Origin: Lepidodermella squamata
Lineage: Eukaryota > Animalia > Gastrotricha
Length of the DNA stretch: 64,000 bases
NCBI GenBank assembly: GCA_047495785.1
Contig: JBLDXI010000011.1
Location: forward strand, 1,116,001-1,180,000
Direction: 5' to 3'
Positions 1-64,000 of the stretch are shown here, piece by piece; the stretch's first letter is position 1, and each line of letters opens with the position of its first letter. The notes beneath the pieces were generated by a model. It saw only the letters and a program-made list of their open reading frames with translations. It searched no databases and was not told the DNA's origin. The translations under genes were made by a program, and so were the position numbers.

Positions 1-286
1 AAATTATTTCCTCCTTTCCATCGTGGACTGATTTGACGGGGCTGAAATAACGGGGAATTAGGTGGAATTAATTCAAGCGATGCCGTAAAGATTCGTACCA
101 TGGTGATAACATTTTAATTTTAATAAGTGGGGATGCATTGCTTATTTGTCACCTCCGAAAATGTCGCCAAAAAGAAAAACTTTATATTGCGTGAAAGTTT
201 ACTCCACATTATATAGTCTGAAAAAGGATATTTTTGTTCTGATTTGACTAAGCGCTTCACATCGGGCTGATTTGACCCGGCTGAAA

Positions 287-2554
287 CCCAGTCGGAAATC
301 AGTAGACCGAGAAATAGCGGAATGATCGAATTAGGATCGAATAAAGACCTATCAACTATGATCGTGGAAATTAGGTCACAGCTAGACCGAGGCGACCATT
401 CAAACAGCCCGAATCGTGTAAATTGCGTCTATACCCATAGATCGAGACTCCTCAATCGCCAATAGGTCAGATTTTTTTCAGATTCGGACAAGCCATCGCC
501 ATTATTCAGCACATGTAATTATTCCACGCAGGCCTAGCCACTTGGAGCAGGCCAGGGTCGTTTTAACAGGATCTAACCAGATCGATCTAGCCAAGGTCGA
601 CCCACAAGCAGCGATGCTCTGATTTGACCAATAACCGAGCCACGTTCTAGCTCATCAATTTCACACACATGGATCTAAGGCGATAGATCTAGAGATGACC
701 TACGGCAATATTCAGGTCATAAATTGTCTTGCTCGATTCAAAATTGGTTTGAGTCCAGCACGTGTCGTTATGACGCAGCATTGTTACAGCATCGGATTTC
801 TGAACTACTTTGAGAATGAAATAAATCTCTCATTTCGCAATTCTTCAACCTAATGTTCAACCGAACTTGTTATTTTTCATCATAATTTTGGTTTGGTTTT
901 GTTGAGGCTGACTTGCTTTTTTCACTGCTATGCTAAGGGCTAAGGCTATGCTGCTACCTCATCACTCTTAGTTGATAGTATTAGTAAACTTATTATGAAA
1001 CCACATAACCGCTAAACCACATGTAGTTTCTAGTTTTCGAACCCCAATTTAACCGACTGGGCTAAATAAACTTCAGTCACACATTTCATATTTTTAGAAT
1101 GTTATCAATTTCTATGCCGATGTCACGGGCGAGATATGGATAATCGTAATTATCGCGGACTTCCTGCGCGGAAGCGTGGAAATTCGGCCGTAGTACAGGC
1201 TTGAAATGACCGTCTATTTTTTCATGAATTTTGTTAATAATTATTTTTACTTATGCAAATTTCGCGAAATTAAAAAAATCTTATTCGCTCAAGTTTTATA
1301 TCTATGATCTTATTTGATTTTTGCTCTGTCCAAAGATATAAAACTTGAGCGAATCCGAATTTTTTTTGAATTTCGCGAAATTTGCATTCGCTTGATAATA
1401 CTTTGAGCGAGCTAAAAATAGCTACAAAAAACCTAATAGCTATTTTTAGATTTAGCAGTATCACGCAAAATCCCAATATTACAAGTCAGAAAATTTCGCG
1501 AAATTCGAAAAAAATTCTGATTCGCTCAAGTTTTATATCTTTGGACAGAGCAAAAATCGAATAAGATCATAGTATTTTTCTCGGAATTTTTCGGCTTAAA
1601 ATGAAAAATTTTACCGTCCTGAAAGACTCTTGAAATGGCGATTTTTCGTAAGCCTGAATCTTCAGCAATTTTCGCCAAATACTAATCGTTTGTCGAATTC
1701 AACCACCGTGAAATCTTGTTGGTAAGAAAAATGCATTTAAACAATATTTTGTTTTATGGTATCAGCAATAATAAAAAATTGAAGTTATTGAATTTTGTTT
1801 CTTGATGCAAACGATGGTTCAAAACTTTGGGCGAATTTCAACGCGAATCTCGATCGAAGTGAAAATGGCAAGTCAATTTTGCAGCTAATTTTTATTTATT
1901 TTTTTAGAAAAATGTTTAGGTTCACCGTGCCAAGATAACGTGCTCAATTTCCTTGTCGCCGAGTCAATTCGAGCTCCCATTTCAGGTAAGACCCAGTGAT
2001 TATTGCAAAAAATGTGATTCTCATCTTAAATTTATTTTCGCAGAGATAAAAGTTCGCATATTTTCGCTGGAATGAAGTAGCGAGTGACGAGTGACGACGA
2101 GAAGGTGAACTCGAGGCGGCTACGACTTAATTTCTGGAAAATTGAATCGACATTTCAATCAGAGGGACATTTATTTATATTTATGTGATTTGTGACCTAT
2201 TGCTTCATCGTGCTAGTACGACGAATAGAATATTGCGAAACTTATTTTTAAATAAATAAATGGAAAACAGTGGAATAATTCCTTTTAATGACAGTAAATG
2301 AACCAAGTAGAGGAACAGCTGGGGCCGTGATTCATGCGGGCAGTTCAAGCCGGTGTTATGAACTGGATCTACGCACGATCTAATCGCGAAAATTTAGACC
2401 TACCGCCAGTCTATCCATCAGGATCTATCCGCCGTCTAGGTAGTCGCTAGCTAGATCTACCCCAGTGTCATTTTTCGCATCCTACACGATCTATCCAGAT
2501 AGACCCAATAATAGCGGTTCGGGTCTAGCTAGGATCTATTTTTTTACGACTGGG
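287..2554. mobile_element. Non-autonomous CMC/EnSpm(CACTA)-like DNA transposon, ~2.27 kb
   Basis: Termini CCCAGTCG...CGACTGGG, 2-bp AA duplication and many subterminal GATCTA motifs at both ends. The paralogous empty site at ~3490 (GGCTGAAATGTCGACAC) matches the joined flanks GGCTGAAA|TGGCGGCAC. Confidence 0.7.
1253..1572. repeat. Overlapping inverted repeats / MITE-like hairpin inside the CMC-like element
   Basis: 1300-1384 is the reverse complement of 1491-1572, and 1253-1300 pairs with 1334-1387. The spacer GCGAGCTAAAAATAGCTA recurs in the 3' flank of the amplified gene (e.g. ~50705). Confidence 0.75.
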
Positions 2555-5411
2555 AATGGCGGCACTCAACAACATACGCTAACAGCGCTGATTTACAATG
2601 GGTGCGTTTCTTTATCTCCAACAGAGATGAAATTATTAACAAAACAAGCCATAAACAGGCCATTTCTTTATTTCTGTTGAAATTATTAGTTCAACCAGAA
2701 ATTATTTCTTTATTCTGATTATTGTTGGAGCTACTATAATAATCAGCTAGCGTTTCATTCATTAAACATGTTTCTTGCCCGAAATTATCAACAACCTACC
2801 GAGTCGTTTTTGGAGCGATTTTTTCTAAGTCGCACGCATCAACGACCCGCCCAACGAAGGCAGAAGAAGAAAAAACTCATTTTCCTGCCAATTTTTTCCA
2901 AGTTATGCCTGATGATTCATTATGCCAAGCAACAAATACGTACTATTAATTTATGGGCGTGCGATATTTCAGCAGGAGACAAAACCGCAGGCATTTTTTG
3001 ATATGATGCGATTATGTGACAATTTGAGAACATTACGATTCCAAAATAGTGCGCAATCGTTATTCGGCGACATTTGCGCTGGCGACAGCCCAGCAAGGGA
3101 CAGATCAGCCTTAATTGACAGTCGAAATGCGAGCTCAGTTTAAATACAAGTTCGGATTAGATTTATCAAATTCTGATGAAATTTCGGCTAAATTGCTTCA
3201 TTGTCACCAGCTGAAATGTCGTCAAATAAACCAAAATTTTTGCAAAAGAATAATTAATTTTAGCGTGAAAAAAATGCGAGTAATGCGAGCGTGGCCGTCA
3301 GTAACGATTCGGATCATAGTGATCACATTATAATAAGTGAAGCTACATTGCTTATTTGTCACCTGCTGAAATGTCGTCAAACATAGAATCTTTTGGATTG
3401 CGTGAAAGCTTGCTTCACCTTCGAGTCTGGAAAATGACATTTTTGTCTTGATTTGGCCGAGCGCTTCACATCGGGCTGATTTGACGCGGCTGAAATGTCG
3501 ACACTTAATATCATAGCCTAAACGCGCTGATTTGCAATATTTCCTGTTGATTTCCTATTTGAACAATTGAAAAGTTAATCGATCGCAACATTATGACTCT
3601 CAATACCGACTGAAATTTCAGTTGGCCAAAGGCCAAATTATTCAACCTGTCAAAATATTACCGATTCTATTGACTTCTCAGGTCGCCATAGCAGTTACAT
3701 AGCTAACTATTTCTTTATTGATTTAATATAATAACAAAATCAGAGTGCTTCATTTGATAAACGAGATTTTGTTAATGCAAAAAATCGAATAAAGAAATGC
3801 CTCTGATTATTGTTTTTGCTACTAACAAAATCAGAATAAAGAAATACGCACTGTTGATCGTTTTTAACATAAATGGATAAAGAAATGGTCTCTGTTTTTT
3901 GCCTTGTTTTCAACAAAATCTGTTGAGAATAAAGAAACGTACCCAAAAGAAGCAGCAGCTGGAGCGTTCAGATGCCTACGGTTGAAAAACACGGAAACGT
4001 CATGACCCTGCTCAATGCGGAGATAGGGTGGGGCAACCGACGTTACCCTACCTTCGCAAAAGGTCGGAAGAGTGGTTCCAGGACTGCGTGGACGACCAGC
4101 CGCTGAAGAAAGAGAAGACGACAGCACACCTTCCCATCAGACGGGTCGAGGGTTGAAGACTTCAGCGCGGTTGAAGTAGGTCGTGAAATATCGGACGAGG
4201 CCAAGGCAAAGCTTGAAGAAGAAAGCCACGGCTGTTGCAACATGATTTCCAAGGAGTGCTTCCAAAGCGACATGTAAGGACTGCTGAGTGAGCAGTTGGT
4301 TGACGATGAAATCGGGCCGGCGATACGGGCGCTGCCCCACTTCTGTCCAAATAGAATCAGGACCCTTGGAAACGTGTACAGAAGCCAAACAACAGGGGGT
4401 CATTTTTGACGCCAACCGAGTCACCCCAAATGAGGGTTTGTGTTGTTCCCATAGCGTGAAGGTATGGTCTTCGGTATTGGCAATTCTATTTGGTCTTATT
4501 CTATTTGGTCTTTCAAAATCTGGTATTTTTGAGACTTTGTAAAACTTGGTGTTATCAAAGCAAATGAGAGTTTTCATCTTTAATAACATGGGGAATTCAA
4601 ATCTAAGTCCTTGTCTATATTGGCGTGGGAAGCGAGCAAAATTAAATTGCGAATTTTTAACTAAAGAATTGCCTAAACCTGGACGTCGAGTTGTTGGAAG
4701 TTTACGCCGATTGACTAAGGAATATTTTTGTGTGTCTACCACTTCGCGTGGTCCAGTGGCAGAAATCGGAAGCCTGGCGAAGCCACTTGCTCTACACTAT
4801 TAAGAAGCCTATTTTTGCAGGGAGTTACTTCGAACTTCGACAGATGGCGCTAATTCTACAAAAAAGCATCAGATTTGAGTTAACGGTACTGAAGCATAAC
4901 GGCCAATGGCCTACAGCTTAATAACATTAATATTAATTATTTCCAGCTAATTAGAGAGAAGTGCTGTGCTACTAAGGCAATCGTGTGGTTTCTGAGCGCT
5001 TCGAAAAAAATGGCATGTATTTTGAGCGGAGAAATTTCTCAATTTATCACAGTTCACACAAGCGTGATACATGACAAGAAAAGAAGCCATGGTCAATGGT
5101 TGAATGTCGTTGCTTGGTGCATCCCAGTTCTACAAATATGAGTTGTGCGTTATGCGTCATTTCGGGTTTCGCCATTGTTAGTAATTACTTTTGCTTTTTG
5201 CTATTGCACACCTCATGCAGCTCAGACTTAATTATTTTTCAACAATAGCAGTCAAATCGCAGTCAAACTCTAATTTTAAATGAGATTTCAATACGCATTG
5301 CGCGTTGAAAAGCATGTAAATTAGTTTTTTGCTCAGGTTAATGTTGACGCATCTCATTTGCGCGCTAATTGTCGCTGTAAAATTCGCTGTAATTGTCGCA
5401 TGCTCTAGAAC

Positions 5412-6254
5412 ATGGCCGAGCGTCATAGTGGCAAAAGCGATTCCAACTTGTCGTTTTTTTCCCCGGATGATGTTGCAAATTTGCGTTTAGCAACTCCTAC
5501 AGCCAAATCATTCAAATTTCCAAGACCTATACTTTCAAAAATACCACGCGCCAATGAAATAATCAGTCAGCATAACGAAAATGTACAGGCATTGCTGGAC
5601 AGGCATTGCCAGTTAATCAACAGGATCTCATCTGCTGTCGACAAAATGGAACCGTGTCCGCTAAAACGCGAAATTCAACAAATACTGGATGATGCTATCC
5701 CTATGCATGATTTGGTGATGAAAATACGCCCATTCTCGACTGACACGGAAGACATCAATACTAACGCGAAGCGTAAATTCGTCAAGTCTTTTTGCCAGGA
5801 ACTGAAAGAAGTGACAACTGATGCCGAACTTCTTGACTGCTTGAAATCATCTCGAGCTGTTGGAGACATTTCTCGATTTCGACACAGACAACCAATTCCA
5901 TTATCTGCGACAACCGAGCAAATCATGGAGTATTTGAAGGAGGATCTCTGTGAGTTGAAAAACACGTCTGCTGTCACTTTGTTCAGAGCATTTTATGCTG
6001 GCAGAAATTTGCATTTTTTAAAATCCAAAATTCGACGGGAGCGTTTGCGTATAAACTTTCACAGATATGTCAAGGATAGTTGCAAGATTTCTAAATCTTG
6101 GACAAATAAAATTATCGCTTTTTATTGTGCTTATAAGCCGTTTGCGAAACTCATGCTTTGTAATATATCTTTTGAATCAATGTATAGATTACGAAAACGT
6201 ATTGTGAGCTTGATGAAGCAACCGCAAGTTATTGAATGGTATAATAGTCTTTGA
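5412..6254 (+). CDS. Intronless 280-aa hypothetical protein with a basic, helical C-terminus (possible DUF3102-like helix-turn-helix; likely TE/virus-borne)
   Basis: 843-bp ATG-initiated ORF with AATAAA at ~6422. The C-terminal pattern AGRNLHFLK...FHRYVKDSCKISKSWTNKIIAFY resembles small HTH proteins (inference). Confidence 0.55.
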   Translation: MAERHSGKSDSNLSFFSPDDVANLRLATPTAKSFKFPRPILSKIPRANEIISQHNENVQALLDRHCQLINRISSAVDKMEPCPLKREIQQILDDAIPMHDLVMKIRPFSTDTEDINTNAKRKFVKSFCQELKEVTTDAELLDCLKSSRAVGDISRFRHRQPIPLSATTEQIMEYLKEDLCELKNTSAVTLFRAFYAGRNLHFLKSKIRRERLRINFHRYVKDSCKISKSWTNKIIAFYCAYKPFAKLMLCNISFESMYRLRKRIVSLMKQPQVIEWYNSL

Positions 6255-6931
6255 AACTTCCGTTAATTTATAGAACGTTTCTATTTATAGAGCGGCTCGC
6301 ACGCGAGCCGGCTGGCAGAAAGCTTCGCAATTGAAACAACAGAATGTCTGCTTTGTTTCAAATGTTACCTCTTACCAATGCAAGATATGCGCAAAAGAAG
6401 CCTATGTATTATCTTGTTTTGAATAAAACTACGCTTGATTTATGGTCGCATCTGTTTTTGCCGACATGGGTCTCGCGTTTATAAGAGTAGCAGCCTGGTT
6501 GATAAGCAAAATTTTTAATTGAGTCAGCAGTTATATGATGAACTGTTGCCATGAGAAGTAGCCATTAGTATGGGAAGAGAAAGTTAATTGAGGACTTGCT
6601 TGATGTTGTGCGTCGTATAAGCCATTTCGTTTCATTTGACATCTGACTAATAAAAACTAATTTTCTCATGTCAACCTGGCGACTTGGTTAGACAAACAAT
6701 CAGGGGATTAGTTGAATAGTTGCCTGATGTCTGACTACCCTGTCTGAGGTACCTGATGAACCTGATGAACACGCCGAATGTGGAAAGGGCTCACTAAAAA
6801 ACATCGGCTAATAAATACAGTAAATCTGACACGCTAGTACATGCCGAGATTTGTTTCTCCTTTCGTTCGCGCTGAGGAAGAAATCACTTGATCTGTGTAC
6901 TGCAAATACTGAGCAGTGATCAACTGTGAAA

Positions 6932-7155
6932 GGTCATGAGACGTAGCTAGGACGCCGGAGCTTGAATCCCGCCATACAAACGGACGTGTTGGCGTTATGC
7001 ATGCTTGAATATTCTGAATAATTTCCCTTTTTTTAATTAAATTTTCAGGGTTTAATACAAATAATTATTTTATTAATCCCTGAAATTTAAAAAGTGTTGA
7101 GTTTAAATGTTGAAAGGTTAAAAAAATCGGAGGCGTCGACGCCTACAAAGCTACA
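6932..7155. mobile_element. MITE end (TCATGAGACGTAGCTAGGACGCCG family), inverted relative to the copy at 9484-11295
   Basis: Near reverse-complement match to 11165-11295 plus 10150-10240. Confidence 0.7.
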
Positions 7156-8748
7156 CTGTAAACAATTGGGTATTGATTACCCCGGGTATTTACCCTTTTT
7201 CAATTTTGTGAGGGGTAACTGCTCTCGTCTATTTTTTGTGATAATTCGCTCCTTAATTTATAATTATTCTAAAACATGTTAGCATGCGTAAACAACTTTT
7301 AGGATAAACTCCAATAAATGTCTCATGGTCAAGGATGGTAAAAATTTTATGTAATTCTGAGTCTGCATTTTTCAGCCAAACTCCCTGACGATGGTAGTAA
7401 TAGTAATCAAGTCGTATAAATCCAAGCCATCCAAGCCAGGCAAAAATGGTCTCCGAATGAATTTGAAGCCCCTCTCTGATAATACGGTATATTCGGTATA
7501 CCAGCCGAGGGCTGGATTTTAAACATAATAACCAATCAGATTCGATCGCAGCCGAGTTTCAAGATCTTTGGGATTTTACTTTCCACGCAAATTTTCCGCT
7601 AATTTTAATGCCCCAACGGAAAAGTCGAACTTGGTAAAATCGAGAAAATCGATATTTTCATGTCGGATGATTTTAGTCACATTTTTGGTTGTCGGATGAA
7701 ATAAGACATTGGTCGGATAAACAAAGACATTGGTCGGATGAAAAAAGTCACACCCTCCTAATTGAGCTGGAGCTATTCGGTTTCGCAACGTTAGCATTTT
7801 AGCTTCACCGATTTGAGTTGCAAATTACTTGCATTCAACTCAAATCAGCTGAATCTTACAGATGTTCTCGTAAATCAGATTCCGTTATACAGGATTAACA
7901 GGGGAACGCAGGCCTAACCCACTTCAATTCTTTAAATTCGAATATCCTAGTTACCAGAAGTCAGATTTTCTTTACTGTTTACTGCTCGAGGTTCACGCGG
8001 TGAATATTATTTAACGGTAGGTAGTTTGTTTTTACATCGCCAGTACCAGTACATCGCCAGTACATGTAATAGTGAAACTACGTCGATTGAAAATTATAAA
8101 ATTATGAAACTACTGAATCGAGATTATTTTAGAATACTGATTGTAATAAGTTAATGAGAGCCGTTTATTAGGCGAATGGTGGCTTGTTTAAGGCTTCAAT
8201 GTTTGCATCAATTTTTTAAGTCAAATATCAAATGATAATTCTCTATTGAATAGATTCCAAGCCATTTGGTGAATTTGTGGGTAGTCATTTTTCCTATTAT
8301 TGACACGAAAGATTGCAGCTATGTTTTTCTCCATTCGATAATAACGACCCGAATGGGTTTCACACAAAGGCATGTATAATAAATTAATCATGCAACCATC
8401 TTCACCAGGCATGTGCAGCAAAACAAAGCTGAGTTCATAGCTGCCTCAAACAATAACGGTATCCATAGCCAGCATCAAAATATTCCGCACCAAACCATCA
8501 ATAAGATCGAAAAAATAGCGAGATGGTTGTGCGAACCATTTCAGTGGAATCTTCATTACTGATTCGATAGCATGTTGAATTATTGAAAGCACAATTGTTT
8601 ATTCAGCTGCGATAGCGAGTGTTAAGATATTCTTTTGTCGAGATTTTTCTGGTATTTAATTATTTAGTGTACTTAGAGCAGATAGCCTGAGGAGATTTTG
8701 AAAACGCTAAGGTAGATTAATCTCAGGAGGGAGAAATTTACTGTCGAA

Positions 8749-11700
8749 ATGCCGTTGAAAACGGCCTTACAAGCTCTGATAGCCCTTATAGGGCTGGCTG
8801 ATTTTGCTGGGGCGCAGCTTAGTTCGACTAATTTGCTAGCGTTATGGCCCATGAACAAACCGTTCGGGCGAAATCCGACTTCTGGAGATACGACAATTGC
8901 TCTGCAGATATCCGGTTCATCATCATCGTCATTGCCGCTTACAACCGGGAACACCGGCGTGTCGAATACTGCGTTGCGAAGCTCGCAATTTTATTCGAGG
9001 CCCATCGCTTTCAAATGGCCACTTGCCACGCGAACGTCACCTGTCACCATTTCATTGTGGGTGAAAATCGGTAATAACGGCGAGCCTTTTTTTGACTGCA
9101 ATTCCGACGGCACTGAACTGATGATGTCGCTGGTAAAAGATCTCACGAACAACAACAAGGTGAATTACAACTTGGGATCATCCGCTAATAAAACGTCCGG
9201 CTCGGCAACTAGCCACACGTTCAACAACAATGCATGCAATGTTGCTGGCAATTGGGCTTTTATGGGCATGTCCTGGGATCCGTCCGGATCGAAATTCAGA
9301 ATAATATGTAATAGCGATACTTATGACGGTCCCAATTGGTATGCAGAATACGCCACCTCAGGAATGTGCTACTTGGGTGTTAACAAGTTAGTTTAGCATG
9401 AAGTATTGATTATTGTTACTTTTCAGTAGTTACTCCTTGGCCTCTGATTACGTTAGCTGTTAGCTAACACGAACTGATCTTCATCACGAGACGTAGCTAG
9501 GACGCCGCAGCTGGGTTGTTAACGAGAAAAATGCTTTGGCAGCGATTATTAGGGTCAAAGGTCACTTTCTGAATGACCTCATTAAATGTTCGCGCTCTCT
9601 TCATCCTTTTTTATGTGAAAAAAAGAACGTGAAAAAGAAAAACAGCTAATTCATGCAACTTGTTTGAGTTGCTTTTTTCTCAAGAAAGTAGTTTGCTAAG
9701 CAAGGTTCCCAAACTTTTTGTCTCGTATGACACCCACAGTATCTTATCAGAATGGCGCGTGAGACTCGTATGACACCCACAGTATCTTATCAGATTGGCG
9801 CGTGAGATTTAGTGCAATTTGTTAAGCTGCAAATTGACTACTTGTTCAAATTGGTTTTTTGATGGCAACCGAGCTCGAAATAATTAATGAAATCCTGGGT
9901 GAAATTTCAACTAAACGTGAGCGAAACTGAAAAACCAGGAAATTTTTAGAATTTCGACACTGAAAAACAACGTATAACAGCATTAGTCATTTTGTCATTT
10001 TTATGCCCTTGGGACACCAGTGTCACAGAACACTTGAAAGTTGGCTTACTACACGAGTGTCCTTACAAGACACGTTTGGGAAACGCTGCTCTACATCTCA
10101 TAGTTCAAGTTCTCTCGATCTGTGTGTTCCGACTTGGAACCTGATTCTAGCTTTGTAACCGTCGACGCCTCCGAGTTTTGTAACCTTTCGGAATTTCAAC
10201 TTAATACTTTTTAAATTTCAGGTATTAATAAAATAATTATTTTGACGCCTAATTGAAACAGGTTGCCCAAATTTTAAATCTGCAGGTGAAAATGACAATG
10301 CCTGCAGCGCATTGTGTGCGCAGCGCATTTTAATGAAACGCAGCGCAAATTACGCAACCTGCAGCTTGATATAAATGAATGCAGCGCGATTTAAGAAGTG
10401 CGCCGCTTTAAGACTTGATACGTAAAGACGTGAAATTATTCCCCGAATTTTTGTAAAATGCATTCGAGAAGTCACTTTTAACTAGTATTTCCGCAATTAC
10501 AAGCGGCTGGGCAGTTTTCGATGAACATGAAGGATGATATGTTTCCATCCTTTTTTCAATTTCACCCGGCGGGGACCGGCTGGTTTCCTATTTCCAGGCC
10601 CCGCCAGTGCAGCTCAGGGCACTGGTTCTAACGGCTGGTTCTAGGTATTGGTTGCACGTGAGCCACGCCACCGATGGCTGCTATAAGGGCAAACTATAAG
10701 GGCAGAAACGGTGTGAGGTATTCGAATGGCGCCGCGTGGCCTCAACTAGTAACCGTGTTATTGACCTCATTTTCAGCGCCCTCGCACTTTGCACGCGGGT
10801 TGTTCTTGTGACTAGTACCGCACAGGTTGTAGCGCCACGGAATGCCGGGTGTGCCACGCGCTCCTACCAGTTTTTCATTCTATCATGGCCCATTGACCCA
10901 CGTGCCAGTCGCAATCGCGTCGAATAACCCAGCACAGATTCAACAAGTGATAATCGGCTATCGGCGCGTGCTTCCGCTTGTTTTCTCCGCACACCTTGCA
11001 CCTCCTTAATCGTACTGGTGACAGCCGGCGCCCCATCGCGCAGAGCCACCGTAAAGACGTCTGGATAAGTGAACATGTGGGCTTCACAATTGGGTGCGGA
11101 ATTAGGAATTGCGCTGCGCGAGTGCGCTGCAGGTTTCGAAATTGGGCGACGGAGCGGTGCGCCTTATTTTTATTAAACCCTGGAAATTTAATTTAAAAAA
11201 AGGGAAATTATTTAGAATATTCAAGCATGCATAACGCCAACAAGTCAGTTTGTATGGCGGGATTCAAGCTCCGGCGTCCTAGCTACCTCTCATGATATTC
11301 ACCTAATACTTGAAAACCTTGGTTAACAAATGCTGTCTTGATATTAAGGGGGACTGTCGATTTGTTCTATGGGAATTCGTACGCTTGTCTCTCCATTTAC
11401 AAGGAGGCAGCTAATGGTCCGGCTGACGTGGCGGCTTTGAAGGCGGCTTGCACAGCTGCCCAAGGTGCGTTGAATGTAATACCATTCCGAAACTTTTCAA
11501 GCATGGTTTTGCCTTTCGATTAGCCGAATGCTCTTTGAACTGCCTGCCGGAGACGTGCGCCTTCAATGGCACAGCCTACAGTTGTACTTGCGACCCTGGA
11601 TGGGCTGGAAATGCAGCATGTACCGTCCGTGAGTTGATATCGAATAATATTGATACCTTCCTCTTCTAATTTAATTCAAGTCCAACTGTCAACTATTTGT

Positions 11701-14700
11701 AAAAGTGTGATAAGTAACAAAAATTATACCACGCCGCTATACGGATTTCCTGCTAAATGGCTTATATCGGACACTAGTGTAACCTCGAGAAATTAAATAC
11801 GACCATTATTTTTTTTATTTGAGATTACGCCATTTCGGGAATTTGAACAAACAAGTGAAATTAGCATGTCATTTCTACGCCTATTAACATCAGGCATACA
11901 TATCGCTAGCGTCGTTGAATAACTCGGATTTAGGCTTGTTTACATCCGTTTCAAGGTCCCGGATGACAAGTAAAAAGCGGATTTTTAAGTATGAATGAAG
12001 AGGCAAAGACAGAACACTTTTCATTTGTCATCTATCTCTGTGAACAAGCCTAAATCCGAGTTATTCAACAACGCTAACGATATCACGGACGTAAACAAGC
12101 TCAAGGCTTAATCAACGACGCGAACTAAAAGATCTGAGCGAAAATTATTTGCACGATTTTCAGCATTTAAATGATGTCAATTAAATGTTGACCAAAGTTG
12201 TTAAGCCACCATTCTGTCAATTCACGAGCCTACATCGCCATCTGAAAGGCTCTTGCCTGTAGTAGATCAGAAAACTCATTTCTTGAGGGAGCGTGAGACA
12301 ACTATTTTCGAGAGTAAATTTGAAGTTTCCAAAACAGCCGTTCCAATTTACCACATTGTTGTCTAAGCAGCAGGGAAAGCTTGGAGAAAGCTTTCTGCCG
12401 GCAACTTCCTCAACCCTCCCCATCTGAATACTCCCATCGCTGGGAAACTCGGTATGTCCCGGATTTATCACCTTCCCTCCGTGATTTTGATCGTGCGATG
12501 CATCGTGTGATCATTTGAGCGTTTCAGAAGAAAAAACTACATGCGTTTTTCATCGGGGAACAAAAATAGAACGCTCAAATGAAAATTGGTTTTCTTTGGC
12601 TGAAAAGCATGAAAGCTGCAGTTTCGCGAATAATCGAGCGATTAGAAAAGTCAGACTTGTCGAAATAGTCGCCAGCGAGATCGCTCCAACTTGCTTAGCG
12701 ATAATCTTTTCAAACGACTATTTGCTATTTGGGAAGACTTTTATTTAGCGTTATAAAATTTTCGAAAAGAGTTGTCTCTCGCTACCTTAAAATATTGAGT
12801 TTTCTGACTTGCGACTTGTCAGCCGTTGATCGCATGTTGATCGCTCATCAGGCTCATTATCAAAAAAACAGGCGATAGTCCTCTTTCAAACGAACCTCGT
12901 GAATACTTAACAAATTCTAAGAAATGAGAGGAACAACTTCGGTCAACATTTACTGGATATACAGTATAATCTCGATATTAAGGCCTTCCCATTCTGTCTG
13001 AATTGCTTCCTTTGCTAATTTGTCGCGGCTAACACTTGTTATCATGTAGCTGTATGTTCGCCAACGTGCGACAACAATGGCAACTGCACAGCTCCAGATA
13101 CTTGCACGTAAGCTACTTCATTAGCGTTAGCTCAACTAACGACAAATCTGCATATCAAGTTGTCCTTCCGGCTGGACGGGTGCCACTTGTTCAACATACA
13201 CATGCACGCCCCTCCTGTGCAAGAACTTCGGTGTTTGCTCGGGCCCGAATCAATGCAACTGTACATCTTCTTGGACCGGGCCGACGTGTCAGATACCGGT
13301 TTGCGCAGCCGGTTGCGATAATGGCGGAACTTGCACTTCACCAGGCATTTGCACGTGCACGTATGCTTGATAAATCTGAGTTTATAAAAGTTGAATTCAA
13401 TCATGTTTGCAGCCCATCATGGATGGGACCTACATGCAGCTCTCGTAAGGCCCGTTTGGGATTTCGTTTAATAATGCTCTAACTTTCACCCTAGCTAATT
13501 GCATTCCTGCGTGCCAAAATAATGCTACCTGCGTGTCTGGAAAATGCATGTAAATGAAAACCTTTTCCCCCCGTTTGGTCATGTTAATATTTGCCAAATT
13601 CATGCAGTTGCCTAGCTGGATATACCGGAGCACAATGTCAAACTCCAATATGCGACAACGCGTGTTTGAATGGCGGCACTTGCTCGGCTCCAAATACCTG
13701 TACATGCACGTAATGATGAAAATTTTCTTAAACTTGAATTGCATAAGTATGATCCATCTTGCTTGAAAATCAGAATTCAACGGACTGGTCCGACTTGTGC
13801 TCAATGTGAGTCCTTCGGGTCTCAAATATTTATTGGAAGTTAATTGATTTATTTTTTCCTTTTCCCCAAAGTCTCTTGCACGCCAACCTGCAAAAATGGC
13901 GGCAGTTGCACTGGTTACAACACTTGCACGTAAGTTTGACATTTGAAAAACACTGCAAACTCAAAATGTGAATTGTGTTGTTTTTTTAGATGTCCTCCTG
14001 GGTATACGGGAGCATCGTGCCAGACGCCGATTTGTACTCCAACGTGCAAAAATGGTGGTAGCTGCATAGCCCCCAATAACTGCTCATGCGTGTACGAAAT
14101 CTCTGAATCATTATTGTTTTAATTAAATTGGTTACAACTCAGAGCTGGCTGGACCAATGCGACTTGCGACGTTGGTATGTTATGAAAACTGATTATCTAT
14201 TGATTCAAGCTTATGCTTTCTTACAGCAATATGCGAACCGGATTGCATGAATGACGGTGTTTGCTATCAACCGAACACGTGCAAGTAATTGAATCTGCTT
14301 TAATGTGAAGCTTGTTTACGAATTGTTCGGAATTGTTTCATATAGCTGCTCGTCAATCTGGTCCGGAAACATCTGTCAATGGCCAGTTTGCAAACCGGCT
14401 TGCGTTCATGGAAACTGCACTTTCAACACTCCTGAAAACACTTGCACCTGCGAGTGAGTCGTATTTGACGGGAAGCTTTCTTCTATATAACAGTATTCTT
14501 TCAACAGACCCGGCTGGGAAGGAGTGGATTGCAACATACGTAAGACTGAGGAGATGCCACCTTAATGGATTTCGAAATGCATTTGAAACAGCAATCTGCA
14601 CTGTACCTTGCCAAAACGGTGGAACATGCATTCTTCCTGATACTTGCGAGTATAATATTTAAAGCCGATTCCTCTGCAATCCGTCTAGCTTTGCATTTTT

Positions 14701-17700
14701 TACAGTTGTACCGCAACCTTTGACGGCGTTGGCTGCAAATTTCGTAAGCTTGAGAAAATGCCTTGTAGACCATCGCAATAATCCTGGTTTCAATCCAGCG
14801 CGTTGCACCCCTCAGTGCAAGAATGGCGGGACTTGTCCAGCTCCAGGCTTTGCCTGTACTTGCCTGTAAGCTTAAATTTTCCTTCGAATGCTTCGCTCTT
14901 AATTCCAACCGATTCAAAGACCTGGCTGGGAGGCTATAGACTGCACTGTGGGTAAGAGATATCAATGTTCCTTTATCGGTAAATAGTAAATTATTTTCGT
15001 TTTTAACAGCGAAATGCAATCAAGTAAGGCGACTTTTGACGGAATGCCTGAATTACTAAGTTTGCGTCGCTTGAATAGGTATGCCTTCATGGAGGAAATT
15101 GTACAGGTAAGAGCCACCACTTTCTTCGCGTTGGCTTTGTTGAAATTGTTTCGGATGTATCCCAATCAAGCTCCTGACGTTTGCACGTGAGTTTGTTCCG
15201 AACTAACAGTCTCACGTAATCTTCGTTTTCTCCTGCGTAGTTGTACGTCTGGTAAATGGAAAGGACCCGACTGTTCAACCCCAATCTGCAGCCCTTCTTG
15301 CAAGAACGGTGGTAGCTGCATTTCGGCAGGAGTCTGCTCCTGCTTGTAAGGACCTGATAAATGCCGAGTACTTGAAAATGATGTTTTGCTCAGACCTGGA
15401 ACCACAGGAACCAGCTGCGAGACTTTTTACTGCACGCCACCTTGTGCCCATGGGACTTGTGGCATCGGCTCGTTTTGCATTTGCGACTTTGGCTACACAG
15501 GGTCAACTTGCAATCAAGGTTCATAGGTTCATTGTCATGTTTCAAACTATCTAACTTGAGTTTCCTTACAGACTATTGCGACCCTTCTTGTCAGAATGGG
15601 GGAACTTGTGTCGCTGGCTACTGCAAATGCCCCGGTTACTGGACAGGATCGGTCTGTACCGATGAAATATGCTCGCCACCTTGTGAAAACGGCGGTACCT
15701 GTCGCGGACAGCAGTGTTATTGTGCTACGGCATTCAATGGGCCCACTTGCAATATTAGTGAGTTATATTTCGGTCGTTGAATGCCTATAAAAATTGAGGT
15801 TCCTAAAAATTTGAAACAACGATTTGCATATGAAATTCTGAGTTCAGATTACTAACTACTATTGCGGCGTTTAAAATTGTGCCTGAATTGGGAAAAAATT
15901 GAAATATTTGCATATGGCATGCATTTGTAGCCAATTTGCAAATTTGATCATCAATTCCGTTTGAATCTTAGCTTGTACCGCGACCTGCCAAAATGGTGGA
16001 ACCTGTGTTGCCGGGGAGTGCAACTGCGCAGCCGGTTGGACAGGAGCCGATTGTTCAACATCACAATGTCCTGCTGGTTTTTGCAAAAATGGCGGAACTT
16101 GCTCAGGTTTGACAAATTTTCGAAAAGATAATATACATCTGAAATAATACTAATTTATTTTATGTGACCAAGGTCCAAATATGTGTGCCTGCCCGTCGCG
16201 TTGGACCGGTGCCAACTGCACGACGCCAAACTGCATCCCAGAATGCGTCTCCGGAAATTGCGTGGACACTGGGTCTGCCAGTGTGTGCACTTGTAAAACA
16301 AATTGGCAGGGAACTTACTGCCAGATTCCTATTTGCAACCCGACTTGTTCGAACGGAGGTGTCTGCCAAATCCCTGGCGGCAGCACTTGTTACTGCGCCG
16401 GCCAATGGACTGGTAAATTGACATTTTTAAAATGCTGCATGATCAAAGTAACGCGAGTATTTTTTAATCCATCGAAGGCCCAAATTGCAACATTCCAGTC
16501 CTTCAAGTTTACGCTGGCAGTTCTGCCTTCACACCTGATGGGTCTTCAGTCTGGACTACGGGTAACATATAAAATTTTCAGGCCAAGAATCGAATACCTT
16601 TTAATAATTATAGACAAACTTCTGGGCAATTTCAACCCCGATACAGTCGATTCAGCTAGTAGGATAGAGTAACATTTTTGAGGCTGCGATGAAACTTTTG
16701 TTAACTCAGGTCTAACTTCCGAAACTTGCTGCCCATGTGACTCTCTTTTAATCGATGGCAACTGTATCTTTCTGAAAGCACTAAATAGCTCGTTGTAAGT
16801 TTTTTTGAAGAGGCAAAGACAAAACGAACTATTTCACTTGAATTCACAAGTTGAATCCTTTTTACAATGTTGATGGATATTGTTTCAGATTCCTCGAAAC
16901 ACCTGTAAATTATGATGCTGCTATTGCGGAATGTGTAAAATATGGTAAGGATTTCAAGCCGAGTAGCATGTCAGGATCATGATCTTATTCTTAGGTGGAA
17001 CCCTTGCTTCGTTCCCCTACGGAAATGCCCAGAAGAATCTCGCTGCATTTTTCTCATGGCTAGCTTCAGATTCGTACATCAACATGCAGAAGTGGCCCGT
17101 AGACTGGTGGAATACGCCAGATGATATCTGCGTATGGATTGGCGTTTATCGCGATAGAGTCGACAAGAAATGGTACTGGGAAAGCTTCCCGCCCGTCGAA
17201 GTGCCAAGTTCGATGTGGGTTCGCTATCAAGACTGGAGCTCGGACCAGTATGCATGCGTGGTTCCCGTAAGTCCTCGCTACTAAAGGATATCCTCTTTTT
17301 GATCAAAATTAAACTCGCAAATCTAGCACAAAGTCTATCCATTGCTGAGAGCTGTTCCCTTGACGAACACCTACCCAGTGGTATGCCAAATGTCCAATCC
17401 ATGTAGCCAGCAATGCAAACAAGGTGACACTCGTATCTTCGATCGTTGCTATTCTCGAGGAGCCGGGACCCCAGTCGATCGGTTGGTTGCTAGCCAGTCT
17501 TGTGAAGCGCGAAATGGAAAGCTATCCGCGGTTCGTCAGCCCTTTGAATTTAACTACTGGGCCTCTGGCTTGTACCCAACAGCGACAGCAATTCAAAACG
17601 GCTGGATTGGCTACAACCATTTGAAATGTAAGCCTTTCTTGATTGGTGATACATGAATAACCGGCTGTTTTAAGCTGACTATATATGGGAGAACGAAAAT

Positions 17701-20700
17701 AAGGCACTGCAACAGCCGTATGATGTAAGATGGGACATTACTACGAACCGGCCGGTTGATCAAACGCAAAACAAATGCACGATGGCTACTTCAAAGGGTT
17801 GGATCGATGTGCCGTGTAGCGGTAATATATTGCCGGCAAACATAGCTTGTCAGAGCCCAGTTATTGACTCGAGACTGCAGGTTGAATTTAGCACTCAGCA
17901 TTCAGTAGCACATTTTCATTCCTCTTTACCAGCCTACAACAACGGCCGCCCCCGCTCCAGCCGTTGTAGTGACGACGACACCAGCCACCACGACGACAAC
18001 TTTGCCGAGTTATTGCGATAGTCCCTGCTCGGCAACACGTAAGTTTAAAATTTAAAGTAAACATGCGTAACAAAAAAGGTAGCGACGAGACCCGAGTTTT
18101 TTGACAAGAAACGAATTATTCTGCTTCGGGCTTCCGCGAGCTGACTTTTTGCTCCATTTCGCATCCTTACCGGAATTCTTAATCTACTTGATAGGTTGAT
18201 ATTTCCAGTTGTAGTGGTTGCACCACAAAAACTGTACTCTACAACACCCATATGTGCAAATATCGGCAAGCGGTCTATAATGGAATGATTGAAACAGTTT
18301 TAGCGTTCACTCCACTACATCAGAAGATACGGGGACATTATGCTTCCATGCAGGATGAAAGTCCGCGTGGTCACGTGGCATGAATAATTAGTTCCGAGGC
18401 GTTGTTTTTCCGTGCTTCGTCGTTTCGTCGTTCTGTCACTTCGTCATTTCATATTTCATACAACAAACTTACGAAAGAAAAAAATGGGTTAAAAGGAGGA
18501 TTCGAACCCGGGACCACTGGGTATGGACCCACAAGGCGAGACCACTGTGCAATAGTGCTGGTTGTCATCCTCTTCCGTCAATTTTATATGCTAAGCAAAC
18601 GCTACAGCTACACATAAGCGTTTTCAGTCAGTCTCAAATAGGAAGGCTCCTATTGTATAGCGGATCCTTCGAATCCTGAAGGTCCCGGGTTCGAATCCTC
18701 CTTTCATCCCATTTTTTTCTTTCGTAAGTTTGTATGAAATGACGAAGTGACAAAACGACGAAACGATGAAGCACGGAAAACACAACGCCTTAAACTATTC
18801 ATGCCACGTGACCACGCGGACTTAGATTCTGCAACATGGGAGCATAATGGCATCGATCCAATGTGGGCAATGGTGATAATTTTATCTCACGAAATCTACT
18901 TATTTGATAACCGACCTATCGTCGAGAGTATTCTGGATCTCTAATTCTAACGATATTTTAGCGCCTTGCCCCCCTGGCTACGTATACAACGCCTGCTGGG
19001 ACAGGTGAGAACATACAGCAAACTTTATATTTGTCATTATGCTGTTAAATTTGTATCTACAGCTGCTACAAAGCTTAGTAAGTTTTTCTATTCATCTCTC
19101 GCTGTCAAGATGAGTCCGTTGCGATTCCGATAGCACCTCGACGGAAAAATACATGACAGCAAATAATAAGTGCTTGGATGATGGGGCTCATCTGTTTGTT
19201 CCCAATACGCAAGAGGAACTGAACGACGTTGTGAAAATGCCTGGTGTAAATCTCAATGACGCACGAGGTTATTGGATCGGTTTGCAGGTTAGATAGAATT
19301 TTTAGTTAGGTGGCAAGATACAAAAATATATTGTTCACAGGACTACATAAAGTAAGGAAATCAATCAGGGGTCAAATTAATTGTACGCGACTACGTTTGT
19401 AGAAAAGTCAATTCAGACTACCGCGCGATGTTGGGTGGTTCAGATCCAGGTAAATATGAAATATGTGACAACACTGATCGGCAGAATAAGTTAACTTTTT
19501 TTCTAATCAGATAACGTTTGGATGTCACTTGATGACCGCATGACTATTCGCCCGCCTTACACTACTGTTACAAGAGGTTCCGATTCCTATTACACAAGCG
19601 CTAGCGCCAGTTGGTTACTTTGGACCGATAATCCCGGCGCGTCTAATGAGGTCACATTCATACGAGGTGATACTGGCAGATGGGCAGTAGAAGTCAATCG
19701 CATTTCTGAGGATAAAGACCGGAGTTACATTTGCGAGGTAGGTTACCTACCCACTTTGGGTGAGGTGCATGAGCGTGTCATTTGTAGTTTGCTATCATTG
19801 CTATCATCCAATTAACTCGGAGGTAGCGTTTCGGGGTTTATAAGTTCAAGTCTCTTTTGTCAGTTTGCGTCCAAGTGCTATTTTAGGGAATCTGGTTGAA
19901 CACAATGAAGCACTGTTAATATGCTGATGATATGATTTATGTCCTTTCAGTACTCCTATGCCTGCAAGCAGTGCGGTGGTACGGTCTATTCAAAATTGCT
20001 AGATTGAATATAATTTTCTTTCAACTTGCCTCAGGATATTTCAAATTTCTCGACAAGTGTTTCCAAAATTGGGGTGTAACTGGATCCAATAATGCTAGAA
20101 ACTGGTGCACCGGTTGGGATCGCGAGAGCAATTTGATCAGTCCGAAAACAGTTGGAATAGCTGCACTGACTCGCTATTATTCGGAAAAATTATCGGGTCC
20201 AGAGAAGGTATGGATCGGAGTCAGGTATATCTCCGGCTCGTGGACTTGGGAGGTGAAGACATAATGTTCCCAACCGATTGTCTGCTCTATTACATTGTTT
20301 CAGGACACTAATCTACCTGTCGATTTCAACACACAAGCTTTTGTGCCGGATAATAGAATAGTTGGATACAATGACTTGGCTTGGGAACGAGGGGATACAG
20401 GAAAGGACGCCCCTGGCGTGCGCGGTGGCTGGGTTAACAACATCCCAGACTCCGGGTATTGCATATGTCAAATAAACTACAAGTTTCTGTACACACCAAC
20501 AACAACAACAACGACAACTTCTACAACGACTACTTCATGCAAGGCAAGTATCAAATCAATTAATTCAAACGCTTGTTACCTCTCTGCATTTTCTAGGATA
20601 AATGCTGCCCTTGTGGTTTCAAGTTTAATCAAAACAACAATAAATGTTACATGTTCTCCACAACTCAGTAAGGGGGATGGTGACTTTTTAGAAGTTATCA

Positions 20701-23700
20701 TGTAAATATCTACTTCAGGAACACTCGGTTACTAGCGATGCAGGATTGCATCAACCGTGGCGCCACATTGGTTTCCTTTGCCAATTCTAACGAAATGCAG
20801 TTTCTCAGTACCGACTCGCAATTCACGCAAGGTCAATACTGGACGGCATTGAGTAAAAGTAAGTATAAATTATACGTTCAATTTCAAGAAGTGAAAACCA
20901 TGATGATTAGATATGTATGGCGTTTGGGCCTGGCCTGATGGCACTGTTCCAGTGAGTTCCATCATTGCAGCCGGCCAATTAAGCTCCAATAGTGACTGCT
21001 ACGGAGCCCTCGTAAAAAAAAGTCCACCAGGTTTGGTTGAGGTTTGCGGGTTCAGTTATTCCAACCAGCCCAACAGTCCTACCCTGAACATGACGGTCGT
21101 ATCACCTAGTTCTAGCCACTGGTACAACTACATCTGCGAAATCGCTAGTCCGTGTCAAAGTAACTTTAACAGCTTTTTTGAAGCTATTACTAAATCTTAT
21201 TGATTGCTATAAGGCTGCCAAAATCCGATTCCAACTTCCGGGCTAAAGCCTTTTTATTCGAACTCTGGTTTTTCGTTGCCGCTGAGAGTTGCTGCGAATA
21301 AATGCATTTGGATTTTCAATGATACTAACGGCAATCGTGCCTACAACGTGAGAGCTTGCAAAGCGGCTGGCTTGGAACCTGTAGCTCTGCTTAATCGTTA
21401 TGAAAACGAAGTGCTCGAACAGTACCTTACTGCTTCAACACAACGTGTTTGGACGGACTTGATTCTGTCCTCGAAAACTAGTATGCTTCACGTTTTGATG
21501 CTTAATCCTAATTTTCACTACCTCTCATTGAAGCACTCTATACCTGGGACGGAGAGTCCAGTTCATACAGCAGATTAGCGGCAGCTCCTACAAACACCTG
21601 GCAACAACCGTGCGCTTTTATTGACAGAACAAATATGAAAATCAATGTCGATGCTTGTGTCAATCCACGATACCCTATTTGCACTGTTCCCTCAGCAACT
21701 TCATGCTCAGGTATACGGTGTTACTTCTCCAAAATTGGGTTACCTCCCATATTTCATTAGATATGTGCCCTGCTGGCTTCAAATGGATATCTAGCAGTAA
21801 AGCAGGCGGTTCCTGCATAAAAGTAGTGCTAAAGTGGGTTGTTCAAACTTTTAAATCTCGAGTTCTCCCATTTCGCCAAATATTCTAGCGAAACTGCAAC
21901 CGATCCGTTGCTTGCACGTCAGCGTTGTTGGGCAATGTTTGCGACCTATGGCTTAGTTTCGATCAACAGTGACGCAGCTCAGGATGAGCTTGCTAGCTAT
22001 CTTAAAAGCTTGTCTGTCCCTGCATCTACTACATTCTGGATTGGGCTCGACAATAGCATGACCAAACAGGGTACAGTTGGTTATGTATCTTACCAGACAG
22101 ACCCCGATAACAGTAAGATATTCTAGAGATATACACTAGCACTTCTGATCGTAATCACTAACAGAGTGGATATGGGACAACAACGATCCCAATTTTCCGA
22201 CTCCCAGCCGATTTTGGAAAACAGGCCACCCTATTAATACGAACGGTTACGCCTATGCTGAATTCAACCCAACTACCCCGACGCTCGTAGCTGTAACTAA
22301 TCCGGCAAGCGGTGGTGCAGGCAGATATTTCATATGCGAACGAACACAGCCGTGTTTAACGTGCGAACCCGGTTGGACGTATTTCAACGGCCAGTGTTAC
22401 AAATATTTGAAATACAACGATGACTACTATTACAATCGACACCGCGGGCTATGCGATTTCTTCGGCGCCTATATGATTACACCGAATACAGGCATCGAAG
22501 ACAGCTTCTATCGGACGGTCATCTCCAGGACCAATCAACCCTACCTGTTCTACTTTGGACTTTATCGAACGCGTTTTCCGCTACTAGCTGTTACGCCTCT
22601 CTGTAAGCATATTAAAACGCTCTTCAACTTACGATGAAGAAAAATGTGCCCCGCAGATAGGGCAGATAGATAAGTAATTATCGTGTTCGATAAGTACTTG
22701 TTCACAATTGAAATATCAACTAAGCTTGTTGGTAATTTGAAGTGCTTTTATTATTTTGTCAGACATTTTGACTGTTATCTTCAATCGGCATTAGCAAGGA
22801 TTATTCGCATTTGGAGTAAACAACGCTGCCGTTCAATTGCTTTCATGCATCTCGGTTCTTGACGCACTTTCTCAAAAGACCTTTTTTATTATTTGCAAAC
22901 TTCTATTCAGAAATACAGATCTAAAATTTTGTAGAGTTTAAAATCGATCGAAGCTCACTGAAATCGAAAAGGGTATTTTTCTAACCATGAAAACTTTCTA
23001 AATATCTTTAAAATCAGTTGCTAACCTGTTACTGTGAATTCGTTGAGGATCTAGGCGTTACATTAAATTGATCAAAATACTTTGGTCTTGCGAATTTCAT
23101 TTTAGCTTTGAAGTAAATAAGTGAATATTTTATGAAATGTAATGCCGCGGAAATTTATTTAAACCTAGTTATTGACTCGTTGCTATGAAAAATGATGAAC
23201 ACCGAATATACGAGTTAAAACCGGTATGTTTAAAACTGAAAATAGATACTAGTGAACCCTGCTTTTCAGTTTTCAATCTTGACCAATCCAACTTTAAATG
23301 CGAATAATCCTTGCTAATGACTACGTAGATAAGTTGAAAAAACAGTAGCGTCAGACAGAACAATAGAAGCGCGAGAAATTACAAACAACCTTATTTCAAA
23401 ACATCTTCTCATCCTAAATATCGACTATATGTCACTATTTTCCTAGCATGGTTTGACTACGATGATGGTACTACTCTGGCCGATTGGCAGTTCGCGAACC
23501 TAGGTTATAGGGAGCCCAACATGGCGTGGACTAATGATAATGTGGAACCAGTATTCGGTCTGTATTACGGAGATGCGTCAGTATGGTCCGACATACAATA
23601 CTACTTCACGGCGAGGGATGCTGTTTGTGAGAAAAGCGCTAAGCCTTTTTCAAACTCATGCCCAAGAGGTTAGTTTTTTAATAGGATTTTCTCTTTGAAA

Positions 23701-26700
23701 CAAAGACAAAATTTCTACGCTGCAGTTGGCTCTGGGCCCTCAACTTGCGCTGAAAACATAATGGCAGGTCTTTATCTGAATGCCTCTGTTGGGTTCACTG
23801 TCAGCTCGTCCGTCCAAAATTCACCACCCCAAGTCATGGTAACCAATGGTATGCCATGGGTACCAGCTCCCACCGATACAGCCCCATGGATCAGAGTAAG
23901 CATTGATCTATGAAATGTTTGCATTCATCTTTTTATATTGACGATGTTAAGATTCGTTTCTCCCAAACCGTTTACATGCGAGCGATTAGCGTTATCGGTA
24001 GCTCTCTAGGGCTTGTAAGCACCTACCGTCTCCAATTTAAAGCGAATAGTGGAGCAACAAATTGGGACGACTTTTATGTAAAACGTGCTGCAGCCATGTT
24101 TGTGAAGGAAAGTTACATAATGTTCGCGGGCAGTGCGAACAGTAACATCAAAAACAATCAAGAAATATGCCCGCGTGCTCTTGTTGCCGAAATTCAACTG
24201 ACGCCACTTTCATGGGTGAACAAAGCGGCGGTTCGAATCGATCTCAAAGGCTGCGACACGTCCATCTCAGGTTTGGAACATTTCACAAACCGGGAATGGT
24301 TACTGTGAATCTGATTTATCCTTCTACTAGTGAGCTCATTTTGCGAATGTTGGAATGAGCTGCTGCTTCACACCAATACAACCTTCTGGTCAGCAACAGA
24401 GCAAAGCACGTTTCCGTTTTTACCTGAGTCGGAGGGCGCTGACTCTGTGTTAGACGCGAACGCTAAAGCGGCACCGCTGAAGAGGGAACAGTTATCAGAT
24501 AGCTCATACCCGAACGGCTGGTTGCCTGTCACTGTGGATAACGCGAACTACTGGCAGGTTTCCTTTTCCGTGGTCAAGGTTATTGCTGGGCTCGTGATGA
24601 CTGGTAGAAGGGTGGCTGGCGAGAACAACTACATAACATCCTACTATATCCAATGGTCACCAAATGGCTACAGCTACACATACAACTATTACTTGAATTC
24701 TGAAGGATCCCCTAAAGTTAGTCTGTTGCAATCTGAACTTTCAAACAACTTTCATTAAATTATTTCAGCTTTTCCCTGGACCTAGCACATCGAACGGGAT
24801 CTTACAACAAACCTTCTGCCCACCGATCAAAGCGATATCGTTCAGAATTTTACCCGATAGTTATAAAAATCAACCTGGTCTATTGTTAGACCTGTTTGGC
24901 TGCAACGGACGTGGCAAGAGATGTAATATTTTACGTGTTGATATAGCGTTAGAAATGTAAAGTTCGTCATAAAACAGGCTTTGATTGTTGTAATGAGGTT
25001 GGAACTTGCCAGTGCTTCTGTCCGGCTGGTTACACCGGTTCAACTTGCAGCACGCCGATGACTGATCCAATCAATTATTACATAGACGCTCCTCCGCCTG
25101 TTTGTGAATCGACTGATCTACTCCCTATAGCCTTCGCGAAACAATGGGGTGGTAACGGTGTTACTGCATCAAGCGCACAAGAAGACCCGAAATATGCTGT
25201 GTTCGGGCAAGATCCGGAAAAGGGTTGGATTCCATTGACCACAGACGTTAGGCCATACATCGAAATCGATATCGGAAAGGTCATGTCAGTCAGCATGATT
25301 CAGCTGTCTGGGAATAGCAATGCGCGAGTAACCTCGTACGGAGTTTGGTTCAAAGTTCCAAACAAGGGTGATAATATGTTTTACCCGGTTCTCACTACTC
25401 AGACGGACCCAACCTCGCCAGTCAAAGTGAGCTTAGTTTCCATTTTTTCATTGATAGATAATTGAATTCATTCAGCCAATACCTGGGGCTCGTGGGATTT
25501 CGTCTACCAGATACATTCCGTTCAGATTCTGCCCTACTCTGCGCACTGATGTTTTGCGCATTCAGCCGTTTCAGTATTTGAACCAGCGAGTTATGAGATT
25601 GAAAGTTTTTGGCTGCCCGCCCCATGCTTCATGTTCTACCTGCTGTACTAACTCTGCCGGTTGTACCTGTTCTTGCCCGGTTGGGTATCAAACTAATTAC
25701 CAGAGCTCAAGCGTTGCCAACCCCTGGGAACATTGCGGTAGGACTCGAAAATTAGAGCGTCCAATTTTGATATAATATATGTCTATCATAGAGCAATGGT
25801 CCTTCCAGCCCATCGATTGCGAAGATCTGGCTTTTCACCAGCCGACTTTACCTAGTGGCGAATATACGATTTACCCACCAGGAATGCCGGCAATGAAAGT
25901 GTATTGCGAAATGGCGGCTTTTGGCGGAGGCTGGACTGTTATCCAACGGCGTATTGATAAAACGCAAGATTTCTATCAAACGTGGGCAACATACAAGGCA
26001 GGGTTCGGAACTCTCTCCACCAACTTCTGGTTTGGCAATGACAAAATCCACAATCTAACAGCTGGGATAAATAAATACACGCTGCTTGTCGTGCTAACTG
26101 CTGCTGATGACACTGTAGCAATAGCTCATTACGATCAATTCTTGATTGAAAGCGAAAGTGATAAGTATCGACTGAGATTGGGGAATTTTGTCTGCGGGAA
26201 TGCGCAAGATTCGCTCAGCTATCATAAGAATTATGAGTTTGCCACAAAGGATAAAGATGCGCCTTTTCGATGTGCTCAAGCTTACTACGGCGCCTGGTGG
26301 TACGGGGAATGTCATCAAAGGTTTGCTGGCCATTCAAAATTATTAAAGAATGTTTCACATTATTCCTATGAAGCAATCTCAATGGGATATATGGGTCGAG
26401 GGACTTCGGCCAAGGTATCAATTGGCTGACATTCCGAGGTTATTACGAGTCAGTCAAAACTGCCCGAATGATGATTCGTAGATCCCCGATGCCTTACTCA
26501 CTGCCAAGTTAATAAGCAATTTTTTATTTTTCCATATTAAGCTATTTTTGCAAACAGATTTCTCGCCTACATATCCTTACCCCGTCGATTGTCAAGACAT
26601 TTTGTTCAATAACCCAAATGCTGGTTCGGGGATTTATCGAATCTACCCCACAGACGTCTCTCTTTCCACTGTTGTAAATGTCTATTGTGATATGGCAGCT

Positions 26701-29700
26701 TTAGGAGGAGGATGGACTTCCATAGCTCGTCATTACGATGCGACAGTGAATTTCACACAAAATTGGGACACATATTCGAAGGGGTTTGGCAGCCCGAGTG
26801 GAAATTTCTATCTCGGCAATGATAACATTAGAACGCTCACGGATTTCAAAAAGACTAACCTGCCATACACATTGGCTATAGTTATGGAGGATTCGACGGG
26901 CGAAAAGCGGACTGCCTATTACACAAATTTCTACATTGGAGACTCAACAGCTTTTTATGATCTGAACTTTGGAAGTTACGTATCGAATGAAATTGAACTG
27001 CCCGGTAATTTCACAAAATTGCTCAGTTAGCTGTAAAATGTTTGTAATCAAGGTGATGCCCTGTCGGTCCACAAAGGGAATGTTTTCAAAACCTATGATA
27101 AGTCGAGCAGTGACTATTGCCCGAAAGCTCGCAGTGGTGGCTGGTGGTTCGATCAAGATATGTATGCGACAAACAGCGGTTACTGCTTGGAATCAAATGC
27201 GAATGGAGCATACGGAAATACAGACTTCGAAATGGGCATGAATTGGGTGACGTGGAAAGGCCGTTATGAATCACTGAAAAGCATTGTTATGCTGATGAAA
27301 CGACCAAGTAGATTTTCGCTCGTAACTGTGGATTTTTAGTTGACAATTTTTTTGAAGATGAGAAACCGGTTGACTGTCAACATATTCTGGCCCAGTATGG
27401 CGGCACTGCAACGGATCAGCGGTATTGGATGTACCCGTTAGGTCTAAGGTCCACTCGATTGCCGTGTCAAATGTCGGCTGATGCCACCAACTCGAAAGGA
27501 TGGACTGTATGACTGCTTCGTCTCTCTAATATAACCTTCATCTTTTTTCTTTAAGCTTGTTGCTCGACGAACAGCATACGCTATTGATTTCGAAAGAAAT
27601 TGGCAGGATTACAAGGATGGTTTTGGAGACAACGGTCTCGGTGGATCAGATTTCTACTTCGGTTTGTCCTAATATATTGTCAAGCTAATCCCGCCATTTT
27701 TTGAATCGGGATAGGTAACGAAAATCTGTACAAGCTCACAAATTCTGCCTCTTACTCACTACGAATAATTATGAAATCTCAATCTGGATCATCTGCGACT
27801 GTTTACTATGACAATTTCCGGCTCTCGAGTGAGGCCGATTTCTACCGACTCTTTGTATCGGGGTTCACTCTGGGTGGCGGAACTGCAGGTAGGGAGAATG
27901 AGATTATACGAACTCTTTGTATTTGATAATGTTGAGCAGGAGACTCTCTTTCCGTTCACAATGGGTTGCAATTCTCAACTGCTGACAAGGGACCCTCTCA
28001 GGACTGTGCAAAGGCCTCGTTAGGGGGATGGTGGTTCCAAACTGGTTTTACCTGCTTCGATTCATTTTTATTTGGCAAACTTAATTCGAGTGCTGATTTC
28101 CCTTCGAAATGGTCATCATTTGCTAGCGGATTGACTCTGAAAGAAGTATCAATGGCAGTGAAACGCCGCATCGTTATCGATGCCTACAGTGCTAAATCAA
28201 CAGCCCTGTGCGGGGCGATGCAAGTGACGCAGCACACCTGCGATCATCCATTCAAATACGACGGAGGGGATACCATTCGAATGCCTCTGCCCAATATAGG
28301 GAACGGATTTTTTACTGGAACGGACATCATTTGCACGCGTAAGAATAAAATTCGACGTTTTTGAACTGATGTCGCTGATTTTTCTCGGTAGCTTATCCTC
28401 AGCCACAAGACTGCGCTTATCTGCAATCGACGCTAACAGGGACCACGAAATACTTTTCCAATACCCAAACTAACCTGTACAGCTCAGTAAGTGGAGCCTT
28501 CACAGCTTACTGTGACATGGAAATGATGGGAGGTGGATGGACTGTTATTCAACGCCGAGTTAATAACAAGCAAACCTTCTTGCAAGACTTTACCGGCTAT
28601 GAATTATCTTTTGGGAGCTACAAGAATAACTTCTGGCTGGGCAATAGCGTTATTCGAGCTTTAACTCAAGCGGATAAGTATCAGCTGCTTGTTGAACTTC
28701 AAGATGCTAGCAACAACTACGCATTCGCTTTGTACGACTTATTCTACACAACTTCGAGCGTCAGTGTACTTAAGCTAAGGTGAGTTCAGCAAGACTAATC
28801 AATGTAAATTGTGAATTTTGCTTTTCAGTGGCTATCAGGTTTGTTCAACAGCCGGTGACTCTCTAACAACTTTAACTGACAAGGCTTTTATCGTAAGTTT
28901 AGACGCTTCATATCCAATGGCCAAGGTCTCTTTTGTTGATAGGTTGATGACTGTGGAACGGGCGGTTGGTGGAGATCCGCTCCTTGCCAATGGCCGTCTC
29001 TAACTTCGAACTTGAACGCCCCTTACGTGTCGACATCTTCGTGTGATCGGGGTATCTACTGGTGGACCTACGGCGGGGCTTACTGCCCTAACCTGGCTTA
29101 CACTTCCATGAAGATTCGTCCGAAATCCGCTGCTAGTGTGCGCTTCGTGGCAGCTAGCAATTTCTCATGCGCGACAACATCTTTCCAATCTCTGGGTGTT
29201 GGGTCGGGAGACGCTTGCCAGAAACTATGTGCTGACGAACCTAATTGCAAATTGGCGGTTTACGACAAGAGCAATAACAATTGCTCCCTCCAGTCATCAA
29301 TTTGCGTGCCTGGGGATGGCAAAGGCAGCATAAATGGCAACAGAGATACGTTCTTCAGGATGGACAGCTGCACTAGCATTTCACCAACTTGCGGACCTAA
29401 TCCGTCTATGGTAAGTGTATATCAACTATTTTAGGGCTAAGTAAATCAGGTGGAATTTCCAAGGATGGCACAACTCAAGAAATCATCAATATGCCAACGA
29501 ATCTCACCGTTCGGTACACATGCATGCCTGGCTATACTAATGCAGCCTGGAATGGGGATAATACTACCCTTTACTGTATGGAGAAGAAAATTGCATACGT
29601 TGTAGTATTTTAATGTCTGCCCTTTCCAGGTGACCAATCAAAAAAGCGCTGGGTGGGAAGGTTCCTGGATTGTCAAACCCTATGCGGACCATATCCAGTA

Positions 29701-30503
29701 ATTGCTAATGCCCAGTTATCGCCAGATATTACCGTCAGCGGGGGTACGATGACCCTTTATTACACCTGCAATGTAGACTATGAATGGGTTGCTGGCGATC
29801 TTACACGAATTTGCGGTTTGTCTGCTACCTCATTCCTTTCTGTTTTGAAGTTCTGTGTCTGCAGAGCCTCCTTATAACGGATTCAAAGGAGATACTCTGA
29901 ACTGCTCCTCAACATTGTGCCCGACACTGCCTTTCGTCGACTTCAGCACTTACAACGTCAGTGCTACTGGAGCTCCGATTAATAGACGATTCACCATCGT
30001 TAACTTCACATGCGATAAGGGATATCTCTTTGAACAAACGCTGTTGAAATCATCCCTCATTCAGTGCGATGAGAAGAGTACCTGGTCGCCGTCAGATCCT
30101 GGAGCTTGCATCCGTTAGCGGATATTTATTTTTTTATTGTTTGAAAAAGTATCGATTTAATTTGCAAATACAGCTTTCCACTGCGGACTGTCGCCCTATG
30201 TTGACAATTGCGTCATTTCACCAGATGCCGCATCCACGCCGAAAATATGGGAATATATGACAACTATATTTTACATGTGCAAGAATGAACAGGTTCTTGA
30301 TCCACTTCTCTGGGACAACAACGTCACGATCGCGTGTGTTGGCAACGAAACTTGGGGCGTTGTCGACTATGTCGGGCCTAATGGACCGAGACCGAAAGAT
30401 TGGCTGCCATCTAAATGCAAAGGTTAAATGGGTTAAAGTTAAATCAGGCTCAGCTCACAACTGAGGCTTGAAAACATTTCGTTGCTCAGAGCTTGGGCAA
30501 TGA
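8749..30503 (+). CDS. Giant multi-exon secreted mosaic protein: SP-LamG-EGFx~21-CTLDx8-FA58Cx3-FReDx4-PAN-CCPx4 (gene span, roughly 75-80 exons)
   Basis: Signal peptide MPLKTALQALIALIGLADFAGA. Frame stays continuous across the splice junctions checked by hand. The last CCP exon (..WLPSKCK) splices to E-L-G-Q-TGA at 30490-30503. No transmembrane segment seen. Not every junction was verified. Confidence 0.8.
9701..10087. mobile_element. hAT(Charlie)-like MITE containing a 43-bp tandem duplication (9722-9807)
   Basis: Ends CAAGGTTCCCAAAC / GTTTGGGAAACGCTG resemble hAT-Charlie termini; TSD not clear. Confidence 0.5.
10261..11151. mobile_element. Nested TIR element with GCAGCGC subterminal repeats
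   Basis: GTTGCCCAAATTTTAAATCTGCAG vs CTGCAGGTTTCGAAATTGGGCGAC; absent from the homologous arm at ~7050-7080. Confidence 0.55.
11904..12079. mobile_element. MITE, CGTTAGCGTCGTTGAA family
   Basis: ~37-bp TIR (CGCTAGCGTCGTTGAATAACTCGGATTTAGGCTTGTT), ATAT on both flanks; second member at 38568-38703. Confidence 0.75.
12182..12952. mobile_element. Possible TIR element in intron 3
   Basis: TAAATGTTGACCAAAGTTGTT ... AACAACTTCGGTCAACATTTA. Confidence 0.45.
18359..18823. mobile_element. Fold-back/MITE with ~150-bp TIRs whose inner ends are tRNA-derived
   Basis: AAGTCCGCGTGGTCACGTGGCATGAATA ... TATTCATGCCACGTGACCACGCGGACTT; both arms end in GGTCCCGGGTTCGAATCCTCC. Confidence 0.8.
18495..18559 (-). 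pseudogene. Degenerate tRNA-Met(CAT)-like sequence
   Basis: AGCACTATTGCACAGTGG (A box) ... TGGGTCCATACCCAGTGGTC ... GGTTCGAATCC (B box). The acceptor stem cannot pair. Confidence 0.55.
23727..25735 (+). other. Three F5/8 type C (discoidin) domains with interspersed EGF-like modules
   Basis: PWIRIRF...LTPLSWVNKAAVRIDLKGC; GWLP...YWQVSF...ITSYYIQWSPNG; GWIP...PYIEIDIG...VTSY...RLKVFGC. Confidence 0.85.
25810..29125 (+). other. Four fibrinogen C-terminal (FReD) domains
   Basis: DC...SG.Y.I...VYCEM..GGGWTVIQRR...F...W..YK.GFG...NFWFGN and GAWWY/GGWWF motifs, four times. Confidence 0.9.
29140..30422 (+). other. PAN/apple-like domain followed by four Sushi/CCP domains
   Basis: ACQKLCADEPNCKLAVYDKSNNNCSL; CGP.P...Y.C..GY...C...W...C, e.g. 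CPTLPFV...FTCDKGY...IQCDEKSTWSPSDPGAC. Confidence 0.75.
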
Positions 30504-30826
30504 AGATGAACGTCATTGATAAAATTGCACCTTGGGCTAATTTTCTGTTGCTTCTTTTCGTTTATCCCCTCCGCTGATGGGAAGCGATGATGATTGACCT
30601 CCACGTGGTGCTTCCTGGATCCGCTGTAGCGGAACTGACAAATCATCAGCCATTAATGATGGAAACTGTTTACTATTTAATTAATTTGTTCATTTTTTTA
30701 AAGCTGTTACGCCCAAGAGAGGGCAGCTCGACATCGTTGGGCAAAACAACATCTAATTGCGAGATAGTTAGGACAAGAAAGCTGTGGTAGGAGAAGACAA
30801 GAAAGTTATATGCGGATTCATTTGTG

Positions 30827-31362
30827 ATATTGATAATTGATGAGTTACGAATTTGTTTAAGTGCTATGACAATGGGGCTAAGATTTTTAGACTCCTAGAT
30901 TTTTAGACGAAGGACGAATCGTTTAATATAAAAATTTGACTTTTTTCTACTCCTGCGTTTTTTTAATTTAATCACGCTCAGCCATGCATCGCCTAGGCGA
31001 ATTATGACTTTATGCCTGCGTTATGCCTGGTTAACGCCCGAGCGGAGCTATAGTAACGCCTGAGCTTACCACCAAGCGTTACTTTTTACTGAAAAAAGCT
31101 CTTCAGGTAACGTTTGGGAGCAACTTCAGGCGTTACTATAGCTCAACTCCGGCGTTAACCAGGCATAACGCAGGCATAAAGTCATAATTCGCCTAGGCGA
31201 TGCATGGCTGAGCGTGATTAAATTAAAAAAACGCAGGAGTAGAAAAAAGTCAAATTTTTATATTAAACGATTCGTCCTTCGTCTAAAAATCTAGGAGTCT
31301 AAAAATCTTAGCCCCATTGTCATAGCACTTACACAAATTCGTAACTTATCAATTATCAATAT
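30827..31362. repeat. ~536-bp near-perfect palindrome followed by (ATCAATT)n stutter and a third diverged arm copy
   Basis: 30827-~31037 is the reverse complement of ~31152-31362 with very few mismatches. Stutter at 31364-31395; diverged arm at 31396-31442. Confidence 0.9.
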
Positions 31363-31651
31363 GATCAATTATCAATTATCAATTATCAATCAATTAGGCA
31401 TAAAGTCGAAATTCGCCTAGGCGTTACATGGCTGAGCGTGATGCATTTGCAGTTTTAAAAATGCAGCCAAAGGCCTTGTTGTTATTGCTAAAACCCCATT
31501 TTTTACAGGAGGCCTGTCACGTCCTGTCACGGCCTGCCGTTGACTGCTTCATTTCGGCATGGTCCCTTAGGGATGTCATACTCTGTTTTATTAGCTATTA
31601 GCTCGGTTTGTAAATGCAATATCTTAATAATTGACCAATAAAATACTATTA

Positions 31652-31942
31652 CATTGTAGGCCGGGTTTGCAGGGTCAAAGTACAACTTTAAAAATAGCGC
31701 GTGACGGTTAAAAATAGCTCTACTCTGTAACGTTATATGTGTAGCCTTATTTTTCAAATTTTTCAGATTTTTCAAACTATTTTAGAAATTCCACTATTAA
31801 AATAACCCAGCATTCTCAAGATACTTTTCAATAATCTGGAGAATCTGGAGAATTTGAAAAATAATTCTAACAACTAGCTGTATTATTTAAATAGCGTGAA
31901 TCATGCTTTGGACTTTGACCTTACGAAACCCGGCCTACAATG
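31652..31942. mobile_element. Tc1/mariner-type MITE, 291 bp, TA TSD
   Basis: TIR CATTGTAGGCCGGGTTT; empty site ATACTATTACATGACAACC at ~54286 and inverted at ~51210. Confidence 0.9.
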
Positions 31943-32791
31943 TACATGACAACCGCAAAATTGAATTCAACAAGCTGTTCCACGGTAAAAATGGAAGTGG
32001 CATCATACAATGGAAGGGAAGGAGCCTTAGCGATAATACCTGTTGCCGCCTTTCTATCGATGTGAGGATCGCTGATGGCTAATGGTTTCGCTGATCGCAG
32101 CTTGCCCGTGAAGATGAACAATTATTTGATTGATGTAAACTTGAAAACTCTATGAATCACAATATGACAACGTGTCTCGTCTGCTGACTTTCCTGATGAA
32201 ACAGGGGGATGAGTACCTATAGCAAAAGCAAACGATTTCAAACCTAGCCTTAGCATTAAGCATTAATGTGCCCGCTGAAAACGTTTAACCCCGACCTCTG
32301 AAACGGCTCCAAATGACTCTGGCTCTTGGCACGAAAACTAGTGGCTGCACTTTTTTTCTCTTGTAGAGCTTCCAAACCTGGATATCACGCTCTTTAAATA
32401 AATAAATAAATAAAGAACTTTCACGCATTTCGGTTTTTCTTTAGCTATTTTTAGCTCGCCCAGAGTATTATTCCGCGAACGCCCTGTATTATCACACGAT
32501 CATGTACTGACCAAATCGCATCCCTTGGCAAAATTCCAAATTCGCACATTGTCAAAATTCGTTTTATTAGCTTCGCAGGTATGCATTTTTGTAAGGAGGA
32601 GAATGCCGAAACATAATTCTCGTCCATTTTAGCTACATACAGGCTAAGCCGCGATGTATAATTTCATCAGCTTCAAATTATTACATTAACAGACATAATA
32701 GGCATCCTTTAGATATTTCTCGTTCTACATGCTGATTATAATTATTTGGAAGCTGAAGAAATTAACAGTTGAGTTACAAATTGTAGCGGAA

Positions 32792-33740
32792 TTACGCTGG
32801 TGTGGTTGATGAGCACTTTTCGAAGTTGGTGATGCCGTATGCTGATGCAGTACCCCAAGTATTTACGTTCAGATTTTGTGCGTCCTTTTGACCACCGAAT
32901 ATTCCAGTACAGCAGGCAGCAAAAGTAGAGTAAATGTACACACTGGCGCTGTTAGATTGAACAGTGTTCTGGGAAAAATACACTTATTGACAGTTAGCGT
33001 GCAATCTTTGGCAAACTCACAATGCCCGTAGTAGCGATTCCGTCAGCATTAGCGTTGGCCGTATAAGGAAAGCGGACGCAGTAACCGATTCTTGTACCGC
33101 CGTTTGCTACTCTGTACGGAGTAGTATCTACACCGCCAACACAGACCAGTGTAGGATTGCTGGTGCCCTGTTTCGGAAGGTATTCATATACGATATTTGC
33201 CGTTTGGCCGCTCGCAACAGTATTTGTACAGCAAGTGCCAAAGTCAGTGTAGCTGTTAGGCACACTCGCCGTCGCGGTTGCTTGCTGATTGAGATGCATA
33301 AAAAATAGCGAATGGCTAATTCAAAATATGTTCATGTCTTACAGCGACGCCGCTTGTGAATACCGAAGTACACGTCGCTCCGCTGGCGATACAAAACTTC
33401 AAGTTGGCCTGCTGAATAGCCGGGGTTGGCGTTGTAGCTCCTTGAGTGGTGGCAATATTGCAGAGTTGGTATGTAACCTGAGCGCATCAGAAGCAAAATT
33501 TGCAGGTGGCATTTAATGCATCAGATGTTTTACGGTTGTCTGGCAGCTTTTCGTCGTATCACTGCAAAGGTTGCTCGTTGGAACGCAGCTTTTGCTCGAC
33601 GTGTCACACTGGTTTGCCGTGGTTGTGCACGCCGATCCAGAAGCGCATGTGCCAGTAGGACATGGCGTGCTCGTAGAAGCAGGGCACGCGTCAACTGCAA
33701 CACCAGCGGCGAGAGCGATCACCAAATACAAGTAGCTCAT
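32792..33740 (-). CDS. Copy A: secreted Cys/Thr-rich protein, 260 aa, 4 exons
   Basis: Same spliced model as copy E; signal peptide MSYLYLVIALAAGVAVDA. Confidence 0.88.
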
Positions 33741-33998
33741 GACTTATTGAAAGAAAAAAATCTGCCTGATATCATTGTTTCTTTTCGAAACGCAATCTTA
33801 TAAAATGATCGAGTCTTGTCTGCTCTTTTACTGCTCAAAATTAGAGTTTCTGACGACGGGAAGATCTTTCTCATGTATTGAATAGCAGATACCACTAACG
33901 AGGAGCGAACGTGAAAGAAAACGTTCGTCATTAATGACAGACACCGCGCAACATCTTACGGGTTTTTTGTTTTGGGTCTTGTCTGAACTATTATCTGT

Positions 33999-34197
33999 CG
34001 TTAGCGACGCGTCAAAACAACCACTTGGACGACTCATTCGATCGTACTTTGACGAGCCGAACGTGAAGAATGAGTACGTTCGGCTTTTTCAGCACTGATC
34101 GTACCCATCGTAATTTGCATTTACGTTCAAGAGCCGAACGTACTTTCCGTAAAAAAGCTACAAATAGTAAAGTGGTTGTTTTGGCGCGTCGCTAACG
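33999..34197. mobile_element. MITE upstream of the amplified gene (full in A-C, partial in D-F)
   Basis: TIR CGTTAGCGACGCGTCAAAACAACCACTT / AAGTGGTTGTTTTGGCGCGTCGCTAACG, CTGT on both flanks. Confidence 0.75.
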
Positions 34198-37100
34198 CTG
34201 TCCATTCCACGAATACTTGCCTTTTTGCGGTATAGCGGGCCGGATGGTGCTGAATCGATATTTAGTGCTTCAGATGAACATTTGAGGTTTGGAATAGGTT
34301 GCTTACGTTTTTTGATCAGATATCAGCTGCTGCTGCTGCAGGATCAGGACGGTTTGTAAATGCAATATCTTAATAATTGACCAATAAAATGCGAGAAAGC
34401 GAGACGGCTCGCAGCACGACTTGAGTGGCAGCTAATCCATACACTCTGTTGCATAATCACAACCATTTCAAAGCTGCAAAAACAGCTTAATACACTGATG
34501 ATCTTTCAACTCGTTTAAACTAAGCTTTAAATCGCTGATGGCTAATGGTTTCGCTGATCGCAGCTTGCCCGTGAAGATGAACAATTATTTGATTGATGTA
34601 AACTTGAAAACTCTATGAATCACAATATGACAACGTGTCTCGTCTGCTGACTTTCCTGATGAAACAGGGGGATGAGTACCTATAGCAAAAGCAAACGATT
34701 TCAAACCTAGCCTTAGCATTAAGCATTAATGTGCCCGCTGAAAACGTTTAACCCCGACCTCTGAAACGGCTCCAAATGACTCTGGCTCTTGGCACGAAAA
34801 CTAGTGGCTGCACTTTTTTTCTCTTGTAGAGCTTCCAAACCTGGATATCACGCTCTTTAAATAAATAAATAAATAAAGAACTTTCACGCATTTCGGTTTT
34901 TCTTTAGCTATTTTTAGCTCGCCCAGAGTATTATTCCGCGAACGCCCTGTATTATCACACGATCATGTACTGACCAAATCGCATCCCTTGGCAAAATTCC
35001 AAATTCGCACATTGTCAAAATTCGTTTTATTAGCTTCGCAGGTATGCATTTTTGTAAGGAGGAGAATGCCGAAACATAATTCTCGTCCATTTTAGCTACA
35101 TACAGGCTAAGCCGCGATGTATAATTTCATCAGCTTCAAATTATTACATTAACAGACATAATAGGCATCCTTTAGATATTTCTCGTTCTACATGCTGATT
35201 ATAATTATTTGGAAGCTGAAGAAATTAACAGTTGAGTTACAAATTGTAGCGGAATTACGCTGGTGTGGTTGATGAGCACTTTTCGAAGTTGGTGATGCCG
35301 TATGCTGATGCAGTACCCCAAGTATTTACGTTCAGATTTTGTGCGTCCTTTTGACCACCGAATATTCCAGTACAGCAGGCAGCAAAAGTAGAGTAAATGT
35401 ACACACTGGCGCTGTTAGATTGAACAGTGTTCTGGGAAAAATACACTTATTGACAGTTAGCGTGCAATCTTTGGCAAACTCACAATGCCCGTAGTAGCGA
35501 TTCCGTCAGCATTAGCGTTGGCCGTATAAGGAAAGCGGACGCAGTAACCGATTCTTGTACCGCCGTTTGCTACTCTGTACGGAGTAGTATCTACACCGCC
35601 AACACAGACCAGTGTAGGATTGCTGGTGCCCTGTTTCGGAAGGTATTCATATACGATATTTGCCGTTTGGCCGCTCGCAACAGTATTTGTACAGCAAGTG
35701 CCAAAGTCAGTGTAGCTGTTAGGCACACTCGCCGTCGCGGTTGCTTGCTGATTGAGATGCATAAAAAATAGCGAATGGCTAATTCAAAATATGTTCATGT
35801 CTTACAGCGACGCCGCTTGTGAATACCGAAGTACACGTCGCTCCGCTGGCGATACAAAACTTCAAGTTGGCCTGCTGAATAGCCGGGGTTGGCGTTGTAG
35901 CTCCTTGAGTGGTGGCAATATTGCAGAGTTGGTATGTAACCTGAGCGCATCAGAAGCAAAATTTGCAGGTGGCATTTAATGCATCAGATGTTTTACGGTT
36001 GTCTGGCAGCTTTTCGTCGTATCACTGCAAAGGTTGCTCGTTGGAACGCAGCTTTTGCTCGACGTGTCACACTGGTTTGCCGTGGTTGTGCACGCCGATC
36101 CAGAAGCGCATGTGCCAGTAGGACGTTCGTGTTGCGACGTAAGAGACCTCGCTAGGCAGTACTTTCATGCTGTTTGCAATAAAATACTTGGTACTGGTAT
36201 AAGCTACTTTTTATTCGTCGGTAATAGCATCATTATTGCGGCGCATCCGATGCCGAGCGGTTACAACGCCTACCAGAATGCGTACTATGCACAAACGCTT
36301 CAGACAATTTCTCCGTTATCATGGCTAAATAAGGGAATACTCTATGGCTAGCCATGGAGAAATATAATTTCCCCCCGATCTGGAACCCTGAGCTCGTTTG
36401 GCGCGGCCAAACGAATCGAGGGGTTCCAGTGAGGGGGGAAATTGTATTTCTCCATAGGGTAGCCATAGGGTAATCCTATTCCCACATGCCCACAATCCTG
36501 AGCCACTTTTTGATGTTTGAAAGGGTCATACCCCTATGAAATTAGCATGAAAAATAAAAATAAAAAATCCGCCTTAATCGTTTTCCATAGAGAAATATCT
36601 TGCCATAGAGAAACATGTGTTTCTCCATGGCAAAATTTACCTATGGGTATGTGGGAATTCTAAATATCAACCAAGTTTATCCTCTTCTTCCTTATTTCAT
36701 GTTCGTTCCTTCATTCTCAAGTTCATTCTCAAGTGATACTTTTCTGTCTCTCTGTATAGTCTTGTTGAACCATGAGAGCATCACCACTTGTTGAAACATG
36801 ACAGAGTTTGCGTTCGAAAGGGCACACTTTTTTATTGATTTTTCATTATTCCCGGAGCAACGTTTCATGCAACCCATGCAGTAATCATCACGAAAAATGC
36901 ATATCATGGAATTATGACTAGAAGAGCCAATTTTTCTACTATTCAGCATTCAGCCCCTAAATCCTGAAAATGCCACAAGAAAGCACTTATTACGCTATTA
37001 TTTATAATCTATCTTGTGGTTTCCTTCTCCATTATCTCGCAGATATCCTTCGATGTCCTTCTTAAGTTTTATAACACGACAAGCGATCACATATATATTT

Positions 37101-37861
37101 CTCTGTTTCGATCATAGAATCAATCGCCTTCAATGTTTTATCAACTCTTTATGAGCCGTTGCGCTGTTGCACCAAACTGAACTAGAAAGCTCGCGAAATC
37201 GCTTGAAGTAGAAAGTAGATTCGCAGCCACATGAGGTCAATAGTAGAATCGCACAAAATTTACGAAGTTGCTAGCATTCGAGAATTGCTAGGAACGAAAC
37301 TCTTTTTTATTGTCCTTATTCGGCATGTTCAGTTCGTAAATTTAAAATAAAAGCAAGACCAACAGAAAAATGCATGACAGACAAGGCGCCGGAACAACGG
37401 GGACACGCGCTTGTCTTAGACAGTGCACGGTCTTAGATGACTTGCATCCCTGCATCCTAAGAAAGATAGCGGGTGGTCTTGGTATAATGTCATCTGGTTA
37501 GCGATTTAGCGATCGAGTTGATTAGCAATAAACAACGATTCCGCCGTATTCGAGTAATGCTTGACATGCAACTCGATTGGCTTGATTCGTAAAAGACAAA
37601 ACATGACCCACCATTCAAGTTTGGGTTTCACGAGTTTTGCGCGGACTTCTTAATGAAATGCTACGTCAAGAGCAAAATGCCACGGACTAATATTTATCAA
37701 TGAAAACAATCATGCGCAGGAGTATAATTTACAAAGCGCATCCACTCGGTCATTTGACTGGAATCCTATCTATAAATTAGGGCTATCAGGAATTCTTACG
37801 GCACTTCAAACGGATCTATTGGCGAGAATGTGCTGATTGATTGAAAGTCTAATGTGCTCTA

Positions 37862-38452
37862 GGGTAAAGTCGCTCAATGCGGGGACAAGTTAAGGTATAT
37901 TTATATTCGTATCATTTCTGTGAATCGCATTTAGATGAGGATGGTGTCAATAGCGGCAGCATATGGCGGCGCGCTCGCTCCTTCTGTGTGGGCTTCCGGT
38001 TCGACATTTGGGATAGCGTGCAGTTCATGATCACTGTGTCCGTTTTCGATGCAGTTTTTGCAGAAATAAAAAAATTTTCGCTCTATTAATTCATCTTTTT
38101 AACCACGTCAAATTTATGGAGCGCGCGATTGTTTATTGAGGTATTCTGAAAAAGCATATTCGACAGTGTTTTCTGCCAAAATTTCAAATTATTATCGATT
38201 ATAATGAGCAAACCGCAGCTTGTCCCAAATAAGCATCCACAATTACCGCTCTTGTCCGGAATGGCAAACGTGGCACGCATGTGGGACGGGCTGTTTTTAT
38301 TGTTTCGGGCGCGCGCGCAAGGTGTCAAATTATAGCGGACTCATCTGTCTATAATGTCCACAAAAATTGTCTATGCAACGCTCGACTTGGATGATCTGAA
38401 TTAATTTTACGAAAACGCATTGAATTTTGTCCCAAATTGTGCGACTTTACCC
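37862..38452. mobile_element. Nested MITE, TA-flanked
   Basis: TA|GGGTAAAGTCGCTCAAT..GGGACAA ... TTGTCCCAAATTGTGCGACTTTACCC|TA. Confidence 0.7.
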
Positions 38453-38567
38453 TAGATATTCAAATTTAACACTTAATTAGTGTCCAATACATATTGACAT
38501 TCTTTGTTTTGAAATGGAAGAAACAGCTAAACCAAAGCAGGATGAATCGCCATCACTGCTCCGTAGT

Positions 38568-38703
38568 CGTTAGCGTCGTTGAATAACTCGGATTCGGGCT
38601 TGTTCGCGTCAGTTACTGACAGTTGACGGGCGATAACAAGTTTGCTTCCCCTCTTCACTCACATAAAAACTCCCCTTTTGCCTTCTTTTCAACGACGCTA
38701 ACG
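38568..38703. mobile_element. Nested MITE, CGTTAGCGTCGTTGAA family
   Basis: 16-bp perfect TIR; left arm homologous to 11904-11940. Confidence 0.7.
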
Positions 38704-41257
38704 CTCCCATTTCTGTGGCTTGTTATGTTCGTTATCGTTAATTAGTTAGCTATAGATACCCAATGGAGTATCGCCGTCATCTATTCTTGAAAATTGTTAC
38801 TTCATTTCAGTTTCAAGTAATACATTTTCAGAAAACTTAAAATACCGCTTGTTTCCTAATTGCGACACTTTAAAAACTATCCGCTAACTTCCAGAGTTTG
38901 GAGATTCTATAATTTTTCCTAGAACTTTCTATTTAGAACGGGTCTTTTCTAAAATAGTCAGTAATGATTCATTAAATTCTGAATGCGATATCTCTCGAAA
39001 CTATTAAAGTGTAGTAATAGTGCATCCTATTAGCTGCTGTATTAAATTTCAAATTCTGCATTGTTGATAGGATTATTTTACTTCAACATTTACTCGAAGT
39101 CACCTCTTTAGTAATAACTGTTTGGACATCGGATACTGATTGGGAATCGGAAATGTTAAATTGGCGAAATTCCGGCAACAGGTCGCTACTATACTATTTG
39201 CTGAGTGCTGGCTATTTCGATATATTCAACCTGTTATCGCCATTTTTGTTGAAACAAAATGTGATGAATTATTCTCTTGGTTTTACTTCCTTTGTTCATT
39301 TTCGATTATTTCGGTGCGTTGAAAATAAAGATGCACGGCAACGGGTCACGGCAGCTCGTTTTTGCTAACTGTGAAATCTTCAATATATCGAAGAATTACA
39401 CAAAAGCGCGAGAGAACTTATTAAAATTCGCGAGAAAGAATTATAGAAAGGATAGACGAAGAAGCTGAATTCCTCTTTTCTCTTCAAGAGTCCAAGAACG
39501 CAAGATAGCAATTGCAGCTAATGGCAATTTTATAGCCCTTGAACCGAAGATAGTAATTTTGGATGCAACTGCTCCGCAATTGTAAACACCGCAATATAGC
39601 GGTATAATGATATATAGAAATATGCGCTAGCACTGGCGGTCCCTTACGTCGCAACACGAACGATGGCGTGCTCGTAGAATCAGGGCACGCGTCAACTGCA
39701 ACACCAGCGGCGAGAGCGATCACCAAATACAAGTAGCTCATGACTTATTGAAAGAAAAAAATCTGCCTGATATCATTGTTTCTTTTCGAAACGCAATCTT
39801 ATAAAATGATCGAGTCTTGTCTGCTCTTTTACTGCTCAAAATTAGAGTTTCTGACGACGGGAAGATCTTTCTCATGTATTGAATAGCAGATACCACTAAC
39901 GAGGAGCGAACGTGAAAGAAAACGTTCGTCATTAATGACAGACACCGCGCAACATCTTACGGGTTTTTTGTTTTGGGTCTTGTCTGAACTATTATCTGTC
40001 GTTAGCGACGCGTCAAAACAACCACTTGGACGACTCATTCGATCGTACTTTGACGAGCCGAACGTGAAGAATGAGTACGTTCGGCTTTTTCAGCACTGAT
40101 CGTACCCATCGTAATTTGCATTTACGTTCAAGAGCCGAACGTACTTTCCGTAAAAAAGCTACAAATAGTAAAGTGGTTGTTTTGGCGCGTCGCTAACGCT
40201 GTCCATTCCACGAATACTTGCCTTTTTGCGGTATAGCGGGCCGGATGGTGCTGAATCGATATTTAGTGCTTCAGATGAACATTTGAGGTTTGGAATAGGT
40301 TGCTTACGTTTTTTGATCAGATGTCAGCTGCTGCTGCTGCAGGATCAGGACGGTTTGTAAATGCAATATCTTAATAATTGACCAATAAAATGCGAGAAAG
40401 CGAGACGGCTCGCAGCACGACTTGAGTGGCAGCTAATCCATACACTCTGTTGCATAATCACAACCATTTCAAAGCTGCAAAAACAGCTTAATACACTGAT
40501 GATCTTTCAACTCGTTTAAACTAAGCTTTAAATCGCTGATGGCTAATGGTTTCGCTGATCGCAGCTTGCCCGTGAAGATGAACAATTATTTGATTGATGT
40601 AAACTTGAAAACTCTATGAATCACAATATGACAACGTGTCTCGTCTGCTGACTTTCCTGATGAAACAGGGGGATGAGTACCTATATAGCAAAAGCAAACG
40701 ATTTCAAACCTAGCCTTAGCATTAAGCATTAATGTGCCCGCTGAAAACGTTTAACCCCGACCTCTGAAACGGCTCCAAATGACTCTGGCTCTTGGCACGA
40801 AAACTAGTGGCTGCACTTTTTTTCTCTTGTAGAGCTTCCAAACCTGGATATCACGCTCTTTAAATAAATAAATAAATAAAGAACTTTCACGCATTTCGGT
40901 TTTTCTTTAGCTATTTTTAGCTCGCCCAGAGTATTATTCCGCGAACGCCCTGTATTATCACACGATCATGTACTGACCAAATCGCATCCCTTGGCAAAAT
41001 TCCAAATTCGCACATTGTCAAAATTCGTTTTATTAGCTTCGCAGGTATGCATTTTTGTAAGGAGGAGAATGCCGAAACATAATTCTCGTCCATTTTAGCT
41101 ACATACAGGCTAAGCCGCGATGTATAATTTCATCAGCTTCAAATTATTACATTAACAGACATAATAGGCATCCTTTAGATATTTCTCGTTCTACATGCTG
41201 ATTATAATTATTTGGAAGCTGAAGAAATTAACAGTTGAGTTACAAATTGTAGCGGAA

Positions 41258-42206
41258 TTACGCTGGTGTGGTTGATGAGCACTTTTCGAAGTTGGTGATG
41301 CCGTATGCTGATGCAGTACCCCAAGTATTTACGTTCAGATTTTGTGCGTCCTTTTGACCACCGAATATTCCAGTACAGCAGGCAGCAAAAGTAGAGTAAA
41401 TGTACACACTGGCGCTGTTAGATTGAACAGTGTTCTGGGAAAAATACACTTATTGACAGTTAGCGTGCAATCTTTGGCAAACTCACAATGCCCGTAGTAG
41501 CGATTCCGTCAGCATTAGCGTTGGCCGTATAAGGAAAGCGGACGCAGTAACCGATTCTTGTACCGCCGTTTGCTACTCTGTACGGAGTAGTATCTACACC
41601 GCCAACACAGACCAGTGTAGGATTGCTGGTGCCCTGTTTCGGAAGGTATTCATATACGATATTTGCCGTTTGGCCGCTCGCAACAGTATTTGTACAGCAA
41701 GTGCCAAAGTCAGTGTAGCTGTTAGGCACACTCGCCGTCGCGGTTGCTTGCTGATTGAGATGCATAAAAAATAGCGAATGGCTAATTCAAAATATGTTCA
41801 TGTCTTACAGCGACGCCGCTTGTGAATACCGAAGTACACGTCGCTCCGCTGGCGATACAAAACTTCAAGTTGGCCTGCTGAATAGCCGGGGTTGGCGTTG
41901 TAGCTCCTTGAGTGGTGGCAATATTGCAGAGTTGGTATGTAACCTGAGCGCATCAGAAGCAAAATTTGCAGGTGGCATTTAATGCATCAGATGTTTTACG
42001 GTTGTCTGGCAGCTTTTCGTCGTATCACTGCAAAGGTTGCTCGTTGGAACGCAGCTTTTGCTCGACGTGTCACACTGGTTTGCCGTGGTTGTGCACGCCG
42101 ATCCAGAAGCGCATGTGCCAGTAGGACATGGCGTGCTCGTAGAAGCAGGGCACGCGTCAACTGCAACACCAGCGGCGAGAGCGATCACCAAATACAAGTA
42201 GCTCAT
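41258..42206 (-). CDS. Copy C: secreted Cys/Thr-rich protein, 260 aa
   Basis: ORF-track translations identical to copy A; splice sites intact. Confidence 0.88.
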
Positions 42207-43720
42207 GACTTATTGAAAGAAAAAAATCTGCCTGATATCATTGTTTCTTTTCGAAACGCAATCTTATAAAATGATCGAGTCTTGTCTGCTCTTTTACTGC
42301 TCAAAATTAGAGTTTCTGACGACGGGAAGATCTTTCTCATGTATTGAATAGCAGATACCACTAACGAGGAGCGAACGTGAAAGAAAACGTTCGTCATTAA
42401 TGACAGACACCGCGCAACATCTTACGGGTTTTTTGTTTTGGGTCTTGTCTGAACTATTATCTGTCGTTAGCGACGCGTCAAAACAACCACTTGGACGACT
42501 CATTCGATCGTACTTTGACGAGCCGAACGTGAAGAATGAGTACGTTCGGCTTTTTCAGCACTGATCGTACCCATCGTAATTTGCATTTACGTTCAAGAGC
42601 CGAACGTACTTTCCGTAAAAAAGCTACAAATAGTAAAGTGGTTGTTTTGGCGCGTCGCTAACGCTGTCCATTCCACGAATACTTGCCTTTTTGCGGTATA
42701 GCGGGCCGGATGGTGCTGAATCGATATTTAGTGCTTCAGATGAACATTTGAGGTTTGGAATAGGTTGCTTACGTTTTTTGATCAGATATCAGCTGCTGCT
42801 GCTGCAGGATCAGGACGGTTTGTAAATGCAATATCTTAATAATTGACCAATAAAATGCGAGAAAGCGAGACGGCTCGCAGCACGACTTGAGTGGCAGCTA
42901 ATCCATACACTCTGTTGCATAATCACAACCATTTCAAAGCTGCAAAAACAGCTTAATACACTGATGATCTTTCAACTCGTTTAAACTAAGCTTTAAATCG
43001 CTGATGGCTAATGGTTTCGCTGATCGCAGCTTGCCCGTGAAGATGAACAATTATTTGATTGATGTAAACTTGAAAACTCTATGAATCACAATATGACAAC
43101 GTGTCTCGTCTGCTGACTTTCCTGATGAAACAGGGGGATGAGTACCTATAGCAAAAGCAAACGATTTCAAACCTAGCCTTAGCATTAAGCATTAATGTGC
43201 CCGCTGAAAACGTTTAACCCCGACCTCTGAAACGGCTCCAAATGACTCTGGCTCTTGGCACGAAAACTAGTGGCTGCACTTTTTTTCTCTTGTAGAGCTT
43301 CCAATCCTGGATATCACGCTCTTTAAATAAATAAATAAATAAAGAACTTTCACGCATTTCGGTTTTTCTTTAGCTATTTTTAGCTCGCCCAGAGTATTAT
43401 TCCGCGAACGCCCTGTATTATCACACGATCATGTACTGACCAAATCGCATCCCTTGGCAAAATTCCAAATTCGCACATTGTCAAAATTCGTTTTATTAGC
43501 TTCGCAGGTATGCATTTTTGTAAGGAGGAGAATGCCGAAACATAATTCTCGTCCATTTTAGCTACATACAGGCTAAGCCGCGATGTATAATTTCATCAGC
43601 TTCAAATTATTACATTAACAGACATAATAGGCATCCTTTAGATATTTCTCGTTCTACATGCTGATTATAATTATTTGGAAGCTGAAGAAATTAACAGTTG
43701 AGTTACAAATTGTAGCGGAA

Positions 43721-44590
43721 TTACGCTGGTGTGGTTGATGAGCACTTTTCGAAGTTGGTGATGCCGTATGCTGATGCAGTACCCCAAGTATTTACGTTCA
43801 GATTTTGTGCGTCCTTTTGACCACCGAATATTCCAGTACAGCAGGCAGCAAAAGTAGAGTAAATGTACACACTGGCGCTGTTAGATTGAACAGTGTTCTG
43901 GGAAAAATACACTTATTGACAGTTAGCGTGCAATCTTTGGCAAACTCACAATGCCCGTAGTAGCGATTCCGTCAGCATTAGCGTTGGCCGTATAAGGAAA
44001 GCGGACGCAGTAACCGATTCTTGTACCGCCGTTTGCTACTCTGTACGGAGTAGTATCTACACCGCCAACACAGACCAGTGTAGGATTGCTGGTGCCCTGT
44101 TTCGGAAGGTATTCATATACGATATTTGCCGTTTGGCCGCTCGCAACAGTATTTGTACAGCAAGTGCCAAAGTCAGTGTAGCTGTTAGGCACACTCGCCG
44201 TCGCGGTTGCTTGCTGATTGAGATGCATAAAAAATAGCGAATGGCTAATTCAAAATATGTTCATGTCTTACAGCGACGCCGCTTGTGAATACCGAAGTAC
44301 ACGTCGCTCCGCTGGCGATACAAAACTTCAAGTTGGCCTGCTGAATAGCCGGGGTTGGCGTTGTAGCTCCTTGAGTGGTGGCAATATTGCAGAGTTGGTA
44401 TGTAACCTGAGCGCATCAGAAGCAAAATTTGCAGGTGGCATTTAATGCATCAGATGTTTTACGGTTGTCTGGCAGCTTTTCGTCGTATCACTGCAAAGGT
44501 TGCTCGTTGGAACGCAGCTTTTGCTCGACGTGTCACACTGGTTTGCCGTGGTTGTGCACGCCGATCCAGAAGCGCATGTGCCAGTAGGAC
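43721..44590 (-). pseudogene. Copy D, 5'-deleted (no start codon, signal peptide or promoter)
   Basis: Same insertion point as copy B. Only 44590-44777 of the element remains, fused through TC microhomology to upstream sequence GTAATTTGCATTTACG. Confidence 0.9.
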
Positions 44591-45058
44591 GTTCGTGTTG
44601 CGACGTAAGAGACCTCGCTAGGCAGTACTTTCATGCTGTTTGCAATAAAATACTTGGTACTGGTATAAGCTACTTTTTATTCGTCGGTAATAGCATCATT
44701 ATTGCGGCGCATCCGATGCCGAGCGGTTACAACGCCTACCAGAATGCGTACTATGCACAAACGCTTCAGACAATTTCGTAATTTGCATTTACGTTCAAGA
44801 GCCGAACGTACTTTCCGTAAAAAAGCTACAAATAGTAAAGTGGTTGTTTTGGCGCGTCGCTAACGCTGTCCATTCCACGAATACTTGCCTTTTTGCGGTA
44901 TAGCGGGCCGGATGGTGCTGAATCGATATTTAGTGCTTCAGATGAACATTTGAGGTTTGGAATAGGTTGCTTACGTTTTTTGATCAGATATCAGCTGCTG
45001 CTGCTGCAGGATCAGGACGGTTTGTAAATGCAATATCTTAATAATTGACCAATAAAAT

Positions 45059-45348
45059 GCGAGAAAGCGAGACGGCTCGCAGCACGACTTGAGTGGCAGC
45101 TAATCCATACACTCTGTTGCATAATCACAACCATTTCAAAGCTGCAAAAACAGCTTAATACACTGATGATCTTTCAACTCGTTTAAACTAAGCTTTAAAT
45201 AACTGGATCTCTCAAAATCGCGACAACGCGCCGCTAGGTTTCTAGGAACGCTTTATTATTTTAATTTTTAACGCTTAATTTTCTAAATCTATCAAATAAT
45301 TATTTTTTGTTTAATTAAAAATTTACAAATAATTTATTGAGCAGGGTC
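45059..45348 (-). repeat. ~290-bp inverted copy of an internal part (46346-46633) of the pogo-like element; its first ~140 bp end each tandem unit
   Basis: Reverse-complement match with about three substitutions. Confidence 0.85.
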
Positions 45349-45469
45349 AATAAATAATGTATTGAACAATATATTCACACAATGCCTAAAAGTCATGCAT
45401 CGACGTAATATGGCCCCATAAATCACGAAGGATTGCGGCTACAACGCGTTGAAACGTCCTCTAACAAGG

Positions 45470-48330
45470 ATGGTATGGTATCAGAAAGCCGACCCAGCGC
45501 TCGAGTTAGGGCGGCAACACCAGCATTTTTCTGCTTTATTGTCAAACTGACATCTTCTCTTAGCAAGTTCACTTGTGTTGGCCAAAATTTAACCACTAAA
45601 TTATTTGCTACGACCAAAAATATCCCGAAAAACCCGAAAAAACCCGAAAAATGCATGCCAAGCCACTTAAAGCGGAAAACCGCGTTGTCCAACCTAAAAG
45701 TAATGGTAACTAAGAAATATACAGTTTATTCTACAAGAAAACCATGAGAAAGATTGTTCTTACCAGATTATTTCATGAAATGGGCTATCCTTAAGGTTGC
45801 TGATCTGGCTCAATGATGACGTCTAACCAGAGTGTGTAGGGCAGACGAAAGTCGATCCTGCGCTCGAATTACGGCGGCAACACTAGCTTTTTTCTGCTTT
45901 GTCGTCATATTGATATAGTCTCCAAGCAAAATCCCCCAATTTTACCCATATCTGACCGTTGATTATTTCCCAGCATCAATAAATGTTCCGATAAACCCGA
46001 ATAACTCCACTTTAACGTCTAAATGCATCCTAAGCCTAAAACGAGAAAAACCACGGTGACCCCCCAAAAAGACATGGTAACTAAGAAATTTACACTCTAT
46101 TCTACCAGAAAACAATGAGTAACAATGCTAATTAAGCAAAATTCATGACATGGATCATCTTGAAGATCGTTCATCTGGCCAGAGGATGAGATCTAACACA
46201 GCAGGTATGGCAGAAGGAAGTCCCTCCTTCTCACGAGTTAGTATGGCAACACCGACTTTTTCTTGTTTCATTGTCAAAGTACAGTGCTCCCTCGTTAGTG
46301 GCACCCTCCTTAAAAGAACTCCCTCGTTTGTAGACCGTAATTTTGGACCCTGCTCAATAAATTAGTTGTAAATTTTTAATTAAACAAAAAATAATTATTT
46401 GATAGATTTAGAAAATTAAGCGTTAAAAATTAAAATAATTAAGCGTTCCTAGAAACCTAGCGGCGCGTTGTCGCGATTTTGAGAGATCCAGTTATTTAAA
46501 GCTTAGTTCAAACGAGTTGAAAGATCATCAGTGTATTAAGCTGTTTTTGCAGCTTTGAAATGGTTGTGATTATGCAACAGAGTGTATGGATTAGCTGCCA
46601 CTCAAGTCGTGCTGCGAGCCGTCTCGCTTTCGCTTTTTTGCTAAACTTTTCCACCAGAAATTACGCCAGTTTATCAGACAAAATCAGCAATTCATTTCAA
46701 TAACTAAAACATGCCAGTCAATCTTCCGTCTCCTTGATTTGCAAATATTTTCTCAGGTCACTTGCTGATCAACCAAAATACTTATTTGAACTGCCCTGAT
46801 TTCTCATTTTTTAGCTTTTTCCCGGCCAGAAAATCTCTTAAAATTTACCAGCACGATCAAATTAGGATATAAATCCTGTTTTTTAAGGAAACTGAAATTT
46901 CAGTTTTCCCTAAATTTGTTCCCGGCTGTGTTGCGTAATCATGAAGAATCACGCCCTTGTTTTAAGATTTATTTTAACTTCGATACATGGATTTATTCTC
47001 ATAAAATTAGACAAATTTCATTTGTTCCAGTTGTCGTCAGTTATTGGAATTAATAGCCGATTTTCGATAGACTATAGGCCTGATCTACCATGAAACTGGC
47101 TGCTGCTACTCTACGATTTCATTGCTCAACGCCCTGGCAATTTTCCGGGTTTTTTCACAACTGTTAATCATTCGATTTTGACTTTGAAAATCGCAACATC
47201 CCGAGGAGGGGCGGCGGGAGCTTCTGCCCGATTTTTTATCTTGCTCTGCTAGGCAAGTCGAATGAAAATGAGATCACGCCTGAGAAGAACATAATTTGTT
47301 CCATTCAATCCAAACACCCTCTTGTTCCCTATTACCTCTTGACGGAACCACACGTCTTATGCCTTGGAATCGGTTCGAGAGGTTCTTGCTCAATGCCGGT
47401 AATTCGATGAATTTAAATAAAGAAAAACTCAGGTTAACCGCGAAACATTTATCGAAATTTATCCAATTGTTTCAAATTTCATATTATTTTTTAAATAATT
47501 CTACGAATTTTTGGCGACTGAAATTGTTCTGAATTGAACACTGCATTATCTTCAGAATTTTTGGGTGAATTTGCTGTATTCAGAAGTATTCTGGTCAATC
47601 TTGACCAAGGTGATTGATTTTTTGAGCTTTGATTTCAAATCGGACGAAGCGAAATCGGACGAGCTGGGCAAGTAAATTGAGATTCCAGGTTTTTTTTATT
47701 CTTAGTTCGTTTACCCCAGGCAGGAATTAAAATCAGAGTAAAAAACAAGGCCAACCAGTTAATCAAAGCCGCCCAGGCAAAAAAGAATAAAAACTGTGCG
47801 ACGAACTTATGATTCATGGTGTTATTGGTTCTCAGCCTTTAGCGAGCGAAATTTGTAATGACACGTCCGTCTCTTTCTGCGCGTTGCCATGGCAACTGTC
47901 TTAAGGCGTAGAAACGGTCTATTTTTAGCTTCTGCATTCAATTGCAGCCCTCGTTATAGCTTTCCCTTGTTTAAAGACCGGGTCTGGCTCCCGACCCAGT
48001 GCTTTTATCGAGGGAGCACTGTATTTACGTCTCCTAGTGAATTCACTCATTTGAGCCCCCATTTGACCGCTGAATTGTTTGCTAACACTGTAAATGTTCC
48101 GAATATCCCGAAAAACTCCATTTATCGACAGAATGCATCCATAGCAGCAGCAAGTGAAAAACCGCGGTGACCCTCCAAAAAGTAACGGTAACTAAGTAGT
48201 ATTTACTCTGCTTTACAAGAAAACAATGAGAGACAGTGTTTTTGACGGGTGATTTGAAGGCATAGACCTCCTTGAAGATGGTGATAATGAAGTCTATGCT
48301 CTGAACGACCGGCTGGCTGTTAGGGCAGAC
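45470..48330. repeat. Degenerate ~370-bp tandem repeat (3 units), third unit split by the pogo-like element
   Basis: Recurring GGCAACAC...TTGTC, CCCGAA.AAC...AATGCAT, GGTAACTAAG...AAAC.ATGAG at ~45700, ~46080 and ~48190. Confidence 0.7.
46282..48021. mobile_element. pogo/Tigger-like non-autonomous element, 1740 bp, TA TSD
   Basis: TA|CAGTGCTCCCTCG ... CGAGGGAGCACTG|TA. The flanks rejoin into the 370-bp repeat. Another right TIR lies at ~57091-57106. Confidence 0.75.
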
Positions 48331-49357
48331 GTGCTAAATATAACCATCATCCTACAAAAACGGCTGTGGTAATCTTGTAGAGAATACATTACTGTACTTA
48401 GAAACACTGTTTCCGCAAGGTATAACCGCACTTATGTGAAAGTTTCCGGGGTTAAACGCTTAAGATCTGCGAAAAACGGCATAAAAATGGCTTGTTTAGG
48501 CTTAGCGCATACGTCTAATTGAGCCATATTTAGAAAAAATGACGCCGGCTGCCTTATTAAATGCTTGAAATGCTATCAGAAAAACCCTAACAAAGGTGTC
48601 GTCACCGGTGATAAAATGCGGAATTACGGGGATGAAGTTGCGCGCCGGGGAACTTGCGGTGCGCGGAGCGGCTACAACGCGAAAACGCGCGGCATCGCGC
48701 AGCACGCTTTTCCGTAGCAACAAAATTTTTATTTAAAAAAAATTATTAATATAATAAAATAAAAATATTTTTAAAAGGATATTTAATTTTGTGCATAAAA
48801 ATTTGCAACGGGGTGAATGCGAAGAGAATGCGGAAGAGAAAGCCGAACAGCTGATTGACCAATCAGGCTTTTGACAACGGAAGGTCCGATTTTCTTGTAA
48901 TCCAACTTGTATAATTTATAATGTATTTGCATTCTCGCAATTCTTGCACTAATTTCCGACATGGCTGAGATTATTAATTTATAATCGAAATATGGCCATA
49001 TAAGTTTGAATAAGGTATATATTTTTGACGAAAAATACACATTTACTGTTCCCACTTTTATGAAATTTTTTTATTTCTTTGGTGTATGATCATCTTTGGT
49101 GTTCGGCTCGTCAAAGTACGATCGAATGAGTCGTCCAAGTGGTTGTTTTGACGCGTCGCTAACGACAGATAATAGTTCAGACAAGACCCAAAACAAAAAA
49201 CCCGTAAGATGTTGCGCGGTGTCTGTCATTAATGACGAACGTTTTCTTTCACGTTCGCTCCTCGTTAGTGGTATCTGCTATTCAATACATGAGAAAGATC
49301 TTCCCGTCGTCAGAAACTCTAATTTTGAGCAGTAAAAGAGCAGACAAGACTCGATCA

Positions 49358-49367
49358 TTTTATAAGA
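49358..49367 (+). promoter_or_regulatory. TATA-like box of the amplified gene
   Basis: TTTTATAAGA ~60 nt upstream of the ATG, with an Inr-like TCAG ~30 nt downstream. Confidence 0.4.
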
Positions 49368-49422
49368 TTGCGTTTCGAAAAGAAACAATGATATCAGGCA
49401 GATTTTTTTCTTTCAATAAGTC

Positions 49423-50371
49423 ATGAGCTACTTGTATTTGGTGATCGCTCTCGCCGCTGGTGTTGCAGTTGACGCGTGCCCTGCTTCTACGAGCACGCCA
49501 TGTCCTACTGGCACATGCGCTTCTGGATCGGCGTGCACAACCACGGCAAACCAGTGTGACACGTCGAGCAAAAGCTGCGTTCCAACGAGCAACCTTTGCA
49601 GTGATACGACGAAAAGCTGCCAGACAACCGTAAAACATCTGATGCATTAAATGCCACCTGCAAATTTTGCTTCTGATGCGCTCAGGTTACATACCAACTC
49701 TGCAATATTGCCACCACTCAAGGAGCTACAACGCCAACCCCGGCTATTCAGCAGGCCAACTTGAAGTTTTGTATCGCCAGCGGAGCGACGTGTACTTCGG
49801 TATTCACAAGCGGCGTCGCTGTAAGACATGAACATATTTTGAATTAGCCATTCGCTATTTTTTATGCATCTCAATCAGCAAGCAACCGCGACGGCGAGTG
49901 TGCCTAACAGCTACACTGACTTTGGCACTTGCTGTACAAATACTGTTGCGAGCGGCCAAACGGCAAATATCGTATATGAATACCTTCCGAAACAGGGCAC
50001 CAGCAATCCTACACTGGTCTGTGTTGGCGGTGTAGATACTACTCCGTACAGAGTAGCAAACGGCGGTACAAGAATCGGTTACTGCGTCCGCTTTCCTTAT
50101 ACGGCCAACGCTAATGCTGACGGAATCGCTACTACGGGCATTGTGAGTTTGCCAAAGATTGCACGCTAACTGTCAATAAGTGTATTTTTCCCAGAACACT
50201 GTTCAATCTAACAGCGCCAGTGTGTACATTTACTCTACTTTTGCTGCCTGCTGTACTGGAATATTCGGTGGTCAAAAGGACGCACAAAATCTGAACGTAA
50301 ATACTTGGGGTACTGCATCAGCATACGGCATCACCAACTTCGAAAAGTGCTCATCAACCACACCAGCGTAA
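49423..50371 (+). CDS. Copy E: secreted Cys/Thr-rich protein, 260 aa; exons 49423-49629, 49686-49820, 49879-50142, 50195-50371
   Basis: Three GT-AG phase-0 introns (56, 58 and 52 nt; GCTAAC branch site in intron 3) give one open frame of 69+45+88+58 aa. Confidence 0.9.
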
Positions 50372-51702
50372 TTCCGCTACAATTTGTAACTCAACTGTTA
50401 ATTTCTTCAGCTTCCAAATAATTATAATCAGCATGTAGAACGAGAAATATCTAAAGGATGCCTATTATGTCTGTTAATGTAATAATTTGAAGCTGATGAA
50501 ATTATACATCGCGGCTTAGCCTGTATGTAGCTAAAATGGACGAGAATTATGTTTCGGCATTCTCCTCCTTACAAAAATGCATACCTGCGAAGCTAATAAA
50601 ACGAATTTTGACAATGTGCGAATTTGGAATTTTGCCAAGGGATGCGATTTGGTCAGTACATGATCGTGTGATAATACAGGGCGTTCGCGGAATAATACTC
50701 TGGGCGAGCTAAAAATAGCTAAAGAAAAACCGAAATGCGTGAAAGTTCTTTATTTATTTATTTATTTAAAGAGCGTGATATCCAGGATTGGAAGCTCTAC
50801 AAGAGAAAAAAAGTGCAGCCACTAGTTTTCGTGCCAAGAGCCAGAGTCATTTGGAGCCGTTTCAGAGGTCGGGGTTAAACGTTTTCAGCGGGCACATTAA
50901 TGCTTAATGCTAAGGCTAGGTTTGAAATCGTTTGCTTTTGCTATAGGTACTCATCCCCCTGTTTCATCAGGAAAGTCAGCAGACGAGACACGTTGTCATA
51001 TTGTGATTCATAGAGTTTTCAAGTTTACATCAATCAAATAATTGTTCATCTTCACGGGCAAACTGCGATCAGCGAAACCATTAGCCATCAGCGATCCTTA
51101 CATCGATAGAAAGGCGGCAACAGGTATTATCGCTAAGGCTCCTTCCCTTCCATTGTATGATGCCACTTCCATTTTTACCGTGGAACAGCTTGTTGAATTC
51201 AATTTTGCGGTTGTCATGTAATAGTATTTTATTGGTCAATTATTAAGATATTGCATTTACAAACCGTCCTGATCCTGCAGCAGCAGCAGCTGATACTGAT
51301 ACTGATACTGATACTGATACTGTTTTATTTTGCAATTTGTCTTTCGACATTTAGCAATTAGGAATTAACAAAACGTTAAGTTATGGCGCCTCACCACAGA
51401 AATTGTGAATTTTTCCAAGTCAGTACATTTAAGATATTTCAAGAATGAAGAATACGAATTATTAACGACGGAAGATGGTAGCCGGTTCCAAGCTGGACGC
51501 ACTCGCCTCACAAATGAAAACTGAGAGCTGGCATGACTGTAGCTTTCCATCGTAACAGAATGATGCGGTAAGCGCGGATTAGTGGAAATATTAAAGAAGT
51601 CAGGGAAATTTAAGTCCACAGCACGCTGGTACATTTTATGACATAACGCAAGATCGTGTTGGTAGCGTCTTAATTCGAGTGAACACAACCCAAGTTTTTT
51701 TG

Positions 51703-54223
51703 ATCAACTAGATGATAAGATTGCATGTATCTTCGTTGGGGATTTCAACTTGCCGGAATTCGACTGGGTTAACTTTAAGAATCCTGGAAAATTACTCTAT
51801 TCTTCGTTCACCGATTTTTTCATGTCTAATAATTTAATTCAGTATGTTGACAAGCCAACTAGAGGCGACAATATTTTAGACCTCGTGATCTCAAACAAGC
51901 CAAATATTGTTTCGAACGTCGATGTAGATGAACCTCTGGCGGCAAAATGCGATCACAGTGTTGTGAAGTTCAGGATCAACATTAGCGTCCCGACTTCTGT
52001 TAAAAGCTCATCGATCAAAAGCGCCTTTGTGTTTCGAAAATGTGATTATGTGAAATTTTCTGCCTATCTGGACTCAATTAATTGGATTGACATGTTTGCG
52101 ATGTCTACTGTTGATCAATGTTACACTCGATTTCTTCATGTCCTCTTCAAGGGAATCTTGTTGTTTGTGCCCCGACGGAAGTCACGGAAAAAGAAAAAGA
52201 AACGAATGCCTTGGATGTCTCCGGAGTTGAATCGTTTATCAAACAGGAAAAGTCGTCTGTATGCTACCTATATGAAAAACGGTAAATCTGCCCAAGACTA
52301 TTCTCGTTATAAAATTGCTAGCTCTCTTTATGATATCGAAAACCGTAAAGCCAGGCGTAAATATGAAGACAGCCTTCTCTCGAATGGTGAGATCGGAGAC
52401 TTGTATGACTATTTCTCAGCTAGGTTCAAATCTAGGCCAGCTATTCCAGCTATTAATGCCGGAAGTGAAACAATAGTGAATGATGCCGGTAAGGCCGAGG
52501 CTTTTAGAAAGCAATTTGCTGACGCGTATAATAACAAACAGTTTGCCGCTAGTTCAAACTTTAAAGCCGTTTCCGACTGCTTACAAGACATATTATTTTC
52601 GAATGAATGTGTTTTCAATGTTATTTGTGGTATCAAGGAAAAGCCTATTGGAGGAGCAGACAACATTCCAGCTGTGCTCATTAAAAAGCTCTCCCGCTCA
52701 CTGTGTACACCGCTAGCAATGATTTTCAACATTTCTTTTGCGCAAGGTGAGATTCCTGTGGTGTGGAAATATGCGAATGTCGCACCTATCTTCAAACGTA
52801 ACGGTGATGCCTCCAATGTTGGCAATTATCGGCCTGTGAGTCTCACATGCATAATTTGCAAAATCCAAGAAACCATTGTGAAGAATCATGTGCTACTGTA
52901 CCTATATAGAAACAACCTGATCTCTGAAAATCAATTTGGGTTTCTATCTCGAAGAAATTGTGAGACGCAGTTGTTGTCATGTATTACTGATTGGCTGAAA
53001 CTATTAGATCAACTCATTGATATAATTGTTATAACCTTGACCTGTCAAAAGCCTTCGATGTTGTGCCGATCTCTTTGTTACTATCCAAGCTCTCAGATAT
53101 CAATATTTGTGGAAACCTGCACGCCTGGATAAAGGCTTTCTTGAGCGACCGATTTTTCAGGGTAGCAGTGAATAACAGTGTGTCATCATGGTCGGCGGTC
53201 ACTTCTGGAGTACCTCAGGGCTCTGTTCTAGGGCCGCTGCTGTTCTTGATTTTCACGACAGAAGTAAATGTGTTGGTCGAGAGATCGATTGCGAAATTCT
53301 TCGCCGACGATACGAAGCTATACCGGGCGATCCGTTCTTTAAGCGATTGCATCGAACTGCAGAAAGACTTGGATGAAATCATCAACTGGTTTGACGCTAA
53401 CGGCCTGTCTGTGAATTCGAAAAAATGCGTTGTGCTTATACTCGGGCAAAACAAATTTATGTTCAAATTCAAAATTAAAGATGTCGAGCTTGATGTTGTG
53501 GACTCAGTGAAAGACCTCGGAATAATTATTGATAAAAATCTCACCTTCTCTGAGCACTGTAACGCATTGGCAACTAAATGCCACAGAATTAACGGTGTTA
53601 TTTGTAAATCGTTCGCCTCTAAATCCTTACGTCTCAAAGCCTATAAAACGTATACTTTATCTCGTCTTGACTTTTGCCCGTCTGTTTACTCGCCTTACCT
53701 AATAACAGATATTGAAAAGGTCGAATCGATTCAAATCCGCTTCACAAAACGTTTGCTATATCGTAGTACCTACTACTCATCGATCGAAGGCTCCTCCTAT
53801 GAAGAACGACAAAAAAAGCTTGGGTTGTGTTCACTCGAATTAAGACGCTACCAACACGATCTTGCGTTATGTCATAAAATGTACCAGCGTGCTGTGGACT
53901 TAAATTTCCCTGACTTCTTTAATATTTCCACTAATCCGCGCTTACCGCATCATTCTGTTACGATGGAAAGCTACAGTCATGCCAGCTCTCAGTTTTCATT
54001 TGTGAGGCGAGTGCGTCCAGCTTGGAACCGGCTACCATCTTCCGTCGTTAATAATTCGTATTCTTCATTCTTGAAATATCTTAAATGTACTGACTTGGAA
54101 AAATTCACAATTTCTGTGGTGAGGCGCCATAACTTAACGTTTTGTTAATTCCTAATTGCTAAATGTCGAAAGACAAATTGCAAAATAAAACAGTATCAGT
54201 ATCAGTATCAGTATCAGTATCAG
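51703..54223 (+). mobile_element. 5'-truncated, frameshifted CR1-clade LINE (APE C-terminal half + RT) with (CAGTAT)5 tail
   Basis: GDFNLP..W, PTRG.NILDLV, CDH (APE); NYRPVSL, DLSKAFD, GVPQGSVLGPLLF, FADD (RT); CR1-type YEER..KLGL.SLE.RR. Frameshift at ~53025; AATAAA then a microsatellite tail at 54191-54223. Confidence 0.92.
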
Positions 54224-55141
54224 CTGCTGCTGCTGCAGGATCAGGACGGTTTGTAAATGCAATATCTTAATAATTGACCAATAAAATACTATTACATGAC
54301 AACCGCAAAATTGAATTCAACAAGCTGTTCCACGGTAAAAATGGAAGTGGCATCATACAATGGAAGGGAAGGAGCCTTAGCGATAATACCTGTTGCCGCC
54401 TTTCTATCGATGTAAGGATCGCTGATGGCTAATGGTTTCGCTGATCGCAGTTTGCCCGTGAAGATGAACAATTATTTGATTGATGTAAACTTGAAAACTC
54501 TATGAATCACAATATGACAACGTGTCTCGTCTGCTGACTTTCCTGATGAAACAGGGGGATGAGTACCTATAGCAAAAGCAAACGATTTCAAACCTAGCCT
54601 TAGCATTAAGCATTAATGTGCCCGCTGAAAACGTTTAACCCCGACCTCTGAAACGGCTCCAAATGACTCTGGCTCTTGGCACGAAAACTAGTGGCTGCAC
54701 TTTTTTTCTCTTGTAGAGCTTCCAATCCTGGATATCACGCTCTTTAAATAAATAAATAAATAAAGAACTTTCACGCATTTCGGTTTTTCTTTAGCTATTT
54801 TTAGCTCGCCCAGAGTATTATTCCGCGAACGCCCTGTATTATCACACGATCATGTACTGACCAAATCGCATCCCTTGGCAAAATTCCAAATTCGCACATT
54901 GTCAAAATTCGTTTTATTAGCTTCGCAGGTATGCATTTTTGTAAGGAGGAGAATGCCGAAACATAATTCTCGTCCATTTTAGCTACATACAGGCTAAGCC
55001 GCGATGTATAATTTCATCAGCTTCAAATTATTACATTAACAGACATAATAGGCATCCTTTAGATATTTCTCGTTCTACATGCTGATTATAATTATTTGGA
55101 AGCTGAAGAAATTAACAGTTGAGTTACAAATTGTAGCGGAA

Positions 55142-56090
55142 TTACGCTGGTGTGGTTGATGAGCACTTTTCGAAGTTGGTGATGCCGTATGCTGATGCAG
55201 TACCCCAAGTATTTACGTTCAGATTTTGTGCGTCCTTTTGACCACCGAATATTCCAGTACAGCAGGCAGCAAAAGTAGAGTAAATGTACACACTGGCGCT
55301 GTTAGATTGAACAGTGTTCTGGGAAAAATACACTTATTGACAGTTAGCGTGCAATCTTTGGCAAACTCACAATGCCCGTAGTAGCGATTCCGTCAGCATT
55401 AGCGTTGGCCGTATAAGGAAAGCGGACGCAGTAACCGATTCTTGTACCGCCGTTTGCTACTCTGTACGGAGTAGTATCTACACCGCCAACACAGACCAGT
55501 GTAGGATTGCTGGTGCCCTGTTTCGGAAGGTATTCATATACGATATTTGCCGTTTGGCCGCTCGCAACAGTATTTGTACAGCAAGTGCCAAAGTCAGTGT
55601 AGCTGTTAGGCACACTCGCCGTCGCGGTTGCTTGCTGATTGAGATGCATAAAAAATAGCGAATGGCTAATTCAAAATATGTTCATGTCTTACAGCGACGC
55701 CGCTTGTGAATACCGAAGTACACGTCGCTCCGCTGGCGATACAAAACTTCAAGTTGGCCTGCTGAATAGCCGGGGTTGGCGTTGTAGCTCCTTGAGTGGT
55801 GGCAATATTGCAGAGTTGGTATGTAACCTGAGCGCATCAGAAGCAAAATTTGCAGGTGGCATTTAATGCATCAGATGTTTTACGGTTGTCTGGCAGCTTT
55901 TCGTCGTATCACTGCAAAGGTTGCTCGTTGGAACGCAGCTTTTGCTCGACGTGTCACACTGGTTTGCCGTGGTTGTGCACGCCGATCCAGAAGCGCATGT
56001 GCCAGTAGGACATGGCGTGCTCGTAGAAGCAGGGCACGCGTCAACTGCAACACCAGCGGCGAGAGCGATCACCAAATACAAGTAGCTCAT
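55142..56090 (-). CDS. Copy F: secreted Cys/Thr-rich protein, 260 aa
   Basis: Mirror image of copy E. Confidence 0.88.
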
Positions 56091-56599
56091 GACTTATTGA
56101 AAGAAAAAAATCTGCCTGATATCATTGTTTCTTTTCGAAACGCAATCTTATAAAATGATCGAGTCTTGTCTGCTCTTTTACTGCTCAAAATTAGAGTTTC
56201 TGACGACGGGAAGATCTTTCTCATGTATTGAATAGCAGATACCACTAACGAGGAGCGAACGTGAAAGAAAACGTTCGTCATTAATGACAGACACCGCGCA
56301 ACATCTTACGGGTTTTTTGTTTTGGGTCTAGTCTGAACTATTATCTGTCGTTAGCGACGCGTCAAAACAACCACTTGGACGACTCATTCGATCGTACTTT
56401 GACGAGCCGAACACCAAAGATGATCATACACCAAAGAAATAAAAAAATTTCATAAAAGTGGGAACAGTAAATGTGTATTTTTCGTCAAAAATATATACCT
56501 TATTCAAACTTATATGGCCATATTTCGATTATAAATTAATAATCTCAGCCATGTCGGAAATTAGTGCAAGAATTGCGAGAATGCAAATACATTATAAAT

Positions 56600-56889
56600 T
56601 ATACAAGTTGGATTACAAGAAAATCGGACCTTCCGTTGTCAAAAGCCTGATTGGTCAATCAGCTGTTCGGCTTTCTCTTCCGCATTCTCTTCGCATTCAC
56701 CCCGTTGTACATGTCTCTTTGATCGAACCTTATGTTGCTAATGAAATCAAGAATCGGATTCAGCCGCCACCACCAGCTGTTACAATCAACGGTGAACAAG
56801 AGTTTGAAGTTCGCGCAATTTTGGATTCAAAACTCGAGCGAAGTACCTCGTTGACTGGTGTGGCTACGGCCGAAGAAGATAGAAGATAA
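56600..56889 (+). mobile_element. Ty3/Gypsy chromovirus fragment: integrase GPY/F region plus start of chromodomain
   Basis: KLDYKKIGP...AVRLSLPHSLRIHPVVHVSLIEPY...PPPPAVTINGEQEFEVRAILDSK; a shifted frame continues KYLVDWCGYG. Confidence 0.85.
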
Positions 56890-57252
56890 GCGTCATTCTT
56901 GATAAGCGTGAGTCTAAATTAATAATCTCAGCCGTGTCGGAAATTAGTGCAAGAATTGCGAGAATGCAAATAAATTATACCAGGCTATCTTCGATGTGGC
57001 TAACCAATAAAATCTACGTTACCCTCGCAACAAAGAAAAACCTGGTGACGCACTTCATCGCTTTATTCATCGCTAGCCCCCTTGCTTATATCGAGGGAGC
57101 ACTGTATTGCGGTTATTGCGCCGAAGAAGATAGAAGATAAGCGTCATTTTTTGCCTCGATCAGATGAATTTTGTATGTGATTGTTAGAAGTGTCGAGTCC
57201 ATACTGCTATTAGTCCGAATTCGGATGAATTGGATTCTCCAGGCACAGGCCA

Positions 57253-57715
57253 TGGCTAAGAGACGTGATATAGGACGCCGCGGCTTGCTGAGAATCAGAA
57301 AAAGCGTGATATTTTTCATGAGGTCCAAAGTCCAACTTGACCAATAAATCTCACCTTGCGCTAGACAGTAAAGGTCATCAACGTCTATTTTCTTCTAGGG
57401 CAACTTGTCTTTCAGTTCAAGGATAAGTTCTCCGAGTGCGGGGAGTACGAGGGTTGCGCGTACCCTTAAAGAGCAGATCCTAAAAGTAAAAATGGTGCCG
57501 CGTACCCTCAAGCGGATTTGGAAAACGGAAATTTTTTAATTTTCAGAAGAAAATCGGGCATCGATTAATCGAACTTACGAAATCAAGCCATCCATAGGTG
57601 TAAATGAGGAAAAAATCGGGAGAAAAATGGAGAAATACTTGAGGCGCATTATTTATATGTATATACATCAACTTTTTATATATACATGAGACGTCCTATA
57701 GTACGTCTCATGACC
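57253..57715. mobile_element. Diverged MITE of the (TCAT)GAGACGT..TAGGACG family
   Basis: GAGACGTGATATAGGACGCCG ... CGTCCTATAGTACGTCTCATGACC. Confidence 0.45.
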
Positions 57716-58845
57716 ATGCATGGAGGAAAGAATACACGGCGTACCGATGGGCAGTGACGAGAATTTCTAATAATTCGCTATCAAAACCTTTATTACAGGG
57801 CCGAAAATCAATTAGGATTCAAAAGAAGCTGTCGAAGTGCTGTTTTCGTAGTGGAGTGCTGTAGTCACTAATCCAAATTTTGAGGACCTTGCGCTAGACA
57901 GTAGAGGCCTCTATATGACTAAATACGGTAGTTATTCTGAAAGACGATGCAAGTAAGACTGCTGTGCAAATTTGCGCGCGATTGACGGTTAAGCAGCGCG
58001 CTTGTATGTGCACGACTAGCACGCTCACGTCACTTTTTTCCATTAAAAACGTGTAGAGAGGGAAATAAGCAGGAAAGGGAAGAAGACCTAGGAGAGAGAC
58101 AAACATTGTGGAACAGAGGACTGGTATGGGGGAGAACCGATCGTTGAGCAGGAAGACAGGCGGCGACGCGGAATGCCGATCAGCCTCGATGTCCTCATGA
58201 AGCGGCAGCACAAAAGCGGGCGATGTTGTCGGCATGGCGGCTCTGGACGGCGTGGAGTGCGCGGACATGCAGAATGGCTCGCGCAGTCGCACATGCAGTT
58301 TTAGTTAGTTTCTATTAGTATTAGTAGACAGTATTAGTCCCAAGTGTTATGTGCGACTGTTCAGCACGCCAGATTGACGCATGACTCGGCTGATTAACGA
58401 TAATTCCCATGTGACGTAGATAGTAGATAGGACACCGCACTAAGATGTTTTCGGACACGAAAAAATGAAGTCAGACTAATGAGGGGTAAAGTTCACCGGT
58501 TTGAATTTAATGAAATGAATCACGTCATTATTTTCCACCCCAATATTTCTTGTGCTATTTCTGTGTAATTTTGAGCAGATGCTGCCGTTTTATCAGCTGC
58601 ATTGTGTGACCACTTAAAAAGTCCAATCCAATGCGCACGCTGATCGGTCAATCGATTGTTGCTGTGACTCCCGGATGAAACGTTCTTTCGTGCGATCCAT
58701 AAGATTATTTGCAACAAGTGTTTTTGCCGCAGCAATTTACCACGACTAATATCGATGGTTTTACGCTATAACAGACCAATCGCATACACGCTCAAAAAAC
58801 TCTGCAGCTTACATAAAAGTATGCAGGGCTACTAGCGCGTATTCG

Positions 58846-61800
58846 GAGTACTGCGCACTATAAAAAGTACTACGCGCGCGCATAATACTATGAAATATAC
58901 TTGGCCCGCAATTTTGTGGTAAAAAATGAATGCACTGGACAATTGACCGACAAATATACTGACCTTTTTGTGGATGTTTCCATGAAATTTTCGGATTACC
59001 TGGTGGAGAACAGTCGAGCGTATCCAGAAATTGATAAAAATGCATGTGTAACCGTGGGTTTTCTGCCGTTAGGCGACCTGATAGCGACCTGAAAGTGCAA
59101 AAACCTTGAAAAAATGCACCCACTGGCGTTTTTGGCGGCGCTTCTTCAAGAAGCAGGATGGGTTCAACCACAGGTTTGTCACATTCCCTAGTAGAGCACA
59201 TAAAAGGCTTTGTGGGGAACCAAGAAATAGCTAGTTAATATGGTGGTTATCCACGGCTTTTCAGTCGCTTCCCTCCCGGCTTGCAAATCAGTGAGAAAAT
59301 GAAAATTTGGTGTTTTCAGTCGCTCTTATCTCGAAAAAACCCATGGTTGCACCATAGCTTTTTGTTGTCAAATTGGAGACGGCGCTGGGAGGAAGGTTTT
59401 GACAGGAAAAGCAGCAAGGATCCCCACAGCCTATCCACGACTTTTTCGTCGTGATTAGCACTCACTTCGTCCGACCCAACACCTCGAAAATGCATGACCT
59501 TGCGTCTTTTGGAGCACTGCTGCAGAAACGGAATGGGTTCAACCATAGTTTTGTCAAATTCCCTAGTAGAGCACAACAAGATCTAACTTGGGAAGAAAGA
59601 AGTCCCAGTAAATGTAGTGTTTATCCACTGCTTTTCAGTCTTTTCCCTCCACTTCCGAATCAAGTCCGAATCGAAGGAAAAGTGAGCATTTAGGATCTTT
59701 CATCGCACTCATCTCGAAAAAAACCATGGCAGCACCGTAATTTTTCGTAGTCAAATGGGGGAGGCAATTGAGAAGAAGGTTTTAAAAGGGAAAAAAGCAA
59801 AAACCACCACAACTTATCCACGACTTTTTCGTAATGCTTAGCAATGACATTTCAAGCACAAAATCGAGATTCGGAGCCGTTCTATTCTGAAACCGCACAA
59901 CGCGGAGACTTTATTCCAAGTCTCACAAGTTGATAAAAGTGCCTTCTTCTATAAGGATAACTAATATGCCGGTGATACCATGAATTGGGGTATGCATTCC
60001 GGCCTGAACCGTTGCCCTGACCGCGGCAACAAGACGCTCGAGATGCGGACCCATACCATTTAAAGCCCTGGTATCTGTGGACTGACGTAGTACAGATAGG
60101 TTTCCGATTATCCTTCTTGACTCTCATGCTCGCTTGCATCAACTTAAAGAAAATACGGTGGTAAAACCAGTAGATTTTGCTAATTTCTCCTGCGGAATGC
60201 TCTTTGTGAGATGTAAGTAAGTTGGTTTCCCTTTGATTTAGTAGGAGTGGTAAAGGTACCATTTTGGCACTATGGTAGTCTTCACTTTGTATCAAGAACG
60301 CGGACAAGATTTACTAAAATGCCCACAATGGCAGTTTGATTCATTGTTGCGGCCGCGGTTGGCCCTTGGTCTTGGCCTTGATCTTGCAACAGCATGAGTG
60401 CCTACAACATGCGCCACCGCACCACCGACAACTGGCCTCTTTGTCGAGTTGCGCTGCTGGACTGCCTAGGGATCGGGATAACTTTTCCCGTTGGCGCTAA
60501 AACGTGATAGAGTGCCATCTAATATGGCTAAAATCCTTGCTTTTGAGTCATTTCACTCAACGGTGCACTTTCCAAACCGCGGAAAAACCTTGATCCGTCA
60601 TTTTTCAACTGCGTCAATCGCGTTCTATTGTTGGCGCCGCCCACCGTCAAATTTTTAGCTTCATGTTCAAAGAGCAAAGTAGCTTGCGTGTGCCTTTAGA
60701 ATGGGAAGCATAATCTGGGGGCAGCTGGTTGTATGTAAGTTGGGTAGGTTGCTTTTGGTTAGGACTTAGGACCAGAGGGGAGACTCCCGTAGCCCGATAC
60801 CTCCACATCCATCTCCTTGTAGTTCGATGTTGTGAACATGTAAAGCACTGGGGCCCCGCCAAGGCAGGAGATGATGGTCACTCGTCACTTTTAAACCAAG
60901 ACCAAGTCTCCCAATTTGCTGGTAGCTAGCTAGCTAACGCGTGGAGGCTTTCCTAGACGATCGTTTTACACTCGCCGAGAGTCCACTTTCAACGACAGCA
61001 GGGCGTACGCGACCCGACCCAACATTTGCCGTGAATTACGTTGCCCGCTACCGCCACGGGGAGACTGCCGTTGTCGCTTGAACAGTAGTAAGGTCTACCA
61101 TCAAAAGACTCATTTGGGTAATTTAGTTAAGCTCGGTGGATGGAAGGTTTTAGAGAACTAAATCGTTCAGCCAAACCATGGCTGCAACTCGAAAGCGAGA
61201 AAAGTTGCCAGTGGTTATTAGTACGGCCGAGCATGCCCGCTGCAGGATCCAGCCCAAGGGCCAACCGAGGCCGCTACAATGAATCAGAGGGCCATTGTAG
61301 GCCACTACAGTGATACTTTTCCGACTAACGGTTTTACCACCAAAATGTCTTGGATACGATGCAAGTTAAAACGGGTGTGGATAACTATGATGGGGAACGC
61401 ATCTTTACCAAGCAGCTAAACGGAAACGAGCAACTGAAATCGGACTAAAATCGGATGACTCCTTACCTCAACCATCTTGTTACCGCGGTCTGGGACCGAA
61501 TGGATAGCAAATCGTGGTAGCACCCGCATATTTGCTATTTTATAAGAAGTATGCGCTTCCTTCAACTTGTTACAAGTGAAAAAGGGCTCTGCCGTATAAG
61601 GTCTCGGAACAGCCCAATTTTGAAACTCGATTTTGAGCTTAAAATGTGATTGCCCATCAGGGCGAAAAAGTCGTGGATAAGTTGACGTGGTTCTTGCTGT
61701 TTTCTCTTTTAAAACCTTCTTCTCAATCTCCTCTCCTTTTTGAATACAAAAACTTATGGTGCAGCCATGGGTTTTTTCAAGATAAGTGCCATGAAAGATG

Positions 61801-62648
61801 AAAATGCTCACTTTCTCTTCGATTCGAACTTGAATCGGATATGGAGGGAAAAGGCTTTTAAACTGTGGATAAAAACCGCATTTACTGGAAATTTCTTACT
61901 TCCTTAGTAAGATCTTGTTGTGCTCTACTAGAGAACGCGAAATAACTGTGGTTGAAACCAATCTGTTTCTTGCAGCAATGCCCCAAAAGACGCCATGTCA
62001 TGCAGTTTCGAGGTGTTGGGTCTGACGTAGTGAGTGCTAATCGGGACAAAAAAGTCTTGGACAAGTTGGGGTGGTTCTTGCTGCTTTCCCTGTGAAAACC
62101 TTCCTCCCAGTGCCTTCTCCTATTTCACTACAAAAAGCTACGGTGCAACCATGGGTTTTTTCGAGATAAGACAGGTTAAAACACACCATTTTCACTTTTT
62201 CCTCGTTTTGCAAGCCGGGAAGGAAAAGACTTCAAAGCCGTGGATGACAACCATATTAACTGGCTATTTCTTACTTCGCTGATAGGCTCTCCATGTGCTC
62301 TGCTAGGGAATGTGAAAAAACTGTGGTTGAACCCATTTTGTTCCTCGCAGAAACGCCGCTAAAGGCGCCAGTATTTGCATTTTTCCAAGGTTTTTGCACT
62401 TTCGGATCGCTATCAGGTCGCCTAACGGCAGAAAACCCACGGTTACACATGCATTTTTATCAATTTCTGGATACGTCCGACTGTTCTCTACCAGGTAATC
62501 CGAAAATTTCATGGTATCATCCACAAAAGCGCATTATATTTGTTGGTCATTTGTCCAGTGCATTCATTATTTTTCACACAGAATGCGGGCTATAAGTATA
62601 TCTTATAATATTATGCGCGCGTAGTACTGTTTATAGTGCGCAGTACTC
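58846..62648. mobile_element. ~3.8-kb fold-back element with long degenerate inverted arms containing internal sub-repeats
   Basis: GAGTACTGCGCACTATAAA ... TTTATAGTGCGCAGTACTC. Homologous antiparallel ORF-track entries (58809-59201 vs 62293-62595). Pairing is still visible at ~60320-60440 vs ~61200-61305. Confidence 0.8.
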
Positions 62649-63203
62649 TGTATAGAGGTTTTTTCTCGCTGGTCGCCTTTAGCGCAAAATCATCGTTTAA
62701 TCGGAGTTTACGGTCATGGTCAATGGAAACGGTGCAGAGGGTGTGGCAAGGTCATTTCTTCATAAATATAAAATAATTAATTTGTGGATATCACGGCAGA
62801 AATATACAGCGAAGTTGAGGCTGTTGCTATCTGTAACATGCTGCCATGGCCAGCGCCGCCCACTGACGCCTGTCACGTCCTGTCACGGCCTGCCGTTGAC
62901 TGCTTCATTTCGGTATGGTCCCTTAGGGATGTCATACTCTGTTTTATTAGCTATTAGCTCTGTCAATTAGAGAAAAATGCCACAATCTTAAATCAGGAAC
63001 CAGCCATTTCATATTCGTCGGATGTCTATATAACAATACGGTCTATATAGGCGATTCGTGCGCTAAATCAAAAAATCACACGGAAAGAGTGATAATGCAC
63101 AACGTCAAAAATAGCGTTAATAAGCCTTAAAGATTTCACTGGTTAACTGTATAACAACTCGATAGCCGAACTGATTATTTTCGAGTTTTAAGTTGAAGCA
63201 GAA

Positions 63204-64000
63204 TTACGCTGGCGTGGTTGATGAGCACTTTTCGAAGTTGGTGATGCCGTATGCTGATGCAGTACCCCAAGTATTTACGTTCAGATTTTGTGCGTCCTTT
63301 TGACCACCGAATATTCCAGTACAGCAGGCAGCAAAAGTAGAGTAAATGTACACACTGGCGCTGTTAGATTGAACAGTGTTCTGGGAAAAATACACTTATT
63401 GACAGTTAGCGTGCAATCTTTGGCAAACTCACAATGCCCGTAGTAGCGATTCCGTCAGCATTAGCGTTGGCCGTATAAGGAAAGCGGACGCAGTAACCGA
63501 TTCTTGTACCGCCGTTTGCAACTCTGTACGGCGTAGTATCTACCCCGCCAACACAGACCAGTGTAGGATTGCTGGTGCCCTGTTTCGGAAGGTATTCATA
63601 TACGATATTTGCCGTTTGGCCGCTCGCAACAGTATTTGTACAGCAAGTGCCAAAGTCAGTGTAGCTGTTAGGCACACTCGCCGTCGCGGTTGCTTGCTGA
63701 TTAAAATACATATTGATGAGCGACTCCTGAAAACGTAATTAGTTAATGTCTTACAGTAACGCCGCTTGTAAACACCGAAGTACATGTCGCGCCACTTGCG
63801 ATACAAAACTGTATGTTGGACTGCTGGATAGCCGGAGTTGGTGTTGTAGCACCTTGCGTTGTGGCGATTGTGCACAGTTGGTATGTAACCTGAATGCAGA
63901 AAGAATACAATTTCGAGATGGCGTGAAATGCATCAGGTGTTTTACGGTTGTTTGGCAGCTTTTCGTCGTATCACTGCAAAGGTTGCTCGTTGGAACGCAG
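63204..64000 (-). CDS. Copy G: diverged paralog of the Cys/Thr-rich protein gene (5' end beyond the window)
   Basis: Exons 3-4 encode identical protein. Exon 2 has 5 aa changes (VTYQLCTIATTQGATTPTPAIQQSNIQFCIASGATCTSVFTSGVT). Splice sites intact. Confidence 0.85.

Follow-up and report, generated by a model that had tools for sequence, protein, structure and literature searches.

A single, intact animal gene for a secreted protein lies at positions 8749-30427 of the forward strand of the window, the stretch of 64,000 nucleotides of Lepidodermella squamata DNA that was analysed. The predicted protein is built from ordinary modules in an arrangement that was found nowhere else in the searches made. 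It is probably (at roughly 0.55) a multivalent extracellular cross-linker or a scaffold or coat protein for matrix, mucus or a surface coat. The features of the gene and its product are listed in Table 1.

Table 1. Features of the gene and of its predicted product
Feature	Position in window	Strand	Residues (aa)	Evidence
Start codon and signal peptide	8749..8817	+	1-23	First ATG past in-frame stop
ConA-like/LamG_3-like N-terminal domain (exons 1-2)	8818..11464	+		Pfam and language-model features
Rod of 21 contiguous compact six-Cys EGF modules (exons 3-28)	11524..16492	+	252-929	Cys count, Pfam
Three micro-exons (14, 28 and 16 nt) replacing the usual 58-nt exon	15010..15186	+		Splice model
Eight divergent CTLDs (approximate coordinates)	16727..23640	+	974-2247	Profile vs PDB, Pfam
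Mucin-like hinge 1, Thr/Pro/Ala-rich, after CTLD2	17933..18007	+	1275-1299	Model translation
Inverted-repeat (MITE/foldback-like) insertion, arms of ~180 nt at 84% identity	18336..18849	.		Self-BLAST
Mucin-like hinge 2, poly-Thr, after CTLD4	20493..20537	+	1621-1635	Model translation
Sole GC-AG intron, donor AAG/GCAAGT; next exon opens CTLD5	20544..20596	+		Sequence reading
Three discoidins (F5/8 type C) with two EGF-like modules between/after	23726..25737	+	2259-2837	Pfam
FReD1, most canonical of the four	25792..26487	+	2840-3051	Pfam 8.5e-47, local HMM 2.4e-80
FReD2	26579..27301	+	3066-3291	Pfam 6e-31 and 1.5e-10, local HMM 2.8e-55
FReD3	27358..28170	+	3294-3512	Pfam 3.4e-5 on C-terminal part, local HMM 1.4e-47
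Cys-containing insert of ~55 aa between FReD3 and FReD4	28174..28338	+		Same exon as FReD3 end
FReD4	28392..29126	+	3571-3781	Pfam 1e-25, local HMM 3.5e-43
PAN/apple domain	29138..29371	+	3785-3862	Pfam PAN_1 5.4e-7, 29.8 bits vs cut-off 21.4
Four CCP/Sushi domains	29390..30421	+	3869-4139	Pfam Sushi 6.9e-5
Stop codon TAA, three residues past the last CCP cysteine	30425..30427	+		Sequence

The gene model was predicted from the DNA by dynamic programming with hand correction. It comprised 74 exons and 73 introns, and the spliced coding sequence of 12,426 nt encoded 4,141 amino acids without a single in-frame stop; this bore out the claim of one continuous spliced gene made in a preliminary description of the same DNA. 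The median intron length was 54 nt, with 66 of the 73 introns within 45-70 nt. GT-AG borders were present in 72 introns, and the only GC-AG intron was recovered by the splice model once GC donors were permitted. The three micro-exons encoded the first half of EGF13, the product of which was a regular six-Cys EGF, and were flanked by introns of 54-64 nt with GT-AG ends. Four micro-exons, 11-16 nt long, were model-dependent, as were the exons near 19288-19510.

The predicted product has a mass of about 450 kDa, a pI of 5.4 and 258 cysteines (6.2%). From the N-terminus, the order is signal peptide, LamG_3-like domain, 21 EGF modules, eight CTLDs, three discoidins with two EGF-like modules, four FReDs, one PAN domain, four CCPs and stop. 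This content and order had been claimed before and were backed by Pfam, profile and local HMM evidence for the listed modules. The signal peptide was the sole 19-residue window with KD>1.5 in the entire 4,141 residues, and a hydrophobicity scan of the whole chain revealed neither a TM helix nor a GPI tail. The chain stops after CCP4, and a secreted protein free of any membrane anchor is predicted, as had been proposed. An oligomerisation domain was not found in the product, and its valency would therefore equal that of one chain.

The N-terminal domain matched Pfam Laminin_G_3 at E=0.003, under the cut-off. Its language-model atlas features gave 0.97 to LamG_3 clusters, with 26 of 40 matches in such clusters. 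The LamG-like assignment of the preliminary description is consistent with the Pfam and atlas values, whereas an AF2 single-sequence model failed at a pLDDT of 42; the domain may be regarded, weakly, as ConA/LamG_3-like. The following rod contained 126 cysteines in modules of 30-34 residues, which turned the earlier count of about 21 EGFs into exactly 21. It was partly built on a repeated pattern of 58-, 102- and 32-nt exons. EGF_2 was matched above the cut-off; EGF_TEN (6.7e-9 and 1.1e-9, both under the whole-family cut-off) and EGF_Teneurin were also among the Pfam matches.

For the CTLD block, the N-terminal halves of all eight domains were combined into a profile, which on comparison with the PDB matched PLA2R (6e-28), DEC-205 (1.6e-26), MRC1 and CD23 (2e-8). 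Exon 38 alone matched Lectin_C at 2e-4, and both results support the eight CTLDs counted previously. In the alignment neither WND nor QPD occurred in any of the eight domains. EPN was found in CTLD8 only (aa 2206), followed by WSD, and the inner Cys pair was missing. Judged from these motifs, the eight domains are CTLDs by fold only and not true Ca-dependent CRDs.

The three discoidins and four FReDs were all recovered in the C-terminal head. The discoidins matched Pfam F5_F8_type_C at 3.1e-7 and 2.5e-6; discoidin 1 matched the C domains of factors V/VIII at 1e-5 (atlas features 0.90), and an EGF module of this region matched Notch EGF. Each of the four FReDs was complete, covering HMM positions of about 16-230 of 232. 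Pairwise identity among them was 25-42%, so the block is old and not a recent local duplication. FReD1 matched ficolin-2 at 5.5e-44, with about 45-50% identity. Its alignment kept the Cys-His and NLNGIY (NLNGxY) motifs, with a Ca loop three residues short. The pocket His was replaced by Leu in FReD2, which also had an insertion ahead of the Cys, by Phe in FReD3, where the P-domain motifs were degenerate, and by Gln in FReD4, where the Ca loop was deleted. The roles given to these pocket residues presumably follow the motifs of the ficolin, TL5A and FIBCD1 structures. The insert between FReD3 and FReD4 matched no Pfam family at E<=1. PAN and four CCPs had been reported as well and were supported by the Pfam matches in Table 1; atlas leads for the PAN region pointed at PAN clusters, and a CCP profile matched CR2 (3e-17), CD46 (6e-11), C4BP, DAF and factor H in the PDB.

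The preliminary description had named the product a multi-lectin. This was overstated, as seven of the eight CTLDs lack EPN, all lack WND and QPD, and the pocket motif is present in FReD1 only. Most modules are therefore lectin folds and not demonstrable lectins. FReD1 looks able to bind glycans through a predicted ficolin-type acetyl-group pocket, and CTLD8 with its EPN and the discoidins are possibly further candidate glycan binders. Most of the remaining lectin-fold modules, in which the canonical sites are gone, are more likely protein-binding or spacer modules.

In the preferred reading as a cross-linker or scaffold protein, the signal peptide would direct a single unanchored glycoprotein chain into the secretory pathway. 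The 21 EGFs, which are of tenascin/teneurin type, form a stiff rod behind the ConA/LamG-like cap. The eight divergent CTLDs come next, together with two Thr-rich hinges open to O-glycosylation, and the C-terminal head consists of the discoidins (three), FReDs (four), PAN (one) and CCPs (four). Ligand binding is predicted from the modules, and cross-linking would occur by avidity. Documented cohesive or adhesive matrix proteins are likewise large, secreted and rich in Cys, and they combine EGF arrays with lectin or discoidin domains (PMC6410801, PMC10057474), in agreement with this reading. The gene itself is, on this reading, a lineage-restricted outcome of domain shuffling.

Several known proteins share parts of this layout. 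Tenascins (C/R/X/W), which are also secreted into the matrix, contain a FReD and a series of compact EGFs, each about 31 residues long; the rod matched EGF_TEN/EGF_2, and FReD1 matched the FReDs of tenascin-R and tenascin-C at 1e-38 to 1e-32. However, tenascins assemble through an N-terminal domain, contain FN3 repeats and end in their only FReD, whereas in the product the FReDs are internal, number four and precede PAN and CCPs, and eight CTLDs and three discoidins are added. FN3 was absent from the 4,141 residues, all segments being assigned to other modules or short linkers. Tandem CTLDs, 8-10 in number and mostly devoid of sugar-binding motifs, also characterise the mannose receptor family (MRC1, PLA2R, DEC-205, Endo180), which provided the top PDB matches of the CTLD profile; the eight of the product fall in this range. 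However, nothing in the product corresponds to the ricin-type domain, the FNII domain, the TM helix or the cytoplasmic, endocytic tail of that family. Discoidin, LamG and EGF modules occur together with an internal FReD in CASPR/neurexin IV. Its order is F5/8C-LamG-LamG-EGF-FReD-LamG-EGF-LamG and then TM, in contrast to LamG-EGF21-CTLD8-discoidin3-FReD4-PAN-CCP4, and it possesses just one FReD along with a TM helix and cytoplasmic tail, but no CTLD, PAN or CCP. The earlier statement that CASPR/neurexin IV and the mannose receptor share only subsets of the architecture was thus correct. Selectins and lecticans unite CTLD, EGF and CCP in one extracellular chain, and SVEP1/polydom, another giant mosaic, combines a pentraxin/LamG-like module with EGFs and CCPs; order and numbers differ in all of them, FReD or discoidin blocks are lacking, and selectins are membrane proteins.

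An exhaustive phmmer search with the N-terminal exon gave 0 matches among 1.84 billion representatives. A word search with the FReD4-PAN exon and a metagenome scan yielded no relative, and a published description of the order LamG-EGF21-CTLD8-discoidin3-FReD4-PAN-CCP4 was not found in the literature. The architecture had been called unfamiliar and perhaps undescribed, and these searches, in which no orthologue was found, agree with that. If the model is right, the protein is among the largest single-chain collections of lectin folds known to date (eight CTLDs, three discoidins, four FReDs and the LamG-like domain). FReDs are nearly always single and C-terminal; the gene shows them as an internal tandem of four, and it illustrates the reach of domain shuffling within a compact, short-intron genome. 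All component modules are already known, and the gene alone opens no long-standing question.

A humoral pattern-recognition protein or opsonin, whose FReDs, CTLDs and discoidins would bind microbial glycans while the CCP tail linked complement-like factors, is an unlikely alternative to the cross-linker; the preliminary description had named an immune role first. The 45-50% identity of FReD1 to ficolin FReDs and its retained pocket motif agree with such a function, as does the frequent combination of CTLD, FReD and CCP in invertebrate immune candidates (PMC11797021). However, all eight CTLDs but one and all four FReDs but one lack the canonical binding motifs, and a chain of 4,141 residues with a rod of 21 EGFs is closer to matrix proteins than to known soluble PRRs. 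The latter are small and oligomerise via collagen or coiled coils, neither of which is present in the product. The same applies to ficolins, tachylectin 5A and FIBCD1, which share the Cys-His and NLNGxY motifs with FReD1 but have one C-terminal FReD, whereas the product has four in cis with three degenerate pockets.

The protein could also give cohesion to a mucous or adhesive secretion such as glue, tube, house or footprint material, which we regard as quite doubtful. Sea-star Sfp1, flatworm Mlig-ap1 and sea-urchin Nectin, too, have no detectable orthologues beyond their own lineages (PMC6410801, PMC10057474). The product resembles these temporary-adhesion proteins, which are a functional class and not a homologous family, in being giant, secreted and Cys-rich (6.2%) with an EGF array, CTLDs and discoidins. 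Its Thr-rich mucin hinges fit a secretion of this kind too, and so does the neighbouring array, in which small genes for secreted Cys-rich products are highly amplified. Nevertheless, the vWD/C8/TIL, SUEL-lectin and basic, Lys/Arg-rich regions typical of such proteins are absent, the product is acidic (pI 5.4), and FReD, PAN and CCP do not occur in the temporary-adhesion proteins named above.

It is improbable that the product partners polycystin-1-like receptors in soluble form, or serves them as a decoy or bridging ligand, possibly in the setting of gamete or self/non-self recognition. On an equally improbable view, recognition would be paired and the gene would supply the soluble side; its head would be an ancient block shared with polycystin-1-like receptor channels, and in secreted form the product would compete, bridge or present ligands and so tune channel activation. 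The age of the four-FReD block is compatible with this, and so are paralogues, whose existence is shown by extra contigs that match the last CCP exon at 85-92% identity. However, a polycystin-type receptor gene was not found within the window, and polycystin-1/REJ receptors (suREJ, PKD1) have REJ/GAIN-GPS, PLAT and an 11-TM region, whereas the product has no REJ/GAIN, PLAT or TM, with none downstream in the window, and instead carries eight CTLDs and the LamG-like cap. If true, glycans or patterns would be sensed by a system that is coupled to ion channels and has secreted modulators, and no such system is known to have been described.

That the gene is an artefact, with at least two genes fused by both models or a decaying or truncated gene, is highly improbable: two long introns (11629-13049 and 18039-18961) do sit between modules, but an internal signal peptide is lacking, even though every module belongs to a disulfide-rich extracellular type, the 12.4 kb contain no in-frame stop, every EGF has its complete six cysteines, intron phases agree across the long introns, these are occupied by inverted-repeat insertions, and the remaining junctions of domain classes either lie inside an exon or span an intron of some 50 nt. 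The single-gene reading follows in part from exons that physically bridge different domain classes. Exon 24978-25426 joins EGF and discoidin, exon 25476-25737 joins discoidin and EGF, and exon 28943-29410 joins FReD4, PAN and the start of CCP1; exon 22165-22602 joins the end of CTLD7 to the start of CTLD8. It follows further from the one signal peptide that serves all 258 cysteines with no other hydrophobic window, and from the long introns, which contain inverted-repeat insertions rather than gene ends. Intron 35 owes its length of 923 nt to the insertion listed in Table 1, and self-BLAST detected similar inverted repeats within intron 52 at 22718-23396 and within intron 3 at 11900-12083. Two of the long introns interrupt a single domain; intron 9387-11348 (1,962 nt) splits the N-terminal domain.

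About 1.1-1.5 kb downstream, at about 31.5-31.9 kb, the array of small Cys-rich genes, an unrelated tandem repeat/gene array, begins, and therefore there are no membrane exons beyond the gene end. Between the stop and this array no coding ORF was found on the + strand, and TM-coding exons, which would have changed the secreted form described earlier, were likewise absent. An alternative gene end results from an optional last intron of 67 nt (30423-30489), the donor of which ranked 14 among 72 true donors. With it the stop is at 30501-30503, which explains the end at 30503 given in the preliminary description; without it the stop is the TAA in Table 1. In either version the chain closes a few residues beyond CCP4.

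The signal peptide at the N-terminus of the predicted mosaic lectin-domain protein was the sole hydrophobic 19-residue window in the chain, in agreement with the preliminary description, which had seen no TM helix. Exons 1 and 2 gave a weak match to Pfam Laminin_G_3 (E = 0.003, below the cut-off), and protein-language-model features placed them in LamG_3/ConA-like clusters at 0.97 (26 of 40 hits). On the basis of both results these exons probably adopt a LamG_3/ConA-like fold. AlphaFold2, run from the single sequence without an alignment, gave an unusable model of this domain (pLDDT 42). Amino acids 252 to 929 comprise exactly 21 contiguous six-cysteine EGF modules of 30 to 34 residues each, which Pfam assigned to the EGF_2/teneurin-tenascin type; all six cysteines were present in every module, EGF13 included. 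The individual CTLD exons mostly gave no match in Pfam, with one Lectin_C match at 2e-4. Searched against the PDB, a profile built from the N-terminal halves of all eight CTLDs matched PLA2R (6e-28), DEC-205, the mannose receptor and CD23 (2e-8). Two threonine-rich hinges are present, one after CTLD2 and one after CTLD4.

The three discoidin domains, with which two EGF-like modules are interleaved, showed no mutual similarity in self-BLAST; their identity was drawn from Pfam (3e-7 and 2.5e-6) and PDB matches (first domain against factor V, 1e-5). FReD1 to FReD4 spanned a local FReD HMM from end to end (2e-80, 3e-55, 1e-47 and 4e-43, respectively), the best Pfam score was 8.5e-47, and FReD1 matched the FReD of ficolin-2 at 5.5e-44. 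As the pairwise identity of the four domains was only 25 to 42%, the block is old and did not arise by recent local duplication. A cysteine-containing stretch of about 55 amino acids between FReD3 and FReD4 belonged to no Pfam family. The PAN domain was detected above the Pfam cut-off (5e-7). The C-terminus is formed by four CCPs (Sushi, 7e-5), and a CCP profile matched CR2 (3e-17) and CD46 in the PDB. Judged by Pfam, by profiles against the PDB and by cysteine counts, the domains and their numbers had been listed correctly before; the pentraxin-like label is a putative one.

The architecture had not been recognised in the preliminary description, and neither searches with exons and domains nor a full-text literature search yielded a relative or a description with the same domain order. 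An exhaustive phmmer search with the N-terminal exon against 1.84 billion cluster representatives gave no hits. Since the query itself was not matched, the proteins of this genome are not in that library. A word search with the FReD4-PAN exon among proteins of 86 to 273 aa and a metagenome scan with FReD1 gave no match, and a look-up of the exact gene product returned no record. The search with FReD1 gave 212 hits in a wide range of phyla, all at most 50% identical, so no orthologue emerged; the best ones came from molluscs, spiders, echinoderms, cnidarians, rotifers and vertebrates. The searches for relatives covered single contiguous pieces and could therefore have missed a giant relative whose N-terminus differs. 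The protein is of a kind already known, the extracellular mosaics assembled by domain shuffling. It is unusual in that four FReDs stand in tandem inside the chain and in that modules of lectin fold are so numerous.

The binding sites were compared in an alignment of FReD1 to FReD4 with ficolin-like and tachylectin-like proteins. FReD1 has kept the Cys-His pair of the pocket and the NLNGxY motif, and its Ca loop is shorter by three residues. The position of the pocket His is occupied by Leu in FReD2, which also carries an insertion, by Phe in FReD3, in which the P domain is degenerate, and by Gln in FReD4, in which the Ca loop is absent. In the structures of TL5A, ficolin and FIBCD1 the Cys-His pair and the Tyr of NLNGxY line the acetyl-group pocket. 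In the alignment of the CTLDs the WND and QPD motifs were absent from all eight domains. A single EPN occurs at the expected place in CTLD8 (aa 2206), but WSD comes after it, and the domain lacks the inner disulfide. By its sequence the protein is a collection of lectin folds, among which a single domain, or a few at most, look competent to bind sugar or acetyl groups. The earlier term 'multi-lectin' therefore holds for the folds, but mostly not for competent binding sites.

The gene product is considered, with a probability of roughly 0.55, to be secreted and multivalent and to serve outside the cell as a cross-linker or coat protein that acts by avidity. In the proposed layout a LamG-like cap would be followed by the EGF rod, by a CTLD segment whose hinges are putatively O-glycosylated, and by a binding head at the C-terminus. 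Avidity is predicted to come from a few competent glycan/acetyl-binding modules together with many protein-interaction modules. A function as a humoral pattern-recognition protein appears rather unlikely; combinations of CTLD, EGF and CCP domains are common in invertebrate repertoires (PMC11797021). A cohesive protein of glue or mucus is a somewhat more doubtful candidate; temporary adhesives repeatedly contain giant secreted Cys-rich cohesive proteins in which EGF arrays are combined with CTLD, discoidin or other lectin modules (PMC6410801, PMC10057474). It is improbable that the product is a soluble partner of lectin-armed polycystin-like receptors. No parts of a polycystin-type receptor were found within the window, and the + strand had no coding potential between the stop codon and the downstream tandem array, so that REJ, GAIN, PLAT or TM exons do not follow within the window.

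The predicted protein is encoded by one gene. Dense coding signal in short pieces was present on the + strand from 8.7 to 30.5 kb. Splicing was modelled by dynamic programming with a codon table trained on the obvious pieces and a prior on intron length, both GT and GC being allowed as donors, and the model was adjusted by hand at two places from the sequence. The predicted gene has 74 exons with a coding sequence of 12,426 nt for 4,141 aa and contains no in-frame stops. The 73 introns have a median length of 54 nt (66 of them 45 to 70 nt), and all but one of them, a GC-AG intron, are of the GT-AG type. The GC content was 33.8% in the short introns versus 48.3% in the exons, and the short introns showed no introner-like similarity to one another. 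The end at 30503 in the preliminary description corresponds to an alternative model with an optional last intron of 67 nt, whose donor ranks 14th against the 72 true donors. With either stop, three to six residues lie between the last CCP cysteine and the end of the chain.

The case for one gene is structural, and it bears out the 'one continuous spliced gene' of the preliminary description. Several exons join different domain classes or hold halves of adjacent CTLDs, and wherever else one class gives way to another, the intron between them measures about 50 nt, too short to contain a gene boundary. Six introns are longer than 200 nt. The four long ones measure 844 to 1,962 nt, and two of these four interrupt a single domain (LamG, 9387-11348; CTLD8, 22603-23446). 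The chain, with its 258 cysteines, has a single signal peptide and no further hydrophobic segment from which a second secreted product could start. A merged or broken gene model is very improbable in view of the shared exons, the short junction introns, the single signal peptide and the complete EGFs.

Features of the gene and of the downstream array (window coordinates)
Feature	Position	Strand	Basis or remark
Start codon ATG	8749	+	gene model
Exons holding halves of adjacent CTLDs	17327-17627 and 22165-22602	+	gene model
Predicted micro-exon in CTLD3, 15 nt	19063-19077		splice model; provides conserved Cys-Tyr of CTLD start
Predicted micro-exon in CTLD3, 11 nt	19341-19351		model-dependent
Sole GC-AG intron	20544-20596	+	donor AAG/GCAAGT
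Exon joining EGF and discoidin	24978-25426	+	gene model
Exon joining discoidin and EGF	25476-25737	+	gene model
Exon joining FReD3 end and insert	27940-28338	+	gene model
Exon joining FReD4 end, PAN and CCP1 start	28943-29410	+	gene model
Stop codon TAA	30425-30427	+	gene model
Array	31943-64000
Array unit examples	32068-32790 = 34531-35253 = 42997-43719		inverted copy 49420-50368

Besides the two micro-exons predicted in CTLD3, the first half of EGF13 (15010-15186) is encoded by micro-exons of 14, 28 and 16 nt, which add up to the usual 58-nt exon of the neighbouring EGFs. The two extra introns that split this exon (55 and 64 nt) had no likeness to any other intron of the gene. The arrangement looks like intron gain within one repeat of the tandem array of EGFs.

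Three of the four long introns hold inverted-repeat, MITE/foldback-like elements, which were detected by self-BLAST at 11900-12083, 18336-18849 and 22718-23396. Repeat fragments upstream of the gene (6934-7153) and in the first intron (10148-11295) are 88 to 95% identical and inverted. In the source DNA sequencing run the last CCP exon (30266-30384) was covered by extra contigs of about 85 to 92% identity with extra depth; paralogous genes therefore exist. The stretch directly after the stop, within 30578-30777, had about ten-fold depth in the same run, which points to a high-copy repeat. A second run, from 2015 and under a different organism label, contained tiny contigs at least 99% identical to the gene (26400-30100), so that sample held the same species or its DNA. 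'Opposite strand' joints in this run were rejected as splice information, being assembly artefacts of contigs of 53 to 153 nt.

The downstream array begins at about 31.5-31.9 kb and reaches the end of the window; its 2.46-kb units, arranged in tandem and inverted, share at least 99.6% identity. A three-exon gene in each unit encodes a small secreted Cys-rich protein, which consists of a signal peptide, a Thr/Ser/Cys-rich region and the product of two Cys-containing exons, and which matched no Pfam family. About seven copies of this gene are present, some of which are without the first exon. The 45-nt arms of the intron element at 11900-12083 have a further copy inside the array, at 38567-38605.
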